From a virus, in IMG/VR virus record IMGVR_UViG_3300025073_000036, positions 1-64,000 of that record: 64,000 bases of DNA. One strand, given 5' to 3'. Below, one piece after another: positions 1-64,000 of the stretch; the stretch's first letter is position 1, and each line of letters starts with the position of its first letter. The notes under the pieces are model-generated. The model saw nothing but the letters and a program-made list of their open reading frames with translations, searched no databases and was not told the origin of the DNA. The position numbers were made by a program, and so were the translations under genes.

Positions 1-79
1 TTGCCCAAGGTGCCGCGGCGCAAGGATCACTGGGCGCTGGTCTAACCGTCATAGTCCTGACGGTTTCCTGTGGGTCGGA

Positions 80-98
80 TTCAAACTGTACCAGTACC
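80..98 (+). mobile_element. Possible right terminal inverted repeat of an IS1-family element that interrupts the giant gene
   Basis: The reverse complement GGTACTGGTACAGTTTGAA fits the IS1-family GGnnnTG end pattern. Codon usage in the giant-ORF frame is atypical up to position 98 and typical from 99. ATG126 has no Shine-Dalgarno (SD) sequence. Confidence 0.35.
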
Positions 99-125
99 CT
101 CAAGGAAGAGCAGCGGTTCGGCGGT

Positions 126-3100
126 ATGTCCATCTACCGCACGAAGAACGGCCGCACGTTCGCCGCACCGACGGGCGCCAACGCGCACGAGATCGTCCAG
201 GCCTGGATGCGCGAGATGCTGCACGAGGCCATGCCGACCATGCCCGAAGAGATTGCCGAGAAACACGGCATCACCGACGAGGATGAGCGGGCCAACCCCG
301 TCACACCCGGCATGGAACGAGTGCTGGGCCGCGTGCTGCGGCAGGAGGCGACCCAGGCCGTGGTCGGCAACGTCCAGCGCCTCAACAACGAGGCGCTGGG
401 GGCCATGGCGCCGGCCAAGGGGTCGAGCGCGTGGAAGTCGCTGGCCGAGCGGGCCACGCAGCAGCAGGCCGAGATGACGGCCAGCCGGCAGGGGCGCGAC
501 ACGCGGGCGCAGCAGTACCTCAACGGCCTGGACAGCAAGGCCGAGAAGAGCTACGCGCTGGCCGCCGGCATCGCCATCATGCACGGCGGGCAGGTGACTT
601 TGCCCCGGGGAAAGGCCGGCCAGGCGGCCGCCGATCTGCCCAAGGACGTGAAGATGCGCCTGCGGCGCGAGATCGCGGCGGCCATGGGTCACACCGGCCA
701 GGGAGCGGCCCCGGTCGAGATCGCCGAGACGCGCACGGACGCACCGCAGCCGGCGAGCTTGCACGAGGCGGCCCGCACCGGCCTCGCGCCCCCCGTCGAG
801 GCCACGGTGGGCGCTCGTCAGGCCCAGGTGGCCGCGCAGGCCCCGGCGGCGCCGAAGCCGGACAAGGCAAAGGCAAACGATCACGAGAGCCGGGCACGCG
901 CCTACGAGCTCACCGGCGACAAAGAAGGCGCGGCACTGCACCGAGAGGCCGCAGCCGCTCATGAGAGCGGCGCGCCCGGAGCGCAGGACGCCAGCGACAA
1001 GGCGGAGGCCTGGCGCGGCGGTTGGAATGCCGGCGCCTCCGACGATCCGGCGCAACCTGGCGCGGGCGGCAAGCACGATGAGACGTGGCAGGCCGGGCAT
1101 GCCCACGGCGCGGCATTCAGCGCGGGCGGTAGCGCCAGCGGCAAGAATCCGCACCCGGCCGGATCGACCCTGGCGGGCGCGTGGAGCCGAGGAAGTCGGG
1201 AGGGCGCTGGCGACCGAGCAGCGGAACAGAGGGCCGCCGCTGCGCTGCCGTCCAGGCCGAAACTCGTACCCTCACCTGCGCCTGAGCCGAAGGCCAGTCA
1301 GGCGCAGGTGACGCCCCCGGAAGCCCCCGCAACGCCGCAAGCCGCAGAGGCGGCCGGCCAGGCGGCGGCGGGTGGTCAGGGGATCGCCCCAATCGCCCTC
1401 AAGGGCGGGCAGGTGGGGATCGGTCAGGCCACGATCAAGCAGGACCGCCACCCGACCACCGGGGAGGCCACGCACGTCGTCAACCTCGGTTACCGGCTGG
1501 GGTCCGATCACTTCTACGACGCGGCCGCCAAGGCCCGCGAGCTCGGCGGAAGCTACGTGCGTCGGGTCGGGTTCTCGTTCTCCGATCCGGGGAAAGCCCA
1601 CGACTTCGCGCAGCACTACGCCCGCCCGCCCGCCGGGGCAAATCAGACTGCACAGGCCACGCAGACGGCCGATGCGGCGGCCCGCAAGGCCGCCGGGGTG
1701 GCTCCGCGCGCCAGCAACCTTCACCCCAGCTCGGCCGTGAGTGAGATCCAGCTCAAGGCGCACGGGGAGGCCACCGAGGCCATCAACGCCTACGCTGCCG
1801 CCGTGGACGCCGGGGCCAGCCCGAAAGAGCTGGCGGCGAAGCGAGCGGCGGCCATGCGCCGCATCGACGCGCACGCGGCGACGGACAAGCGGCAGGGCTA
1901 CAGCGGCAAGGCCACCATCCAGCAGCACGGGGCCGCGTTGCTCCGCCAGGTCGAGGGCGTCGATGGCCACGCGCACGACAAAGGCGCGGCCGCAAAGCCG
2001 GGTGCCGATCCAGAGGCGTTCGCGCGCCACATGGAGAGCATCAAAGGCGACCAGCACATGGGGGCCGATTTCAAGAACGCGGTCGACAAGGCCCTGTCCG
2101 GGCACGCTTGGCAGGTTCCGGGCGGCCAGCGGGCGGCCACGGGCGAGGTCAGCCTCGAGCAGGCCGTGCGGGCGGCGCACGACCTGCATGGCGACCCGGG
2201 CCGGCTCTCCGGCCCTGTGCATCGCGCGGCCTACGCCCTCGGCCTGCCCGTCGCACCGCGCCAAGGGTCCGAAGCGGACGTGCCGCACGCTGCCCTGCAG
2301 GCCGCCTTGCAGAAGGTCAACGACCCGAAGGCCTACACGGCGAGCTACGAAAAGGAAAAGTGGCAGGGCGAGATGAAGCGCCGGCAGAGCGTCGCCAAGG
2401 CGCTCGGTGTGCCTGTCGAGAAGGTCGGGCCGCAGATCGGCACCGACGTGACGAGCCTGAGCACCGGACTCGACGCGATCCGGGCGCGCCTGCACGACCA
2501 CAAAACCCGCGACTCGGCCAAGTCTGAGCTCGCGTGGCGGCAGGGACTCGCCGACGCCGCCGGCCACAAGGTCGATCTCTCGACGCTCGGCGAGGGCGGC
2601 AAGAAAGACGCCGCCTGGTCGGGCGAGCAGGTCGTCAACGGCAAGGGCGAGCGGTACGTGCGCCGGGGCGACAGGTGGCACAAGGTCGAGGCCAACGGCG
2701 CCGTGGCCGACTGGGGCCAGCATCGCAACGAGATCGAGGGGGGCCAGACGTGGAAGGGGCAGTCGGTATCGACCGCCGACTTGCACAACGCGACCGCGAA
2801 CGAGGTGGCGCGTTCCCCCAACGCCAAGGCCGATCTCATGGCCGCGCTGCGGGGCCATGCCGGCCACGCTTTCGGGCGGCCCATCGAGTCGAAGGGCGGC
2901 GGGGCGCTGCCGTTCGATCATGTCGTCCAGGCGATGAACATGGTGGAAGGCCGGCGCGGCCGGAAGGAAGAACCGACGCCCTGGCACGAGTACATGAGCG
3001 ACGATCAGCTCAAGGCCGTGCACGCCATGCCCGGCGTCGCCGGTGTGATCTCGGCAGGGGTGCAGAACGAGATGGAGGCGCGCGAGCACGTCGGCCTGGG

Positions 3101-4283
3101 CGCCGCCGTGCAGAGCACGCCCGCCGAGGTCGAGCTCAAGAACGCCGCCGGCACCAAGGTCAAGACCGCGAAGGCCGAGACCGCGCATGGCCTGGCCGTC
3201 CACAAAACGCTCGACGACAAGGGCTGGATCGTCACGCACCACGGCAGCGGTCAGGCCGTGACCGACCCGACAAAGACGAAGGGCGAGGCCATGCAGGCCT
3301 TGGCTCTCTTCCGCAAGCACTACGGGGCCGATCTGCCGGCGAACGCGGCAAAGGTGGACCACGCGAAGGGGGTGGCCGCCCAGGAGATCGTCAACCGCCA
3401 CATCCATTCCGGCATCGCCGCCCGCTCGGTGGCCCTGACCGGAGGCGAGCGCACCGCCAGCGCCTCGCACGTCCAGGCCAACGACGCGCTGCGGAGGATG
3501 GCGACCGAAGAGGTCCCGCGCGCCAAGGCGCCCGGGAAGGAAGAGCCGAAGGCCCTGACGCCGGAACAGGCCCGAAAGCGGCTCGGCACGTTCGCCAGCA
3601 AGGAAGAGAGCCGACCGAACCTCAACGGCTACTACGTGGGCGCTGGCGCCGATCACGGGGTCGCCACGGACGGACACCGCCTCGCCACGATCCCCGTGGC
3701 CGGGCACGACGTTCAGAACGAGGGGGCCAAGGAAGGGGCGATCTACCGGCACCAGCACCCCAAGGGCCACGAGGCCGCGCGCGAGAAATACGCCGCGCAA
3801 CAGCTCGCGTCCGGCACATCGCCCGAGGCGGTCGAGAAGTGGAAGGCCGGCTGGGATCGCGACACCGGCGCTGGCTCCAAGGTCGACGCGGCCTTCCCCG
3901 ACTACACCCAGGTCGTGCGCAAGCGCGGGACGCAGGCCGAGGACCACATCGACCCGAAGCGGCTGCGGGACGTGCTCACCCACGCGAGCACCCTTTCGTC
4001 CACACGAACGCACGGGGTCATCCTGTCGCGCGAAGGCGGCAAGGTGTACGTCGGGGTCGGCGGTCCGGGGAACGACGTTGCCCCGGAGCACATCCGGGTG
4101 CAGGTCGGTCACACCGACCACCCGGACGGCAAGCTCGCGGTGCACTCCGGCTATCTCGGCGAGGCCGCCAAGGGGGCCAAGGACACCTTGGCCGTCGGCT
4201 GGGACAGTGACGAGCCGCTGGCGCCCATGAGCCTGCACCGCACGGACGGTGAGCACCACACCATCATGCCCCTGCGCATGTGA
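126..4283 (+). CDS. Giant polyvalent head-region protein with C-terminal beta-clamp-like module; frame is open to the window start, so the true N-terminus may lie upstream
   Basis: 1385-aa Ala/His/Lys-rich ORF. The C-terminus has DnaN motifs FASKEESRPNLNG, VATDGHRLA, FPDYTQV and terminal IMPLRM. It lies immediately upstream of the protease/capsid genes. Confidence 0.8.
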   Translation: MSIYRTKNGRTFAAPTGANAHEIVQAWMREMLHEAMPTMPEEIAEKHGITDEDERANPVTPGMERVLGRVLRQEATQAVVGNVQRLNNEALGAMAPAKGSSAWKSLAERATQQQAEMTASRQGRDTRAQQYLNGLDSKAEKSYALAAGIAIMHGGQVTLPRGKAGQAAADLPKDVKMRLRREIAAAMGHTGQGAAPVEIAETRTDAPQPASLHEAARTGLAPPVEATVGARQAQVAAQAPAAPKPDKAKANDHESRARAYELTGDKEGAALHREAAAAHESGAPGAQDASDKAEAWRGGWNAGASDDPAQPGAGGKHDETWQAGHAHGAAFSAGGSASGKNPHPAGSTLAGAWSRGSREGAGDRAAEQRAAAALPSRPKLVPSPAPEPKASQAQVTPPEAPATPQAAEAAGQAAAGGQGIAPIALKGGQVGIGQATIKQDRHPTTGEATHVVNLGYRLGSDHFYDAAAKARELGGSYVRRVGFSFSDPGKAHDFAQHYARPPAGANQTAQATQTADAAARKAAGVAPRASNLHPSSAVSEIQLKAHGEATEAINAYAAAVDAGASPKELAAKRAAAMRRIDAHAATDKRQGYSGKATIQQHGAALLRQVEGVDGHAHDKGAAAKPGADPEAFARHMESIKGDQHMGADFKNAVDKALSGHAWQVPGGQRAATGEVSLEQAVRAAHDLHGDPGRLSGPVHRAAYALGLPVAPRQGSEADVPHAALQAALQKVNDPKAYTASYEKEKWQGEMKRRQSVAKALGVPVEKVGPQIGTDVTSLSTGLDAIRARLHDHKTRDSAKSELAWRQGLADAAGHKVDLSTLGEGGKKDAAWSGEQVVNGKGERYVRRGDRWHKVEANGAVADWGQHRNEIEGGQTWKGQSVSTADLHNATANEVARSPNAKADLMAALRGHAGHAFGRPIESKGGGALPFDHVVQAMNMVEGRRGRKEEPTPWHEYMSDDQLKAVHAMPGVAGVISAGVQNEMEAREHVGLGAAVQSTPAEVELKNAAGTKVKTAKAETAHGLAVHKTLDDKGWIVTHHGSGQAVTDPTKTKGEAMQALALFRKHYGADLPANAAKVDHAKGVAAQEIVNRHIHSGIAARSVALTGGERTASASHVQANDALRRMATEEVPRAKAPGKEEPKALTPEQARKRLGTFASKEESRPNLNGYYVGAGADHGVATDGHRLATIPVAGHDVQNEGAKEGAIYRHQHPKGHEAAREKYAAQQLASGTSPEAVEKWKAGWDRDTGAGSKVDAAFPDYTQVVRKRGTQAEDHIDPKRLRDVLTHASTLSSTRTHGVILSREGGKVYVGVGGPGNDVAPEHIRVQVGHTDHPDGKLAVHSGYLGEAAKGAKDTLAVGWDSDEPLAPMSLHRTDGEHHTIMPLRM

Positions 4284-4307
4284 CCGGCCTGTGAGAAGCT
4301 GCGTCAG

Positions 4308-4574
4308 GTGAGCGACACGCCGGCCATCCGCTGCCCGCACTGCGGCGCGCACTTCTCGCACGCCGTCGAGGGCAAGGTGAAGCTGCGGGTGCGGCTCATC
4401 GCCTTCGGTCCGGACGGGCGCGGTGAGGTCCACTGCTCGAGCTGCGGGCGGGACGTGCCGTTGCCGGTGACGCTTGGCGAGAGCCACCGGCCGAAGACAC
4501 CACCGCCCCGAGCGCGGTCCCAGGTGCGGTTCGTCCTGCCGAAGGGCTTGACAGCGCGCCCGGGCACCTCATAG
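4308..4574 (+). CDS. Small zinc-ribbon protein, Mu Com-like regulator
   Basis: IRCPHC-x29-CSSC in 88 aa, directly upstream of the prohead protease. Confidence 0.6.
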   Translation: MSDTPAIRCPHCGAHFSHAVEGKVKLRVRLIAFGPDGRGEVHCSSCGRDVPLPVTLGESHRPKTPPPRARSQVRFVLPKGLTARPGTS

Positions 4575-4577
4575 CGT
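4548..4577 (+). promoter_or_regulatory. Sigma70-type promoter for head genes
   Basis: TTGACA-N18-TAGCGT; the same TTGACAGC-N16-TAGCGTCG occurs at 51813-51844. Confidence 0.55.
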
Positions 4578-4636
4578 CGGGGCTCGACAGGCGCGTGATG
4601 CGCAACTGAGGTGGCCTAGTCCTGACGGGACACGAG

Positions 4637-4669
4637 AGGCGGCCGGGTTTTGACCCGTGCCGCCTTTTT
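4637..4669 (+). terminator. Intrinsic terminator/attenuator in the protease leader
   Basis: AGGCGGC-CGGG-ttttga-CCCG-t-GCCGCCT followed by a T run. Confidence 0.65.
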
Positions 4670-4685
4670 GCGTTTTGGGGGGTCG

Positions 4686-5603
4686 GTGTTTCGAGGGGGA
4701 GCAATCAACAGCGCGAGGACAGCGGCCGCCGAGGGCGGCTGCGCGGTCCTGCACGCCTGGATGCCCTTCGAGGCCTTCGAGAAGGCCGGGGCGTCGGCCG
4801 CCAAACGCCTGCGCATCCGGGGCGTGATCAGCACCGAGCACCGCGACCGCCACGGCGAGCTGGTCAAGCAGGACGGCCTCGACTTCGGGCCGATCCTGGC
4901 CGGGTACGGCTGGCTCAACGACGGCCACGACTCGCGCAGCGGCGCCGAGCTCGGCATCCCCGAGCGCATCTACCGGGTGACCGTGCCCGGCCCGGACGGC
5001 AAGCCGATCAAGGCGACGGCGATGGAGGGCTACCTGCTCGACACGCCGCGCGGGCGGGCCATTTGGGAGAACAGCAAAGCCCTGCGCGGGACCGGCCGCT
5101 CGCTCGGCTTTTCGGTCGAGGGCGGGGTGCTCGAGCGGGCCTGTGGCTGCAGCGCGCGCAACCCGGGGGCGATGTGCCTCAATCCCACGGCGCACAAAGA
5201 CGTGGAGCGCGCGCTCGTCAAGCAGATCGCCATCACCCGCGTGCCCGTCAACCCGCACACCACGCTCGAGCCGCTGGCGAAGAGCCTGGACGCCACCATG
5301 CGCGCGGTGTGGGCCAAGGCCATGAGCGTCGGCTACCCTACGCAGGTGCCCGGCATGGGCGCGCCTGGCGCGCTCGGCCCCACGGTGCCGCAGGGCTGGA
5401 CTCGGCCGACGGTGCAGGTATTCGACGGCGTCCCGTTCGATTGGGAGGCCTTCAACCAAACCGGTTCGTCCCGGGCAGCCGTTCAGTCGGCGCGAGGGGG
5501 ACGCACTCTGACCAAGGGCGAGGCGGAGGCGTTCATCCGCGCCCGGCTCCCCAACGCCTCGACTGCGCAGGTGCGGGCGCTGCTCGACCGCGCGGCGATC
5601 TGA
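4686..5603 (+). CDS. Prohead (capsid maturation) protease, SPO1/Twort-like; start uncertain (TTG4650, GTG4686 or other)
   Basis: IRGVISTEHRDRHGE, GWLNDGH, LGFSVEG, IAITRVPVNPHT motifs; located before scaffold and capsid. Confidence 0.88.
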   Translation: MFRGGAINSARTAAAEGGCAVLHAWMPFEAFEKAGASAAKRLRIRGVISTEHRDRHGELVKQDGLDFGPILAGYGWLNDGHDSRSGAELGIPERIYRVTVPGPDGKPIKATAMEGYLLDTPRGRAIWENSKALRGTGRSLGFSVEGGVLERACGCSARNPGAMCLNPTAHKDVERALVKQIAITRVPVNPHTTLEPLAKSLDATMRAVWAKAMSVGYPTQVPGMGAPGALGPTVPQGWTRPTVQVFDGVPFDWEAFNQTGSSRAAVQSARGGRTLTKGEAEAFIRARLPNASTAQVRALLDRAAI

Positions 5604-5621
5604 CAGGAAGGGAACGATCCG

Positions 5622-6428
5622 ATGCGCAACTGCCACAAGATGCTGCTCGCCAAGGCCAAAGGGGGCGACAAGCACGCCTTCGCCTGCCTCAAGTCGATGG
5701 CCGACGACGACGACGACGACGGCGCCCGCGAGGCCCTGAGCGAGCTCGACCCGGAAAACGACGGCAACGGGGCCGATCCGGACGACGACCTCGACAAGGC
5801 CGAGCAGGGCAACCTCTTCGACCTCGACGCCCTCGACGGTGAGCTGCGTCAGCTCGAGCCGTTCGCCAAGGGCGAAGGCGCGCCCGACATGCCCTCCGGG
5901 GCCGACCTGCTCGGCGGCCAGCCGGAGATTCAGGCGGCGGCCGCGATGGACGCGGGCGATTTCGTCAAGGCCATGGTCGACGCCAACGTGCAGGCCATCG
6001 ACCGCCTGGGCGACGGCGTGCTGTGGAACGCTTCGGCCGTCGAGGCCTTGGCCAAGGGCCAGATCGCCCAGGGCGAGCTCATCCACAAGTTCGTGGGCCT
6101 GCTCGGCGAGATGCAGGCGGGCCTCGACACGCTGAACAAGGCCCTGAGCTCGCGTGGAGCCGGGCCGGTGGGCGCGCAGACGCCGCAGCAGCTCGCGGCC
6201 CTCCAGGCGCAGCGCCGGGCGGCCGTCCAGGGCGCCGGTGGCGGCGCGGGCGGCGCGCCGCAGCGCCAGGCGGGCAAGCCGTCCGAGCTCAACGACCTGC
6301 AGAAGTCGTTGCGGACCATGCGCGCGACGGAGACCAACGAAGACGTGCTCGGCCGGATCAACGACGCCCTCGAGGACCTGACCATCGGGAACCTCGAGCG
6401 CGCCCGGTCGCTGGTGCGAAGCAAGTAA
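5622..6428 (+). CDS. Putative capsid scaffolding protein
   Basis: Acidic and helical, many LxK-A/S/G motifs, between protease and capsid. Confidence 0.65.
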   Translation: MRNCHKMLLAKAKGGDKHAFACLKSMADDDDDDGAREALSELDPENDGNGADPDDDLDKAEQGNLFDLDALDGELRQLEPFAKGEGAPDMPSGADLLGGQPEIQAAAAMDAGDFVKAMVDANVQAIDRLGDGVLWNASAVEALAKGQIAQGELIHKFVGLLGEMQAGLDTLNKALSSRGAGPVGAQTPQQLAALQAQRRAAVQGAGGGAGGAPQRQAGKPSELNDLQKSLRTMRATETNEDVLGRINDALEDLTIGNLERARSLVRSK

Positions 6429-6436
6429 CCGACACC

Positions 6437-6485
6437 CCGCCGACCGAGGGGTTGGCGGAAGACACCGCAGCGGCGCCGCCGCTGC
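6437..6485 (+). promoter_or_regulatory. Twin stem-loops in the capsid gene leader
   Basis: CCGCCGACC-gagg-GGTTGGCGG and GCAGCGGC-gcc-GCCGCTGC upstream of SD GAGGGGG. Confidence 0.4.
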
Positions 6486-6504
6486 CCATGAGGGGGTTTC
6501 GACA

Positions 6505-8016
6505 ATGAACGACGTGGCGCTCCCCAGCGACATTTTCGGCGGCGCGGCCGAGGTCTCGGCCGGCGACGTGGCCAGCGCGCTCGGCTTCGGCGGGGTCAAC
6601 GACCTGCTCAAGGCCATGACGGTCGGCGACCAGTTCCCGGCCACCATCGGCGAGCTCTCGCCGGGCGCCATGATGGCGACGGTGCCGCAGGATCTCGACG
6701 ACGTGCTGCACAACGCCAGCTTCGGCGACCGGCAGATCGTGCTTCAGAAGATGCTGAAGACCGACAAGGTCTGGTCGACGGTCCACCAGTACGTCCGCAA
6801 GCACTCGCCCGGCTCGGCCGGCCGGCGCTTCATGTTCCACCGCGAGGGCGGGCTGCCGGTCGAATCCGACTCGACCTACAGCCTCGAGTCGCTGGCGATG
6901 AAGTACCTCGGTGCCGTGCGCCGCCTGCCCATCCAGGCCCGCCTGGTGAAGTCGGTGGCCGGCGACGCGGTCAAGAACCAGAACAAGGACGGCGCGCTCG
7001 AGATCCTGGCCTCGCTCGAGTGGCACCTGTTCTACGGCAACAGCGCCACCAACCCGCTCGCCTTCGACGGGATCAAGACGATCATGAAGCGCGAGGGCAT
7101 CCTGCTGGACGCCCGCGCTGCCACGCCGAGCGAGAGCCTGCTCGACGAGGCCATGAGCAAGGTGTGCGAGCGCCCCAACTGGGGCTACCCCACGCACCTG
7201 ATGTCCAGCTCGGCCGTCAACCGCACCCTGCGGCAGACCTACGCCGGCCGCATCCGGGCCATGATGGGCGACAAGTTCCACCCGAACTACCAGCTCAAGG
7301 GCATGGTGTACGACCACTGCGCCGACGGCGACGAGGTCAAGATCATCAAGCACCCGCTGGTGATCGAGGAATCCGGCCTGCCCGACGAGCGCGGCGCCGG
7401 CCCGGACCCGTCCAGCCGTCCGGTCGAACCGCTCATCGTGGTGCAGCCGGCCAGCGGCGCGGCCGGGGCGAACCGCTCCGATTTCGTCGCCAACGACGCC
7501 GGGGCCTACTACTACCGGATCGTGGCCCTGAACGGCGGTGGCATGTCCAAGCCGGTCACGACCAACGCGGTCAACGCGGTGGCCGGCCAGGTCATCAGCA
7601 TCACGATCCGCGACGGCGCGGTCCCGGGCAGCAAGCAGGCCGCCACGGCCTTCATGATCTACCGCACCGAGAAGGGCGGCGCGGCCACGACCGCGAAGTA
7701 CATCACCGAGGTGGCGGTGGCGGCCAACAACGCCGACACCGTTTTCATCGACGGCAACGGAGATCTGCCGGGCTGCTCCGACATCTTCATCCTGTCGAAC
7801 GACAGCGAAGCCATCGAGATCAAGCAACTCCTGCCGTTCTTCAACTTCCCCCTCGGGAACATGGACACGTCCTACCGCTGGGCGCTGCTCCTGTTCCTGG
7901 CCCTCAAGATCGCGCTGCCCCGCAAGCACTGCGTCATCAAGAACGTGAAGCCCGACGCGCAGCTCATCCAGCTCGTCGGTTCGGGCGATCAGAGCGGCCC
8001 GCAGCAGCACGTCTGA
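6505..8016 (+). CDS. Major capsid protein, Herelleviridae (SPO1/Twort)-like
   Basis: DLLKAM, QDLDDVL, STVHQY, REGGLP..SDS, MKYLG, LEWHLFYGNS...LAFDGI, YYYRIVALN motifs. Confidence 0.92.
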   Translation: MNDVALPSDIFGGAAEVSAGDVASALGFGGVNDLLKAMTVGDQFPATIGELSPGAMMATVPQDLDDVLHNASFGDRQIVLQKMLKTDKVWSTVHQYVRKHSPGSAGRRFMFHREGGLPVESDSTYSLESLAMKYLGAVRRLPIQARLVKSVAGDAVKNQNKDGALEILASLEWHLFYGNSATNPLAFDGIKTIMKREGILLDARAATPSESLLDEAMSKVCERPNWGYPTHLMSSSAVNRTLRQTYAGRIRAMMGDKFHPNYQLKGMVYDHCADGDEVKIIKHPLVIEESGLPDERGAGPDPSSRPVEPLIVVQPASGAAGANRSDFVANDAGAYYYRIVALNGGGMSKPVTTNAVNAVAGQVISITIRDGAVPGSKQAATAFMIYRTEKGGAATTAKYITEVAVAANNADTVFIDGNGDLPGCSDIFILSNDSEAIEIKQLLPFFNFPLGNMDTSYRWALLLFLALKIALPRKHCVIKNVKPDAQLIQLVGSGDQSGPQQHV

Positions 8017-8066
8017 TCGGCAACCCCTGACGCGGGCGGCCCGGCCGCCCTCATGGAGCCCCCACC

Positions 8067-8480
8067 ATGAAGTTCCGCGCCCTCCACGCCCACGTCCGGG
8101 GACCGATCCACGCCTGCGATCCGGTCACGGACGAGGCCCGCGTTTTCGAGGTCGTGCCATCGCCCGACCTGCCGGACATCGGCCAGATCGGGAACCTCTC
8201 GCCCGGGTGGGCCGACTACTTCCGCCGCTGCGGGGACTGGCGGGTCGAGGAAGACCGCGACGCCCCCCAGGACAAGGCGCCCGCTGCGCCCGAAGGCGGC
8301 CAGGAAGGCGACGGCGGGGGCGCTCCTGCGGGGGGCCGAGGGGCGCCCCCGCCGGAGTCTGCCGAGAACGGCGCCCCGGCGGGCCAGGAAGGCGCCCCGG
8401 TGGCCGACGGCGCGGAGGTTGCGGCCGACGACGCCGACGCCTCCGCCCGGGGCCGCAGCGGCGCGCGGAAGGGGCGCTAA
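8067..8480 (+). CDS. Hypothetical post-capsid protein
   Basis: ORF with GGAG SD and a low-complexity C-terminus. Confidence 0.6.
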   Translation: MKFRALHAHVRGPIHACDPVTDEARVFEVVPSPDLPDIGQIGNLSPGWADYFRRCGDWRVEEDRDAPQDKAPAAPEGGQEGDGGGAPAGGRGAPPPESAENGAPAGQEGAPVADGAEVAADDADASARGRSGARKGR

Positions 8481-8483
8481 CCG

Positions 8484-8978
8484 ATGGCCTTGACGCCCAC
8501 CGAGATCCTGCGCGCGCTCGACCGTGCGGCCCAGGCCGTGGTCCGCAACGAGCTCGCGCGGGCCTTCTCGCGCTTCTCCAACGCGCTGCACGTCGTCAGC
8601 GGTACGGGTTTCCCCGCCTACACGCAGGGCGATCCGTTCCGCGACAACGACAGCCGCGACCCCATCTTCGCCCTGGCGCTCGCCGTGGCCAACGCGGCTC
8701 CGGCCGCCGAGGGCGCCGGTTTCGACTGCCAGGCCTTCGGGGCGGTGCGCCTGCACTGGCGCAACACCAACGCCGGCACACGCACCAGCATCGACTTCGA
8801 CGTGTGGGCGGAGACCCGGCTCGGCTGGGTCCTGCTCGACGGCGAGAGCAAGGCCGGGCTGACCGAAGCCCGTGAGGTCCGCATCGCCAGCGCCGGCTAC
8901 CGGCGCCTCTACATCCGTGTCTCCGCCCTTAACGGTGGGGCAGGTGAGGCCACCGTCTACCTGGGCGGAGAGCCATGA
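8484..8978 (+). CDS. Hypothetical virion protein
   Basis: In-operon ORF with a beta-rich C-terminus. Confidence 0.6.
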   Translation: MALTPTEILRALDRAAQAVVRNELARAFSRFSNALHVVSGTGFPAYTQGDPFRDNDSRDPIFALALAVANAAPAAEGAGFDCQAFGAVRLHWRNTNAGTRTSIDFDVWAETRLGWVLLDGESKAGLTEAREVRIASAGYRRLYIRVSALNGGAGEATVYLGGEP

Positions 8979-8979
8979 G

Positions 8980-9261
8980 ATGCGCCGCCTGAATCCCGCG
9001 CCTGTCTCGGCGCCGCCTGGCGACAGTTGGCAGCGACACACGTTGAGCGTCGAGACCGACGACCAACGCGTGTTCGTCATGCCCTGCACGGCAGCGTCAG
9101 ACGAAGACGGCGATTCCAAGGCGCGCATTGAATACAGCGGGGGCACCTACAACGGCCCCACCGACTTTACGACTTCGGGCACCACGCTGACGTGGGCCGG
9201 GACGATTCCCCTGGAGACGGGGGAGTCGCTGACACTCTGGATTGTGCCACAGAGCACGTAA
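8980..9261 (+). CDS. Small beta-rich virion protein
   Basis: ATG8980 follows the upstream stop; DFTTSGTTLTW motif typical of decoration domains. Confidence 0.55.
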   Translation: MRRLNPAPVSAPPGDSWQRHTLSVETDDQRVFVMPCTAASDEDGDSKARIEYSGGTYNGPTDFTTSGTTLTWAGTIPLETGESLTLWIVPQST

Positions 9262-9281
9262 CCGACGAGGAGAAGAGGAAC

Positions 9282-10685
9282 ATGGGGAAGATCAAGGCGA
9301 AGCAGATCGCGCTGAGCGCGGCATTCACCAACGGCTCCGGCGACGCGCTGGACCTCGCCGACGAGGGCGTTTCCAACGCCAAGCTTGCCGGCGGCATCAC
9401 CGCCGGCAAGCTGTCACAGTCGCTCCTGAACCAGATCGTGACGGGCCAGCGCCAGCGCGAGAGCGTGCTCGTGCTGGAGCAGCTCATCAGCGGCGGGATC
9501 AGCTCGGGCATCGCACCGGCCACGGTGATCTACGTGGACACGGCGCCGTCGGCCAACGACACGCTGATCATCAAGAACGCGGACCAGACGGAGACCTACA
9601 CCTTCAAGGCGAGCGAGGCCGCCGCTTTCGACGTGGAGATCGGCACCGCGGCCGAGACCGCCGCGTTCCTGGCGCAGGCCATCAACGACGACTCGGCGGG
9701 CTGGTCCGCCGTGGTCAAGGCTACGCTCGGGGACATCGGCAACCCCGTCGTGGTCATCTACCGCAAGACCGCCAGTGCGGCGGCAGACGACCGCGTCTAC
9801 AAGACCACGGGTGGTGGTCTCCGCCACATCGCCTTTGCGGACGGCCGCTACGACGCAACCGTGAGCAGCAGCGGCGTGATGACGGCCATCGACGCCGACA
9901 ATCTGACCACCCTGGGCGCGTCTGACCCCGGGACGCCGACCTTCGGATTCGGGCGAGCCATGGCGAGCCTGATCGATGGCGAACTCCGTTTCGCCATGGC
10001 GGGGGGTGCCAGCTACGTCTACGACGCCGACGCGAACCAGTGGGACAACGCCGGTGCCGCCGTCATCGGCGCCGGTGCGGTCGGCGTGGACGAGATCAGC
10101 ACGGCCATCGCCGGCCCCGGGCTGGCGGGCGGTGGCGGCGCCGCCCTGTCCGTCAACGTGGACGACACGGGCATCGAGATCAACGCGGACACCCTGCGCC
10201 TGAAGGACGGCGGCGTCGTGGCCGCCAAGCTCGGCGCCACGAGCGTCACCGCCGCCAAGCTCGGCAGCGACGTGGCCGGCAACGGCCTCACCGGCGGCAA
10301 CGCAAGCGCGCTCGCCGTGCTCGCCGCCAATACGTCGGTCAACGTGGCCGTCGGCGGAGTCAAGGCCGCCGTGCCCGTCAAGGACGACAAGGCGCTCGCC
10401 CCCACCGGCGCGATCACCACGGACGACGCCGACACCGGCCTCACCATCACGAAGACGCCGGCCGCCGGCTCCTACGTCAAGGTCAGCCTCAACGGCGTGG
10501 GCATCGAGGTGGGCGACGGCGTGAAGACCAAGGACGGCTATTTCACCGGCGACTCCGGCACGACGGCCCGCGCGATCTCCGCCGTCGTCGCCACCGACAA
10601 GTTCTTCTGGAATGCGGTCATTTCCGGGGTCAATCTCTCGACCAGCGATGAGTTCGACTTCGACTACCTCAACACCACCCCGTAA
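9282..10685 (+). CDS. Head fibre/decoration protein
   Basis: Ala/Gly/Thr-rich with GVSNAKL, GITAGKL, VVAAKLG, VTAAKLG repeats and AGxGLxGG segments. Confidence 0.7.
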   Translation: MGKIKAKQIALSAAFTNGSGDALDLADEGVSNAKLAGGITAGKLSQSLLNQIVTGQRQRESVLVLEQLISGGISSGIAPATVIYVDTAPSANDTLIIKNADQTETYTFKASEAAAFDVEIGTAAETAAFLAQAINDDSAGWSAVVKATLGDIGNPVVVIYRKTASAAADDRVYKTTGGGLRHIAFADGRYDATVSSSGVMTAIDADNLTTLGASDPGTPTFGFGRAMASLIDGELRFAMAGGASYVYDADANQWDNAGAAVIGAGAVGVDEISTAIAGPGLAGGGGAALSVNVDDTGIEINADTLRLKDGGVVAAKLGATSVTAAKLGSDVAGNGLTGGNASALAVLAANTSVNVAVGGVKAAVPVKDDKALAPTGAITTDDADTGLTITKTPAAGSYVKVSLNGVGIEVGDGVKTKDGYFTGDSGTTARAISAVVATDKFFWNAVISGVNLSTSDEFDFDYLNTTP

Positions 10686-10718
10686 GCCCGCCACCCCGGC
10701 GCGGCAGGAGGCTCCCCT

Positions 10719-11522
10719 TTGCCGCGCCTATCCCGCCTCGCGCCCGATCCTTTCTCGTTCCCTGGCCGCATCGTGAACGACTCGCAAACGTCGTGCAAAC
10801 CGGCGTCCCGTGTCCTGATCTCAAACGCGGATCTGGTGCGAGTTTTCGGCGTGGCCGGCCAGTGGAACGAGGCCACGCGCCAGGTGGACTACCAGCCTGG
10901 CACACCCGAGCCCGGGGCCATGCTGGATCTGGAGACCGCCCTGCGTGTCTTGATCGGAGAGCTGCGCCGGCTCGAACGCGACCGGGCCACCACGGCCCTA
11001 CTCCTGCGCTCCATCATGCACGGAGCCATCGCCGAGGGACTGCGGTTGCAGCCGGTGAAAGGGTCGCGGCAACTCTACATGAGCGGCGGCATAGCGATCC
11101 TGTTCGAGCGCGACGAGGCCGGCGGGTACGCCATCAACCGCTACACAATCCCGATCCTGAACCCTCTGAAGTTCTACGTCGCAGCGGGGGCAACCCTCAT
11201 CGACTCGCGCCTCTTCCACACCCTCCCCAGCGTGTGTGCGGGCGATGAGCCGGGCTTGAGTGTCGCTTGGCCGGCGAAGACATACCGGGTGGACACCCTG
11301 GCGCTCATCCCCAAGGGCGAGGATCCCGTGCCCGAGTGGTACGTGTTCTTGGGGCAGCCGACACAGGCTCGCACCGTGGAGGAGATCCAGGGCATTCCAA
11401 CCCCTGCGATTCCGGCCGAGTATTCGGGCGAGGTCCTGCCGCTCTACCGCATCGTGACCCGCCAGGGGGACAAGGGGATCTGGGGCAGCGAGCAGATCGC
11501 AAACCGAGTCAACGGCCTGTAA
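10719..11522 (+). CDS. Hypothetical structural-region protein
   Basis: TTG start with AGGAGG SD, 267 aa. Confidence 0.6.
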   Translation: MPRLSRLAPDPFSFPGRIVNDSQTSCKPASRVLISNADLVRVFGVAGQWNEATRQVDYQPGTPEPGAMLDLETALRVLIGELRRLERDRATTALLLRSIMHGAIAEGLRLQPVKGSRQLYMSGGIAILFERDEAGGYAINRYTIPILNPLKFYVAAGATLIDSRLFHTLPSVCAGDEPGLSVAWPAKTYRVDTLALIPKGEDPVPEWYVFLGQPTQARTVEEIQGIPTPAIPAEYSGEVLPLYRIVTRQGDKGIWGSEQIANRVNGL

Positions 11523-11545
11523 GCTGCCGCGTGGAGTGAGGTGAC

Positions 11546-12952
11546 ATGGACTACGTCGGCCGCCTGAATCAGCCTCTCGCAATCGGCCCCTGGCCGATCT
11601 TCGCCGCCGACGGTTTCACCACCGTGCCCGGCGAGGCCGAGGACACCGACTGGACGCTCTACCGCAACGGCGACGTGCACGCGGTCAATGGCGGCGTCAA
11701 CGACGAGCTCGTGGTCGTGGCCGAGCTGGACGCCAAGCCCGGCCGCTACAAGGCCACCTACACCCCGCGCGAGCCCGGGAACTACACGCTCGAGGTTCGC
11801 CACCCGGGGGCAAACGGCGGCGCGGCCGTGCACTTCGAGGCCGTGATCCGGGTGGACTCGGTCACGCTCACCGAGGTGGGCGGCTTTGCCGTCGTGCCGC
11901 TCGAGCGCGGCGTGGCCGCCGTGGGAAATCTCGTGGAGTTTCGGGTGCGGTTTGTCCTGCCGAGCGGCGACCCGTTCGACCCGTTCGAGCTGCGCAAGGT
12001 CGAGCTGCGCGATGCGGGCACGGACCGACTCGTGGCCACCGTCGGCGCCGCAGACATCGACGCCCTGGGCGCTGGCATCTACCGGGTGTTCACTCCCCTG
12101 GCCGTGGGCGCCTCGGTCACACTGCGCGACAGGTGGTACTTTCGAGGGTTCGACGGGCCGGAGGTCACAAGGGAGTTCACGCGGGTCGTGGCCGAGGCCG
12201 TCGCAGCCGGCGACCTGCTCGTGAGCATCGAGCGCCTGAAGCGCCAGGAGCTCGGCGGGGTCGACCTGCGTCACAACGACGGATCGCCGTTTTCCGATCA
12301 GGACTTCATCGAGAGCATCACCGAAGCCACCGACCGCCTGGCGGCCGAGCTGGACATCGTGCTCGTGCCCACCGCGATCACCGAGCGGCACGACTACCGC
12401 ATCGATCACTACATGGAGTTCGGCTGGTTCGAGCTCGACAAGGTGCCCCTGGCGGAGATCACGGCCGTGCGCGCCCGCTGGCCCAACGGCGACACGCTTT
12501 TCGAGATCCCGAAGGACTGGCTGGTCGTGCTCAACCCGAACTACGGGCAGTTCAACCTCGTCCCGCAATCGGGGCCGCTGCACACCGCGCTGGCGCAGAA
12601 CGCGCGCGGCATCGGCCTGATGATCCCGGGCATGAACAGCTATTGGCCGGGCCTCTTCGAGATCAGCTACCGCGCAGGTTTCGACGTGGGGAAGGTCCCG
12701 CCGCGAATCGGCAAGGCCATCGCGCTCACCGCCGCCATCGACAACCTGAACAAGGCGGGCGAGATGATCATCGGCTCCGGCATCGCCTCGCAGTCGATCA
12801 GCATTGGCGGTCTGTCGCAGTCGGTGTCGACCACGAGCTCGGCCACGAACGCCGGGCATGGGGCGCTCATCCTCGAGTACCGCAAGACGCTCAAAGAGAT
12901 GCTGCCCGCGATCCGCCGGCAGTATCACGGCGTCGGGATCGGGTGCGCCTGA
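11546..12952 (+). CDS. Head-tail adaptor (neck 1) with N-terminal Ig-like extension
   Basis: C-half has ELDI..ERHDY, WPGLFEISYRAGF, IIGSGIASQSISIGGLSQSVSTTSSA, typical of Twort-like adaptors. Confidence 0.8.
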   Translation: MDYVGRLNQPLAIGPWPIFAADGFTTVPGEAEDTDWTLYRNGDVHAVNGGVNDELVVVAELDAKPGRYKATYTPREPGNYTLEVRHPGANGGAAVHFEAVIRVDSVTLTEVGGFAVVPLERGVAAVGNLVEFRVRFVLPSGDPFDPFELRKVELRDAGTDRLVATVGAADIDALGAGIYRVFTPLAVGASVTLRDRWYFRGFDGPEVTREFTRVVAEAVAAGDLLVSIERLKRQELGGVDLRHNDGSPFSDQDFIESITEATDRLAAELDIVLVPTAITERHDYRIDHYMEFGWFELDKVPLAEITAVRARWPNGDTLFEIPKDWLVVLNPNYGQFNLVPQSGPLHTALAQNARGIGLMIPGMNSYWPGLFEISYRAGFDVGKVPPRIGKAIALTAAIDNLNKAGEMIIGSGIASQSISIGGLSQSVSTTSSATNAGHGALILEYRKTLKEMLPAIRRQYHGVGIGCA

Positions 12953-13824
12953 TGTCCGGGTGGAAGACCGATCAGAGCGGCAAGCCGGCCAGGGTGGCGC
13001 CGCCGTTCTACGGCAAAGAGCTCGGCGTCGACTTCGACCCCAATGACTTCGACAGGTCCATCCAAGAGCAGGGCGACCGGATCGCCTGGGAGCAAGCCGC
13101 GCGCTGCCCGTGTGCGGCCAACGACGACACCGGCCAGCCGGACCCGACCTGCGACACCTGCGGCGGAGCGGGGTGGGAGTATCACAGCCCGCTCGAAATC
13201 CGGGCCATCGTGGACCGTCTCGAGTATCACCTCGACCTGCTCGGCGGCAGCATCGGAGACTGGGTGTTCGGGGCTGCGATGTTCACGATGCAGCCGATCC
13301 ACCAGCCCAACTTTCGGGACAGGTTTCGCCTGATCGACAGCGTCGTCTCGCACAGCGAGGTCATCACCCGAGGCCTCGAGCAGCGCCCGGATCGTCTGGC
13401 GTTCCCGGTCAGCGGCCGCAGCGAGGCCGTGCTCGTGGGGGAGGGCGACGAGCAGGTGCGGCGCACCTTTACTTGGCGGGTGCTGCGCCTGCGCCTGATG
13501 AGCGAGACTCGGCAGCCCGGGCCGGTGCTGCGAGAGGGTGTTCACTTCGAGGTGGACACCGCCGGGCGCATCGACTGGACACGGGGCGACGCTCTCGGCC
13601 TGGCGCCAAGGCCTGCCCAGGACGCCAGACGGCCGGGCGGCCGATACGCCGTCACCTACCTGCACAACCCGTCATACCTCGTCCAGAATTGGCCCTACCC
13701 CATGCGGATCCTGCACACCAAACGCAAGGTGCCGGTGCCGCTGCACACGCCGGGACCGGTGTCGGCCATGGCGATGATGGAGGCCCGGCAGGACAAGCCG
13801 GGCGCGCAGACGCCCGATGGCTGA
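12952..13824 (+). CDS. Neck/head-closure protein
   Basis: DFD..IQEQG..WEQA..CPC...PDPTCDTCGGAGW; TGATG translational coupling. Confidence 0.78.
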   Translation: MSGWKTDQSGKPARVAPPFYGKELGVDFDPNDFDRSIQEQGDRIAWEQAARCPCAANDDTGQPDPTCDTCGGAGWEYHSPLEIRAIVDRLEYHLDLLGGSIGDWVFGAAMFTMQPIHQPNFRDRFRLIDSVVSHSEVITRGLEQRPDRLAFPVSGRSEAVLVGEGDEQVRRTFTWRVLRLRLMSETRQPGPVLREGVHFEVDTAGRIDWTRGDALGLAPRPAQDARRPGGRYAVTYLHNPSYLVQNWPYPMRILHTKRKVPVPLHTPGPVSAMAMMEARQDKPGAQTPDG

Positions 13825-14752
13825 GAACCTGCCCGAAGTCGGCGCCGTGCTCGACCTCGAGGGCTGGGGGCGCGAGAGCGTGCGCGTGCGCCTGGAAGGC
13901 CTACTCGACCTCGTGCGCGGCTTCCTGGTGGCCAAGGCCCGCAGCGAGCTCGGCAGCACGGCCAGCAAGTACGTGGAGGCCATCGGCGAGCCGGTGTTCT
14001 ACGAGCCTCGTCCGGGTGTGCTGGCCGCCTCGATCACGCTCGGCCAGGGGGCGGACGGGGGTGACGCCGGTCTCGCGCTGCTGCTGGAGAACGGCTGCGG
14101 CCCGTGGGATATGCGGCAGACCTTGCTCCCCGGGCGCAGCCCGAGCGGCCTGCAGGTCTCCGAGGACGGCTACTTCTACCGCTCGATCCCGTTTCGGCAC
14201 GGGGCGGCGGGCGGCGCGGCGCGCAACTTCCCCGCCATGGGGTCGCAGTTCACTCGCGAGGGCCAGCAGCGCATGAGCATGGCCCACCGGGGCGCCCTCG
14301 ACGCCGCCCACGCGCAGGCCATCGGTGAGCGTGTCCACGGGGCCGCGCGAGAGCTCGACCCGACGTTGTCCGGGCCAGGGAAGGGCAAGCAGTACGGCGG
14401 CCGCCTGGACGCTGGCTTGGCCCCCCTGCTGCGCCCGCGCCACGTCACGGACATCTTCGCCGGCATGATCCGAGAGACGAAGACCTACGAGCGCGCGACT
14501 CAGGACTCGTTCATGACGTTCCGCACGATCTCGCAGCGGCCGTCGACCTTCCGCTACGACACGAAGAGCCGGCGCGGCGCCGACCACCCGGGAGGTGTGT
14601 TCAACGTCATGGGCAACACGCAGGAACGCAACTGGACGCACCCGGGATTCGTCGCCCGGGGTTTCTTCCGCCAGGCGGAGGACTACGTGCAGGTCTTGCT
14701 CGACAGCGGCGAGAGCTTCGGCGAGCTGCCGCCCGGCGCGGGTGGCCCCTGA
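13817..14752 (+). CDS. Neck/tail-completion protein
   Basis: GYFYRSIPFRHG, FMTFRTIS, WTHPGFVARGFF motifs; synteny. Confidence 0.7.
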   Translation: MAENLPEVGAVLDLEGWGRESVRVRLEGLLDLVRGFLVAKARSELGSTASKYVEAIGEPVFYEPRPGVLAASITLGQGADGGDAGLALLLENGCGPWDMRQTLLPGRSPSGLQVSEDGYFYRSIPFRHGAAGGAARNFPAMGSQFTREGQQRMSMAHRGALDAAHAQAIGERVHGAARELDPTLSGPGKGKQYGGRLDAGLAPLLRPRHVTDIFAGMIRETKTYERATQDSFMTFRTISQRPSTFRYDTKSRRGADHPGGVFNVMGNTQERNWTHPGFVARGFFRQAEDYVQVLLDSGESFGELPPGAGGP

Positions 14753-15483
14753 TGGCCGGCCGCACTTCCGAGCGCCTGGACAAGGGCGCCAAGGCCCCGG
14801 GAGACGGCAGCGCCGACGGCTCCTACGCCTTCACCGAGCGCCTGATCACCGCCGCGCTGCACAACGGCCTCGCCCGCTTCGAGGAAGAGCCCCGGCACTG
14901 GGACTGGATGTTGCGTTTCCTCGACCGGCGCGAGCGCGAGGTCGTGCGCAGCCTGATGGCCAAACGCCCGCCGACGATCCGCTACGGCTACGCCCGGGAC
15001 ACCGACCGCTGGCCCATCATCGGCGTGGTGCTGGCCAGCGAGCAGGTGCATCCGCAGGGCGAGTATCTGGACAACGTCATGGGGGTCGAGGAAGTGGACT
15101 TCGGCGAGGACGGCGGCCTCGAGCTCGTCGAGTCCGAGGGCGAGATCCACGAGCAACGTCTCGACGTGACGCTCTACTCCGACCACCCGGACCTGACGCT
15201 GTACCTGTACCACTGGGCCAAGTACACGCTCGAGGCGCACCGGCGCTGGTTCTCGCGGTGGGTCATCAACCCATCGTTCATCGCCGGGGGCGAGATCGCG
15301 CCCGATCCGCGCTACCTGCCGGAGGCCTGCTACCTGCGGCGCGTGACGTGGTCGTTTGCGGGCAAGGCGAGTGTGATTTCCGCCATGCCAGATCCACCGA
15401 GAGAGCTATTCGCCATGGTGGAAGGTACGGTACAAAGCGGTCACGTTGGCCGTGTGACCGGTGTTCGTTCAGGAGGGGGTTGA
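14752..15483 (+). CDS. Putative tail terminator
   Basis: Immediately before the sheath; IRYGY...WPIIGVVLASE. Confidence 0.6.
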   Translation: MAGRTSERLDKGAKAPGDGSADGSYAFTERLITAALHNGLARFEEEPRHWDWMLRFLDRREREVVRSLMAKRPPTIRYGYARDTDRWPIIGVVLASEQVHPQGEYLDNVMGVEEVDFGEDGGLELVESEGEIHEQRLDVTLYSDHPDLTLYLYHWAKYTLEAHRRWFSRWVINPSFIAGGEIAPDPRYLPEACYLRRVTWSFAGKASVISAMPDPPRELFAMVEGTVQSGHVGRVTGVRSGGG

Positions 15484-15485
15484 CG

Positions 15486-17966
15486 GTGGCTGCGAGCTCG
15501 ATTCAGACCAAAAAGGGCCGGACCCGCGTTCCGGGTGTGTACTCCGAGACGATCCCGGTCGGCGTGCCGCTCGCGAGCCCCGGAATCAAGAGCCTCGTGC
15601 TCGTCGGCGACTGCGAGGGGGGCGAGCCGGGGGTGATGCACAAGCTCACCCGGCCCGATCAGGCCCGGGCGCGCTTCCGCTCCGGCGACTTGCTCGACGC
15701 CTGCCTGATGGCTTTCGACCCGGCGCGCGACGAGGGCATCCCCGGCCGGCCTACCCAGGTCTACGCCTACAAGCTCAACCCGGCCAAGGCGGCCACGGCC
15801 ACGCTCGGCAACCTGAGCGGGCCGGTGATGCGCCTCGACGCCCGGGACTGGGGCGACTTCACCAACCGCATCGGCTACGACGTGGCCCCGGGCACGAACC
15901 GGGGCACGAAGTTCGTCGTGCAGCTCGACGGCAAGGTGGAAAGCGCCGACGACATCGGCGGCACCGCCGCCTTCACCGCGCGCTACGACACGGCCGGTGA
16001 GGCCTCGTCGATGCTGCTCGTGAAAAACGACACCGGCCTGCGGCTCTCCTACGCCGCCCCGCTGGCGGCCGCTCCGGTGACCGCTGCGGCCCCTGGCGGG
16101 GCCGTCAAGGTCGTCTCCGCCTCCGCCTACGACGTGGGCCAGCGGGTGACCGTCTACGGCCTCACGGCGGGCAACGTGCCGGCCTCCGAGACCCTGACCC
16201 TCAACGGGGCCAGCGCGGTCACGGGCTCGACCGTCTGGACGGCCGTGACGGCCGTGGCCATCGACGCCGCGACGGCGGGTGTGATCTCGGTCAAGGACGC
16301 CTCCGACGACACCGTCATCGCCACCGTGGCGGCCACGCTCACGAACGGCGTGACCGGCCAGGTCAACGTGATCTCGGCCAACGCCGCCGACGTGGGGACC
16401 ATCACCCTCTACGGCACGAGCGCGGCCGGTAACCAGATCTCCGAGGTGCTGACCCTGAACGGCACGACCGCCGTGGTCAGCACGCTCGCCTACACCCGCC
16501 TCGTGGCCGCGCGTCTGACCGTGGCGGCCGCCGGGCAGGTGCAGGTACGACAGCAGGCGGACAACGCCGTCGGCTTCCAGCTCGCCGCTGGGACTCTCAC
16601 GGCCGGGATCAACGTCGGCAAGCACCGCTACCTGCCGAGCAAGCTGGCCTTCGACGGCACGATCACCGCGCAGCTCGGCGCTGCGCCGGCCGGCGCGCCG
16701 TTCGTGGTCATCCGGGGCACGAAGCGCAACGGGGACGCGGCGGCCGAGTACCTGGCGGTGACCGAGAACGAGGTCACGACGGCCAACGACTGGGTGGCGA
16801 TCTCGCAGGTCGAGCTCGGCATGCTCGAGGCGGCCTCGACGTTGACCCTGAGCGGGACGGCGGCCCAGTCGCCGGTGGCCAAGCGCCCGCTCCTGCGCGA
16901 CGCGGTGGCCTTCCTGGCCGGCCTGCCCGGCTTCGAGGCCGTCTCGCTCGTCGATGCGGCCTTCAAGGTGGCTGATCTCGACTCGGCCTCGAAACAGATC
17001 CGCTCGGCCGTGGCGGTCTCGTTCCTGGCCGACGGCTACGCCCTGGGCGCGTGGATCAACGCCAACAGCTCGCTCGTCAAGTCCACGCTGCTCGCCGGCT
17101 TCACGGGCGCGCCGTCGGCCACGCCGGCCCGCACCTACCTCCAGGGCGGCGAGAACGGCACGACCACCAACGCCCACTGGCGCGCGGCGATCTCGGCCGC
17201 CAAGAAACTGCTCGACGTGGTCATCGTGCCGCTCTCGGGCACGGCCAGCGTGCATAACCTGTGGGTCGGCCACCTGCGGGAGATGGACGGCGTCGACGAG
17301 CGGCAGATGTGGGTCGGGCTCGACGACAGCCTCACGAAGGATCAGGTCATCAGCGCGATCAACGCGCTGAACAACCGGCAGACCTGCTCGGTGGCCGAGA
17401 AGGCCGTGGTCTACGACGACAACGGCCTGCAGGTCACGAAACCGTCCTGGGCGGTGGCGACCCTGTGCGCGGCGGCGCAGTGCGGCTCGCCGCTTGCGAC
17501 GCCCCTGACCGACAAGCGCCTGAACCTCATCGACACCGTCGCGCACAGCTCGTGGAATCCGGTGGACGACATCGAAGAGATGATCGGCGCCGGCCTCGTG
17601 GTCGTGCAGGGGTCCACCGTGGTGCGCTCGGTGTCGAGCTACCGGGAGGACGACAACCCCTTCTTCAACGAGATGTCTACGGTCGAGTGCCTGGACAACT
17701 CGGCGAAGATGTGGCGGCGCAACCTTCGCCCGAAGATCGGCGACAAGAACTTCGACGGCGCGCGCTCCACGGTGAAGACGCTCTCCATCGCCGAGCTCGA
17801 GCGCCAGGTGCGCGACGGCGAGATCAAGTCGTTCAACGTGGACTCGGTCGAGATCGACGACATCGGCGACGGCTTCGACGGCGCCGCCGAGGTCGAGCCC
17901 ATCGAGCCCATCAACTTCATCCGGCTCAAGGCCTTCGCCATGCGCCTGAGCACCCGAATTCGGTAA
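15486..17966 (+). CDS. Contractile tail sheath protein with inserted repeat domains
   Basis: RVPGVYSE, LVGDCEGGEPG, FRSGDLLDA..AFDP, RDWGDFTN, C-terminal PIEPINFI; GTG start after GGAGGGG. Confidence 0.92.
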   Translation: MAASSIQTKKGRTRVPGVYSETIPVGVPLASPGIKSLVLVGDCEGGEPGVMHKLTRPDQARARFRSGDLLDACLMAFDPARDEGIPGRPTQVYAYKLNPAKAATATLGNLSGPVMRLDARDWGDFTNRIGYDVAPGTNRGTKFVVQLDGKVESADDIGGTAAFTARYDTAGEASSMLLVKNDTGLRLSYAAPLAAAPVTAAAPGGAVKVVSASAYDVGQRVTVYGLTAGNVPASETLTLNGASAVTGSTVWTAVTAVAIDAATAGVISVKDASDDTVIATVAATLTNGVTGQVNVISANAADVGTITLYGTSAAGNQISEVLTLNGTTAVVSTLAYTRLVAARLTVAAAGQVQVRQQADNAVGFQLAAGTLTAGINVGKHRYLPSKLAFDGTITAQLGAAPAGAPFVVIRGTKRNGDAAAEYLAVTENEVTTANDWVAISQVELGMLEAASTLTLSGTAAQSPVAKRPLLRDAVAFLAGLPGFEAVSLVDAAFKVADLDSASKQIRSAVAVSFLADGYALGAWINANSSLVKSTLLAGFTGAPSATPARTYLQGGENGTTTNAHWRAAISAAKKLLDVVIVPLSGTASVHNLWVGHLREMDGVDERQMWVGLDDSLTKDQVISAINALNNRQTCSVAEKAVVYDDNGLQVTKPSWAVATLCAAAQCGSPLATPLTDKRLNLIDTVAHSSWNPVDDIEEMIGAGLVVVQGSTVVRSVSSYREDDNPFFNEMSTVECLDNSAKMWRRNLRPKIGDKNFDGARSTVKTLSIAELERQVRDGEIKSFNVDSVEIDDIGDGFDGAAEVEPIEPINFIRLKAFAMRLSTRIR

Positions 17967-17978
17967 GGGGAGGGAACG

Positions 17979-18431
17979 ATGGCAGGCCAGCAAAACGCGA
18001 ACGCCGGTGTGCCGCGCGGCAAGGTCTTTCACGGCGCGCGCGGCTACTTGGTGATCGGCGGAAAGACCGTCGGTTACGTCACGAACGTCAGCGGGACCGA
18101 AAACCTCGAGCACCAACCGCTCGACGTGCTCGACAACCTCGAAACCGAGGAATTCGTGCCGGTGGCCTACACCGTGAACTTCACCTGTGGCCTCGTGAAG
18201 GTCATCGGGCGCAGCCTCAAGGCGGCCGGCATTCAGATCCCGCTCTCCCAGGTGCTTTCGCACGGCGGTCTGACGGTCGAGATCAAGGACCGGCCGGAGG
18301 ACAAGGCCATCTACGTGATCGAAGAGGCGAAGGCCACGTCCAAGAACTTCGGCGCCGCCAAACGGCAGCTCACGGTCGAGAACCTGAGTTTCGTGGCCAA
18401 GCGCCTGCGCGACGAGGCCGGCCTCGTCTGA
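17979..18431 (+). CDS. Tail tube protein
   Basis: 150 aa directly after the sheath; VFHGARG..IGGKTVG, EEFVPVAY. Confidence 0.85.
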   Translation: MAGQQNANAGVPRGKVFHGARGYLVIGGKTVGYVTNVSGTENLEHQPLDVLDNLETEEFVPVAYTVNFTCGLVKVIGRSLKAAGIQIPLSQVLSHGGLTVEIKDRPEDKAIYVIEEAKATSKNFGAAKRQLTVENLSFVAKRLRDEAGLV

Positions 18432-18434
18432 TCT

Positions 18435-18466
18435 CCTGACAACCTGACAACCGGACAACCGGAGGA
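18435..18466 (+). repeat. 8-nt tandem repeat CC(T/G)GACAA x3 merging into the SD
   Basis: cctgacaa cctgacaa ccggacaa ccggagga. Confidence 0.8.
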
Positions 18467-18477
18467 CATCGCCCCCC

Positions 18478-18963
18478 ATGCCCCCCGCCAGCACCAGCCG
18501 CAACGACGAGCTCGACCCGGAAACACTGCTCGCGCAGGTCGACGAAGGCCTCGAGAAAGCCACCGAGGACCCGGACGGTGAAAAGGATTTCGAGCCCGTC
18601 GAACGCCGCAAGACGATCCTCGTTCACTACCGATCCGCCGACGGCGAGGTCATCAAAGGCGCCTGCACCTTCGAGGTGCCGGACATCGGCGCCAAGTTGC
18701 GCATGGACCTGCTGCGGGCCAGATACCGGGGCGGCGTCCCGATGCTCGACCCGGACGGGGAAGCTCTCATCGAGATGCTGGCCTACCTCGAGGTCGGTTT
18801 CGGCGACCGGCGACCGCCTGCGCTGCGCGACCTGCGGCGCCTGCCTGATCCGGCGCTTCTCGGGGCGCTGTATGGGGAGGCGAAGCAGCATGAGGCCCGA
18901 TTTCGCAACGGCGGGCGCGATCTCCGCGCGAGCCCTGCACCTGTCGCGCAGCCTGGCGGGTAA
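18478..18963 (+). CDS. Tail assembly chaperone (G-like)
   Basis: Between tube and tape measure; overlapped by a downstream +1-frame ORF. Confidence 0.7.
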   Translation: MPPASTSRNDELDPETLLAQVDEGLEKATEDPDGEKDFEPVERRKTILVHYRSADGEVIKGACTFEVPDIGAKLRMDLLRARYRGGVPMLDPDGEALIEMLAYLEVGFGDRRPPALRDLRRLPDPALLGALYGEAKQHEARFRNGGRDLRASPAPVAQPGG

Positions 18964-19252
18964 GGTCCAACTCGCCTGGGAGCGTCGCTACGGACAGCCG
19001 GCGGCCGGTAATCCCCTGTGGGAAGGGCGGCCGTTCGCTGACCACCTGGCGAGTCTGTGGGCGCATCGCATCCTCGAGCAGGACGCCGGCCCGCCGGAAG
19101 AGCGCACACTCGAGGGCCTTGCCCGCCAACTGCTCGCGACGGAAAACGGTGGGCAGACCTACGACGAGATCGCTGCCGAGATTGACGGCATCGCCGACGA
19201 AGGCGGCGACCCGTTCGAGGCCGTCAACAGCCCCGGGAAGGCCCGCCCGTGA
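18890..19252 (+). CDS. Tail assembly chaperone T-like segment (frameshift extension or own ATG)
   Basis: Open +1 frame overlapping the end of G and coupled (GTGA) to the tape measure start. Confidence 0.6.
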   Translation: MRPDFATAGAISARALHLSRSLAGKVQLAWERRYGQPAAGNPLWEGRPFADHLASLWAHRILEQDAGPPEERTLEGLARQLLATENGGQTYDEIAAEIDGIADEGGDPFEAVNSPGKARP

Positions 19253-21183
19253 AGAGCTACACCACCCGAATCGAAGTCGAGGCCGATGTCGCCGGCCTCG
19301 ACGAGATGAAACGCAAGCTCGAGGAAATCGAACAGCTCAAGCAGCGGATCGGCGGCTGGGGACCCAGCGGGGGCGGTGGCCCGTCTGGCGGCGGAGGCGG
19401 GGGTAGCTCCGGCGGCGGGGGACCCAGCGGGGGCGGTGGGTCTGGCGGCGGGGGCGGTGGGTCTGGCGGCGGGGGCGGAAGCGGCGGAAGCGGCGGCGGT
19501 TCCGGCGGAAGCGGCGGCGGTTCCGGCGGTTCGTCCGGTGGGGGTGGCGGTGGAAGCTCATGCACGACCTGTAACGGCCGTGGCGGCGCGGGCGGCTCCA
19601 ACTGCCCGGCGTGCGGCCGGAAGGGGAAGCCTGCGCACACCAACATGAACCCGCTCGGCCCGATGAATCAGGCCCCTGGTTACGGCATGGTCTCGTCGTC
19701 GCTCGGCGCGGTCCCGATCATCGGCGGCATCCTCGCCGGGGCCGTGCTCGGCCTGATGGAGACGCGCAAGAACTACACAGACTGGGAGAGCGCGCGCGCC
19801 GACCGGCTCGGCCTCGAGGGCACGAACCTGCTGCCGGAGTTGCGCGGCCGGGGCGCCGCGCTCGGCCTGACGCCCGGCGCCCTCAATCGAGAGATCGCGT
19901 CCATGCTGGCCGGCGGTTTCGACCGTGACGCGCTGGCGAAAGACGTGTTCGGGCGCAACGCCGGGGACGCCTTCGGCTTCGGCCTGGGGGCCAGCAAGGC
20001 CTACGGCATCGGCGCGGGCGCCATGGGCCAGTATCTCGGCATGTGGCGGCGCGGGGGCGGCCTCGCGCGGGCCTTCATGAACGAGTCCGATCCCGAATTC
20101 GAGCTGCAGACGGCCATGGGGCAGGCCGTCAACGCCGGGGTGGGCGCGCCGGAGATGGGTCGATACCTCGGCATCATCGCCGAGGCCACGAGCCGGATGG
20201 CCGAGCAGGGCCTCAATCTCGCGCCCAACGTGCTGCCCGTCCTGGCCGAGACGCTGCGCTTGGCGGGGGGTGGCAAGATCGCCGGCGTCGACCTCTCGCA
20301 GCAGTTCACCGGCCTGCGAGGCATCAACGCGGGGCAGAGCTTCCTGGGCGCGATGCAGTCCACCGGGCGCGGGCAGGGCAACCCGATTCAGGAGGCATTG
20401 CTCTTCGACATCTTCGGCGTGGGCCAGGGCGAGAGCTACTTCGAGACCAAGTTCCGCATGCAGAACATCGTGCAGAATCCTCGGGCGGCCGCGACGGCCA
20501 TGCTCGAGGTGGCGCGCCGGTTCCGTACCGCCCCGGGGGACATCTTCGAGCGATGGGATGTGATGTCGCAGGCCTTCCCGCAGATGAATCCCAACGACCT
20601 GATGGCCCTGCTCACGGCCGACACGCTGCCGACGGCCGAAGAGATCGAGGCCTCGATGGCCCGGGGCGCGGTCGGTGTGGACGAGCTCGTGAAATCGCGC
20701 CTCGCCCGGCAGCCGCGCCACTTCGCGCGTCAGGATGCGCGCCTGGCCGGAAAGGACGTGGCCCTGCTCTCCGATCCCAACAAGCGCGCGGCCGTGCTGG
20801 CGCTCGAGCGCCTGTTTCATAGCGCCAAGTCCGGCCTGGCCGACAACCTGTTGCTCGAGCCGGGGGCGAACATCCACAAGGTTTTCGAGGCCGTGAGCAA
20901 TGCCCCGAAGGGACAGGGCGTATCGGCCTTCATGGATGCCATCACGGACATCATGACGGGCTCCGGCACGTCGCCGGTCACGAACCAGGGCGGCCCGGGC
21001 GCGACCGGCCTCAAGGTGCTGCGCAACCTCTTCAACGGCCAGAATTGGAACAAGGGCATTACTCCGCCGAAGGCGGGCAAGAATCAGGGGGCGATGATCC
21101 TGCACATCGAGGCCGGCCCGGGTCTCGAGAGCCTGCTGCGTTTCCAGATCGGCGAGCCGCAGTCGCCCACGAACATCGGGTGA
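19249..21183 (+). CDS. Tape measure-like protein with Gly/Ser tract and CxxC pair
   Basis: Located after the chaperones; helical Ala/Gly/Met-rich; GAVPIIGGILAGAV hydrophobic segment. Confidence 0.7.
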   Translation: MKSYTTRIEVEADVAGLDEMKRKLEEIEQLKQRIGGWGPSGGGGPSGGGGGGSSGGGGPSGGGGSGGGGGGSGGGGGSGGSGGGSGGSGGGSGGSSGGGGGGSSCTTCNGRGGAGGSNCPACGRKGKPAHTNMNPLGPMNQAPGYGMVSSSLGAVPIIGGILAGAVLGLMETRKNYTDWESARADRLGLEGTNLLPELRGRGAALGLTPGALNREIASMLAGGFDRDALAKDVFGRNAGDAFGFGLGASKAYGIGAGAMGQYLGMWRRGGGLARAFMNESDPEFELQTAMGQAVNAGVGAPEMGRYLGIIAEATSRMAEQGLNLAPNVLPVLAETLRLAGGGKIAGVDLSQQFTGLRGINAGQSFLGAMQSTGRGQGNPIQEALLFDIFGVGQGESYFETKFRMQNIVQNPRAAATAMLEVARRFRTAPGDIFERWDVMSQAFPQMNPNDLMALLTADTLPTAEEIEASMARGAVGVDELVKSRLARQPRHFARQDARLAGKDVALLSDPNKRAAVLALERLFHSAKSGLADNLLLEPGANIHKVFEAVSNAPKGQGVSAFMDAITDIMTGSGTSPVTNQGGPGATGLKVLRNLFNGQNWNKGITPPKAGKNQGAMILHIEAGPGLESLLRFQIGEPQSPTNIG

Positions 21184-21190
21184 GCGCGTC

Positions 21191-22762
21191 ATGATGGCCG
21201 ACCTCCCGATCACGAGCCTGATGGACGGCGGCCGCGTCCACATGGGGCACCGCATTCGGCCCGGCTGCCGGTTCTTCGCTTTCGACAACGAGGAAGCGGT
21301 CGAGGCCGACCGTTTCCTGACCGCGTTTCGCACCACGAAGAGCGTGGGCGAGCAGTCGGGGTCCTGGCAGGTCACGGCGGCCACGAAACCGCTGCTGTAC
21401 GACAATCTGCGCGCCTCCGAGGTCGTGCCATGGCACGAACGGGTCAAGCCCGGCGACTGGGCCTTGCTCGACGCTTCAGACGGCTCGGCCGAGTGGCCCA
21501 TCATGCTCGGCATCGTCGACCGCGTGCATCGGAGCAAAAAAGGCCCGGTCACCACCTACACGATCAGCGGGCGCGACCACGGCAAGGTCTTCGACTCCGA
21601 GATCATCGTCCTGCCGCAGTACAAAAGCGCGGCCGCGCTCGACTTGGGCAAGGATCTCGGCCCCTTCTACGCCGGCCTGGGGGCCGTCGTGCGCCAGCAC
21701 GGGGCGAACGGCCTCTCGCCGGCCGAGCTGATCGAGCAGTTGGCGCTCTTCTTCCTCGGGTCGGTCACCCGGGGCGTGCGCGGCGCGGCGCCCGTGTTCC
21801 ACACCCCGCGCTCGCTGCGCCTCCAGGCGAACACCGGGCCGGTGGATCTCGAGGCGGCCGGGCTCCCGGTCGAGCTCGGCCTGCCCATCGCCGAGCTGCT
21901 GGCCTTCGCCATGGACAAGACCATCACCGGCCGGGCGGTGCTGCGCGAGCTCTTCGAGGGCCTGCCCGACGGGCTGCGCCTGTGGGACTACCTCACGAGC
22001 TGGGCGAATACCGAGATCAACGAGTTCTACACGGATTTCTTGCCCCGCAGCGTGCTCGCGGGGGGCGTGCCGCGCGCGGAGGCCTACAGCTACACGAACA
22101 AGGCCGGGCAGCACCCGTTCCTGCCCGCCGTCGTGCTGCGGCGTCGGCCGTTCCCGCAGGGCGCCCAGGCGGCCTCGGTGGCGGCCGGCTTCGACCCTAA
22201 CCCGGTCGAGCCGGCGGGGGCCGATCTGTGGCGGGCGCTGCCCTGGACGACGGTGGATGAGGCGCAACTCACGGTGGACGAGACGAGCATGTCCGACGCC
22301 GACCGCTTCAACTTCTACCTATGCACCCCGCACGCCAGCTACACCGGCAATCCATACACCCTGGCCCTGGGGGCCAGCGGGCGCGGCAAGTTGCCCATCG
22401 TCTCGCCCGACAGCGCCCCGCGTTACGGCTGGCGGCGGCGCATGATGTCGAGCCCGTTTCTTCCGACCGATCCTGAGCTGCCGATGGCGACCTACTTCCG
22501 CTGGTCGCGCATGCTGGCCGACTGGAACGAGCACAACCCGGAACAGTGGACGGGCGACCTCGAGCACGCGGTCATGCTGCCGGGCGTGCATGTGGGCGAG
22601 AAGCTGAACGTGCGGCGAGAGAACCGGACCCGGACCGAGAGCTACTACGTGGAATCGGTCACGCACGGCTGGCAGAGCATCGGCCAGGCAAAGGCGACCT
22701 CGTCCAGCTCGTTCGTGGTCACGCGCGGGTCCGAGGACGAGCTCGGCGGGTGGCGGCCGTGA
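21191..22762 (+). CDS. Baseplate hub-like protein
   Basis: TTKSVGEQSGSW, GIVDRV, TISGRDHGK, YYVESVTHGW...VTRG. Confidence 0.7.
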   Translation: MMADLPITSLMDGGRVHMGHRIRPGCRFFAFDNEEAVEADRFLTAFRTTKSVGEQSGSWQVTAATKPLLYDNLRASEVVPWHERVKPGDWALLDASDGSAEWPIMLGIVDRVHRSKKGPVTTYTISGRDHGKVFDSEIIVLPQYKSAAALDLGKDLGPFYAGLGAVVRQHGANGLSPAELIEQLALFFLGSVTRGVRGAAPVFHTPRSLRLQANTGPVDLEAAGLPVELGLPIAELLAFAMDKTITGRAVLRELFEGLPDGLRLWDYLTSWANTEINEFYTDFLPRSVLAGGVPRAEAYSYTNKAGQHPFLPAVVLRRRPFPQGAQAASVAAGFDPNPVEPAGADLWRALPWTTVDEAQLTVDETSMSDADRFNFYLCTPHASYTGNPYTLALGASGRGKLPIVSPDSAPRYGWRRRMMSSPFLPTDPELPMATYFRWSRMLADWNEHNPEQWTGDLEHAVMLPGVHVGEKLNVRRENRTRTESYYVESVTHGWQSIGQAKATSSSSFVVTRGSEDELGGWRP

Positions 22763-24162
22763 TCCACCCGTTCCTGCCGCCGCTGCGTCGACCGTCGAGC
22801 ACGCCCGCGCGCCCCTACGTGCCGCGCAAGTTGCGGCCGGCGTATGTCACCCGGGGCGTGGTGATGGCGGTGCATTACGCGGACGAGAGCGAGGGCGGCG
22901 CGCTGCCGCCACGGGCCTACCACCAACCGGGCGGCATCACGGTCGACATCCTGACCAGGGGTGGCGGCGAGCTGTGGGACGTGCCCGTGATGCAGCGCGG
23001 CAGCTCGGTGACCAACCTCGGCCTGTGGGTGCCGCACCCTGCGACGCGCACCCTGGACGGCACACCGCTCGCGTGGCCGGCGACATCCGACGGGCCGGTG
23101 CTCGATCCGGAGAACACAGACGGCGAGTGGGTGGTCATCGACTTCCTCGAGGGCGACACGATGGCCCCCATCGTGATCGGGAGCACGACACACCCGCGCA
23201 CCCGCCGCCCGCAGGAGGGCAGCCCGCCCAAACCGTTGCCCACCTACACCCCTGGCGAGGCCGAACAGCTCTCGACCCTGCCGGGCGGCCTCGAGCGGTT
23301 TGTGGCCCACCAGGGGGCCGTGGCCCGCTTCGACCGTGCGGGCAACCTGCGCATCGATCTCGGCGGGGCCGGCGTGGCCGACGACGGCGAAACGCCGGAG
23401 GGCGCCGTCTCGGCCGCCGTGGCCTCGCTGGGGGAGAAGGCCGGGGCCGTGGCCGGCGCGGCCGCTGGCGCGGCCGCTGGCGCCCGCGCGGCCGCTGCCG
23501 GGGGAAACGCTCGCTCCGCCGCCCGTTCGGCCGCCAGGCGGGTCGGAACGGTCGCCGGACGGGCCGCCAAGATCGCCGGCCAGGCGGCCGAAGCGGCGGG
23601 CGAGGTGATGGCCGTCGTCAACGCCGTGCTCAACGCCGAGGCGCTGGCCGCCGCCGCCGTACAGGCCGCCGCCGCGCAGGCGGCCGCCGCCGCCGCCGCC
23701 ATCGTCGAGGCCGAGGCCCGGGCGCTGCTGCGCGACGCGGCCGCCGAGCCCGCCACGCTGACCGCGCGGCGCGCCGCCGGGGCCGCCGCCGGGGCCGCCG
23801 CCGGGGCCGAGGCCGGAGCGGAGGGCGCGCGCGAGGCGCAGGCTTCGGCCGTTGGGTGGATCGACCTGAACATGAAACCAGGGGCCTCGCTCATCGTGCG
23901 CAGCTCCGGCATGCCCGTGTTCGTCATCACGGCCGAAGCGGACGGGCAGGTCACGGTCGACATCGGCCAGGACGCGGGCGAGCGGGCCGTGCTCGGCGAA
24001 CGCCTGGCGACGCTCTTCGACGAGCACCGCCACTACGACGTGACGGGCCTCACGGGGCCGGTGGTCGTGGCCGACCGCATCACCACCGCCCAGGGTGATC
24101 CGGCGCGCGCGGTGCTCTCAGAGCGCGTGCGCCTGCCAGTGGCCGACGCAGGAGCCCCATGA
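22759..24162 (+). CDS. Baseplate central spike (gpV/gp5-like) with Ala-rich insertion
   Basis: OB-fold-like N-terminus (GEWVVIDFLEGD..PIVIG) and C-terminal LGERL..FDEHRH (HxH tip motif). Confidence 0.7.
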   Translation: MIHPFLPPLRRPSSTPARPYVPRKLRPAYVTRGVVMAVHYADESEGGALPPRAYHQPGGITVDILTRGGGELWDVPVMQRGSSVTNLGLWVPHPATRTLDGTPLAWPATSDGPVLDPENTDGEWVVIDFLEGDTMAPIVIGSTTHPRTRRPQEGSPPKPLPTYTPGEAEQLSTLPGGLERFVAHQGAVARFDRAGNLRIDLGGAGVADDGETPEGAVSAAVASLGEKAGAVAGAAAGAAAGARAAAAGGNARSAARSAARRVGTVAGRAAKIAGQAAEAAGEVMAVVNAVLNAEALAAAAVQAAAAQAAAAAAAIVEAEARALLRDAAAEPATLTARRAAGAAAGAAAGAEAGAEGAREAQASAVGWIDLNMKPGASLIVRSSGMPVFVITAEADGQVTVDIGQDAGERAVLGERLATLFDEHRHYDVTGLTGPVVVADRITTAQGDPARAVLSERVRLPVADAGAP

Positions 24163-24386
24163 TCGCCATCCCTACGATGCAGGCCGCGTTGCAGGCCTCG
24201 ATTCTGGCCGCCTTCGCGGCCGAGTTCGCAGACGAGATCGCCGCCTCGCCCACCGCCTTCGGGCTCAAGGGCCAGCGGTTCAGTCGGGCGCTCGCCGCCG
24301 GCCTCGCCGCCGGCCTCGTGCCCTACTTGCAGACCCAGGCGCAGGTCATCAGCCCGGCCGGCGCGGTGATCGGAAAGGTGGGGTGA
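24159..24386 (+). CDS. Small baseplate protein (possible spike tip)
   Basis: 75 aa coupled to the spike gene. Confidence 0.55.
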   Translation: MIAIPTMQAALQASILAAFAAEFADEIAASPTAFGLKGQRFSRALAAGLAAGLVPYLQTQAQVISPAGAVIGKVG

Positions 24387-26155
24387 TGGTCGAGCCCATC
24401 GAACGGCCGAGCCGCTGGCGGCTCACCTACTGCTTCGAGATCGTGGCCATGTCCGGCGGGGGTCGGGGGGCAAACCGGGTGTGGAACTTCCCGGTCAACC
24501 CCTCACGCACCTTCATGCACACCCGCCCGGCGGTCGAGCTCGTCTACACCAACGGCGGCGTGTCCGTGCATGAGAGCGGTTTCGTGCCCCGCGACGTGCG
24601 GATCTCCGGCTCGATGGGCCTCGAGCGCAAGGCGGGCTGGGCGCTCGAGGACACGAGCGAGCACAACCCCGCGACCGGCATCGTCTACCGCGACGGCAAC
24701 GCGCTCTATGACGAGATGCACAAGGTCTTCGAGTGGTATTGGAAGACCAAACGCTCGCAGGACGCGGCGAACCGCTGGATGCTCGTTTTCCACGACTTCC
24801 GGCGCGACCGGCACTGGGTCATCGTGCCCACCGACATCGAGAGCGACCGGGAGACGCGCAGCCACCGCCTGCACTACCCCTACGAGCTGGCCTTCACCGC
24901 CATCGCTGATTACGACACTTTGGAGCCCGGAGGGATCGCGGGCGTCCTGGCCGCCATCCGCAAGGGCATCGAGCTCATCCAGAACGTGATCGGCACGGTG
25001 ACCGGGTGGATCAAAGACGCGGCCGCCCTCATTCGCGAGATCGACGCCGCCATCAGCGGCCTCGTCAACGCCGTGGTCAACGGCATGAACGAGCTGCGCA
25101 ACGCGCTGACCGACCTCGTCCAGGCCGGCCGCAACTTCCTGAGCCTGCCGCGCCGAACCGCCAGGAACTACCTGGCGGCGCTCGACAACCTCAACGGCGA
25201 GCTGCGCCGTGGTCTCGGTCTGTCGGAGCAGGCGGGCGATCAGGGCGAGCCGTGGTCGCCGACCAACAGCAGCGCGAGCCGCCTGGCCGCCTTCTACAGC
25301 AGCACTCGGCAACTCGAGGCGGCGGTCAACAGTCTGCTCGCCGACCGCAACCTGTGGGCGCCGGACATGCAGGACGCGCGCAACCGGCGCGACCGTCTGG
25401 CCACGGGCGAGGCGGGTCTCACGGCGGCCGAGACGGCCGGGGAAGGCTCGCTCTCACTCGCCGCCAGGGCCATGCCCGGATCGGGCCAGCGCGCGGCCCT
25501 GCGGCGCTTGGAACGCACCCGCGCTCGGCCGGCCTACACCGGCGTGCGAGAGTACGTGGTGCAGCGCGACGACAGCCTGCGGCGGATCGCCGTGCGCGAG
25601 CTCGGCGACGCCTCGTTGTGGGCCGACATCGCCGATCTGAACAACCTGCGGCCGCCCTACGTGAGCCGGGCCGCCCTGCCCGGTACGGTCATGCCCGGGC
25701 GCTCGATCCTGCTGCCCACCCTCGACCGCCCGGTGGGGGCCGTGGGGGGCGAGAGCGTCGAGGACATCGAGATCGACGCCCTGGGGGTCAACTGGGAGCT
25801 GACCGACGAGGGGGAGTTTCAGCCGAACGCCGCGCGCAACGGTTGCGACCTCGTGCGCGGCATGCCCTGCTACATCCAGGCCCTCGAAAAGGTCCGTTTC
25901 CGCACCCGCGTGGGGGACAACCCGGTCTTTCCCGACGTGGGCATCCTGGCCCCCGTGGGGCACAAAAACGGCGCCGGCATGGTGCAGGCCGTGGCCTTGA
26001 GCGTCCGGCGCGCGTGCCTGACTGACCCGCGCACGCAAAGCGTGGTAGACCTCGCTGTGAACGACGAGGGAGACGGCGTGACGGTCGAGGTTTCCGTGCA
26101 GCCCAGGGCCATGAGCGGCCCGGTGCTCGTCACCAAGCGGGGGGTGGCGGCGTGA
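24386..26155 (+). CDS. Baseplate protein: tube-initiator-like N-terminus, LysM and gp25-like C-terminus
   Basis: WNFPVNPS; LysM YVVQRDDSLRRIAVRELGDASLWADIADLNNL; RTRVGDNPVFPDVG...LTDPRT. Confidence 0.78.
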   Translation: MVEPIERPSRWRLTYCFEIVAMSGGGRGANRVWNFPVNPSRTFMHTRPAVELVYTNGGVSVHESGFVPRDVRISGSMGLERKAGWALEDTSEHNPATGIVYRDGNALYDEMHKVFEWYWKTKRSQDAANRWMLVFHDFRRDRHWVIVPTDIESDRETRSHRLHYPYELAFTAIADYDTLEPGGIAGVLAAIRKGIELIQNVIGTVTGWIKDAAALIREIDAAISGLVNAVVNGMNELRNALTDLVQAGRNFLSLPRRTARNYLAALDNLNGELRRGLGLSEQAGDQGEPWSPTNSSASRLAAFYSSTRQLEAAVNSLLADRNLWAPDMQDARNRRDRLATGEAGLTAAETAGEGSLSLAARAMPGSGQRAALRRLERTRARPAYTGVREYVVQRDDSLRRIAVRELGDASLWADIADLNNLRPPYVSRAALPGTVMPGRSILLPTLDRPVGAVGGESVEDIEIDALGVNWELTDEGEFQPNAARNGCDLVRGMPCYIQALEKVRFRTRVGDNPVFPDVGILAPVGHKNGAGMVQAVALSVRRACLTDPRTQSVVDLAVNDEGDGVTVEVSVQPRAMSGPVLVTKRGVAA

Positions 26156-27567
26156 CCATGTTCCGCATCAAAGGCGCGCCCGAATACACGGCCCGGCTCG
26201 TGGCCTACCTCGTGGCCCGAAGCGTGCTCACCGACCTGTCGCCAGGCGATCCGCTCATGCAGGTGTGCGGGGCCGTCGGTTTCGAGCTCGAGGACGTGAG
26301 CCTCGACATCGCGCGCCTGCTCGACTTCTTCAACCTCGACAACGTCCAGGGCGAAGATCTGGACGCCCGGGCGGTCGAGTACCTGCCGGACGGCTTCGGC
26401 CGCCGGGGCGGCCTGCGCTCCAACGGCCGCTTGCGCTGGCGCACACAGAATCCGGTCGCCGTCGAGGTCCCGATCCCGGCCGGTGCCGTGGCCGCCAAAC
26501 CCGGCACGCCGCGCGTGCTCTACGTCACCACCGTGGCCGGCCGTATCCCGGTCGGCTCGACGCAGAGCGAGCGGGCGGACGGCACCCCCGGCGACATTCC
26601 GGCCTTGGCCGTGGAGTACGGCGAGAGCGGCGACGCCGACGTGGACGAGGTCTCGGTCATCGTCACCCCGGTCCCGAACGCCGTGCGCGTGCACAACCCG
26701 GTTCCGTTCCGAGACGGGCGGGCGGCGGAGAGCGACGACGACTTCCGCGCCCGCATCCGGGCCGAGACGCGCTCGCTCTCGCGCTGCACACCCGAGGCCT
26801 TGCGCACCCGCGTCCTGCAGGCCGAGGCCGACGGCCGGCGCGTGCGGGTGGCGGCCGTGTGGGAGGACCCGATCAATCGGGGCAACGTCACGATCTTCAT
26901 CGACGACGGGGCCGGCACGGTGAGCGAGACCGCGCAGGCCCCGGCCGAGGCCCTGACAGATCCGGTCAACGGCGCCGTGGGGGGCGAGCAGGAGTTCTAT
27001 CTGCGCCACCGCCCGGTCAAGGGCGCGGTCACCCTGCAGCACATCCCCACCGCCGGGCCGCTGCGTGTGCTCGTGGCCGGCGTGGATTACGTCTTCCTGC
27101 CCTCGCGCGGGTACGTCTGGCTTCACCCCGACGTGTTCCCGACCGGCCTGGCCGCCGGTGAGGGACTGGTGGCGCAGCCGTACACGCATTACACCGGCCT
27201 CGTGCGCGAGGCGCAGCGTCTCGTCGAGGGCGATCCAAACGACGCCCGCAACTTCCCGACCTGGCGCGCCGCCGGCATCGTCACCGCCGTCCTGCCGCCG
27301 CTCGTGGTCCAGGGCATCGTGCGCGCCCACATCGTCGTCGACACCGACGCCGACCGGGACGCCGTGCGGGCCGAGGTGCGCCGCCGGATCGGCAGCTACT
27401 ACAACGGCCTGGGCATCGGCGCGCCGTGGATCGAGGCCGAGGCCATCGAACGCGCGATGGCCGTGGCGGGCATGGTCGACATCACATTCGAGGCCCCGGC
27501 CGGCAACGTGCCCGTGGCTTACAATCAGGTGCATCGCATTTCCAGCGGCAACCTGACGGTCCTGTGA
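26152..27567 (+). CDS. Baseplate J-like wedge protein
   Basis: GEDLDARA, IPAGA, GESGD, GRAAESDDDFRARI, GNVTIFIDDGAG, WRAAGI. Confidence 0.88.
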   Translation: MTMFRIKGAPEYTARLVAYLVARSVLTDLSPGDPLMQVCGAVGFELEDVSLDIARLLDFFNLDNVQGEDLDARAVEYLPDGFGRRGGLRSNGRLRWRTQNPVAVEVPIPAGAVAAKPGTPRVLYVTTVAGRIPVGSTQSERADGTPGDIPALAVEYGESGDADVDEVSVIVTPVPNAVRVHNPVPFRDGRAAESDDDFRARIRAETRSLSRCTPEALRTRVLQAEADGRRVRVAAVWEDPINRGNVTIFIDDGAGTVSETAQAPAEALTDPVNGAVGGEQEFYLRHRPVKGAVTLQHIPTAGPLRVLVAGVDYVFLPSRGYVWLHPDVFPTGLAAGEGLVAQPYTHYTGLVREAQRLVEGDPNDARNFPTWRAAGIVTAVLPPLVVQGIVRAHIVVDTDADRDAVRAEVRRRIGSYYNGLGIGAPWIEAEAIERAMAVAGMVDITFEAPAGNVPVAYNQVHRISSGNLTVL

Positions 27568-27577
27568 GGCGGGGAAC

Positions 27578-28021
27578 ATGGCGAAACCGACGGCCATCAC
27601 CAGCGGCGTGCAGACCTTCCCGGCGACACTGCCGCGCACCGTGCAGCTCGACGGCAGCTCTTCGACCGCACAGAGCGGGCGCACCATTGCCGCCTACCTG
27701 TGGACCGTCATCGAGGTGCCGGAGGGAAGCGCGGCGGTGCTCTCCGGGGCCACGACGGCAACGCCCACCATCACGCTCGACAAGGCCGGCACGTACCTGT
27801 TTGTCCTGCGCGTGACCGACAGCGAGGGCGAGGTCTCCGACACGGACGTGCGCACCATGCCCGCGTCGGCCTACGCCGCGTTGCAGGTGCCCACCGCCCG
27901 CATGGGGTTTCTCATCCCGGCCTGGCAGCAGCGGTTTTGCAGCCGGCAGATTCAAGGCAACTGGCACGCGCTCGAGGCCAAGATCCTCGAGATCGAAGGC
28001 CGACTCGACGCGCTGGAGTAA
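27578..28021 (+). CDS. PKD/Ig-like domain virion protein
   Basis: VQLDGSSS, YLWTV, DKAGTYLFVLRVTDSEG. Confidence 0.75.
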   Translation: MAKPTAITSGVQTFPATLPRTVQLDGSSSTAQSGRTIAAYLWTVIEVPEGSAAVLSGATTATPTITLDKAGTYLFVLRVTDSEGEVSDTDVRTMPASAYAALQVPTARMGFLIPAWQQRFCSRQIQGNWHALEAKILEIEGRLDALE

Positions 28022-28027
28022 GGCGGC

Positions 28028-28996
28028 ATGCAGCACGCTCTTTTCGTCAAGAACGGGTCGGGCGCCGGCATCGGCGGGCTCGCGCCGACGTGGGAGGCCT
28101 GGGTGGGCATCGGGGGCGCCACGAGCGTCACTGAGCCGACCGTGACCGCCAGCAGCACCGTCCCCGGCCTCTACACCTTCGAGGTCAACGCCGTGGGCGT
28201 GCCGATCTTCGGCCGCCTGGACTTCGGCTCGAGCGTCACGGACGTGGCCCAGCGTTGGCGCGAGCTGACCTTCGACCCGGCCGACGGGACGCTCACCTCG
28301 ACCCGAGCGGCGAAGCTCGACGAGATCACGGCCGCGCGCATGGGCCGCCTGGACAACGCAGGGCTCGACAGCCTGACGGCCGGCCGGGCCGCCAACCTCG
28401 ACCAGGTCAACAGCACCCGCATGGGGCTCATCGACGGGCTCACGTCCACGCGCACCGGGAACCTCGACAACATCGGCGGCACGCGCATGACCAACCTCGA
28501 CGGTCTGACACCGACGAGGACGGGCCACCTCGACCTGCTGCCGGCCGTGCCGGACGGTGTGTGGACCTACCCCATGCCGCCGACGCCGTCGGCGGGCACG
28601 ATGGCCGACTGGGTGGCCACGACGGACGAACGGGTGTGGGGTTTCACCATCGAGGGCGCGATACTCGGCGATCTGCTGGTCTCGATGGCCGAGACCGTGG
28701 CCGGGATCTGCGACTGCGTTTGGAACCGGCTCGTGACCGACGCATGGAACCCGAACACCATGGGCTGGGCGGTCAAGGTGCTGATGGGCGTGGCGTCCAA
28801 GCGCAACGTGGCGCTCGTCGGCCCGGACGGGACCGGCTCGCCGACCTACGACGGCGACAAGCTCGTGGCCGGGCGCCTGCGCGTCTACGCCAGCAAGGCG
28901 GACACGCTCACGAACAGCAACCCGATCTTCGAGGTCGCCGTCGGCTCGGCCTACACGGGGGACAACCTGACCACCTTCCGCGTGACCGACCCCTGA
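28028..28996 (+). CDS. Fibre-like protein with 11-residue repeats
   Basis: About 7 copies of (L/I)TxxRxxxLD. Confidence 0.65.
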   Translation: MQHALFVKNGSGAGIGGLAPTWEAWVGIGGATSVTEPTVTASSTVPGLYTFEVNAVGVPIFGRLDFGSSVTDVAQRWRELTFDPADGTLTSTRAAKLDEITAARMGRLDNAGLDSLTAGRAANLDQVNSTRMGLIDGLTSTRTGNLDNIGGTRMTNLDGLTPTRTGHLDLLPAVPDGVWTYPMPPTPSAGTMADWVATTDERVWGFTIEGAILGDLLVSMAETVAGICDCVWNRLVTDAWNPNTMGWAVKVLMGVASKRNVALVGPDGTGSPTYDGDKLVAGRLRVYASKADTLTNSNPIFEVAVGSAYTGDNLTTFRVTDP

Positions 28997-29000
28997 GCCC

Positions 29001-29615
29001 GTGAGCCGCCACGTCACCATCGCTTTGTTGACCGGTGGCCTGGCGCTGCCCGGCGGCTACGCCCCGGGCATCCTCACCGACCTCGTCGGCCCCAACGCCC
29101 CGGGCGATCCGGTGCGCCCGGAAGTGCCCGGCTTCGGTGAGGCCTTCGGGGACTTCGAGGGCGGGCCGCCCCAGGTGGCGCCCACGATGCCGCACGCGGT
29201 CGTACCCGACGACGGCGGCGTGCGGCTGGCCATCGACCTCGTGGGGGCCATGCCGGGCGTCTACCTCGTGAGCGTGGGCGGGGTCTCCTGTTTCTCCGGT
29301 GTGCCGGGCCAGGGGCCGCGCATCGCCCCCTTCGGCCCCATCGTCAGCGAACCCATCGGGGAAGAGCCGGTGCCGTACCGCCGTCACGAGCTGCGTTTCA
29401 TCGTGCCCGCCGGCCTGCGCGTCGGGCAGCACGATGTCGTGCTCACGATGCCGAGCGGTCAGCAGTTCACGTTCGGCGAGAACGTGCAGATCGTGCGCCG
29501 CCCGCGCCGCTCTCGTGACTACTCGCTGCGCGCTCTCTTCCCAGCCGGCTCATACGGGGCCGGCCGGGGCCACCTCGACCCGGCGGCCGAACCGATCTTG
29601 GAGCCCGCCGAATGA
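29001..29615 (+). CDS. Tail-region protein, possible IPT/TIG-like fold
   Basis: DDGG, LRFIVP..GQHDVVLT. Confidence 0.5.
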   Translation: MSRHVTIALLTGGLALPGGYAPGILTDLVGPNAPGDPVRPEVPGFGEAFGDFEGGPPQVAPTMPHAVVPDDGGVRLAIDLVGAMPGVYLVSVGGVSCFSGVPGQGPRIAPFGPIVSEPIGEEPVPYRRHELRFIVPAGLRVGQHDVVLTMPSGQQFTFGENVQIVRRPRRSRDYSLRALFPAGSYGAGRGHLDPAAEPILEPAE

Positions 29616-30967
29616 GCCAGAACATCAGCCAGCAGAGCACGCAGGGCGGGCAGGCCTGGGTGTACGGCCCTCTGCGGGCGCTGCTCTCCGGCATCGGACA
29701 GGAGCTCACTGAGACGGCCGGCGTCTGGCAGACCCGGCTCGCGCAGGCCTTGCCCCCCGCCGGCCATGCCAATCCCCCGCCGGACGCGCTCTACGCCGTG
29801 GTCGAGACCTGCCACGGCCTGCCAGCCGGCGGCGGGGTACTCGTCATCCGAGGCGAGCGCATCCGATACAGCTCGGTCAACGTGGCCACGGGCGAGCTCG
29901 GCGGCCTCGAGCGCGATCCGTTTGTCACCGAGACCTACCGTCGGGGCGAGGTCGTGGCGCTGCTGCGCGGGTACTCCGACCTCGACCGGGCGCGCGAGGC
30001 GCTGCTCGTCGAGAGCGCGGAGGGGCCGTTCCTGTCGGTCCTGGGCCGCAATTACGGCGTGCCGCGCGTGCTCGACGTGGGCGACGACACCTACCGGCGC
30101 CTGGTGCGCACGCTGGCCTACCAGCCGGGACGCGGCACCCGGGGGGCCATCGACGCCTTTCTGTACGCCGTGCTCTACAACTACGGCCTGACGGGCGCGG
30201 GGAACACCACCGAGAGCGGCACGCTGGTGGCCGCCGCCGGCACCTTCAAGCCCGGGATGCGTCGGCTCATGGTGGACATCGTCACCGACACCAGGACGCG
30301 CCGCACGCGCATCCTGGCCGTCTCCGGCGATGGCAGCACCCTCACGCTCGACCCGGCCGGCTCGCCGCACTGGCAGGCCCACGGGCTCGCCGACGAGGCC
30401 TGCGCCTTTCGTGTCCTGCCCTGGGAAGTGGTCGAGCCCGCGCACCGGGCCTGTACCGTCTGGATTCGCATTCGGGTGGCGCCCCCGACGGGCGAGCTCG
30501 GTTTCGCCTACCTGCAGGGCAACGAGCGCGTCATCCCCGCGCAGCTCGGCGAGATCGCGGTCGCGCACCCGATCCGCCAGGTGCTCGGCGTGTGGCTCGC
30601 CACGGACGCCCGGCGCGAGGGCACGAACTACGCCACGACCAACAACTTCGCCGGCCAGACGATCACGCTCTCGACCCCACTGCCCGGCCTCGTGCCCGTG
30701 CTCGTGGATTACGGCAGCATCTACGAGCCGCCGGAGGCGCCCACGACCGGCATCCCGGGCGACGCGGGGGGGCGGGCCACGGCCGAGCTCCTTTCGGGTG
30801 TGTTCGTGCGCAACCCGGAGCCGGTCATGGTCGACGGCGTGGTCGTGCGTCGCATCGTGCGGTATCCCCTCTATCTCGGTGGGCGCCTGTCGCTGCTCGG
30901 CGCCTTCCTCGACGATCTGACCGTGGCCGGGGTGATCCCTGAGCTGGACGTGAGCCTGTGGACGTAG
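29612..30967 (+). CDS. Baseplate wedge (gpI-like) protein
   Basis: AEGPFLSVLGRNYGVPR...DDTYRRLV...RGTRGAI; C-terminal LTVAGV. Confidence 0.7.
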   Translation: MSQNISQQSTQGGQAWVYGPLRALLSGIGQELTETAGVWQTRLAQALPPAGHANPPPDALYAVVETCHGLPAGGGVLVIRGERIRYSSVNVATGELGGLERDPFVTETYRRGEVVALLRGYSDLDRAREALLVESAEGPFLSVLGRNYGVPRVLDVGDDTYRRLVRTLAYQPGRGTRGAIDAFLYAVLYNYGLTGAGNTTESGTLVAAAGTFKPGMRRLMVDIVTDTRTRRTRILAVSGDGSTLTLDPAGSPHWQAHGLADEACAFRVLPWEVVEPAHRACTVWIRIRVAPPTGELGFAYLQGNERVIPAQLGEIAVAHPIRQVLGVWLATDARREGTNYATTNNFAGQTITLSTPLPGLVPVLVDYGSIYEPPEAPTTGIPGDAGGRATAELLSGVFVRNPEPVMVDGVVVRRIVRYPLYLGGRLSLLGAFLDDLTVAGVIPELDVSLWT

Positions 30968-30977
30968 GAGGTGGCCG

Positions 30978-31451
30978 GTGGCTGAATATTACGAGGCGCT
31001 GGAGAAGATGAAGGCGGGCGAGAAAACGGGGCGTTTCGACATGACGCGCCGCACCGACGACCCGAAGAGCGGGCCGCACGCGGTCGGCTACTGCGCCGGC
31101 TGGCCGGGCGACTGGACGAGCGGCGACGAGGCGCGCGACCGGGCGGCCATCCTGAACGCCTACCGCAGTCTCGAGGCCTACGAGGCATTTTTGCGCCGCG
31201 AGGAACCGCTGCGGGCCAAGTACCACACCGACGGCCACGACAGCGAGGCAGCGGCCGAGGCCTGCCACCGCGCGTTCCGCTTCGACCACGACCTGCACTT
31301 CCACGAAGAGCCGCAGACGTTCCGGCCGTGCGCGGAATGCGGCACACTGACCACCGCGCGCGCAGCCCTCCAGGGCTGCTTTGCGTCCCGATCCGTGCCG
31401 TTGTGTCCGGCGCATCAGGACCGGGCGCAGGCCGAAAAACACCTGCCGTAA
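30978..31451 (+). CDS. Cys/His-rich hypothetical protein inserted in the tail operon
   Basis: AGGAGG SD; VGYCAG, KYHTDGH, CAECG, LCPAH. Confidence 0.65.
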   Translation: MAEYYEALEKMKAGEKTGRFDMTRRTDDPKSGPHAVGYCAGWPGDWTSGDEARDRAAILNAYRSLEAYEAFLRREEPLRAKYHTDGHDSEAAAEACHRAFRFDHDLHFHEEPQTFRPCAECGTLTTARAALQGCFASRSVPLCPAHQDRAQAEKHLP

Positions 31452-31470
31452 CAGGCCCGAGGAACTACGC

Positions 31471-33915
31471 ATGAAGCGGCTGATCTTCAAGCTCGACGGC
31501 CAGCGGGTCGACAAGCCCGACGCCAACGCGATCCACGACCTCGTCGTGAGCGAGTTCCGGCGGCACGCGCGCGACCTCGTGGCCGGCACGTCCGTGCTGG
31601 TGGTCAGCGGCTTCACGGTGGCCCGCACCGGGCCGGCGGAGCCGAAACAGGTGCTCGTCAGCCGGGGCGTGGCCATCGTCGGCGAGCTCAAGGGCGACGG
31701 CTCGCTCGAGCTGGGTCAGGTGCTCTCCGAGGGGCCGGCGCAGATCGCGTACAGCTTCATCGGCAAGGACCCGGGCACCTATAGCGTGTGGGTTGGCTTC
31801 CAGTACGTCGAGGGCGACTCGGCCAACCGGGCCTACCTCGTGGACGTGGACGGCGCACAGGCCGAGCGCGTCGACATGACGCAGACTCGCCTCGTGCCCA
31901 CCTGGCAGGTGGTCGCCACCCTCGACGGGGTGGAGGACGATCCCGGGCCGGCCGGGGCCTGGGCGCGGGTCAAGCGCGTCACCTACGACGGCGGCGACCT
32001 CATCGACGCCGACCTCGCAGAAGCGCGCGACCTCGTCTATGAGGGCCAGGGTGGGAGCGACTGGGCACTGCCCGACTTCGACCGCAACAACAACCGCACC
32101 GGCGTGGCGCTCGGCAACCTGCGGGTGTGGGCCTGGGCGGTGATGAAGCGCCTCGAGGAAGTCAACGGCCGGCGCTGGCACAACAAACCGGTGTTCGGCG
32201 AGAACCTGCGCAGCGCGAGCGCGCAGGTGACGATCCGGCACACCGGAGGTGACCCCACGACCGCGCACTTCACGCTCGGCGACGACGGGAACACCAACCG
32301 GGCCGCCTTGACCCTGATGCTGCTGGCCCCGTCGAAAACGGGGGGCGATCCGCGCCTCGACCTGCTCTTCCTGCCCGACGACACCGACGAGCTGGCGGTG
32401 ATCCCCATCGACAGCTCGGCCGGCGGCGTCCAGTGCATCGGGGCCGTCATGCGCCGGAACATCGCAGGCGCGGCCAACCTGCGGCGCACGGTGGGCGACG
32501 GCGACCTCGTCACCACCCTGGGCGGCAGCGGGTACGTGGGCACCTTCGAGGGCCTGACCTTCTCGGCCTCGGCCGGGGCCGGCGTGCTCTTCCGCTCCAA
32601 CAAGGCCGGCGACCGCCTGGTGTTCCGCGACTGCACCTTCGACGGCTCGGCCGCCGGCTCGCTCGTGGCCCTCGTGGCCGTGGACGCCAACGCCCGGATC
32701 ACCTTCGAGCGGTGCAAGTTCGTGGCCCTCTCGACCACAAAGGGCGTGACCTTCGGGGTCAACAGCGAGGCCGTGGCCACCTTCATCGGCTGCGACTTCA
32801 TCGGCGGCAGCCGACAGATCGAGATGCTGGACTCGCCGAGCCCGCAGGTGACGTGTGCGGGCTGCACGTTCGTGGACGGCACCCGGGCGATCTTCGGCGC
32901 CGACGAGGACCGCCTCGTCCTGCACAACTGCTACTTCGAGAACACGATCCCCATCGACACCCCGGGCATGGTCTACCCGGCCGGCAGTGAGGTGGTCGCC
33001 AACGGCGGCACGCTGGCCGGCGGCATCACCTCCGGCCAGGTGATCGAGACCCGGGGGCGGATCATCTTCTTCGGCACCGGCCGATTGAGCGTGCTCTCGC
33101 ACGACGGGACCATCATCAGCGGCAGCCGGGAGGCGGGCGGGGCCGCCGACTTCTCCGGCCGCTACCTGTACGCCACGGGCGACCGAATCGCTTTCACCAC
33201 GAGCTCGCCGGACTCGCTGCGCCTCCATCGTCTCAACCCGGCCTCTCCGGTGGTCGCGCTGCTCGACACGGCCGGCGACGAGCCGGTCGCCTCCATGCTG
33301 CGCATGTACCGCCTGCTGCTCGGCCCCACGACCGGCACGGGGCTCGACCAGTTCAACCGCAACCTGTTGCCCAAGGCCTGGGGCAACATCCGGCGGGTGT
33401 GGGATGAGGACCCGCCCGGCAGCTCGTGGACGGGCACGGGCGACCGGGCGGCCAGTCGCGCCGGCCAGCTCGGCAACGGCTACTACGAGAGCCGCACCGT
33501 GCGAGGCAACGGGACCGCGCTCACCGTGCGCGGCTATTTCATCGACGGCAGCGGCAACCTGCTGGAGTGGACGCAGGCCAACGGGGCCGGGGCCAACAGC
33601 GGCCCGGACTGCATGATCTTCCGCGTCAGCGGTCTCGGCCTGCCGGACAAGAAGTACCTCGTGCATGCCTGGGTCGAGAGCGACCGGACCCCCACCTTCG
33701 ACCCCAGCGCGCGCATGACGACCGACCTGCCGGGTGTGTTCGTGTGGGGCAAGACGAACAACGAGTTCTACGTCGCGATCTTCAACGACGCGGCGGCCGA
33801 CCCGCGCACCACCGACATCCTGACCTGGCTGCAGGCGGCGACCGAGATCCGCGTGCAATTCGCCGTCCTGGCGATCTGCGACGCGGGCACGTTCGTCAAC
33901 GGCGGGGCGGGCTAA
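31471..33915 (+). CDS. Tail fibre/tailspike with parallel beta-helix (pectin-lyase-like) domain
   Basis: N-terminal baseplate anchor; repeats FRDCTF, FERCKF, FIGCDF, CAGCTF, LHNCYF. Confidence 0.78.
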   Translation: MKRLIFKLDGQRVDKPDANAIHDLVVSEFRRHARDLVAGTSVLVVSGFTVARTGPAEPKQVLVSRGVAIVGELKGDGSLELGQVLSEGPAQIAYSFIGKDPGTYSVWVGFQYVEGDSANRAYLVDVDGAQAERVDMTQTRLVPTWQVVATLDGVEDDPGPAGAWARVKRVTYDGGDLIDADLAEARDLVYEGQGGSDWALPDFDRNNNRTGVALGNLRVWAWAVMKRLEEVNGRRWHNKPVFGENLRSASAQVTIRHTGGDPTTAHFTLGDDGNTNRAALTLMLLAPSKTGGDPRLDLLFLPDDTDELAVIPIDSSAGGVQCIGAVMRRNIAGAANLRRTVGDGDLVTTLGGSGYVGTFEGLTFSASAGAGVLFRSNKAGDRLVFRDCTFDGSAAGSLVALVAVDANARITFERCKFVALSTTKGVTFGVNSEAVATFIGCDFIGGSRQIEMLDSPSPQVTCAGCTFVDGTRAIFGADEDRLVLHNCYFENTIPIDTPGMVYPAGSEVVANGGTLAGGITSGQVIETRGRIIFFGTGRLSVLSHDGTIISGSREAGGAADFSGRYLYATGDRIAFTTSSPDSLRLHRLNPASPVVALLDTAGDEPVASMLRMYRLLLGPTTGTGLDQFNRNLLPKAWGNIRRVWDEDPPGSSWTGTGDRAASRAGQLGNGYYESRTVRGNGTALTVRGYFIDGSGNLLEWTQANGAGANSGPDCMIFRVSGLGLPDKKYLVHAWVESDRTPTFDPSARMTTDLPGVFVWGKTNNEFYVAIFNDAAADPRTTDILTWLQAATEIRVQFAVLAICDAGTFVNGGAG

Positions 33916-34376
33916 CGGCCGATCCGAAGGGATAGATTCCAGGCGCGTTCGAGCTCGTCGGCCGTCGGGGTGTGTTCAGAGCAGGCCGATCCGAGGTCGG
34001 CCACGACCGGCCCCAACGGGTCGAGATGGCCCTCCGGCCGTGGTAGCACCCAGCGAGGCGGGGCGGTGGGCGAAAGCGCCTCCACGGGGCAGCCGAGAGC
34101 CTGCGCGAGGCGTTCGATGGTCACTCGGCCGCGTGAGCGGCCCCACGAGGCCGGCGGCCCCCGGTGGCCGGCCAGGACGGCGCGCAGGGCGCCCAGGTTG
34201 GCCTCCATGGCCTGCGCCAGCTCCGCCACGTCCGTCGGGCGCCCAGGCGTGCCGGCGGCGGCGTGGTAGGCCAGCGCGAGCCGGATGCGCGCCCCGACGG
34301 CCAGCGCGTCGGGATGGCCGGCCGGGGGCGGTCGGTCCGGCCGGGTGGCGCGGGACGGCGTGCGGCCCCTACCCAC
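33912..34376 (-). CDS. XRE-family HTH protein
   Basis: VGARIRLA..VAELAQAM..LRAVLAG..TIERLAQALGCPVEAL. Confidence 0.6.
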   Translation of the reverse strand: MGRGRTPSRATRPDRPPPAGHPDALAVGARIRLALAYHAAAGTPGRPTDVAELAQAMEANLGALRAVLAGHRGPPASWGRSRGRVTIERLAQALGCPVEALSPTAPPRWVLPRPEGHLDPLGPVVADLGSACSEHTPTADELERAWNLSLRIGR

Positions 34377-34917
34377 GGTGCGCCTCTTCCCGGCTGACAG
34401 CGGGCACCATGGGCAGGAAGGCCGCCGAGACCTCGACCCCCACGCCCGCATCGGCCACGGCGCCCAGCGCGGCCGAGAGCCGCCGCCGCACGTTCTCGAC
34501 CGGTTGACGGGTGTGGACGTGCAGCGCGGCCACGGCCTTCGCCACCTCGATCACCCCATCGGACACGTTGCGGATCAGCAGCTCGGTCGGGCAGCAGGGC
34601 CATTCCGGCGTCCAGGCATCTTCCTCATCTTCGATGTCATCCCACACCCAGCGCAGGTCGCCGTCCCGGTCGAGATAGGCGGTCAGGCCGACGGGGCCGC
34701 CGTTCACCACGGCGTAGTACCGGCCCGGCCGGTCGGGGCCGGGGAATGCGCCGGTGGCGGGGTTGGCGCGGGCGACACGGTGGATCTGCGAGGCCGACGG
34801 CCAGCGGTGATCGTCGGCGTGATCCTCGCAGTGCGAGTACCCGTGATTGCCGGGGCCGAAGTCCTGCCCACACTGCGAGCAGGACGTGGCCGAAAAGCGG
34901 GGGGGCGTGCGGTTCAT
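34369..34917 (-). CDS. Hypothetical protein with N-terminal CxxC/HC
   Basis: CSQCGQDFGPGNHGYSHC; GGAGG SD. Confidence 0.6.
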   Translation of the reverse strand: MNRTPPRFSATSCSQCGQDFGPGNHGYSHCEDHADDHRWPSASQIHRVARANPATGAFPGPDRPGRYYAVVNGGPVGLTAYLDRDGDLRWVWDDIEDEEDAWTPEWPCCPTELLIRNVSDGVIEVAKAVAALHVHTRQPVENVRRRLSAALGAVADAGVGVEVSAAFLPMVPAVSREEAHRG

Positions 34918-35165
34918 GGTGCCTCCTGGCAGGACGTGGCAACAAACGGCCGGCCGCCTTCGGGATGGACGACGAGGCCGAACGGGGTATGCACGAGCGC
35001 ATCCCGGCGCAGCGTCAGATCCACCGGGTTGTCGCCGTCGACGGTCTCGACCACGCAGCGGACCCGAAACTCCGCGCGGCCGGCGGTCATGGCGTGCAGG
35101 TAGAAGGCCGCCCCGGCAGAGACGGCCAGGATGAGCGGCAGGTGCTTGAGCAGACGGTTGGCCAT
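34914..35165 (-). CDS. Small membrane-anchored protein
   Basis: MANRLLKHLPLILAVSAGAAFYL N-terminal hydrophobic helix. Confidence 0.55.
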   Translation of the reverse strand: MANRLLKHLPLILAVSAGAAFYLHAMTAGRAEFRVRCVVETVDGDNPVDLTLRRDALVHTPFGLVVHPEGGRPFVATSCQEAP

Positions 35166-35166
35166 G

Positions 35167-35463
35167 TCAGGCCACCGCCCGCCCGGTGGCCTGCGCGGCC
35201 AGCACGCCGAGCGCGGCCGAGGCCGCGTCACGGAAGGTCGCACCCGGGCCGCCCGTGGTCTCGCCGACCTTGAAGTACCATCCCCGGGCGGTCTCAGAGT
35301 GCCACACCCGGGCGAGATCGCCCCGGTCATCGCCCAACCGGTAGAAGCAGGTGAAGCCGACCCGGCGCCCCTCGTTGTCGGTGACCGGCTCGCGTCCGGG
35401 CTCCCATCGAAAGCCGCCGTGCATGATGGCGCGAGGCGCCCTATCCATTCCGAATCGCTGCAT
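35167..35463 (-). CDS. Hypothetical protein
   Basis: ATG preceded by GACAAGGGGAACA. Confidence 0.6.
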   Translation of the reverse strand: MQRFGMDRAPRAIMHGGFRWEPGREPVTDNEGRRVGFTCFYRLGDDRGDLARVWHSETARGWYFKVGETTGGPGATFRDAASAALGVLAAQATGRAVA

Positions 35464-35505
35464 GATGTTCCCCTTGTCCGTCGGCAACGGGCCGACCGAC
35501 CGCCG

Positions 35506-35534
35506 ACACTAGGCGCCGCGCGCCAATGTGGCAA
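35506..35534 (-). promoter_or_regulatory. Leftward promoter with 17-bp operator
   Basis: TTGCCA-N17-TAGTGT; operator TTGGCGCGCGGCGCCTA overlaps the spacer and -10. Confidence 0.65.
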
Positions 35535-35618
35535 ACAAAAAGTGCGACTCTTGAAAAGGCGTGTTAAAACAGTGCGTTGCGGTAGTTGAGCCCGCTGTGT
35601 GTCGCAGGCCTACCTCAC

Positions 35619-35639
35619 TTGTCGCGCGGCGCGTAGAAT
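35619..35639 (+). promoter_or_regulatory. Operator and -10 upstream of the endolysin
   Basis: TTGTCGCGCGGCGCGTA (15/17 match to the 35510 site) overlapping TAGAAT; no consensus -35. Confidence 0.5.
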
Positions 35640-35665
35640 CCGACGCGACATCACGGGGGGACGCC

Positions 35666-36445
35666 ATGTACCGACAGACGCTCACGGTCGCCGACCTGCA
35701 GCAGCTCGGCCTCGAGGCCTTCGACCTCACCGGCCAGGGCACGGACAACCGGGATCGCGAGGCGGTCCCGCCGGGCATCGTCACGCACACCCCTTCGGTG
35801 ACCTTCGCCCGCAAGGCCCTGACCGCTTTCGAGGCCCATCACGGCCGGCTCCCCACGCCCCACGAGCTCGACGCCACGGCCGCCGCTCGCTTCGACCGCG
35901 CGGCCTACCAGCCGGGCTACCTGATCGGCACGGCGGCCGGTGTGTGGCAGCTCGACCTCGACCACCAGCGCGCGCAGCACTCCGGCATGCTGGCCGACGA
36001 CTCGCCGGCCGGTGATGTCTACAAGGCCGGCACCTGGCGCGAGTGGGCGAGCCCTTCGGACGGCTCCGGCTGGCAGCGCCACGGCCGGCCCGGCCACGTC
36101 GTCTACGACTACTGGGATGCGGCCTTCCCGGGCGCACGCTCGCCCTACGACGTGTTCGTGTGGGGCCGCTACCCGAACAACTGCATCGGCATCGACCTCC
36201 TGCCCGATCCCATGACCGGGGCCTACACGGCCGAGCAGCGGCGCACCTACGTGGCCCTCGCCCGGGCGCTCTCCGGCCTGCACGCCTTCCCGATCCGCTT
36301 CGACCGTGTCACCACGCACACCTACGCCTCGCCGGTCGAGCGCGGCACGCAGCGGCTCAAGGGCGGCAAGATCATCGGTGTGCATTGGGACCCGGACGCA
36401 AAGGTGTGGCCGCACGCGCAGGTCGTGGCCGAGGCGGCCTCGTGA
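35666..36445 (+). CDS. Endolysin, N-acetylmuramoyl-L-alanine amidase (Amidase_2-like)
   Basis: GIVTHT, GYLIG, AQHSG, NNCIGIDL, YTAEQ, TTH Zn-amidase pattern. Confidence 0.75.
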   Translation: MYRQTLTVADLQQLGLEAFDLTGQGTDNRDREAVPPGIVTHTPSVTFARKALTAFEAHHGRLPTPHELDATAAARFDRAAYQPGYLIGTAAGVWQLDLDHQRAQHSGMLADDSPAGDVYKAGTWREWASPSDGSGWQRHGRPGHVVYDYWDAAFPGARSPYDVFVWGRYPNNCIGIDLLPDPMTGAYTAEQRRTYVALARALSGLHAFPIRFDRVTTHTYASPVERGTQRLKGGKIIGVHWDPDAKVWPHAQVVAEAAS

Positions 36446-36900
36446 GCGGCCCCGCCGTGCTCGCGCGCCGCCCGGCCGTCTCGACGGCCCGCATGGCCGG
36501 TTACCGGAAGCTGCTGGCCTTCGGGATCACGGCCGTGTGCGCCACCGTTCTCCAGGCGCTCGACAAGTTCGATCCCACGGTGGCCACCTTCCTGGGCACG
36601 GCCCTGTTGACCTACGTGGGCGGCAATGTGCGGGAGCATGCCCACAGGGCCGCGCAGGCCCGCAGCGGCCTCGAGGAAGTCATGGCGGGCACGAGCCTGC
36701 CGCCGCTGCCGACCCGGCCGCTTGCGCCGCGTCCCGGGGTGCCGGCGCCCTTCGACGAGCGCGAAGCGGGCGACCGGACGGAATTCGACCCGGAACGGCC
36801 GGCCGTGGATCGCGAAACGCTCGTGAACCTGCTGACCGACCTCATGGCCGACCGCATGGCCGGCAGACCGAGCGGTCGGCCGGTGGGGGGCGGCCGGTGA
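36442..36900 (+). CDS. Holin-like protein
   Basis: RKLLAFGITAV...TFLGTALLTYVGGNV, two hydrophobic helices, coupled to the endolysin. Confidence 0.65.
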   Translation: MSGPAVLARRPAVSTARMAGYRKLLAFGITAVCATVLQALDKFDPTVATFLGTALLTYVGGNVREHAHRAAQARSGLEEVMAGTSLPPLPTRPLAPRPGVPAPFDEREAGDRTEFDPERPAVDRETLVNLLTDLMADRMAGRPSGRPVGGGR

Positions 36901-37553
36901 ACCTGCTCGACGTGCTGGCCCGGTTCTTCGGCGTTGCGCGCCAGGCGTCAGACGCCGACGAGGCCGACGCGCGCCGCCTCGAGGCCGCGCGCGCTGCCGG
37001 ACGGACGGCTGGGCAGATCGCCAGCGAGGCGGAGGCGGAGGCCAGGCGGTTGCACGCACGGACCGGGCCGCGCTGCCGCGTTTGCGGGGGGACTGGCTTT
37101 CTGCGCGCGCACGTTGACGAGCCTGGGGCGCCCTGCCCGCGCTGCGGCGGCAGCGGCGACGAGCCGGGCGGCCGGTTCTCGGGTGGTCCGCCGCCGGCCG
37201 TGCCGGTCCTGATCGTGGCTCTCATGCTGCCGGCGCAGCTCGCGGCCGCTGCACCGCCCGGGCTGGCCAGCGTGCCGCCACCCCTGCCGCAGCCTCCGCC
37301 GATCTACTGCGAGCGCATGCTCGCCGAGCCGGACCCGCAGGATGCGGCAGGCCTGCAGCGCGTGCTCGTCTGTGAGCGGCTGACGAGCGGCTACCGGTTG
37401 GGGCTCGACGCGCTGGCCCTGCATCGGGCAGAAGAGACGGCGGCCGCGCTGCGCGACCCGCCGAGCCGCCTGCAATGGCTGCTCGTGGGGGCCGGGTTGG
37501 CGGTGCTCACCTTTGGAGCATTCGAGACGTATCAGGAGGTCAACCGGAAATGA
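36897..37553 (+). CDS. Lysis-cassette membrane protein with DnaJ-type Zn finger
   Basis: CRVCGGTG and CPRCGGSG, then two hydrophobic segments. Confidence 0.55.
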   Translation: MNLLDVLARFFGVARQASDADEADARRLEAARAAGRTAGQIASEAEAEARRLHARTGPRCRVCGGTGFLRAHVDEPGAPCPRCGGSGDEPGGRFSGGPPPAVPVLIVALMLPAQLAAAAPPGLASVPPPLPQPPPIYCERMLAEPDPQDAAGLQRVLVCERLTSGYRLGLDALALHRAEETAAALRDPPSRLQWLLVGAGLAVLTFGAFETYQEVNRK

Positions 37554-37858
37554 TGAAGGGCAGCATGGGCGAATGGATACGGTGGCTGCTGGCAGCGGTC
37601 GTGATTCCGCTCGGTCTGATGGTGATCGACCTGCGGGAGACCATTGCACTCCAGGGCAAAGACATCGCGGGCCTTCAGAAGACCCTGACCGAACACATCC
37701 AGGCCGACGGCCAGCGCATCGAAAAAATCACGGAGCGCGGCCTCGCGCAGAACGACAACCTGATCAAGGCCAACGAGGCCTTGACCGCCCTCAAGGAGCG
37801 ACTCGATGACCTTCTCGAAAGCCTCCGGGCATCATCACGTCGCAGCCGGGGAGGATGA
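37550..37858 (+). CDS. Membrane protein with coiled coil (lysis accessory)
   Basis: WIRWLLAAVVIPLGLMVI followed by heptad repeats; AGGAGG SD. Confidence 0.6.
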   Translation: MMKGSMGEWIRWLLAAVVIPLGLMVIDLRETIALQGKDIAGLQKTLTEHIQADGQRIEKITERGLAQNDNLIKANEALTALKERLDDLLESLRASSRRSRGG

Positions 37859-37862
37859 CCTC

Positions 37863-38162
37863 ATGCCGATGGCCGTTTCTCTATTTCTCGCCATGGTCGT
37901 GTCAGTCGTGCTCAGTGCGACCTCGTCGGCCATCACATCGCACGGCCGCAGCAGCCGCCCGTTGTCGGTAGAGCAGGCCCCGGCGGCCACGCCGACACCG
38001 GCCCCGTCCGCGCCGTCGGAACCTCCGGCGCACGACCCGCTCGACATGATGGGCATGCTCACGGCCGAGCTACAGGATCAGGCGTTGATCCTGGCGTTCG
38101 AGACCGAGCGCATCCGGGCCACGCAACGCCCGCCCGCCCGCCGCCGCCCGCCACCGCGCTGA
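37863..38162 (+). CDS. Small membrane/secreted protein
   Basis: N-terminal hydrophobic helix and Pro-rich linker. Confidence 0.5.
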   Translation: MPMAVSLFLAMVVSVVLSATSSAITSHGRSSRPLSVEQAPAATPTPAPSAPSEPPAHDPLDMMGMLTAELQDQALILAFETERIRATQRPPARRRPPPR

Positions 38163-38163
38163 T

Positions 38164-39285
38164 CTACTCGGCACCGATGGCCCGACGCGCGTAGTCGCGG
38201 ATTGCCCATAACACGCCGTCCTTGTGCGGCGCCGCGAAGTTGGGCGAAGCCGGATCGCCGATGGTCCGCAGCGCCTCGCGCAGGCGCGCCGCCTCGTCTC
38301 GGGCCTCGACGAGCTGCGCGTCAGCCGGTTCGGCCGCCGCAGCGGTGCCGGATGCCTTCCGCCGGTCGCGCACCGTCTCATGCACGCGGTCGACCCAGGC
38401 CACGCGCTCGGCCTCGTCCTGACTGCGCAGGAAGAGCACCCGCTTGCCGTCGTGGCCAAACGGGATCTCGGCCAGCAGGTCGAACAGCGACTCGTGATCT
38501 CTCTTGGCGCGTTCCAGCTCGGCGATGCGGTCCTTGGCCGTGGCAAGCGCGTTTTCGAGCTGCGACCGCATCCTCTCGTGCGCGCTCTCGGCGTCGAGCG
38601 CCCGTGTCTCGGCGGCGTGGATGCGCTTGGCGACCTCGCCGGACTCGACCGCCACCGGAGCCGGCCGGTGGGCGTCCACCCAGGTCCAGTCGTGCAGCCG
38701 GGTCGGATCGGCCGGGTTGTCGGTCAGGCCGGCGAAGTCAGCCCGCAGGCCTTGCACCCAAGCGCGCAGCGCGTCGAGCTCGCCCTGCGCGGCGCCGAGC
38801 GAGTGCACAAGCGAGCGGCCGCCCGGGCGGCGGATCTCGATGTCGCAGGCCTCGCCGTCCTTGCCATCGGTGCGGAACACGAGGCCGTTGCGCACGCCAC
38901 CCAGGCGCAACAGGGCGCGCCCGGCGTTGCCGAGTACAATGTGCAGCGCCCGGTCAAGCGTGGCCTCCTGCAGTGGCGGCAGGGCCTCGCCGACGGCCTG
39001 GCCGAGGGCCACCGACTCGATGAGGCCTGAGAAGGCCTCGTACTGCTCGCGCGCGTCGTCGAAAAGGGCCAGCACGAGGGCCACGAGGCGCGGCGAGTAG
39101 GAGCGGGCGGGCAGGACGCAGTCGCCGGGATCAGCCCCCGGGTGCAGCGGAGCCAGCACGTCGCGTGCGAACCGTTCGTGCAGGGCCTCGATGGCCGCGC
39201 CGGATGATGGATGGTCGGCCCAGGCCTCGCGCATCTTGTCGAGCAGCCATGGGGGGAGAACGTCTTTCGTTTCGGCGTCGCTCAC
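38164..39285 (-). CDS. Hypothetical coiled-coil protein
   Basis: GTG overlapping the upstream stop; helical. Confidence 0.6.
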   Translation of the reverse strand: MSDAETKDVLPPWLLDKMREAWADHPSSGAAIEALHERFARDVLAPLHPGADPGDCVLPARSYSPRLVALVLALFDDAREQYEAFSGLIESVALGQAVGEALPPLQEATLDRALHIVLGNAGRALLRLGGVRNGLVFRTDGKDGEACDIEIRRPGGRSLVHSLGAAQGELDALRAWVQGLRADFAGLTDNPADPTRLHDWTWVDAHRPAPVAVESGEVAKRIHAAETRALDAESAHERMRSQLENALATAKDRIAELERAKRDHESLFDLLAEIPFGHDGKRVLFLRSQDEAERVAWVDRVHETVRDRRKASGTAAAAEPADAQLVEARDEAARLREALRTIGDPASPNFAAPHKDGVLWAIRDYARRAIGAE

Positions 39286-39908
39286 GCGGATCTCCGTTGC
39301 AGCAGTTGAGCGGCCACCGCAGCGGCGGCCGGTTCGTCCACGTTCCACAAGCCTTGCGCGCCCGCGTGAGGCACGGGCTCGGCCAAGGCCTGCACCTCTT
39401 CGAGCACCCATCCGAAGGGGCCGAAGTACCAGGGGTCATTGACGATTTCGCGCGCCCGCTGCGCGCTCACCCCGGAGAACGCATCGAGCACGCCATCCCG
39501 GCTCGTGGTGCGGGGCATGCCCTCAACCCAGCCGACCACGCGCACCACCCCCACGAGCACGCTCTCCGGGTGGCAATAGACCACCGGATCGCTGCCCTTC
39601 GCCCGAGGGAACGCCGATTCTCTCCAGGGCAACCGGATGCCGAGATCCGAGCAGTGCAGGCCGCAGCCGTCGTCCCATTTCTTCCCGGCGTGCAGGGCGA
39701 TCAGGCCGTCGCGCGCGGCCTGCGGCGGCTTCATCGGCCGATTCTCGACTCGTTTCGGACCCGGGCCTTCACCCGGGCGGAGGTGAAAGATCGTGTACGG
39801 CCAGGGTCGCCAGAGAGTCAGCGCGCGCAGGATCATGACGGGCGGGTCCTTTCCGAAGCCCTTGGCGGCCAGCAGGCCGCGCACATGGGAAGGGTGCAGG
39901 GTGGGCAC
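39282..39908 (-). CDS. ASCH-domain protein
   Basis: ALTLWRPW, KRVENR, IALHAG, PWYFGPFGWVL, GAQGLW. Confidence 0.8.
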   Translation of the reverse strand: MPTLHPSHVRGLLAAKGFGKDPPVMILRALTLWRPWPYTIFHLRPGEGPGPKRVENRPMKPPQAARDGLIALHAGKKWDDGCGLHCSDLGIRLPWRESAFPRAKGSDPVVYCHPESVLVGVVRVVGWVEGMPRTTSRDGVLDAFSGVSAQRAREIVNDPWYFGPFGWVLEEVQALAEPVPHAGAQGLWNVDEPAAAAVAAQLLQRRSA

Positions 39909-39914
39909 GGGCGG

Positions 39915-40550
39915 TCAGGTGGGGCGGGCGGTGACGTGCAGCACCCACGTCCAGGGGCTTGCCTCGGCGCCGACCGCCAGGCGGCCGCCGTGGTCGCTGC
40001 GGAAGGCCTCGACCAGGGCCTCTCCGGAGGGGAAACCCTCGGCCCCCGCGTCCTCGTCGCCCGCCTCGAGCAGCCGTTGAACGGTCAGGCCCGTCACGTC
40101 GAGGTCGAGCCTGGACATGGCGCGCACCATCTTCGGCGCCGGCTCCCACATCAGGTCATGGAAGCCGCCGCCGCTGGCGTAGTCCGCTTCGTAGGCGAGC
40201 CCGTCCCGCTCTCGGAACCGCTCGGCGTAGTAGGTGGGCGGGTGGTCAGCGTGGAAGCGTTCGCGCACCCACAGGCGCAGCCCGTCGTGGAAGCGGCAGT
40301 CGATCCGGTGCTCGGTGTCGAGGTCAGGATCGCGGGCCTTGAGGCATGGCCCGGGGCCGGTCCCCGCCTGGACGATGTCGAGGGCCGACCAGCGCCGGGG
40401 GCCAGCTCGCGACCCGTCCACGATGGACGTTCCGCAGCGCACGGGCAGGCGGAGGCGGGTGGCCGGCGCCCGCCCGTGCAGGCCGAGGAAGCGGCGCACC
40501 TGATCCGGCGAGAGCGTGAGCGGCCGCTCGGTGGCAACGTGGCGGTTCAC
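39915..40550 (-). CDS. ASCH/PUA-like phage protein
   Basis: RLWVRE, YEAD, MVRAMSRLDLDVT..VQRL, DAGAEG, PWTWV. Confidence 0.65.
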   Translation of the reverse strand: MNRHVATERPLTLSPDQVRRFLGLHGRAPATRLRLPVRCGTSIVDGSRAGPRRWSALDIVQAGTGPGPCLKARDPDLDTEHRIDCRFHDGLRLWVRERFHADHPPTYYAERFRERDGLAYEADYASGGGFHDLMWEPAPKMVRAMSRLDLDVTGLTVQRLLEAGDEDAGAEGFPSGEALVEAFRSDHGGRLAVGAEASPWTWVLHVTARPT

Positions 40551-40753
40551 TCGGCCCCCTCCGCCGGGGGAGCGGTCTCGCCCCGCGTCGCGCGAATGAC
40601 CTGGGCGGCGCGGTGGCGCTTGTAGGCCTGCACGGCCGGGTTGATCTCGTGCAGGCCACGCAGGCGACCGGCGGTGCGCTCCAAGGCCTCGGCGGTGCCG
40701 AGCAGGACCGCCTCGCTCACCATCACCGCCGCCGTGATGAGCGCGGCGGTCAC
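40547..40753 (-). CDS. Small hypothetical protein
   Basis: GTG start overlapping the upstream stop; fills the operon gap. Confidence 0.45.
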   Translation of the reverse strand: MTAALITAAVMVSEAVLLGTAEALERTAGRLRGLHEINPAVQAYKRHRAAQVIRATRGETAPPAEGAE

Positions 40754-42366
40754 GGGGCCACCGGGGAGACAGGCAGGACGCGGACGTTGGCCCCGGCCTC
40801 GCGCAGCCGATCCGCCACCTCGTCGAGCGGCTGCTCGCCCTTCGGCGCGCGCCCGGGCTGCCGGCGGGTCTCGTCGCCCATGTCCGACAGGCCGGGGATC
40901 TCGCCGCGCCGGTAGGTCACCCAGCCGTCCGGCCCGCCTTCCTCGCACGCCCGCTTCATCAGGCCGCGCGCGGCGTCGCGCGACCACCCGATCTCGCGCA
41001 GGACGGCCTCGACCGCCTCTTTGCATCCCACGGCGATGTCGTCCATGACCACGACGCCGTCCGGCCCCATGTCGACCTTGGCACTGCCGACAGCGCGCAG
41101 GTCCGTGATCTCGCACTGTCCGTCGAGGCCATCGAAGCGTCCGAACACGACAAACCGCTGCCCCCCGTTGACCTCGAAATGTTGCTGATCGGACCCGTCG
41201 CCGTCCGTGGCGATCCAGCGGGAGAACAGCGGCAGGCCGCGATGGGCGAGCAGGGCGGCCACGGCCGTTTCGAGCGTCGGGCCGCCCGCGATGGCATCCG
41301 GGGACGGCGCCGCGCTCTCGGCGCTCCCGTCGGGGTCGAACGGCGGGGCCTTGTCCGGGCCGCTGGCGGGCTCGCTGCCGCCACCGGTGAGCCAGTGCCC
41401 CGTCACCGTGCCGCCCGGGTTGAGGAAACCGCGCAGGGCACCCGCCCGACGCGCCCGCGCCCGGTAGCCGGTGTCGGTCTCGTGCGAGCTGCGCGTGAGA
41501 TCGGGCAGGACGCCCAGGACGCCCGCGTCGAGCTCGGCCCCGGCCAGCTCGTCGAGGTGGGGGAAGAGATCGTCGGGGCTCTTCGGCGCGTCCTCGGCCC
41601 GATGTGGCTCGATGGCCTCGACCTCGAGATCCGCGCAGCGCAACTGGTCGAGGCCGCTGTGCAGGGCATTGCCCGACAAGCGCCCGACGAAGCGGTGCTC
41701 GCCGTTGTCCACGGCGTCGATGTGGCCCTTGGCCTCGACGAGCGGCATGGAGCGGAAGGCGTTGCGCAGGGCGGCCACGGCCCGGATCTTCTGGTTGGGC
41801 GCGCCGTTGAAGCGCCGCAGCCAGATCTCGCGCACGCCGTTGGTGGCCTCGAGGTCTCCGCCGTCGGCGTCGTCGGTCACGCGCGGCAGGGTCGGGCCGG
41901 TGTCGCCGTCGTCGGGGAGCGCGTGCAGGGGGAAGAGGTTGCCCTGCCGGGCCTTGGCCTCGGCCTTGAGGTCGTGCTCGCTGGCGGGCTCGGTGGCGAG
42001 GATCACGCCACGCAGGGCGCCGTCCACGTCCGTGAGGCCCATCACGAAGTACACCCGGCCCCGGTCGCGGTCGATGAACACGTCGACGGCCACCTTGCGG
42101 GGCTCGGCCCGCTTGCTGACCACGTTCGCCAGGCGCGCGCTTTCGGCCACGAGCTCGTCCGACTGGGCCTTGAGCAGCTTGCGCACGCGGGCCGAGTAGT
42201 CGTCGTGCACGCCGATCCGGACGTGCTGCATCGCCAGATCCTCGGCGCGCATGACGAACTCTTCGTCGGTGAGGGTGAACTCGTGCGTGTGCGTGTCCTT
42301 GCGAACGCGCACGCCGGGGATGTCCACCGCGTTGAGCCCGGGGGGGAGGGGCGGGGTGATGCTCAT
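40750..42366 (-). CDS. Multidomain protein containing a ribosomal L7/L12 C-terminal-like domain
   Basis: NQKIRAVAALRNAFRSMPLVEAKGHID matches the L7/L12 KI.aIK.vR...gL.EAK..V pattern. Confidence 0.6.
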   Translation of the reverse strand: MSITPPLPPGLNAVDIPGVRVRKDTHTHEFTLTDEEFVMRAEDLAMQHVRIGVHDDYSARVRKLLKAQSDELVAESARLANVVSKRAEPRKVAVDVFIDRDRGRVYFVMGLTDVDGALRGVILATEPASEHDLKAEAKARQGNLFPLHALPDDGDTGPTLPRVTDDADGGDLEATNGVREIWLRRFNGAPNQKIRAVAALRNAFRSMPLVEAKGHIDAVDNGEHRFVGRLSGNALHSGLDQLRCADLEVEAIEPHRAEDAPKSPDDLFPHLDELAGAELDAGVLGVLPDLTRSSHETDTGYRARARRAGALRGFLNPGGTVTGHWLTGGGSEPASGPDKAPPFDPDGSAESAAPSPDAIAGGPTLETAVAALLAHRGLPLFSRWIATDGDGSDQQHFEVNGGQRFVVFGRFDGLDGQCEITDLRAVGSAKVDMGPDGVVVMDDIAVGCKEAVEAVLREIGWSRDAARGLMKRACEEGGPDGWVTYRRGEIPGLSDMGDETRRQPGRAPKGEQPLDEVADRLREAGANVRVLPVSPVAP

Positions 42367-42662
42367 GCTTCGCCTTTCGTTCCGTGCCGGGCGAACTCTT
42401 CGACCGGCATGTCAGAGACGGCGCGGATCGGGACACTCAAGGTCCGGCCGTCGAGTGAGACCACAGGTTCATCCGGCCCGGGCTCGCCGAGCGGGATGAG
42501 GTCAGAGAAGAGAAACGGGCTGCCGCAGAGACGACAGAGCACCCGCACTTCGACGGTCATGCCGACCACCCGGCCGTCGTCGGCGCGGTAGGCGGCGCCC
42601 TTGGCCTCGACGTGGACGGCGTCGTGCGGGCACGGCGCGGCAGCATGGGCGGGGCCGTTCAC
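42363..42662 (-). CDS. Small Zn-ribbon hypothetical protein
   Basis: CPH...CRLCGSPF; start uncertain. Confidence 0.5.
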   Translation of the reverse strand: MNGPAHAAAPCPHDAVHVEAKGAAYRADDGRVVGMTVEVRVLCRLCGSPFLFSDLIPLGEPGPDEPVVSLDGRTLSVPIRAVSDMPVEEFARHGTKGEA

Positions 42663-43351
42663 AGGCCGTGCTCGTGGCAGGTCGAGTCGTGGCAGGTGTC
42701 CGACACGTCGCCGCAGATGTCGCACCACTTCATTGTCCCGTGGCATTGCCCATCGCCCGGGCACGACTCGGCCAGGCGGGCGGCCTCGCGCTCTTCATCG
42801 GCACGGCGCACAACCTGCCGGTGCGAACGCAGGGCCGACTCAATGTTGAGCGCGAGCCAGGACTTGAGCGTGCCCGCAGGCCAGCCGTGCGCGACGCCGA
42901 AGGTCAGATCGGCCCGGGTCTTTCGGTCGGCGGCGGCGGCCAGACGCAGGACGATCCGGCCCTCGACGCTTGGCGTGCCGTCGGCCTCGGGCGGTGCAAG
43001 CTGAAACGGCTCGGCCAACGACCCCAGGATCTCGGCCGTCTCCTGCTCGCCGATCTCATCGGCGTGGGGCGCCTCGACTCCGCACGGACGAACGTCGGAA
43101 TGGGCGAGCTCCATCGTCTGCCACAACCGGCGGGCCACCTCGTCGGCCTTCACCCAGGCGGCATGCAACAGCGGCAAGGCCGGCACCATGATCGACCGGT
43201 CGCTGCGTTCGACGATCCGGCGGGCCTCGTCTTCGGTGTAGAGCCCGGCTGCGGCCACCTCGTCGGTGTAGCCGGACGACTCCGGCCGCCAGTAGCGGCC
43301 CCGGCCCGATTGGTGTTCGGGCAGAACTTCCACGAGAAAGCGCGACATCAC
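42659..43351 (-). CDS. Hypothetical protein
   Basis: YWRPESSGYT..AAGLYTEDEA N-terminal motif; Cys-rich C-terminus. Confidence 0.6.
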   Translation of the reverse strand: MMSRFLVEVLPEHQSGRGRYWRPESSGYTDEVAAAGLYTEDEARRIVERSDRSIMVPALPLLHAAWVKADEVARRLWQTMELAHSDVRPCGVEAPHADEIGEQETAEILGSLAEPFQLAPPEADGTPSVEGRIVLRLAAAADRKTRADLTFGVAHGWPAGTLKSWLALNIESALRSHRQVVRRADEEREAARLAESCPGDGQCHGTMKWCDICGDVSDTCHDSTCHEHGL

Positions 43352-46269
43352 ATGACCTCGAGCGTGGAGCCGTTGACGCCCGGCCGGACTTCGACCCGGT
43401 GCGGCAGGCAGTCGGCCACAGCGTCGATGTGCGTGACCACGAGCACGAGCGGGTAGAGCCGCTGCAGGCCGGTGACGGTGTCCTTGAGCGCGTCGATGCC
43501 GCTCACGTCCAGGGCGCCGAATCCACCTTCATCGATCAGCAGCCATTCGACGGGCACACCTTCACGGTCGGCCAGCAGCCGGGCCAAGCCGAGGCGGAGG
43601 GCGATGTCGATGCGGAATTGCTCGCCGCCCGAGAAGTCCTCGTATTCACGCTCCCCCACGTCGTCGGTGACCACGAAGCGCATGACCTCGCGCTGCCCGC
43701 CGTCGTCGGTCGTGGCCTGGGTCTCGATCCGCAGGCGCATGCCGCGCGTGGAGATCGCCCCGAGCACCCGGTTGGCCTCCAGCTCGAGCACCGGGATCGC
43801 TTTCTCGATCACGAGCGTGGGGGCCAGCGCGCAGGCCTCGGCCGTGCGGTCGAGCTGCCGCGCGGTCTCGGCGTACATGGCGGCCGTCTCCAGCTCGCCC
43901 CGGGCCTGCTCGGCACGGCGGGCCACGTCCTCGAGCACGGCCTCGGCCCTGGCGTGCAGCCGCTCGGCCTCGGTGACCGACTTCTCGGCCGCCTCGCGCG
44001 CCTGGCGGGCCTCGCTGGCGGCCGTCTCGGCCACCATGGCGTTCATGGCCTGCTCGTCCGTGCTGCTGGCGCGCTCGACCTCGGCGGCGCGCTCGGCGCG
44101 CTCGGTGTCCAGCCGGGCGATCTGCCGCTCGATGTCACTGCGCTGGGAGACGGCCAGCTCGGCCGCAGCGCGCTTCCCCGCCGTGGTCTCGCAGCTCGTC
44201 ACGGCCGCGCGGGCGGCGGTCACGGCCGCTTCGGCGGCGGCCACGTTGGGCACGCCGAGCTCGTCGATCTTGCCGCGCACGCTGGCACCCTCGCGGGCGA
44301 GGCGCGCCACCTCGTCGGCCTCGGTGCGGGCACGCTCGGCGGCGCCGCGTTTGGCGTCCACCGTGGCCGAGTCGCGCTCGGCCTGGGCCAGCGCGGTACG
44401 GGCGTTGTCGAGCGCGGTGCGCGCCACGCTCTCGGCGTGCGCGGCGGTGCGCCGGGCGGCGGCGGCGGCGGCCTGCCGCTCGCGCAGCGCGTTGCGAGCG
44501 TTCCCCAGCGCCCGACCGGCGTCGGCGTCCAGTCGGTCGGCCGCGTCGTAGGCCTCGGTCGCCTGTCGGACGGCGGCCTGGGCCGCCTCGTGGGCCGCCT
44601 CGGCCTCGGCCAGCTTCTCGCGCGCTGCGGGCAACCCGTCGCGCGCGGCCACCGCGTCGGCGATGAGGGGGCAGGTGCCGGCCAGGTCACACGACACCTG
44701 CCCGATCATCGGGTCCGTTGACATCCACTGAGGGTGCCGGGCGCACGGCGCCTGGGTCAGTCGAGCGGCCGCTTGGGTCAGCCGCTCGGCGTTGCTCGTC
44801 GCCGTGGCGAGCGCGATGTGCGTTGCGTTGCGGGCGTTGCCGGCCTGGATCTGCGCCTGCTGCGCTTCGGTCAGGGCGGCCCGGGTGGTCGTGGCCGTCG
44901 TCTCGTCCACCTGCTCGGCGCGCGCCGCGTCGTCCGCCACCTCGGCCGTGCGCATCGCCGCGCTGGCGGTGTCGAGCGCGCCCTTGGCCTCGTCCACCTT
45001 GACCCGCAGGCCTTCGATCTGCCCGGCCGCCGCTTCGGCCTGGGTCAGCCCGGCCGCTTCGGCGTCGGCGGCCTTCTGGCGGCCGCTGGCGGCCGTGTAG
45101 AGCTCGACGAGGCGCTTGCGCTCGACCACGAGCGCGTCGAGCTTCCCCTGCGCCTCGCGCACCTGCACAAGGGCCGCCTCGGCCTCGGCCAGCCGCTCAC
45201 GCACGCCGGGCAGATCGGTCTCGGCCTTCGCTGCCGCGTCCAGCTCCGCCGCCGGCCCGGCCAGCTCGTTGAAGCGGGCACGCGCGGCGGTGATCTCGCC
45301 GTCCAGGGCGGAGATCCGCCGCCGTGCCTCGTCCACGTTGCGGGCGGCCGCCTGCGCCGCTTCGAGGGCCTGCTGCGCCGCCGTGTGCGCCGCGTGTGCG
45401 CTCGCCTCGGTGGTCTTGGCGCACGCGAGGCGCACACGGGAGGCCTCGACCACGCCGGAGGCCTCCTGGGCCAGCAGAGCGAAGACCTCCGCCATGCGCG
45501 GCGCCTCGACCGCTCCGCCCGTGTTCTTCAACGTGAAGTAGATCACGTTCCACGCGCCTTCATCGTCGTACCGGGCGAGCTCGTGGCCGTCGGGCGCGCA
45601 GGCCAGGACCGGGCGGTCGACGGGCAGCATGGCCCGCAGGCCGGCCGCGATGGTCGCCGCCCGGGCGTTGGCCTCGTCCCGCTTGGCCGTGGCGTCCCGG
45701 GCGCCGGCCCGGGCGCGGTCGAGCCAGACGCGCCAGCGGCCGAGATCGAGCGAGCGACGCAGGATGTCGCGCCGCTCTTCCGGCTTCGCCCGGGTGAGCC
45801 GGTTGGCGTCGTTCTGCATCATCACCGACGCCGCGAGCAGGGTGTCGTACTCGATGCCCAGGATGCGGCGGATCTCCGCCTGCGTCTCGCGCGCGCCCTT
45901 GCCGCTCATCGGCTCCCAGTGCTCGTCGTGCACGCCGTCGACCGGGCTCGTCTCCAGCACCCATCGGTACAGGTCGAGCTCGCTCTTGGTGCCCGATCCG
46001 CGCACGCTGATCTTGCGCACGATCTTGTAGGTCTCGCCGGTGCTGCTGAACTCCAGCTCGCCCACGCAGTCGGTGGCGCCCTTGCGCACCACGCCGGTGA
46101 TGCGGCTCGACCGGCTCTCGCCGAACGGCACCCACACGATTCCCTCCGCGAGCGAGCTTTTGCCCGCCCCGTTGGGGCCAGTGATCACCGCGCCCGGCAT
46201 GGTCGTGAAGTCGAGATCCACGTCCGCCCAGGCGCGGTAGTTCCGCAACCGAAACCGCTTCAAACGCAT
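43348..46269 (-). CDS. sbcC: SbcC/Rad50-like SMC ATPase
   Basis: Walker A GPNGAGKS, long coiled coil, FSGGE signature, Walker B LLIDEG, VTH. Confidence 0.93.
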   Translation of the reverse strand: MRLKRFRLRNYRAWADVDLDFTTMPGAVITGPNGAGKSSLAEGIVWVPFGESRSSRITGVVRKGATDCVGELEFSSTGETYKIVRKISVRGSGTKSELDLYRWVLETSPVDGVHDEHWEPMSGKGARETQAEIRRILGIEYDTLLAASVMMQNDANRLTRAKPEERRDILRRSLDLGRWRVWLDRARAGARDATAKRDEANARAATIAAGLRAMLPVDRPVLACAPDGHELARYDDEGAWNVIYFTLKNTGGAVEAPRMAEVFALLAQEASGVVEASRVRLACAKTTEASAHAAHTAAQQALEAAQAAARNVDEARRRISALDGEITAARARFNELAGPAAELDAAAKAETDLPGVRERLAEAEAALVQVREAQGKLDALVVERKRLVELYTAASGRQKAADAEAAGLTQAEAAAGQIEGLRVKVDEAKGALDTASAAMRTAEVADDAARAEQVDETTATTTRAALTEAQQAQIQAGNARNATHIALATATSNAERLTQAAARLTQAPCARHPQWMSTDPMIGQVSCDLAGTCPLIADAVAARDGLPAAREKLAEAEAAHEAAQAAVRQATEAYDAADRLDADAGRALGNARNALRERQAAAAAARRTAAHAESVARTALDNARTALAQAERDSATVDAKRGAAERARTEADEVARLAREGASVRGKIDELGVPNVAAAEAAVTAARAAVTSCETTAGKRAAAELAVSQRSDIERQIARLDTERAERAAEVERASSTDEQAMNAMVAETAASEARQAREAAEKSVTEAERLHARAEAVLEDVARRAEQARGELETAAMYAETARQLDRTAEACALAPTLVIEKAIPVLELEANRVLGAISTRGMRLRIETQATTDDGGQREVMRFVVTDDVGEREYEDFSGGEQFRIDIALRLGLARLLADREGVPVEWLLIDEGGFGALDVSGIDALKDTVTGLQRLYPLVLVVTHIDAVADCLPHRVEVRPGVNGSTLEVM

Positions 46270-46346
46270 GTTGGTCCCCCGACCATGAAGTTGTGCGCCG
46301 CCGGGCGGCGCCCGCCTGTAGGGCACCGGACAAGCGGCAGGTGCGA

Positions 46347-46375
46347 GCATTTAGCGCGACGCGCTAAGAAGTCAA
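46347..46375 (-). promoter_or_regulatory. Internal promoter for sbcC with perfect palindromic operator
   Basis: TTGACT, then TTAGCGCG-T-CGCGCTAA (46351-46367) in the same register as the other leftward promoters; weak -10. Confidence 0.55.
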
Positions 46376-46390
46376 CAGGAAAGCGCGCGG

Positions 46391-46837
46391 TCAGTCGGAC
46401 CGCGACGACTCGGCGGTGAGCTCGTGAATGGACACGGTGCGCTCCGAGTGGCCGATGCACTCGTTGTCGTAGGTCTGGACGGACGCGGCCACCCGAATCA
46501 GGCCGCGCGCGAAGTCGATGCCGGACCGTGTCGGACGGTAATTGCCGCGCCCTTCGCGCTCGATCAGCCCCCAGTGCACGAGGAAGGCCAGATCGGTCGA
46601 GGCCTTGGTGGCCTTGGCGCTGCCCTGGACAAAGTCGCGCACCTGGCACCACTGGCCCGGCCGCAGCTCGTGAAGGTCCACGAGCCGCACGAGGTTGATC
46701 GCGATCTCACGGTGCAACTTGCGGGTGTAGATCTGCGTGGTGCGCTGGCAGCAGGGGCAGGTCACGGGCTTGCCACCCTCGAGGGCGACGAAGTGTTCGT
46801 GCGAGGCCTCGGCCAGGGTGCGCGGGGAGCTGGACAT
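46391..46837 (-). CDS. Winged-helix-like protein with CPCC
   Basis: CPCCQ..IYTRKL, LVHWGLIE..GNYRPT..GIDF; GGAGG SD. Confidence 0.65.
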   Translation of the reverse strand: MSSSPRTLAEASHEHFVALEGGKPVTCPCCQRTTQIYTRKLHREIAINLVRLVDLHELRPGQWCQVRDFVQGSAKATKASTDLAFLVHWGLIEREGRGNYRPTRSGIDFARGLIRVAASVQTYDNECIGHSERTVSIHELTAESSRSD

Positions 46838-46840
46838 GGG

Positions 46841-47020
46841 TTACCTCCGGCCTCGCAGGATCTCGCGCACGATGGTCCTGGCGTAGGCCTGATTTTCGCG
46901 GCGCAGGCGCCGGACGGTGGCGGTCAGACACATCAGGTCGAGCCGGTGCTCGAAACACCGCCAGGAGAGCCACACGAGGCCCGCAGCGAGCAGGCCGTGC
47001 ATCACCTCGGCAAGGTTCAC
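46841..47020 (-). CDS. Small membrane protein
   Basis: GLLAAGLVWLSW; coupled GTG start. Confidence 0.45.
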   Translation of the reverse strand: MNLAEVMHGLLAAGLVWLSWRCFEHRLDLMCLTATVRRLRRENQAYARTIVREILRGRR

Positions 47021-47778
47021 AGATCGTCCGTGTCCAGGCCGGCCGCGTCGGCCAGGTGCTCGACCACGAGGGCCAGATCGGTCGAGTCCACCTCGACCGT
47101 GGGATCGTTGCGGCGCGAGGCACGCAACAGGCGCAGCAGGGCCTCGTGCGTGTCGTCGTCGAGCCGGACGGTGCGTGGGGGCTCGACGGTCACGACCGGA
47201 AGCGGCGCGGTGGTCGGGCGTCGGTCGGGCCGGGCGTCGGCGTAGACGCGGTCGAAGGCCTCGCGGTTGACCGGATCGCCGCCGACCAGCAGCGCAGGGG
47301 GGTAGTGGGCCTCGATGCAGCCGGCGGGGTCGAGGCCGACGAACGCACCGCAGGTGCACCGCAACTTCATGCCCGGCGGGCCGTGGACAACCCGTATCGG
47401 TGCGCCGGAGGCCGGGCAACGTGCTGAATCGCTCCGGGCGGCCGGCGGGCGAGGGGGGCTTCCCGCCGGCCGCCCGTGGGCGAATCCGATCTGTACGAGC
47501 AAGGCCGCCGCTTCGGTGAAGCGGCCGACGTAGGCCGTGTGCGCCCAGCTCCCGAGCGCGCCGCTGTACGTCCACCCCAGGGCCGTCAGGCCGCGCGCGT
47601 GATCCACGCTGCCCGTCCAGTAGTGCAGGCGGTTGCAGGCCGGGCACGGCCGGGCGTCGCAGGGCGGATCGCCGACGTTGTGGCACATGCCGTTGCACTT
47701 CCCCACGTCGCCCAGGAAGAGCACGTCGCAGCCGGAGCACTGCCACAGGTTGCGCACGGTCAGGTCAGGCAGGGCCAT
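47017..47778 (-). CDS. Cys-rich hypothetical protein
   Basis: Multiple CxxC; GGAGG SD. Confidence 0.6.
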   Translation of the reverse strand: MALPDLTVRNLWQCSGCDVLFLGDVGKCNGMCHNVGDPPCDARPCPACNRLHYWTGSVDHARGLTALGWTYSGALGSWAHTAYVGRFTEAAALLVQIGFAHGRPAGSPPRPPAARSDSARCPASGAPIRVVHGPPGMKLRCTCGAFVGLDPAGCIEAHYPPALLVGGDPVNREAFDRVYADARPDRRPTTAPLPVVTVEPPRTVRLDDDTHEALLRLLRASRRNDPTVEVDSTDLALVVEHLADAAGLDTDDL

Positions 47779-48544
47779 CGGGCACCTCCGCCGGGGCCAC
47801 GCGCACGCCGAAGGCGACGATGTCGGCCTCGTCGAGCATCACAGCGATCCCGGTGAACTCACACTGCCACGGGACCGCCCGGGCCGCGCAGGCCCGCACG
47901 AAGGCCTCGGCGTCGGCCAGCTCGCCCCCGTTCTCGCCCTCGTTCTCGTCGCTGCCGAAATCCTCGCTGAAACGCTCGGCCCACCAGTCGAGCAGGTCAC
48001 GAGCTGCGCGCCGGATGTAGTCGTCGTCGATGTCGCGCCGTTCGTAGACGTGGAGCGCGACCGGGCCGGAGACCACGGGGCCGTGCACGTCCTCGAGCGC
48101 GGCCTGTGGGTCATCCCACATGCGTTCGGCATCGTGCGGGCCATACAGCGGCTCCCAGCCCTGCGCGAGGGCCTGGAAGTCGCGCCAGGCCACCGTGCGG
48201 GTGGGCGCCTTGAAGCCGCTGCCACGACAGATCGGGCAGACCTCGTCCTTGTCGTCCGGGCACGGCGTCCAGCAGCAACCGTTCTTGCGCTCCGCCGTCT
48301 CCTGGCGGCCCCAGTCCTTCGGCTCGCCGTGGACCCAGGCGAACTCGTTTGGCTTCACACCCAGCCGGCCACCTGGCGTCAAAACCGACACCGCGCCGTA
48401 GTGATTCATGTAGGCCAGGTGCTCGGCCGGCTCGGCCACCGCAGTCGGCTTGTCCGGGTTCACCAAGCTGGCCAGAAAGGGGAAGTCGGCGGTCACGCGC
48501 TTGACAAGCCTCACGGTGGGGTTGTTGCGCTTCATCCCTCGCAA
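47765..48544 (-). CDS. Hypothetical protein
   Basis: LGVKPNEF motif, CPICRGSG. Confidence 0.6.
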   Translation of the reverse strand: MRGMKRNNPTVRLVKRVTADFPFLASLVNPDKPTAVAEPAEHLAYMNHYGAVSVLTPGGRLGVKPNEFAWVHGEPKDWGRQETAERKNGCCWTPCPDDKDEVCPICRGSGFKAPTRTVAWRDFQALAQGWEPLYGPHDAERMWDDPQAALEDVHGPVVSGPVALHVYERRDIDDDYIRRAARDLLDWWAERFSEDFGSDENEGENGGELADAEAFVRACAARAVPWQCEFTGIAVMLDEADIVAFGVRVAPAEVPDGPA

Positions 48545-48717
48545 CCCATCTGGTAGTGACCGCCGCAGGTGGGCGAGCAGAAGGTCAGTTTACGTCTGCG
48601 GACGTACTTCTTTCGCTTTACCTCGTCGAAGGCCAGGTCGGTGATCGTCGTCGTGTGTGGCGTGGCGATGAGCGCGCCGCACTGCGGACACTTGGCGGGC
48701 TGGTTGAGGGCGCTCAC
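48532..48717 (-). CDS. YdaE-like small zinc-binding protein
   Basis: CPQCG...FCSPTCGGHYQMGCEG resembles the Rac-prophage YdaE family. Confidence 0.6.
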   Translation of the reverse strand: MSALNQPAKCPQCGALIATPHTTTITDLAFDEVKRKKYVRRRKLTFCSPTCGGHYQMGCEG

Positions 48718-50123
48718 GCCGCACCGACCTTCCCGGCCGACCCCTGCTCGGCCGCCCAGTTGCGGATGTTGCCACGGATCGCTTCCTCGTCCGGGGCGAG
48801 GTCGGGGCGGGCGCTGAACACGGCGGAGAGCACACCCTCGAAACCGAGCTCGGTCTGCACGTCCTCGACGCGCGCCCGGTCGGCCCGGGCCACCTTGCAG
48901 CCGTTGGTGATCGTCACCCCGCAGGCCTTGAGCTCGCGCACGAGCCCGGCCACGACCTCGTTCTCGGCCTCGGTGATGCCGTCCCGGTCGGGCGAGACCA
49001 CGCGGTAGACCCAGGCCTGGTCGCCCCGCTCCGCCTCGGCCTTGAGCTCGGTCAGGTGGTCGTGCACCTCGTCCGGGTGCAGGGTGACAAAGCGGCGGGC
49101 GCCCGGGTTGGCGTGGAACTGGCAGGCCCACCGTTCGCGCACCGGCCCGCCATCGTCGGCCACGAACTCGCGCGCGAAGGTGCTCACGCCCTTCGGCTGG
49201 CCCTCTTCGCCGAAGTCCATGCGGTCGGGGCTGCCGATGTAGCCGTGGGTGAAGAGCATGCCCCGCCCGTCGTCGGTCTCCGCGTCCTCGACCACGGGCG
49301 AGGCCACGGCCTGCCGCTTGTGCAGGTGGCCCCACACGGCCAAGTCGAAGGCGGGGAAGGTGTCGGTCGAGATCGGAGAGTCGGCGAGCGGCACGGTCTG
49401 GTAATCGTTGTATGCCGCGCTGGCGAGCGTGCCGTGCCCGAAGAGGATGCAGGGCGCCCCGGGCGCGACCTCGCGACAGAGCGGCACGAGCTGCGCGTGC
49501 GCGCCCAGGACGGCGTTGAAGCCGCCGGCCAGCACCGCCGACGTAACAACCACGCTGCCGCTCACCTCCGCCGCCGCCGCCCGGGCCGGGTAGGGCACGG
49601 GGAAGATCCAGGCCTCGACCTCGAGCCCGGCCATCCCGGCCGGGTCGGTGAAGGCCACGGCGGCCAGCCGCCCGTTGACGCCGTCACGCACGAGGGCCTG
49701 GGGCGCGAAGGTGTCGAGCACGACGACCTCGGCCGGCCGGAGGTGTTTCAGCGGCTCGAGCGCGTGCGTCCCGCTCCCGTTCGGGCGGTCGTGATTGCCG
49801 AGCAGGACGAGCACGAGAACGCCCGCGTCGGCCCACGACGCGAACGACTCCTGCACGACGGCCTCGGCGGCCGGCAGCGGGCGCGGATCGGGGTAGACAT
49901 CGCCGGCCACGAGCACGAGGTCGCAGCGGTTGGTGCGGGCGGTCTGGCCGATCCACGCGAGCGTCTGGCGGGCCTGGGCCAGGACGAGCGGCCGGCGGGT
50001 GGCCCGGTCGACCGGCTGGAGGCCGGCGAGGTTCTGTGTGGCGCTGACGTGCAGGTCGGCGCAGGCGAGGATGCGCAGCTCGCGCGCGGCCTCGTCAAAG
50101 TCGGTGTCAATGGTCTCGTTCAT
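48714..50123 (-). CDS. sbcD: SbcD/Mre11-like metallophosphoesterase nuclease
   Basis: ADLH, AGDVY, GNHD, GHG, GHLH, GSPDRMDFGEE. Confidence 0.93.
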   Translation of the reverse strand: MNETIDTDFDEAARELRILACADLHVSATQNLAGLQPVDRATRRPLVLAQARQTLAWIGQTARTNRCDLVLVAGDVYPDPRPLPAAEAVVQESFASWADAGVLVLVLLGNHDRPNGSGTHALEPLKHLRPAEVVVLDTFAPQALVRDGVNGRLAAVAFTDPAGMAGLEVEAWIFPVPYPARAAAAEVSGSVVVTSAVLAGGFNAVLGAHAQLVPLCREVAPGAPCILFGHGTLASAAYNDYQTVPLADSPISTDTFPAFDLAVWGHLHKRQAVASPVVEDAETDDGRGMLFTHGYIGSPDRMDFGEEGQPKGVSTFAREFVADDGGPVRERWACQFHANPGARRFVTLHPDEVHDHLTELKAEAERGDQAWVYRVVSPDRDGITEAENEVVAGLVRELKACGVTITNGCKVARADRARVEDVQTELGFEGVLSAVFSARPDLAPDEEAIRGNIRNWAAEQGSAGKVGAA

Positions 50124-50244
50124 GGTGTTCCCCTTGTCGAAGTTGGTGCCGGTCTCTCCCCGGCAGTCACGCATGGTTGAGCGGCCGCGTTCCCTGGATC
50201 GCCCTCGGCCTCGCGGCGTCACCGGGCGATGCGTGTCCCGTCGC

Positions 50245-51429
50245 CTACCAGGGGATCGGGTCGTCTTCCACGTCGTCGAGCTTTGACCACAAGCGGCACT
50301 GATGCAGGGGCGAGAGCGCGCGGATCGCCTGCTCGCTCATCGTGCCCGGACCGGGGCCGACCTTGCCCTTGCTGCGAGCGTACTTCACGAGCTCGTCGAC
50401 GCTTGCGCGCGGTGTCGGCTCGCCCGGCGGTGGCCCAGCGGCCCCCGGGTTGCCCGCGTCGTCGTCGGCCCATCCGTCGGCCGGGCCGTCGGCGGGGCCG
50501 AGCCCGTGCTCGTCGTCGTCGTCGATGTGCGTGACCGCCGTGACCGGCACCTCGGCGCCTCGCATGTCCGGTAGCAGGCCCCCGGTCATCATCGACCCGA
50601 TGGCCCGGAAGAGCGCGTCGCCCATGCCCAGCGCCTTGCTGGCGGTCATCAGGGCCACGGCCCGGTTCGTCTCCGGATCGCCGAAGTCACCCGTCCACAC
50701 CAGCCGCCCGGCCACGAACGGCTTGGCCAGCTCTTCGGCGGTGTACTCGTGCCGCAGGCCGAGCACCCGACGGATCAGGCGCGACCACGCTTTCGTCTCG
50801 CAGTGCTCGGCGATGAAGGCGCGCGTGCGGCGGAGCTGTTTCGCGCCCGCTTCGGCCGAGCTGGCGCTCGCCAGCAGCTCGAGCGTGGCGGGCGAGTCGT
50901 CGTTGAGGTCGAGCGAGCGCGTGGCCGCGTAGAGGTGGTCGGCGCCGTCCATGCCGCGCAGCTTCCCGACCGCGCGGCAGCGCACGTACAGCGGATCGTC
51001 GCCCCGGTCGATGCGGGTGCACAGCTCCGGCACGCAAGAGAGCCCGGCCGCGTTGCCGATCCGGTCGAGCAGCGGGCGGAGCATGGAGAACATCGTAGGG
51101 CCGTCGCGCTTCGTGGCCTGGGTGTTCCGGTAGATCTCGCCCGACGTGGGCAGCACGGCCGACATGGCCAGCCGGTAGCCGGCTGGCACGGCGTCCACGG
51201 CCGTGACGGGCAGGATGAGGTTGGTGTGCTCCTGCAGCCACGCCATCGCCTCGCGCAGGCGGGCCGGATCGCCGTGGGCGAGCCGCTGGCCCACCTCGGT
51301 CATCAGCGACGGATCGGTGCGGATGATCTCGGCACGCTGCTGCCCGCCTTCGGGCGGGACGAAGTCGCCGTTGGCCGGTTTCTGCCACGGCCGCCGCTGG
51401 CCCTGCTGGCCCTGCCTCGGTGGTGTCAC
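50245..51429 (-). CDS. Putative ssDNA-annealing/recombination protein with SSB-like acidic tail
   Basis: AEHCETKAWSRLIR..LGLRHEYTAEELAKPF; ends DDVEDDPIPW; precedes sbcD. Confidence 0.6.
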   Translation of the reverse strand: MTPPRQGQQGQRRPWQKPANGDFVPPEGGQQRAEIIRTDPSLMTEVGQRLAHGDPARLREAMAWLQEHTNLILPVTAVDAVPAGYRLAMSAVLPTSGEIYRNTQATKRDGPTMFSMLRPLLDRIGNAAGLSCVPELCTRIDRGDDPLYVRCRAVGKLRGMDGADHLYAATRSLDLNDDSPATLELLASASSAEAGAKQLRRTRAFIAEHCETKAWSRLIRRVLGLRHEYTAEELAKPFVAGRLVWTGDFGDPETNRAVALMTASKALGMGDALFRAIGSMMTGGLLPDMRGAEVPVTAVTHIDDDDEHGLGPADGPADGWADDDAGNPGAAGPPPGEPTPRASVDELVKYARSKGKVGPGPGTMSEQAIRALSPLHQCRLWSKLDDVEDDPIPW

Positions 51430-51480
51430 GTTGTTCCCCTTGTCCTGATGGCCCCCGGGGTGCCGACGGGGGCGTGCTGG

Positions 51481-51738
51481 TCAACTGGCGGCCGACTCCT
51501 GCGCCGGCCGCCGCTTCACCGGGTAGCCCCCGCTGTAGCCCGGCAGATCGTTCAGACTCACGCGCTCGTGGCCGTCCTTGTCGAGGCAGGCCTCGACGAT
51601 GCGAGCGGCCAGGGGCGGGGACGGCATGAGCGTGCCGCAGCAGATGCGGTCGATGTTGCTCTTGGAGCACCCGACCCGCTCGGCGAATGCGCGCCGTTCT
51701 CCGCGCCGCAGGAAATCCTCAAGTCGCATTGGCGACAT
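51481..51738 (-). CDS. Cro/YdaS-like HTH regulator
   Basis: MRLEDFL..RRAFAERVGCSKSNIDRIC.G..PSPPLAARIVEA. Confidence 0.78.
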   Translation of the reverse strand: MSPMRLEDFLRRGERRAFAERVGCSKSNIDRICCGTLMPSPPLAARIVEACLDKDGHERVSLNDLPGYSGGYPVKRRPAQESAAS

Positions 51739-51758
51739 CCCGTACAAGTCAAGGCCCA

Positions 51759-51787
51759 ACAATAGGCGCCACACGCCAACAAGGCAA
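51759..51787 (-). promoter_or_regulatory. Leftward early promoter with operator
   Basis: TTGCCT-N17-TATTGT; operator TTGGCGTGTGGCGCCTA. Confidence 0.7.
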
Positions 51788-51812
51788 GATGAAAATTAGC
51801 GTGTGAGGCGTA

Positions 51813-51842
51813 TTGACAGCCCGGCGACCCTGAACGTAGCGT
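51813..51842 (+). promoter_or_regulatory. Rightward early promoter
   Basis: TTGACA-N18-TAGCGT; degenerate operator at 51796-51812. Confidence 0.65.
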
Positions 51843-51867
51843 CGCCGTAACGTATCGACGGGGGACG

Positions 51868-52845
51868 TTGGTGCACGGTCGCTGGGCGGCTACGCCGCTG
51901 CTCTTCTCCACATTGCGAATCGAGGCCTATCCCGACGGCACGCCGTTCAAGGGCCTGCACAAGATCGTCTTGGCGGTGCTGCTCGAGCGGTGTGACGCCG
52001 CAGACGGCAAGGACGGCCGTGGGCGGGTGCGCAACCGCGCCCTGGCCGAGGCCTCGACCGCCGCCGCCCTGGCCGAGGCGCACGCCCGTGGCGGCTCGCT
52101 CGTGAGCGTTGTCGAGCTGGCCCGGCAGGCCGTCGTGGCCGAGAAGGTGGCGCGCGAAGCGGTGCAAGCCTTCAAGGGCGCCGGGTGGGTTCAGGCGTTC
52201 GGACGGCCCGGGCGCCGTGACCTGCTCGTGGTGAACGACTCCGCCCTGCTGGCCGCCGATCCGCGTCTAGGGGTGGCAGATTTGCCAGGGGTGGCAGATT
52301 TGCCAGGGGTGGCAAAAGAGGAAGGCCCGGCAGATCTGCCACCACACCCCTTGCAGATCTGCCACCCCACCCCTGCCGTATTTGCCACCCCCCTCAACGA
52401 TCATGACGCGCGCGCGGCTGTCCCTACCCGGCCCTATCCGACCCTAAACGCACCCCCAGTGGCCCCCGGGCCTGATGAGGCGGAGGTCGCCAGGAAGGCG
52501 GCCGCCTTCCGGCGCTTGTCGGCCGCCTGGGGGGACGGATTCGGGCGGGCTCGACGTGGCCGGGGCGTGATGGAAGTGAACGGTGCCGAGACGGAGACGT
52601 TGCGGCGCCTTGTTGATGCGTATGCCGAGGCGGAAGTTGCGGAGGCGATTCGCCGGGAGATTCTTCGGGCTGCGAATGATCCGCGCGGCCCGCGTCTGGA
52701 CTGGGTCGAGGACGCCTTGCGGGGCGCCCGGCCGAACACCAACCCGCCCGGAGCGGCCAGGCCACCAGCCAGGACCCGCGCGGGCGCCGTTCCCGGGGCG
52801 TCGAAATGGGCGCGTCCGGATGCACGAGGGGAGAAGCCAGGATGA
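51868..52845 (+). CDS. Replication initiator (lambda O/DnaD-like architecture)
   Basis: N-terminal winged helix, internal iteron array, directly upstream of the DnaC-like ATPase. Confidence 0.72.
   Translation: MVHGRWAATPLLFSTLRIEAYPDGTPFKGLHKIVLAVLLERCDAADGKDGRGRVRNRALAEASTAAALAEAHARGGSLVSVVELARQAVVAEKVAREAVQAFKGAGWVQAFGRPGRRDLLVVNDSALLAADPRLGVADLPGVADLPGVAKEEGPADLPPHPLQICHPTPAVFATPLNDHDARAAVPTRPYPTLNAPPVAPGPDEAEVARKAAAFRRLSAAWGDGFGRARRGRGVMEVNGAETETLRRLVDAYAEAEVAEAIRREILRAANDPRGPRLDWVEDALRGARPNTNPPGAARPPARTRAGAVPGASKWARPDARGEKPG
52269..52391. repeat. Iteron array, putative replication origin
   Basis: AGGGGTGGCAGATTTGCC x2.6 in tandem, then inverted copies GGCAGATCTGCCACC, GCAGATCTGCCACCCC and TTTGCCACCCC. 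Confidence 0.8.
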
Positions 52846-53735
52846 GCGACGAGACGACGCGGGCACCGTCGGCGCCGAAGGCGGAACCGGAGATGCGCTA
52901 CGCGCGAACCGACGGTTTTGTGACCGCCACGGTCAGCCCGTGTGGCCACTGCCACAAGGGGTCGATCTTCATCGAGGACGAACACGGCAATACGACGGTG
53001 AGGAATTGCCCGAAGTGCGGCCCGCTCCTGATGCAGGCCGCCGCGCTCAACATGGCGCGCCTGCCGGTCGATCCGCCCGGGGCCAACCTGTCGGCCTTCC
53101 AGCTCGACCGCCCGGGTGATCCGCCGAAGATCGGCGGTGGCAACGGCGTGATCCTCGTGCACACCGAGGACGGGAGCATGCCGCACCCGGCGCACTACCG
53201 CGCGGCCGCCCTCGAGGCGGCGGTGGCGTTCTGCAACGCGGCCATCGCTCGCGCGGCCGCCCCGGACGATGGGGGCGGCCTGCTGCTGGCTGGCCCGCCC
53301 GGGACCGGAAAATCGCACCTGTTGCACGGCATCCTGCGTCGGCTGGCCATGCGGGCACCGAAGATCCGGACCCGCTACGCCAGCGCCGGGCAGGTGATGG
53401 CCGACTGCCGGCGCTCTCTCCAGGCGCAGAAGGAAACGCAGAAGCTCGTCGACGACCTCGTGCTCGTCCCGCTGCTGGCCCTCGACGAGCTCGGCAAGGG
53501 CCGCGCGACCGACTGGGAGGTCAGCATCGCCGACGAGATCGTGACGCGCCGCTACGAGGCCGGGAGGGCCACCATCTACGCCACGAACTACTCGCTCGAG
53601 CGCGATCCGCCGGTGGACGATCTCGACGCGCTGGCCAACCGCATCGGGGAGCGCGCGTTCTCTCGCGTGACGCACCGCAACCGCGTGCTCGTGTTGGTCG
53701 GCAGCGACCAGCGATTCGAGGGGAGGGCCGTCTGA
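52842..53735 (+). CDS. DnaC/IstB-like AAA+ ATPase (helicase loader)
   Basis: CxxC..CxxC N-terminus, GPPGTGKS, LALDELG, RY..TIYATN, RIGERAFSRV. Confidence 0.9.
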   Translation: MSDETTRAPSAPKAEPEMRYARTDGFVTATVSPCGHCHKGSIFIEDEHGNTTVRNCPKCGPLLMQAAALNMARLPVDPPGANLSAFQLDRPGDPPKIGGGNGVILVHTEDGSMPHPAHYRAAALEAAVAFCNAAIARAAAPDDGGGLLLAGPPGTGKSHLLHGILRRLAMRAPKIRTRYASAGQVMADCRRSLQAQKETQKLVDDLVLVPLLALDELGKGRATDWEVSIADEIVTRRYEAGRATIYATNYSLERDPPVDDLDALANRIGERAFSRVTHRNRVLVLVGSDQRFEGRAV

Positions 53736-54370
53736 TGGGCCTCAACCGAGAGCAGGCCCGCAAGCTCCTGGGTCGGGACCTGCCCGAACCTGAGCTACCG
53801 CCGCAGCTCGCGGCCGTGTTCGGTCAGAAACCCGGGCAGCCGAAGGCCGTGGCCGTCGTGCACACGGTCGGTCAGGCCGGCCCGGTCGAGCGCGTGCGGC
53901 CCCACTGGGAAAAAGACGGCGAGGCCAAGAAGCCGAAGGCCACGAAACGAAAGCTCGAATGGGCCGAGCAGGTGAACCTCGTGAGCGCCCTGATCGCGGC
54001 CGAGCTGATGTTCTCCGGCTCGCTCAACGGCGTGCCGCTGCCGCCCGGTCAGGCCAAGATGGCGAAGGCGGCGGGCATGGTGCGCGGGGACGCGGACCTC
54101 ACGATCTGGACGCACCCGCCCGCCCACCCGGACGCGCCGGGCATGATGGTCGAGCTAAAGTTGCCGTCGGCGGAGCCCTCGACCGAGCGCGCCGGCCAGT
54201 TCTCCGGCGCCCGCCCGCACCAGAAAGACCGGCTCGGCCAGTTTCAGGCCCTCGGCTGGCACGTCGTCATCGGCTACGGCTGCGCGGACGCGCTGTGCAA
54301 GATCCGCGCAGCCGGCTACGACCTGAGCATGCTGCCCGCGTGCTCGTTCGTGAAGACGGGGCAGCCGTGA
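53735..54370 (+). CDS. VRR-NUC-like nuclease / resolvase
   Basis: EWAEQ, GMVRGDADL, MVELK, Q...GWHVVIGYG. Confidence 0.75.
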   Translation: MGLNREQARKLLGRDLPEPELPPQLAAVFGQKPGQPKAVAVVHTVGQAGPVERVRPHWEKDGEAKKPKATKRKLEWAEQVNLVSALIAAELMFSGSLNGVPLPPGQAKMAKAAGMVRGDADLTIWTHPPAHPDAPGMMVELKLPSAEPSTERAGQFSGARPHQKDRLGQFQALGWHVVIGYGCADALCKIRAAGYDLSMLPACSFVKTGQP

Positions 54371-54864
54371 CGACGCCCACCGAGCCGCAGCTCGACCTTT
54401 TCGGCGGCCCCGCGCCGCGCTCGGCGCACACGCCCGCGCCGGCCGTGGCAGGGCGGGCCACGAGCGTCCTGAGCGGTCAGCAGATCCTCGACGCGATGCC
54501 GGAGCTGCGCCGCCAGGTGTTCGCCTTCATCCGCGTCCAGGGCGGCAGGGGGGCCACCGACGACGAGATGCAGGCGGCGATGGGTCTCAACCCCTCGACG
54601 CAGCGCCCGCGCCGCATTGAGCTCGAGCGGCAGGGTTTCATCCGCCAGGACCCGGAGGGCCGCACGCGCGAGACCCGCAGCGGCCGTCAGGCCGTGGTGT
54701 GGGTGATGGTGCCGGAGGCCGAGCGGCAGGGCCTCGGGGAGCGCCGCCAGGTCGAGACCGAGGTGCGCGGCGCACTGCATCACTTCATCGCTGCCCTCGA
54801 CCTCGAGCAGTGTCGAGCGGCCATCGGTGTCCTGCGTGCGCGTTTCCCGAGCGTTTCGACCTGA
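54367..54864 (+). CDS. Winged-helix DNA-binding protein
   Basis: GATDDEM..GLNPSTQRPRRIELERQG..TRSGRQAVVW. Confidence 0.7.
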   Translation: MTTPTEPQLDLFGGPAPRSAHTPAPAVAGRATSVLSGQQILDAMPELRRQVFAFIRVQGGRGATDDEMQAAMGLNPSTQRPRRIELERQGFIRQDPEGRTRETRSGRQAVVWVMVPEAERQGLGERRQVETEVRGALHHFIAALDLEQCRAAIGVLRARFPSVST

Positions 54865-54889
54865 CAGACCGACAGACAAGTGGAAAAAC

Positions 54890-55627
54890 ATGAAACGGAA
54901 AACGACAGACGAAGAGGCCGGCGGCGTCCCGGTCTACAACGCCACTAACGGCAACAACAACTGGGCGAGCCCGCGCGACTTCCTCACCGCCGCGCTGGCA
55001 GAACTCGACCTGCCGGCCATCGGGCTAGACCTCGCGGCCGAGTGCTCGACGGCCCTGGCCCCGCTCTACTTCGCGCCCGACCACGCCGATCCGCGACGAC
55101 GCAACGCGCTGTTGCCGCGCAGTTCGTGGCATATCCGGCGCGATGAGACGGCGCCCGGAGCGCCGAGCACGCGCTACCTCAATCCGCCCTATGGTCGCCT
55201 GTGCGTGCAGTGTCGAGACAAGGTGTGGAAGGGGAAAAAGAGCGGTCTGCCGAAAGCGAAGTGGTGCGAGAGTCGGAAACACACATCGACGACGGTGTGG
55301 GAGTGGATCGAGCGCGCGGCCAGAGAAGGCACGCGCGGCCTCGACCCGCTGCTGCTGCTCGTCCCGGCCCGCACCGATACCGACTGGTGGCATTCCCACG
55401 TCCACGGCCTCGCGGCCCGCGTGGTGCTGATCAAGGGCCGGCTCACGTTCCTCGACGCGGCGTTGAAGGCGACAGACTGCCCGGCGCCGTTCCCATCGGC
55501 CTTGATCGAATACGTGCCGTGCCCGGCTGCGTCGGCGTGGGTGACGCAGTACGGCACCATGAGAAACGATGGACGGATGATTGACAAGCCGGAGCGGCGC
55601 CTGGTCGTGGCCGGCGAGGTGTATTGA
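54890..55627 (+). CDS. Phage N6-adenine DNA methyltransferase (T1/HP1-type Dam family)
   Basis: WASP, LDLAA, YLNPPYG, LVPARTDTDWW, IKGRLTF, APFPS. Confidence 0.88.
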   Translation: MKRKTTDEEAGGVPVYNATNGNNNWASPRDFLTAALAELDLPAIGLDLAAECSTALAPLYFAPDHADPRRRNALLPRSSWHIRRDETAPGAPSTRYLNPPYGRLCVQCRDKVWKGKKSGLPKAKWCESRKHTSTTVWEWIERAAREGTRGLDPLLLLVPARTDTDWWHSHVHGLAARVVLIKGRLTFLDAALKATDCPAPFPSALIEYVPCPAASAWVTQYGTMRNDGRMIDKPERRLVVAGEVY

Positions 55628-55628
55628 C

Positions 55629-55940
55629 ATGACATTGAAGCCGTTGTCGCCGCGTCAGGCCCAGGTTTTGCGCGTGATGATCCTGCACCTGCTCGAGTAT
55701 CAGACACACGCGACCAAACGATTCATCGCAGAAGCGTTGAAAACACGCTCGCTCGTCAACGTCCACGAACACTTGACCGCCTTGGAGCGCAAGGGCTACG
55801 TGCGCAGCGAAGAGCGCGTGAAGGGACGCCTGACGTGGCTCATCCTGCGCACGCCGGAGGGCGTGACATTTCACCTCGGCAATCTGGCCGCCGTGGCCCC
55901 CGACTACGTGCCCGCCCGGGCCGCCGAGGCCTCGCCGTGA
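55629..55940 (+). CDS. LexA N-terminal DNA-binding-domain protein without peptidase
   Basis: LSPRQAQVL..TKRFIAEAL..SLVNVHEHLTALERKGY. Confidence 0.8.
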   Translation: MTLKPLSPRQAQVLRVMILHLLEYQTHATKRFIAEALKTRSLVNVHEHLTALERKGYVRSEERVKGRLTWLILRTPEGVTFHLGNLAAVAPDYVPARAAEASP

Positions 55941-56458
55941 GTCGCCCCGTTCCCGACCTGCCGGCCTCGACGATCCGAGTGCTCAACGCGCTCGTGGAGC
56001 GGCGGCCGCGCTTCCTGAACGTCCTGCAGGTGCATGGAGCGTCAGACGTTTCGATCAGCACGGCCCGCGCTGCCTGCTGCGAGCTCGCCCGGCTCGGCCT
56101 GGTCGAGAAGCTGCCGGTTCGCTCGCCCTTCATCGGCGAGGCGGCCACCATGACCTACGGCGCCCGGGCCGGTGTGTCGGGCATGGAAGTACCGGCCCCG
56201 AAGCGTAGGCGCACGTCGAAGCTCGGCCGGCCAGCATATCAGAAGGTCAGGAGCGCCATGCACGTCATGCCGCCCGGCGTTCTCATCGCCGACGTGGCGC
56301 GCGCGACCGGCCTGGACATTGGCACCACGGGCACCGTGCTGCGCGACCTGCTCGAGGCTGGCGAGGTCACGCGCACGGCCGGAGAGTCGCACGCCGGTGG
56401 TCAACGGCCGTGGCTGTGGAGCCGGGCCGAGCCGGCGGAGGTGGCGGCATGCCTCTGA
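55937..56458 (+). CDS. Tandem winged-HTH protein
   Basis: STARAACCELARLGLVE and IADVARATGLD..VLRDLLEAGEV. Confidence 0.65.
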   Translation: MSRPVPDLPASTIRVLNALVERRPRFLNVLQVHGASDVSISTARAACCELARLGLVEKLPVRSPFIGEAATMTYGARAGVSGMEVPAPKRRRTSKLGRPAYQKVRSAMHVMPPGVLIADVARATGLDIGTTGTVLRDLLEAGEVTRTAGESHAGGQRPWLWSRAEPAEVAACL

Positions 56459-56742
56459 TCGCCAAGGCCGCCGTGCGCTGGCAGGACGTGCTCGGTACGA
56501 CGCCGGAGACGCGCTGGGGTGTGGACCCCGCCAAGCTCGCGGGCGTCACGCCGGACATGGCCCGGCTCGTGCGCCGCACCGCGCAACTTCCGCCGCACGA
56601 TGTCATGCTGGCCATCGAGATCTACGTCGAGGATGGCAGGCCCGACCTGGCCGATATGTTTCTCGGCCTGATCGAGCAGGACATCACACGCCTCAAGCTG
56701 GACAACGAGGTCCGCTTGCGGCGCCGGAGGGCGGGCCAATGA
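56449..56742 (+). CDS. Hypothetical protein
   Basis: GGAGG SD; coupled to the downstream gene. Confidence 0.55.
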   Translation: MPLIAKAAVRWQDVLGTTPETRWGVDPAKLAGVTPDMARLVRRTAQLPPHDVMLAIEIYVEDGRPDLADMFLGLIEQDITRLKLDNEVRLRRRRAGQ

Positions 56743-57098
56743 AACTGTTTCTCGCACAAACAGACGAACAGACCGACGCCGCGTTGCGCGATGCGCTCGA
56801 CGAGGTGCTGCAGTCGCCGAAGGTCCGGCTTGCGCTCGTGATCCGCAGCGCGCCGGAGGCCACGCGCGCCGCCATTCAGACCGCCGATGCCGTCTTCGGA
56901 GTGTGGAGCCCGGATGACGCCGACGCCGTCGGAGAGCTGGCCTACGCGGCCGGACAGGGGCGCCCGGTCTACGTCGTGGCCCCCGCTGTGGCGCCGCCAT
57001 GGTTCTGCGCTGGCACCGGGCAGGGTGGGCACTACACGAGCGCGCTGCGGGCCGTGGCGGCCTTCCTGCGCGACCTGACGGCCAGGAGGGCGGCATGA
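56739..57098 (+). CDS. Nucleoside 2-deoxyribosyltransferase (NDT)-like small protein
   Basis: AIQTADAVFGV...GELAYAAGQGRPVYVV. Confidence 0.55.
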   Translation: MKLFLAQTDEQTDAALRDALDEVLQSPKVRLALVIRSAPEATRAAIQTADAVFGVWSPDDADAVGELAYAAGQGRPVYVVAPAVAPPWFCAGTGQGGHYTSALRAVAAFLRDLTARRAA

Positions 57099-57973
57099 CG
57101 GCCAGGACGCGCCCGGGGGTCGGCGTGGTGCTGCGCCGGCCCAAGAACGAAACACCGGAACACTGGGCGGCCAAGATGCACGCCTGGGTATGGCTGTGGC
57201 GGCGCGGCTGCCGACACATCGGCTTCGAGGTCGAGGTGACCGCGCGCTGGAAGGTGGACGTGCTCGGCATGGTCTTCACGCGCGACCGTTCGCGCACCGT
57301 CGTGTATGCCGTGGAGGCCAAGGGCCACCGCTCCGACTGGCTGGCCGATCTGAACGCCGCCCAGGCCGGCCTGGCCGCCTTCGAGCGTCTGCGTGCCGTG
57401 CATGCCGAGGCCATTGCGCTCGGTGTGCCGGAGCCGGGCTACTACATCGAGCCGATCCGGGCGAAGAGTCAGCAGAGCGAGGAAGAGAAACACCGGGGCG
57501 AGATCATGGAACGCTACCGGAAGGCTCGCCGAGCTGCGTCGAAACACGGACACATCGCGGGCGAGCGTTCCGGCTACTGCGCTGCGCCGATTGGGGTGGA
57601 TGATGCGGAGTGGGAGCGCGTTGTCCAGCCGGGCAAGGGCCTGCGTTTCCTGCCCAACCCGACGAAGGTGGCGTGCAAGGACCTGGCGCGGGTGACGAGC
57701 GCCCGCTACGTGATGGCTCCGCCGGGTGTAATCTTGCCCGAAGAGCGGCCGGACGGCTGGGGCATCCTTGAGCCCGGGCCGCGCACCGTACACAAGATCG
57801 ACAAGCCGCAACCCGTGTCCGACGAGGTCGCGGTCGACCTGCTGCGCAAGTTGGCGCTGGCGCAGACCTACCGGACGAAGGCGGCGATCCCGGGTGAAGA
57901 GCGCGGGACCGATCTCACCATCGAGCCGTTCGACGACATCGTGCGCCGAGAGCAGGAGGCCGCTCGTGTCTGA
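57095..57973 (+). CDS. PD-(D/E)xK nuclease, MmcB-like
   Basis: VDVLG, AVEAKGHRSDWLADL, YVMAPPGVILPEE.PDGWGIL. Confidence 0.7.
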   Translation: MTARTRPGVGVVLRRPKNETPEHWAAKMHAWVWLWRRGCRHIGFEVEVTARWKVDVLGMVFTRDRSRTVVYAVEAKGHRSDWLADLNAAQAGLAAFERLRAVHAEAIALGVPEPGYYIEPIRAKSQQSEEEKHRGEIMERYRKARRAASKHGHIAGERSGYCAAPIGVDDAEWERVVQPGKGLRFLPNPTKVACKDLARVTSARYVMAPPGVILPEERPDGWGILEPGPRTVHKIDKPQPVSDEVAVDLLRKLALAQTYRTKAAIPGEERGTDLTIEPFDDIVRREQEAARV

Positions 57974-58313
57974 GAGAACACCAGCCGGAGAGATCCCGGT
58001 CGATGTGCGCAAGCTGGCCGTGGCCTGGGTGCGACGAGAGATCGGCGCCGAGCGCCAGATCGTCGGCGCGCGCGGCCTGCCATTTGACGGCGGTGTGGTC
58101 TATCACTTCCGCACCGAGCGGGGCGCCGATGGGGCGCCCGTCGTGCGCCTGGAGGTCATCGTCAACGCCGACGGCAGCGTACAGGGACCCCGGCGCGTTG
58201 GGTCGCACGAGCGGCGGCGGGAGGCCCGCGCGGTGCGTTGCATCGAAGGTCAACCGGTCGCCCCGCGCACCCGCTACATGGACACCGAGTACAAGCGGCG
58301 GGGGTGGCGCTGA
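57966..58313 (+). CDS. Hypothetical protein
   Basis: GTG after AGGAGG. Confidence 0.5.
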   Translation: MSERTPAGEIPVDVRKLAVAWVRREIGAERQIVGARGLPFDGGVVYHFRTERGADGAPVVRLEVIVNADGSVQGPRRVGSHERRREARAVRCIEGQPVAPRTRYMDTEYKRRGWR

Positions 58314-58690
58314 TGGCAAAGCTCTCCGCCTGCGTCACCTGTGGGGCCGTCGTGGACGGCTACAACCCGGGTGTGTTCACGCTCAAGATGGATGAAGTCA
58401 ATGGCGGCCCGTGTGTCACGCTCGCGTGGTGCAACGGCGTCGAGGGCCGGCGCTGCGCCGAGGTCGATCCGCTGCACCTCGAGATGGCGGCCGCGCAGGG
58501 CATGTCGGACGGCCAGGAAGGCGACGACGCGGTCTGCACCGCTTACCTGCGCATCATCGACCGCATCGCGGCCGAGCGTGGCGCCGATGGCCTGCGCGCG
58601 GCCGTGAAGGTTCGCCGCGACGTGGCCCACCCCAGGGTGACAATGCGCGGTCCTGGGCTCCTGTGGGGCCGCCGCGTGGAGCTCGTTTGA
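58313..58690 (+). CDS. Hypothetical protein with CxxC
   Basis: TGATG coupling. Confidence 0.55.
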   Translation: MAKLSACVTCGAVVDGYNPGVFTLKMDEVNGGPCVTLAWCNGVEGRRCAEVDPLHLEMAAAQGMSDGQEGDDAVCTAYLRIIDRIAAERGADGLRAAVKVRRDVAHPRVTMRGPGLLWGRRVELV

Positions 58691-58917
58691 GCCGTCGCCG
58701 CCCCACGAACCAGCAGCGCCGCGAGGTCGAGGTGTGCCGCTGCCCGTGCATCGAGCCCGTCACCGGGCTGCGCTGCGAGGCCGTGCTCGTGAATCTGCGT
58801 CACGCCGGCCGCTGCTGGTCCGTTCCGCGCAACGCGCAGGACTTGCCGAGCGGGCGCCGTGTGTTCTGGACGCCGGCCACGCCGCCGGCCATTCGTGAGA
58901 CAAGGGGAAACACATGA
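58687..58917 (+). CDS. Small Cys/His hypothetical protein
   Basis: TTGA and ATGA overlaps with both neighbours. Confidence 0.4.
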   Translation: MSRRRPTNQQRREVEVCRCPCIEPVTGLRCEAVLVNLRHAGRCWSVPRNAQDLPSGRRVFWTPATPPAIRETRGNT

Positions 58918-59972
58918 CAGGAATTCAGTGGACGGACGAGACATGGAATCCGATCTGCGGGTGCTCCAAGGTCTCGCAGGGGTGCCGGGGCTGCTACGCC
59001 GAGAAGATGGCGGCGCGCCTGCGGGCGATGGCGCTGGCCGACATCGAGGCCGGACGCGACCCTGGCCGCAAGCGGTACTACATCGAGGCCGTGGACGAGC
59101 GCGGCCGCTGGACGGGCAAGGTCGTGCCCGTGCCGGAAGCGTTGCCGGACCCGCTGCACTGGACGCGGCCGCGCCGTGTGTTCGTCAACAGCATGTCCGA
59201 TCTCTTTCACCCGGAACTTTCGTTCCAATACATCGCGGCCGTGTTCGGTGTGATGTGGGCGGCGCACGAACACACGTTTCAGGTATTGACCAAGCATCCC
59301 GACCGGGCGGCCGAGTTCTTCGCCTGGCTAGGCTGTGCCATCGGGCGAAACGTCAACGATGGGGCGGCCGTGAAGATGGCGACGGACCCGCTCACGTCCT
59401 GCCAGATCCAAGCGGGCCGGCACGTCCGGCTCGGCCCGTACACCGTCGGGACGGGGCAGCCGAGCCGTGGGGCGTGGCCGCTGCCAAACGTGTGGCTGGG
59501 TACGTCCGTGGAGTCGCCGAGCGAGCAGCACCGCGTCGACGAGCTGCGCCGCTGCCCGGCGGCCGTCCGGTTCGTCTCGCAGGAGCCGCAGATCGAGGCC
59601 ATCGACTGGGCCGGGCGCCTCGACGGGATCTCATGGGTCATCGTCGGCGGCGAGAGCGGATGTGGCGCGCGCCCGTTCAACGTCGCCTGGGCGCGGCGGA
59701 CCATCGAGCAGTGTCGGGCGGCCGGCGTGGCCGTGTTCCTGAAACAGCTCGGCCGGGTGCCGCTCGTCCGTCTGTTGGAAACGCCCGGGTTGTCGGCGCC
59801 GGGCGCGCCCGGTGGGTGGCAGTGGCCCGTGCCGCTCGACACCGCGCCCTCGTCGCTCTCCGGCATCTTGGCCGCCTGGACGCCACGCCTGCGTCACCCG
59901 AAGGGCGGCAACTGGGACGAGTGGCCGGAAGAGCTGCGCGTGCGCGAGTATCCGGCCCCGGTGGCGGCGTAG
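58914..59972 (+). CDS. DUF5131 (phage Gp37/Gp68) radical-SAM-like protein
   Basis: TGIQWTDETWNP..GCSKVSQGCRGCYAE, FVNSMSDLFH, FQVLTK, NVWLGTSVE, WVIVGGESG, FLKQLG. Confidence 0.93.
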   Translation: MTGIQWTDETWNPICGCSKVSQGCRGCYAEKMAARLRAMALADIEAGRDPGRKRYYIEAVDERGRWTGKVVPVPEALPDPLHWTRPRRVFVNSMSDLFHPELSFQYIAAVFGVMWAAHEHTFQVLTKHPDRAAEFFAWLGCAIGRNVNDGAAVKMATDPLTSCQIQAGRHVRLGPYTVGTGQPSRGAWPLPNVWLGTSVESPSEQHRVDELRRCPAAVRFVSQEPQIEAIDWAGRLDGISWVIVGGESGCGARPFNVAWARRTIEQCRAAGVAVFLKQLGRVPLVRLLETPGLSAPGAPGGWQWPVPLDTAPSSLSGILAAWTPRLRHPKGGNWDEWPEELRVREYPAPVAA

Positions 59973-59981
59973 GAGGCGGCC

Positions 59982-60665
59982 GTGACAGACACACGAGAAC
60001 CGATCTACGTGGCCAGTCGTGCCATTCCCGAGCGCGTGGCGATGTGGCTCGCGATGCGCGAGCAGGGCTTCAACGTCACCTCGACGTGGATCAACGAGGC
60101 CGGACCGGGCGAGACGGCGTCGTTTCCCGACCTGTGGCAGCGCATCATCGCCGAGATCGGTCGGTCGTCTCGGTTCGTGCTCTACGCCGAGACGCAGGAC
60201 TTCCCGCTCAAGGGCGCGCTGGTCGAGGCCGGGGCGGCCATCGCGCTCGGCAAGCCCGTGATCTGCGTTCTGCCCGGCGTGGTACTCGAGCCGCGCAACA
60301 TGCGCCCGCTCGGCTCGTGGGCGCAGCACCCGCTCGTGACGCTGTGCCAGGTGTGGCCGGAAGATCTCGTGCCGTGGATGGCCGAGCGGCGTGCGCCGGT
60401 GCAGGGCATCGGCGACGGTCGCAGCATCACACCGACCTCGAGGCCGCCCGGTACGGTGCCGTGGCTTGTCCACATGCAGGCCTTTGAGGCCTACGCTCGG
60501 CACTTTGGGCTCGGCCAGTCGGCCGAACGCCTGGCCGAGCGAGGCGGTTTCAGTTACGGCGAGATGCAATGCCTGCTGGCAGGACACTCGCCGATCAGGA
60601 GCGCATGCGGAGAGCATCCGGCGGTGCCCGGGTGGATGCCGCGCACGAAAGGGGACCACAAGTGA
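59982..60665 (+). CDS. NDT-like domain fused to a small C-terminal domain
   Basis: IYVAS, GFNVTSTWI, GALVEAGAAIALGKPV; C-terminal QSAERLAERGGFSYGE. Confidence 0.65.
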   Translation: MTDTREPIYVASRAIPERVAMWLAMREQGFNVTSTWINEAGPGETASFPDLWQRIIAEIGRSSRFVLYAETQDFPLKGALVEAGAAIALGKPVICVLPGVVLEPRNMRPLGSWAQHPLVTLCQVWPEDLVPWMAERRAPVQGIGDGRSITPTSRPPGTVPWLVHMQAFEAYARHFGLGQSAERLAERGGFSYGEMQCLLAGHSPIRSACGEHPAVPGWMPRTKGDHK

Positions 60666-60796
60666 GAGTCGGGACTGCAGTGTGTTCCATCGGCCTGTGT
60701 CTCATCGGCGCCGGCATGGCCTATCTCAAGTTTGATCCTGCATGGCCCGGGTGGGTCTGTTTTGCGTTCGGCATCGTGATCGGAGCGGCTCGGTGA
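60662..60796 (+). CDS. Small two-helix membrane protein
   Basis: 44 aa, hydrophobic, coupled on both sides. Confidence 0.45.
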   Translation: MRVGTAVCSIGLCLIGAGMAYLKFDPAWPGWVCFAFGIVIGAAR

Positions 60797-61095
60797 GCGG
60801 CATCGTGCGGCTCGTGGCCGCGTTCAAGTTGGCATGGCTGGCCTTCCGCATGGGGCTGGCCGGGTGGACGGTCGAGGAATTCGAGGCCCCAAATCAGGCC
60901 GGTGGCGGTCGTGTGTTCACGGTCAATCTGTCGCGGGCAAATTGGGGCCTTGGAGCGCCAGAAGGATGGAAAGTCTCAAGCGGAGGCGCGACCTTTCAAA
61001 CGGTCTACCCGACGGCCACGGCGGCGGCACGCGGCGCGCGTCGTCTGCCGTGCCAGTTCCGAGGCGGCGTCGCCCCGTGGGAGCGCCGGCAGTGA
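60793..61095 (+). CDS. Hypothetical protein
   Basis: GTGA coupling. Confidence 0.5.
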   Translation: MSGIVRLVAAFKLAWLAFRMGLAGWTVEEFEAPNQAGGGRVFTVNLSRANWGLGAPEGWKVSSGGATFQTVYPTATAAARGARRLPCQFRGGVAPWERRQ

Positions 61096-61898
61096 GCGGC
61101 CGTGTCGTCGTCGAGCTCTTCGCAGGCCTCGCGGCCTGGACGCTCTACATGCACGACCTGCGGCCGCCGTGCTCGCGCATCGGTTGCAAGAGCGGCTACG
61201 CAGCGGCGCTGGTCGAAGCCTTCGGTGTGCCGGACAAGCCCGCGCGCTCGCTGCTCGTCGAGGCCGATCCGCAGCTCGCCAACGCGCTGCGCTTCCTCGT
61301 GCGCCAACCGCGCGACCTGGCCCGCACGATCCGCCTGCTCGGCGGCCCGTCGAGCGAGCCGCGCGCGATCTGGCAGCGCGCCAAGGAAGAGAAGGCCGCC
61401 GGGGCGCTGCTCGGTGCGGCCTCGTGGTGGATCTGGACGGCGGGCGCGCGCGGCGGCATCGGGGGCTTCAAGGGGGCGCACAAACTGCGCCCGAGCGTGG
61501 AGGGCTTCATCCCCACCCTGGACTCGTTGCAGCGGCGGATCTCGCTCTTCCCGGCGCTCGACCACGTCGAGGTCATCCATGCCAACGCCGAGGCCGTTCC
61601 GCCCATGCCTGGCGCCCGCGTCTACCTCGACCCGCCTTACGTGGGCACACAGGTCTACGGCGGCCCTGCGCCGTCCGTGGAGGCCGTCTGTGAGCTTGCC
61701 CGGCAGTGGCGCGACGAGGGCGCCCTCGTGGGGGTCAGCTACAACCGCCGGCTCGACACCTACGCGGCCGGCCTGCCGGAGTGGCGTGCGCTCGACCTGA
61801 CCGAGCGGCGGCGCGGCCAGGTGCGCCGCTCGCTCACCCGGACTCGCGACGAATGGCTCACGATCTCGGCGGAGGTGTCATGCCCAGGATCTACCTGA
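61092..61898 (+). CDS. D12/Dam-class DNA adenine methyltransferase with rearranged N-terminal motifs
   Basis: VELFAG (motif I), IGCKSGYA (motif X-like), VEADP (motif II), VYLDPPY (motif IV), VGVSY. Confidence 0.78.
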   Translation: MSGRVVVELFAGLAAWTLYMHDLRPPCSRIGCKSGYAAALVEAFGVPDKPARSLLVEADPQLANALRFLVRQPRDLARTIRLLGGPSSEPRAIWQRAKEEKAAGALLGAASWWIWTAGARGGIGGFKGAHKLRPSVEGFIPTLDSLQRRISLFPALDHVEVIHANAEAVPPMPGARVYLDPPYVGTQVYGGPAPSVEAVCELARQWRDEGALVGVSYNRRLDTYAAGLPEWRALDLTERRRGQVRRSLTRTRDEWLTISAEVSCPGST

Positions 61899-62707
61899 CG
61901 AGCGCGGCGGCCGTGGCGGCCGTGGACCGTGCGAAGGCCAAGGCGGTCGCGCTGCCGCAGAACGCGCCGGCCAGCGCCAAGGCGAGCGCGCGGTGGCACG
62001 GTGTCATCCCGCCCGTGGCGGCCAGCGTGGGGCCGGGCCGTGTGTTCAGCATCATGCGCTGCCCGCCCGACTGGCTGCGCGAGCGGATCGTCGGTCAGGT
62101 GCTCGCCTTCACGCCCACGATGGAGCTCTTCGGACGTGCCTACGAGAGCCGTCAGGTGGTCGAGGGCAAGCGCAAGGCCCGCCGACACACGCAGCACTGC
62201 CTCACGCGGCAGAAACATGGGGACGGGGAGTGCGAGTGCGGCGCGGCCGTGCTGCGGTTCGCCGAGTACGCCCGGCGCCTGCTCGAGGTGTGGCCCCGCC
62301 CGGCCCGCGTGGCCCCCGGCGTGCTCCAATTCGGGCGCGAGCTGACCGAGCAACAGGCCGCCGGACTCCGGGCCGCTGGCGAGGTCACAGAGGGCGGCCC
62401 GCGCGTGGCCGAGTGGGATCGCTCGCTGTGGCACGGCCCGCTCGGCCAGGTGGAGGACGGCGACACGCTGGTCTGTACCTGCGGGCTACACGCGCAGTGT
62501 CATCGCATCGCGGGCGCCCTGCGCCTGCACGAGGCCGGCTGGGACGTGGTGCTCGACGGCAACGAGCTGGACGAAGTGCATCGGGGTTTCGCCTGGGTGC
62601 AGGTGAACGAGGACACGCTCGCTCGTGGCGGCAGCGGATGGCACAAGACACCCGACGGCGTGGCGGTCCACGTCAACGCCGGGGACGGGAAAGGAGGGGC
62701 GCGGTGA
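61880..62707 (+). CDS. DUF488/DUF4326-like protein
   Basis: FTPT.EL, FAEYARR, DTLVCTC...QCHR..A..L. Confidence 0.5.
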   Translation: MPRIYLTSAAAVAAVDRAKAKAVALPQNAPASAKASARWHGVIPPVAASVGPGRVFSIMRCPPDWLRERIVGQVLAFTPTMELFGRAYESRQVVEGKRKARRHTQHCLTRQKHGDGECECGAAVLRFAEYARRLLEVWPRPARVAPGVLQFGRELTEQQAAGLRAAGEVTEGGPRVAEWDRSLWHGPLGQVEDGDTLVCTCGLHAQCHRIAGALRLHEAGWDVVLDGNELDEVHRGFAWVQVNEDTLARGGSGWHKTPDGVAVHVNAGDGKGGAR

Positions 62708-62928
62708 TCTTCCATGTCCACGTTGAGGCCGGCGTCGAATTCATCACGGCCGAGCTCGACCCGGGCGAGCTGACCTACAACCCCGCGACGGACGTGGCCA
62801 CGTTCACGATCTCGCTGCCCGGGCATGTCATCGGCCACGAGCTGCGGCCCCGCGAGTGGATGGCCATGGCCCGGGCGATGGTCGAGGGCGCCCGCGCAGC
62901 TCGTGAGGCCCGGGTGCCGTCGTTGTGA
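62704..62928 (+). CDS. Hypothetical protein
   Basis: AAGGAGG SD plus GTG. Confidence 0.55.
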   Translation: MIFHVHVEAGVEFITAELDPGELTYNPATDVATFTISLPGHVIGHELRPREWMAMARAMVEGARAAREARVPSL

Positions 62929-63350
62929 GCGCGCCGGACACGCTGCGCAAGGCCACCGAGCGAGTCGACGCCGCGCGCCGGACCCTGGACGCCTGCCTGA
63001 ACCGCGCCCAGCAGTTCATCGAGCCCCGCCGGGTCGAGAAGGCCCGCCAGCGCCTCGCAGATGCAGAGGCCGCCTACGCGGCGGTGGTCGAGCGCGAGAG
63101 CCGGGAGGCGGCGGCACGCCGGGCCGAGATCGAGCACGCGCGGGCGTTGCAGGCGCAGACCGGGATGGACCGCGCGAAGGCCTGGGTAGAGGCCGGATTC
63201 GAGCCCGTGGCCAGCGTCGAGGTGGCGGCCAGGATGGCGCGCGTCACGGTGGACGAGATGCGCCGCGCGCTCGGCGGCGGCGTGGTCCGTGGGCAGGTGG
63301 TCAAGGTGAACGGCCGCTGGGAGCACTGCGGGCGAGTCGGTGGCCTGTGA
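62925..63350 (+). CDS. Hypothetical protein, coiled coil plus possible HTH
   Basis: SVEVAARMARVTVDEMRRAL. Confidence 0.55.
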   Translation: MSAPDTLRKATERVDAARRTLDACLNRAQQFIEPRRVEKARQRLADAEAAYAAVVERESREAAARRAEIEHARALQAQTGMDRAKAWVEAGFEPVASVEVAARMARVTVDEMRRALGGGVVRGQVVKVNGRWEHCGRVGGL

Positions 63351-63657
63351 CAGGCTCTCGACGTCTTCTACGAGCCGTGACCCCGGGAAACCGGCCCGGC
63401 CCATCATTCCCGACGTCTCGCGGCGACGAGCCGCCCCCGGCCCAACCGCCGCACACCTGGGCACGCGCCGTGGACGGCCCCGGCTGGTACTGCCTCGACT
63501 GCACACGCGCACCCGGCGAGCTCGGCGTCTGCCCTGGTCCGGCGCAGCCGGCGGGCCACGGGGACGGCACATGAGCGCGCAGCGCCTACGAGTGCGCGAC
63601 CGAGTGCGACGAGAGCAGGCCCGGAGCGGCCTGAAGGGCTACTCCGGCGAGACCCTG

Positions 63658-63686
63658 TTGACGGTCGTACAACTGTACGATATTCC
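63658..63686 (+). promoter_or_regulatory. Promoter with palindrome in the spacer
   Basis: TTGACG-N17-TATTCC; TCGTACA-AC-TGTACGA at 63665-63680. Confidence 0.55.
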
Positions 63687-63699
63687 GACTGGGCCAGAT

Positions 63700-63751
63700 G
63701 CACCCGAAACGCACCCGAAACGCACCCGTTCGCACCTGTTTTGCACCCGAC
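63700..63751 (+). repeat. Five phased 10-11 bp repeats GCACCYG
   Basis: gcacccgaaac gcacccgaaac gcacccgttc gcacctgtttt gcacccgac. Confidence 0.8.
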
Positions 63752-63812
63752 GTGCGCTCGCAGGTGGTCGGCCGAGTGCGCCCGGGGCGCATGAGACAAG
63801 GGGTTTGCGAAC

Positions 63813-64000
63813 GTGAGCGAGGCGGGCACACCCGAGACCGCGCAACCCAGGCCGGCCGAGGCGGACGAGAGGGCCTTCAAGGTGCTCGAGGCCATCGACG
63901 GCGGGAGGTCTCTGCGGACTCTCAAAGTCGAGTTCGGCATCGGGCAGTCGAAACTTGCCAAGATCAGGACCGACGAGGCGCTACGAGCTCGGTGGGTGGC
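63813..64000 (+). CDS. Truncated HTH protein, possibly small terminase subunit
   Basis: VLEAIDGGRSLRTLKVEFGIGQSKLAKI; runs off the window; position fits the start of a packaging module. Confidence 0.5.
   Translation, partial: MSEAGTPETAQPRPAEADERAFKVLEAIDGGRSLRTLKVEFGIGQSKLAKIRTDEALRARWV

Follow-up and report, generated by a model that had tools for sequence, protein, structure and literature searches.

A predicted ringless beta-clamp module forms the C-terminus of a giant, probably polyvalent, phage protein

Introduction

Replication and repair in bacteria both centre on the beta clamp, whose pocket for clamp-binding motifs is an antibiotic target. In its canonical form, DnaN (TIGR00663; PF00712/PF02767/PF02768; E. 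coli 2POL, Stenotrophomonas 7RZM) is a free protein of 366 aa with three similar domains, which closes into a head-to-tail dimer ring through hydrophobic I272/L273 and domain I of the partner. Clamp derivatives minus one domain are found in phages as two-domain PolIII beta-like factors, which are small and free-standing (~210-250 aa), keep two complete clamp domains and accompany a phage polymerase; examples in BFVD come from Bacillus phage vB_BcM_Sam46 (217 aa), Escherichia phage Seurat (246 aa) and Xanthomonas phage Suba (222 aa). Among viruses of eukaryotes, the herpesvirus proteins UL42 and UL44 have a clamp fold of the PCNA lineage without ring closure. They contact DNA directly and work for the viral polymerase, which they hold by a peptide-in-groove contact. 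Phages are also known to disturb the clamp system early, as with the clamp inhibitors of the staphylococcal phages Twort and G1 and with N4 gp8, which acts against delta.

Polyvalent proteins of phages and conjugative elements are large, join several unrelated modules, are encoded among virion or late genes, often next to MuF or fused with it, and are predicted cargo that enters with the DNA (Iyer, Burroughs, Anand, de Souza, Aravind 2017, PMC5512222). In the main text of that paper a clamp, DnaN and processivity factors all go unmentioned. The one paper found to name both a polyvalent protein and a sliding clamp handles them as separate matters, and the searchable literature yielded no description of a ringless clamp pocket on a polyvalent phage protein.

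The locus described here lies in IMG/VR virus record IMGVR_UViG_3300025073_000036, of which positions 1 to 64,000 form the window (64,000 nucleotides). It encodes a DnaN-derived module that shares with DnaN the fold over beta 133-366, the motif-pocket residues and the pocket-closing C-terminal MP(M/L)R strand, but is without domain I, has the C-terminal half of domain II helical or deleted, has lost the ring-interface residues, and carries family-specific HPDG, KGAKG, R.DGE.H and S346P. Whereas DnaN is free, the module sits at the end of a giant protein encoded in the head module. The two-domain phage factors resemble it structurally (TM (target) up to 0.78), but the module is fused to a giant, has an incomplete domain II, falls in a separate clade and belongs to a genome without a detectable polymerase. 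UL42/UL44 offer an analogy of function only, that of a tether without a ring, with no homology claimed. The Twort/G1 inhibitors and N4 gp8 are small unrelated binders of the host clamp or loader, whereas what this phage encodes is part of a clamp.

Identity and fold of the clamp module

The four DnaN motifs from which the module was recognized, FASKEESRPNLNG, VATDGHRLA, FPDYTQV and the terminal IMPLRM with its stop codon, all lie in frame within one ORF and in DnaN order, as the preliminary description had stated (Table 1). The module starts at about 3555, slightly upstream of the 3580 given there.

The module is a true homologue of DnaN, with a homology confirmed to be far beyond chance. A phmmer comparison with the PDB aligned it to the C-terminal residues 154-374 of Stenotrophomonas DnaN 7rzm_A (E 1.7e-6), and PHROG 947, annotated 'processivity factor', matched with E 2e-14. 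TIGR00663 gave E 1.3e-9 and 37.5 bits, below its curated whole-protein cut-off of 137.65, the match being limited to profile positions 235-366. In the HMM scan that had been suggested as a check, the Pfam clamp-domain models fell below their own cut-offs (DNA_pol3_beta_2, E 0.06). Pfam by itself would miss the module.

A DnaN fold, on which the original reading depended, is predicted. The AF2 model of the module has a pLDDT of 92.6, and VIA-align superposes its residues 25-266 on E. coli beta 133-366 (Z 20.9, rmsd 3.6 A, 205 residues aligned). A second AF2 model was built from family members alone and included 184 extra upstream residues; its DnaN alignment begins at model residue 184, corresponding to beta residue 132 (Z 20.6), and the 184 upstream residues contain no domain I when compared with beta. 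Neither a PF00712 match nor a second clamp copy was found anywhere in the genome. A hidden domain I, upstream or elsewhere, was rejected on these two results, and the absence of this domain noted in the first description stands. DSSP assigns helices to model residues 93-109 and 114-128, where DnaN has the beta-alpha-beta fold of the C-terminal half of domain II, in line with the replaced middle of domain II that had been suspected from the letters. On the alignment and the models, the module is a predicted ringless beta-clamp derivative in which a helical filler of variable length links the first half of domain II to a complete domain III.

Table 1. Coordinates of the clamp module and surrounding features in the window
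Feature	Position	Strand	Details
Right end of IS1-family cargo transposon	1..106	+	21-bp right inverted repeat ends at 98
1385-aa ORF (P0002), 3' part of split, probable polyvalent-protein gene	126..4283	+	Clamp module C-terminal
Pre-module region	3123..3503	+	Small beta-rich domain ~3123-3323, then 48-residue helix 3360-3503
DnaN-derived module	3555..4280	+	C-terminal 242 aa (aa 1144-1385) of ORF 126-4283
Domain II N-terminal half (E. coli beta ~133-180)	3555..3746	+	Holds pocket residues R152, L155, T172-L177 in FASKEESRPNLNG and VATDGHRLA
FASKEESRPNLNG	3591-3629	+	In frame in ORF 126-4283
VATDGHRLA	3660-3686	+	In frame in ORF 126-4283
Two-helix insert replacing domain II C-terminal half	3747..3875	+	DSSP; length variable, missing from many relatives
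FPDY linker and complete domain III, ending IMPLRM	3876..4280	+	Pocket residues P242, V247, Y323, M362, P363, R365
FPDYTQV	3894-3914	+	In frame in ORF 126-4283
Family-specific motifs in domain III part	HPDG 4119-4130, KGAK 4170-4184, DGExH 4245-4259	+	
IMPLRM and stop	4263-4283	+	Close ORF 126-4283
88-aa Cys-rich (Zn-finger-like) ORF	4308..4574	+	Next after module gene in closest relatives
Maturation protease	4650-5603	+	PHROG 1028, E 1e-19
Putative scaffold	5622-6428	+	Position alone, without family match
Major capsid protein	6505-8016	+	PHROG 752, E 5e-63

Conservation of the pocket and of the ring interface

The residues of subsites I and II of the clamp-binding-motif pocket, as listed in review PMC11139829, were placed on the family by alignment to E. 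coli DnaN, with 16 family rows. Ten of them (R152, T172, G174, H175, R176, P242, Y323, M362, P363 and R365) vary little or not at all across these rows, and like L155, L177 and V247 they are kept in the window protein and in nearly all of its relatives. The retention of the pocket segments pointed out in the preliminary description extends to the family. Mean column conservation is 0.80 in the pocket versus 0.42 in the other 175 columns (permutation p < 1e-5), although ordinary DnaN, too, conserves these motifs better than its other parts, so that their retention is in part a constraint of the fold. The window copy carries the pocket substitutions N320H, V360T and M364L, and S346P is present throughout the family, so that the ligand may depart from canonical motifs. 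Family-specific invariant residues (R351, D353, G354, E355, H359, S346P and the HPDG loop) surround the pocket.

The ring interface shows the reverse pattern. Conservation at I272, L273, E298 and E304 is only 0.19-0.44 in the family, and the residues there are polar, Pro or Gly. Position 272 is occupied by T, P, D, G, A, S, E or K and position 273 by L, V, G, H, T, K or D (conservation 0.19), whereas canonical clamps of the same alignment keep hydrophobic residues at both. With no domain I and with the hydrophobic domain III residues I272/L273 lost, the non-ring form first proposed is what the alignment would predict. E. coli positions 200-230 are occupied in <70% of family rows, and DGHR and FPxY lie 25-85 aa apart in family members, against 60-77 aa for canonical clamps, most members having just 25-37 residues in place of the second half of domain II. 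Judged by these alignments, the family can do without the C-terminal half of domain II.

Family and distribution

The survey of related phages for the same fusion recovered 18 such modules, all from phage giant proteins, which form one clade with a support of 1.0 and a long stem; its members come from phages of 50-72% GC. The fusion is therefore not unique to the phage in question. It is a conserved, monophyletic module of giant proteins of uncultured phages, and a single origin of the module family is what the tree supports. When the module region and residues 428-1143 served as queries, word-based homologue searches returned the query protein itself only, and a longer homologue search brought P0091 and P0092. 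A tblastn search of the module against 50,697 phage records gave no match, a scan of genome contigs gave no confirmed relative, and a metagenome scan gave five loci, mostly duplicating viral ones. The best capsid match in the phage collection has ~26% identity, and there is no cultured relative.

The giant gene, its split and its neighbourhood

The protein P0002 consists of long linkers rich in Ala, Gly and Gln with small conserved islands, and its 1385 codons are all open with a GC3 of 0.88-0.89. At least a small beta domain and a long helix accompany the clamp module, which alone has an identified fold; before the split there was a shared N-domain as well. Residues 428-1385 are homologous to P0003, P0006 and P0010. 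The region just before the module is kept in the family, has no match to clamp domain I and is modelled by AF2 with a pLDDT of ~70-80; the ESM Atlas gave no usable match to residues 800-1143. We also considered QALALF (aa 1057-1062) as a delta-like motif that plugs the pocket in cis. It was rejected, as relatives have HAAGML or HAAGMM at this place and motif counts in the giants are at chance.

What was first described as a giant protein is, in this genome, only the 3' part of a gene of ~2075 aa that an IS1-family transposon has cut; the C-terminal fusion of the module is real. The 8-bp target duplication CTCAAGGA is present at window 99-106 and at G000 89816-89823, and the element is bounded by a perfect 21-bp inverted repeat, with one copy at G000 89824-89844 and the other ending at 93970 (= window 98). 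The frame of the giant ORF stays open throughout window 1-106. Removal of the transposon in silico leaves a single frame in which g87773 is joined to the giant ORF, and in L003/L004/L012 the giant homologue is indeed continuous with the g87773 homologue, as an uninterrupted gene. The N-terminal part, g87773, holds a domain common to other head-module giants, with the motif HKY..RYFY..GHFHV. A profile of this shared N-domain had no credible match among PDB sequences (best E 0.19), and the domain had no Pfam, PHROG or NCBIfam match. It looks like the common head-module tag.

The gene order is portal, MuF-like, g87773, transposon, giant, protease, scaffold and capsid, and, the transposon apart, it is identical in L003-L005, L007, L012 and L013. 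The protease-scaffold-capsid order is preserved in L003-L008, and in L006, L008 and L016 the module gene adjoins the portal or terminase, so that its head-module position is constant in every relative with context. The portal is well supported (PHROG 12, E 1.5e-26), whereas the MuF-like neighbour is a weak match (Pfam Phage_Mu_F, E 1e-3, under cut-off). The 88-aa ORF behind the module gene has no family match, but by tblastn it has 91% identity in L003/L004/L012 and 58% in L005/L013, with its position unchanged.

Like the polyvalent proteins of Iyer et al. 2017 (PMC5512222), the giant is very large, apparently made of several modules and encoded among virion genes beside a MuF-like gene. Two Pfam families that derive from that study, InPase PF18823 and ART-PolyVal PF18760, are carried by relatives: P0091 has InPase and the clamp module in one chain, L007 has an adjacent giant with InPase and a methyltransferase, and L006 has an adjacent giant with ART-PolyVal. 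In addition, a BFVD match is named as a 'large polyvalent protein-associated domain' protein. The window protein differs in that it has no Pfam polyvalent domain; no enzymatic domain was found in its chain. Its giant is probably polyvalent and virion-delivered, delivery being suggested by gene position and by the polyvalent relatives.

Replication genes and candidate ligands

The absence of a phage polymerase, first noted for the window, holds across the whole 95-kb, 96%-complete record, in which no PolA, PolB or Pol III alpha (families A, B and C) was found, and none was found in five related fragments. The record encodes a DnaC-like loader; no tRNA genes were found. Two adjacent phage methyltransferases have clamp-binding-like tails. 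In the C5-methyltransferase the last residues are QIALGLFA. The DPPY methyltransferase, whose tail ends in QASLFDLDEVAACPT, has QASLFDLDE 12 residues before its end, the relative L011 having QPSLFDLDE. Such terminal tails are not above chance (2 observed versus 1.1 expected, P 0.31), and C5-methyltransferase homologues were not found in five related records, which are fragments. A search of the portal, MuF-like, g87773 and g2032 proteins revealed no clamp-binding-like motif, and none is conserved in the giants (4 matches versus 3.4 expected).

Possible roles of the module

There are several possible explanations for a clamp pocket at the end of such a protein. The one that we favor, though tentatively and at somewhat less than an even chance, is that the module is a docking socket for clamp-binding-motif proteins on a probably injected polyvalent protein; both binding and tethering are inferred. 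The parts retained are those that would build the pocket for motifs of the Q-aliphatic-x-L-F type. The polyvalent protein would probably be packed in the capsid and enter the cell with the DNA, and the socket would then hold motif-bearing proteins near the polyvalent protein and the incoming phage DNA, with no need for the clamp loader. Candidate host partners are Pol III alpha, clamp-loader delta, Pol IV/V, MutS/L and Hda, and the two phage methyltransferases with clamp-binding-like C-terminal tails may dock too. Titration of host factors alone is less plausible than tethering because copies per virion are presumably few. A bolder form of the docking proposal, and a long shot, is that clamp pocket and motif serve the phage as plug and socket: the injected ringless socket would gather, by non-covalent contacts, the motif-tailed phage methyltransferases together with host Pol III or clamp-loader subunits on the entering genome, as a pre-defence step and with no loader.

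The same evidence of a kept pocket and a lost ring would also fit a decoy, the leading idea of the preliminary description, in which the free pocket sequesters scarce host factors and halts host replication or repair, with delta the likeliest target and Pol III alpha another. The affinity of delta for the monomeric I272A/L273A clamp exceeds that for the dimer ~50-fold (PMC11139829), so that a ringless pocket could trap it even at low copy number. However, the lack of a detectable phage polymerase and the presence of a DnaC-like loader imply that the host replisome and clamp loading are needed, and a lasting block would be harmful; the presumably small number of copies per virion also speaks against trapping. 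We consider a decoy unlikely, albeit the best placed of the alternatives to docking.

Another hypothesis is that the pocket works within the particle, binding the motif of another head or cargo protein and only anchoring or organizing the giants in the capsid. The constant head-module position is consistent with such a role, and the family-specific invariant residues round the pocket suggest a dedicated partner. Yet the four head-module proteins that were searched (portal, MuF-like, g87773 and g2032) offer no clamp-binding-like motif, matches in the giants are near the number expected, and a different domain, the shared N-terminal one, already looks like the common head-module tag; assembly is thus improbable as the sole role. 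An equally small probability attaches to the window copy being a non-functional remnant. The insertion with its 8-bp duplication cuts the module off from the N-terminal third of the protein, no promoter-like site was found ahead of ATG126, and this codon is preceded by a distant Shine-Dalgarno-like run only. Because the gene is split, this genome's copy may be impaired, poorly expressed or unpackaged. Against loss of function, the 1385-codon frame is wholly open with a coding-type GC3 of 0.89, the transposon genes lie on the same strand so that read-through transcription is possible, the ends of both parts coincide with domain boundaries of the intact relative, and the insertion may be recent.

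Still less probable is a working processivity factor, whether as a ring or C-clamp oligomer, such as two-domain beta-like clamps of some phages may form, or through direct ringless DNA binding as in herpesvirus UL42. Among viral models, Foldseek does match the module to two-domain phage proteins that are 211-246 aa long and named 'PolIII beta-like processivity factors' (TM (target) 0.72-0.78), and DNA binding could come from the giant protein. However, the 25-37 residues that most members have for the second half of domain II leave no pseudo-sixfold ring, the interface residues are unconserved, the module is joined to >1100 residues of other protein, and the search for a phage polymerase that it might assist found none. 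The faintest prospect is that domain III, which is complete, pairs with domain I of the host beta to cap it or to tether the giant to clamps, as the I272/L273 positions are polar, Pro or Gly and E298/E304 are lost in the family, while canonical clamps stay hydrophobic.

Significance

The family provides natural minimal pocket constructs of ~200 residues, ringless, for biochemistry and inhibitor screening, and the split gene found here beside intact relatives is a natural comparison with and without the N-terminal part. It also makes testable which host or phage proteins an incoming phage holds by their clamp-binding motifs. If the docking proposal is true, the clamp pocket would be a new type of module for polyvalent proteins, and its delivery would represent a new viral route to tap or disturb the host replisome.

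Identity and fold of the clamp module

The window covers the first 64 kb of a 94,886-bp IMG/VR virus record (CheckV 96%, GC ~70%) and encodes a 1385-aa giant protein, P0002, whose C-terminal part carries four motifs that a preliminary description had read as DnaN-like. All four lie in one frame and in DnaN order (Table). Pfam scarcely detects the region (DNA_pol3_beta_2, E 0.06), and TIGR00663 matches it at E 1.3e-9 with a score far under the family cut-off. PHROG 947, 'DNA polymerase processivity factor', matches at E 2e-14, and a phmmer match among PDB sequences, Stenotrophomonas DnaN (E 1.7e-6), aligns from residue 154 to the C-terminus. An AlphaFold2 model of the part encoded by window 3483-4280 (mean pLDDT 92.6) is predicted to have a DnaN fold, matching residues 133-366 of E. 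coli beta with a Z of 20.9 and an rmsd of 3.6 Å over 205 aligned residues. Since the input alignment of this model included ordinary clamps, a second model was built from family members only, with 184 residues added upstream. The clamp match was unchanged (Z 20.6) and again started at beta residue 132, preceded by a small beta-rich domain and a 48-residue helix, unlike domain I. Neither a PF00712 match nor a second clamp-like stretch was found in the genome, and in the DSSP assignment a pair of helices stands in for the second, beta-alpha-beta-beta-beta half of domain II. The motifs, the profile and phmmer matches, both models and the genome searches agree, which confirms the earlier observation that domain I is missing and the middle of domain II replaced.

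Table. Locations of the features discussed; positions are those of the window unless a related locus (L003-L016), another stretch of the record (L001, L002) or the whole record (G000) is named.
Feature	Location	Strand	Remarks
Giant ORF P0002, 1385 aa	126-4283	+	clamp module at 3' end
Motif FASKEESRPNLNG	3591-3629	+	in frame, ORF 126-4283
Motif VATDGHRLA	3660-3686	+	in frame, ORF 126-4283
Motif FPDYTQV	3894-3914	+	in frame, ORF 126-4283
Motif IMPLRM, then stop	4263-4283	+	end of ORF 126-4283
Cys-rich ORF, 88 aa	4308-4574		two CxxC pairs; directly after module gene, before protease
SbcC-like (1000 aa) and SbcD-like (502 aa) genes	43348-51429	-	
DnaC-like helicase loader	52806-53735	+	
Dam-like methylase	54827-55627	+	
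DUF5131 protein	58914-59972	+	
C5-methyltransferase and DPPY-motif protein genes	L001 4430-5857 and L001 5857-6798 (G000 68430-70801)		adjacent
2032-aa protein	L001 12936-19031 (G000 76936-83034)		just upstream of portal
IS1-family cargo transposon	G000 89824-93970; with duplication 89816-93970 (L002 5816-9970); window 1-106		perfect 21-bp inverted repeats
Overlapping record ends	1-1157 vs L002 9873-10886		
~150-aa domain copies	L002 3773-4372; L001 13494-14105; L005 4328-4903		
~150-aa domain copies, L007	2373-2906, 4928-5365, 8780-9175, 11223-11606, 13182-13610		
Giant-gene batteries	L007 2385-14801; L006 2993-6724		portal to protease; domains also include DUF5710

A family that keeps the pocket and loses the ring-forming parts

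When 1.84 billion representatives were searched exhaustively with phmmer, 89 proteins were returned: ordinary clamps of ~370 aa, giant proteins and a few short fragments. In the giants the same module sits at or near the C-terminus (P0003, 2574 aa, 57% identity; P0006, 1787 aa; P0010, 1475 aa; P0014, P0012, P0066, P0068, P0035 and P0020), and further searching added P0091 and P0092. In a 61-sequence tree, the 18 giant-protein modules form one clade (support 1.0, stem 0.90 substitutions per site) that excludes canonical clamps as well as short clamp fragments; the phages bearing them range in GC from 50 to 72%. The fusion, for which a survey of related phages had been suggested, recurs in many giant proteins, and the module is a conserved family with a single evolutionary origin rather than a one-off. 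No cultured relative of the window phage was found in the searches.

We took the subsite I/II residues of the clamp pocket from a 2024 clamp review (PMC11139829) and mapped them onto the family with E. coli dnaN (NC_000913) as the numbering reference. R152, T172, G174, H175, R176, P242, Y323, M362, P363 and R365 are invariant or nearly so, and L155, L177, V247, N320 and M364 vary only conservatively. Mean conservation is 0.80 in pocket columns and 0.42 in the other 175 (permutation p < 1e-5). Family-specific invariants surround the pocket (S346P, R351, D353, G354, E355, H359, a KGAKG turn and an HPDG loop) and hint at a dedicated or modified ligand.

In the family the domain III interface positions I272/L273, mutation of which yields monomeric beta, hold polar residues, Pro or Gly (conservation 0.19), whereas they stay hydrophobic in the canonical clamps of that alignment; that the module still forms a ring is, with such an interface, among the less likely readings. 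E. coli residues 200-230 are absent in more than 30% of members. The DGHR-to-FPxY spacing is 25-85 residues, against 60-77 in ordinary clamps, so the second half of domain II is dispensable and the two helices of the window protein are variable filler. The clamp-derived fold has been cut to its pocket-forming parts, with the pocket conserved and the ring-forming parts lost.

A transposon splits the gene at the record ends

The window copy is interrupted. An IS1-family element carrying a DDE transposase-like gene, an N6 DNA methylase and another ORF has its right inverted repeat ending at window 98; CTCAAGGA, with which its left flank ends, recurs at window 99-106 as a standard 8-bp target duplication. 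Once the element is removed, the 703-aa gene g87773 (...KQGLKE), whose last 19 residues are read from the transposon end, joins in frame to EQRFGG-MSIYRTKNG..., restoring a gene of ~2075 aa with the architecture of intact relatives. The polyvalent gene is split in this genome by the transposon, which is why the 1385-aa protein is without the N-terminal domain common to head-module giants (HKY..RKVP..RYFY..GHFHV..HDE.G). No promoter-like site was found before ATG126, so expression from that codon is uncertain. The 1385-codon frame is nevertheless open throughout and has the composition of coding sequence. Loss of function in the split copy is one of the less likely readings.

The record ends overlap, with 93873-93971 identical to 1-99 (100%) and 94102-94886 matching 373-1157 at 87% (785 nt). 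Because the far-end copy differs, being without the duplication and 143 nt shorter beside the element while still joining in frame, the record seems to be a wrap-round product in which two strain variants of a circularly permuted ~93.9-kb genome were assembled together.

Head-gene setting and polyvalent proteins

The 88-aa Cys-rich ORF after the module gene has no family match and keeps its position in relatives (91% identity in L003/L004/L012, 58% in L005/L013). It is followed by a head maturation protease, a putative scaffold, which matches no family and is called by gene position alone, and then the major capsid protein. Upstream in circular order lie the large terminase, the 2032-aa protein, the portal (PHROG 12, E 1.5e-26), a MuF-like protein (Pfam Phage_Mu_F, E 1e-3, under the cut-off) and g87773. 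The C-terminal 300 aa of the 2032-aa protein match PHROG 19458, named primase (E 1.4e-40), and similar proteins in phages of Faecalibacterium and Clostridium are annotated as primase. The 2032-aa protein may itself be delivered, as a second replication module.

The same head-block layout recurs in related uncultured phages. A single continuous frame of ~2340 codons spans the g87773 and giant-ORF homologues in L003/L004/L012, where the capsid is 94% identical. In L005/L013 (capsid 59%), a gene flanked by the MuF-like gene on one side and by those for the Zn-finger protein and protease on the other encodes a 1008-aa protein whose two ends are the g87773 N-domain and the clamp module. Portal and protease are separated by four giant genes in L007/L015, and the module terminates one of these; in L006, L008 and L016 the module gene adjoins portal or terminase. 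Neighbouring giants carry InPase (PF18823), methyltransferase and ferritin-like domains in L007 and ART-PolyVal (PF18760) in L006; InPase and ART-PolyVal are Pfam families defined for polyvalent proteins. P0091 holds InPase and the clamp module within one chain, and a BFVD match is to a model named 'large polyvalent protein-associated domain-containing protein'. The setting of the module, among head genes and polyvalent proteins, is constant.

Given the head position and the polyvalent Pfam domains of its relatives, the giant protein seems best filed with the polyvalent proteins, which have been argued to be virion-packed and delivered with DNA (Iyer et al. 2017, PMC5512222). Gene position and relatives suggest the same delivery here. 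The text of PMC5512222 makes no mention of a clamp, and the one paper found with both 'polyvalent protein' and 'sliding clamp' handles the topics separately.

A ~150-aa domain (HKYxRKVP..RYFY..GGxGLGH..GHFHV..HDExG..MLHxEH) is common to g87773, the 2032-aa protein (aa 187-378) and the four L007 giant ORFs. The latter hold five copies, two of them in a 1413-aa ORF, and the modules downstream differ each time. It has no match in Pfam, PHROG, NCBIfam or PDB sequences and may be a common tag of head-module cargo proteins.

Candidate ligands and possible role

Profile searches of the whole record and of five related fragments turned up no polymerase domain of family A, B or C. The earlier remark that the window shows no phage polymerase therefore extends to the whole record and, within the limits of such searches, is consistent with reliance on host Pol III. 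The record encodes a DnaC-like helicase loader, SbcCD and five predicted DNA methyltransferases (Dam-like, C5, the DPPY-motif g69857 and two N6 enzymes). Scanning all predicted proteins with the clamp-binding consensus of PMC11139829 gave only two motifs within 20 residues of a terminus, both in adjacent genes: QIALGLFA, resembling a Pol IV-type hexamer, at the very end of the C5-methyltransferase, and QASLFDLDE, 12 residues before the end of the DPPY-motif methyltransferase-like protein, whose L011 homologue has QPSLFDLDE in the corresponding tail. By count such tails are not significant (2 observed vs 1.1 expected, P 0.31); they are taken as a lead and may ride on the host clamp, the phage socket or both. 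No conserved clamp-binding motif was found in the giants or other head-module proteins.

The pocket of a ringless module would still bind short motifs, and the giant protein would enter the cell along with the DNA; once inside, motif-bearing enzymes would be held near the incoming genome without a clamp loader. We tentatively favor this tethering, at somewhat less than an even chance, over pure titration of host factors by a free pocket. Titration gains from the statement in PMC11139829 that delta prefers monomeric beta to the ring ~50-fold, which keeps a clamp-loader trap plausible, but it is unlikely because copies per virion should be few and the phage needs the host replisome. Capping of host beta by the module, or a purely structural role for it, is less likely.

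No description of a ringless clamp module in giant phage proteins was found in the searchable literature. The module is of a type new to the known class of polyvalent proteins, and the known beta-clamp fold appears in it as a new, ringless variant. What the window contributes beyond this is a gene split by a transposon, intact relatives in which the parts are fused, a domain II filler that varies, and two methyltransferases whose tails resemble clamp-binding motifs.
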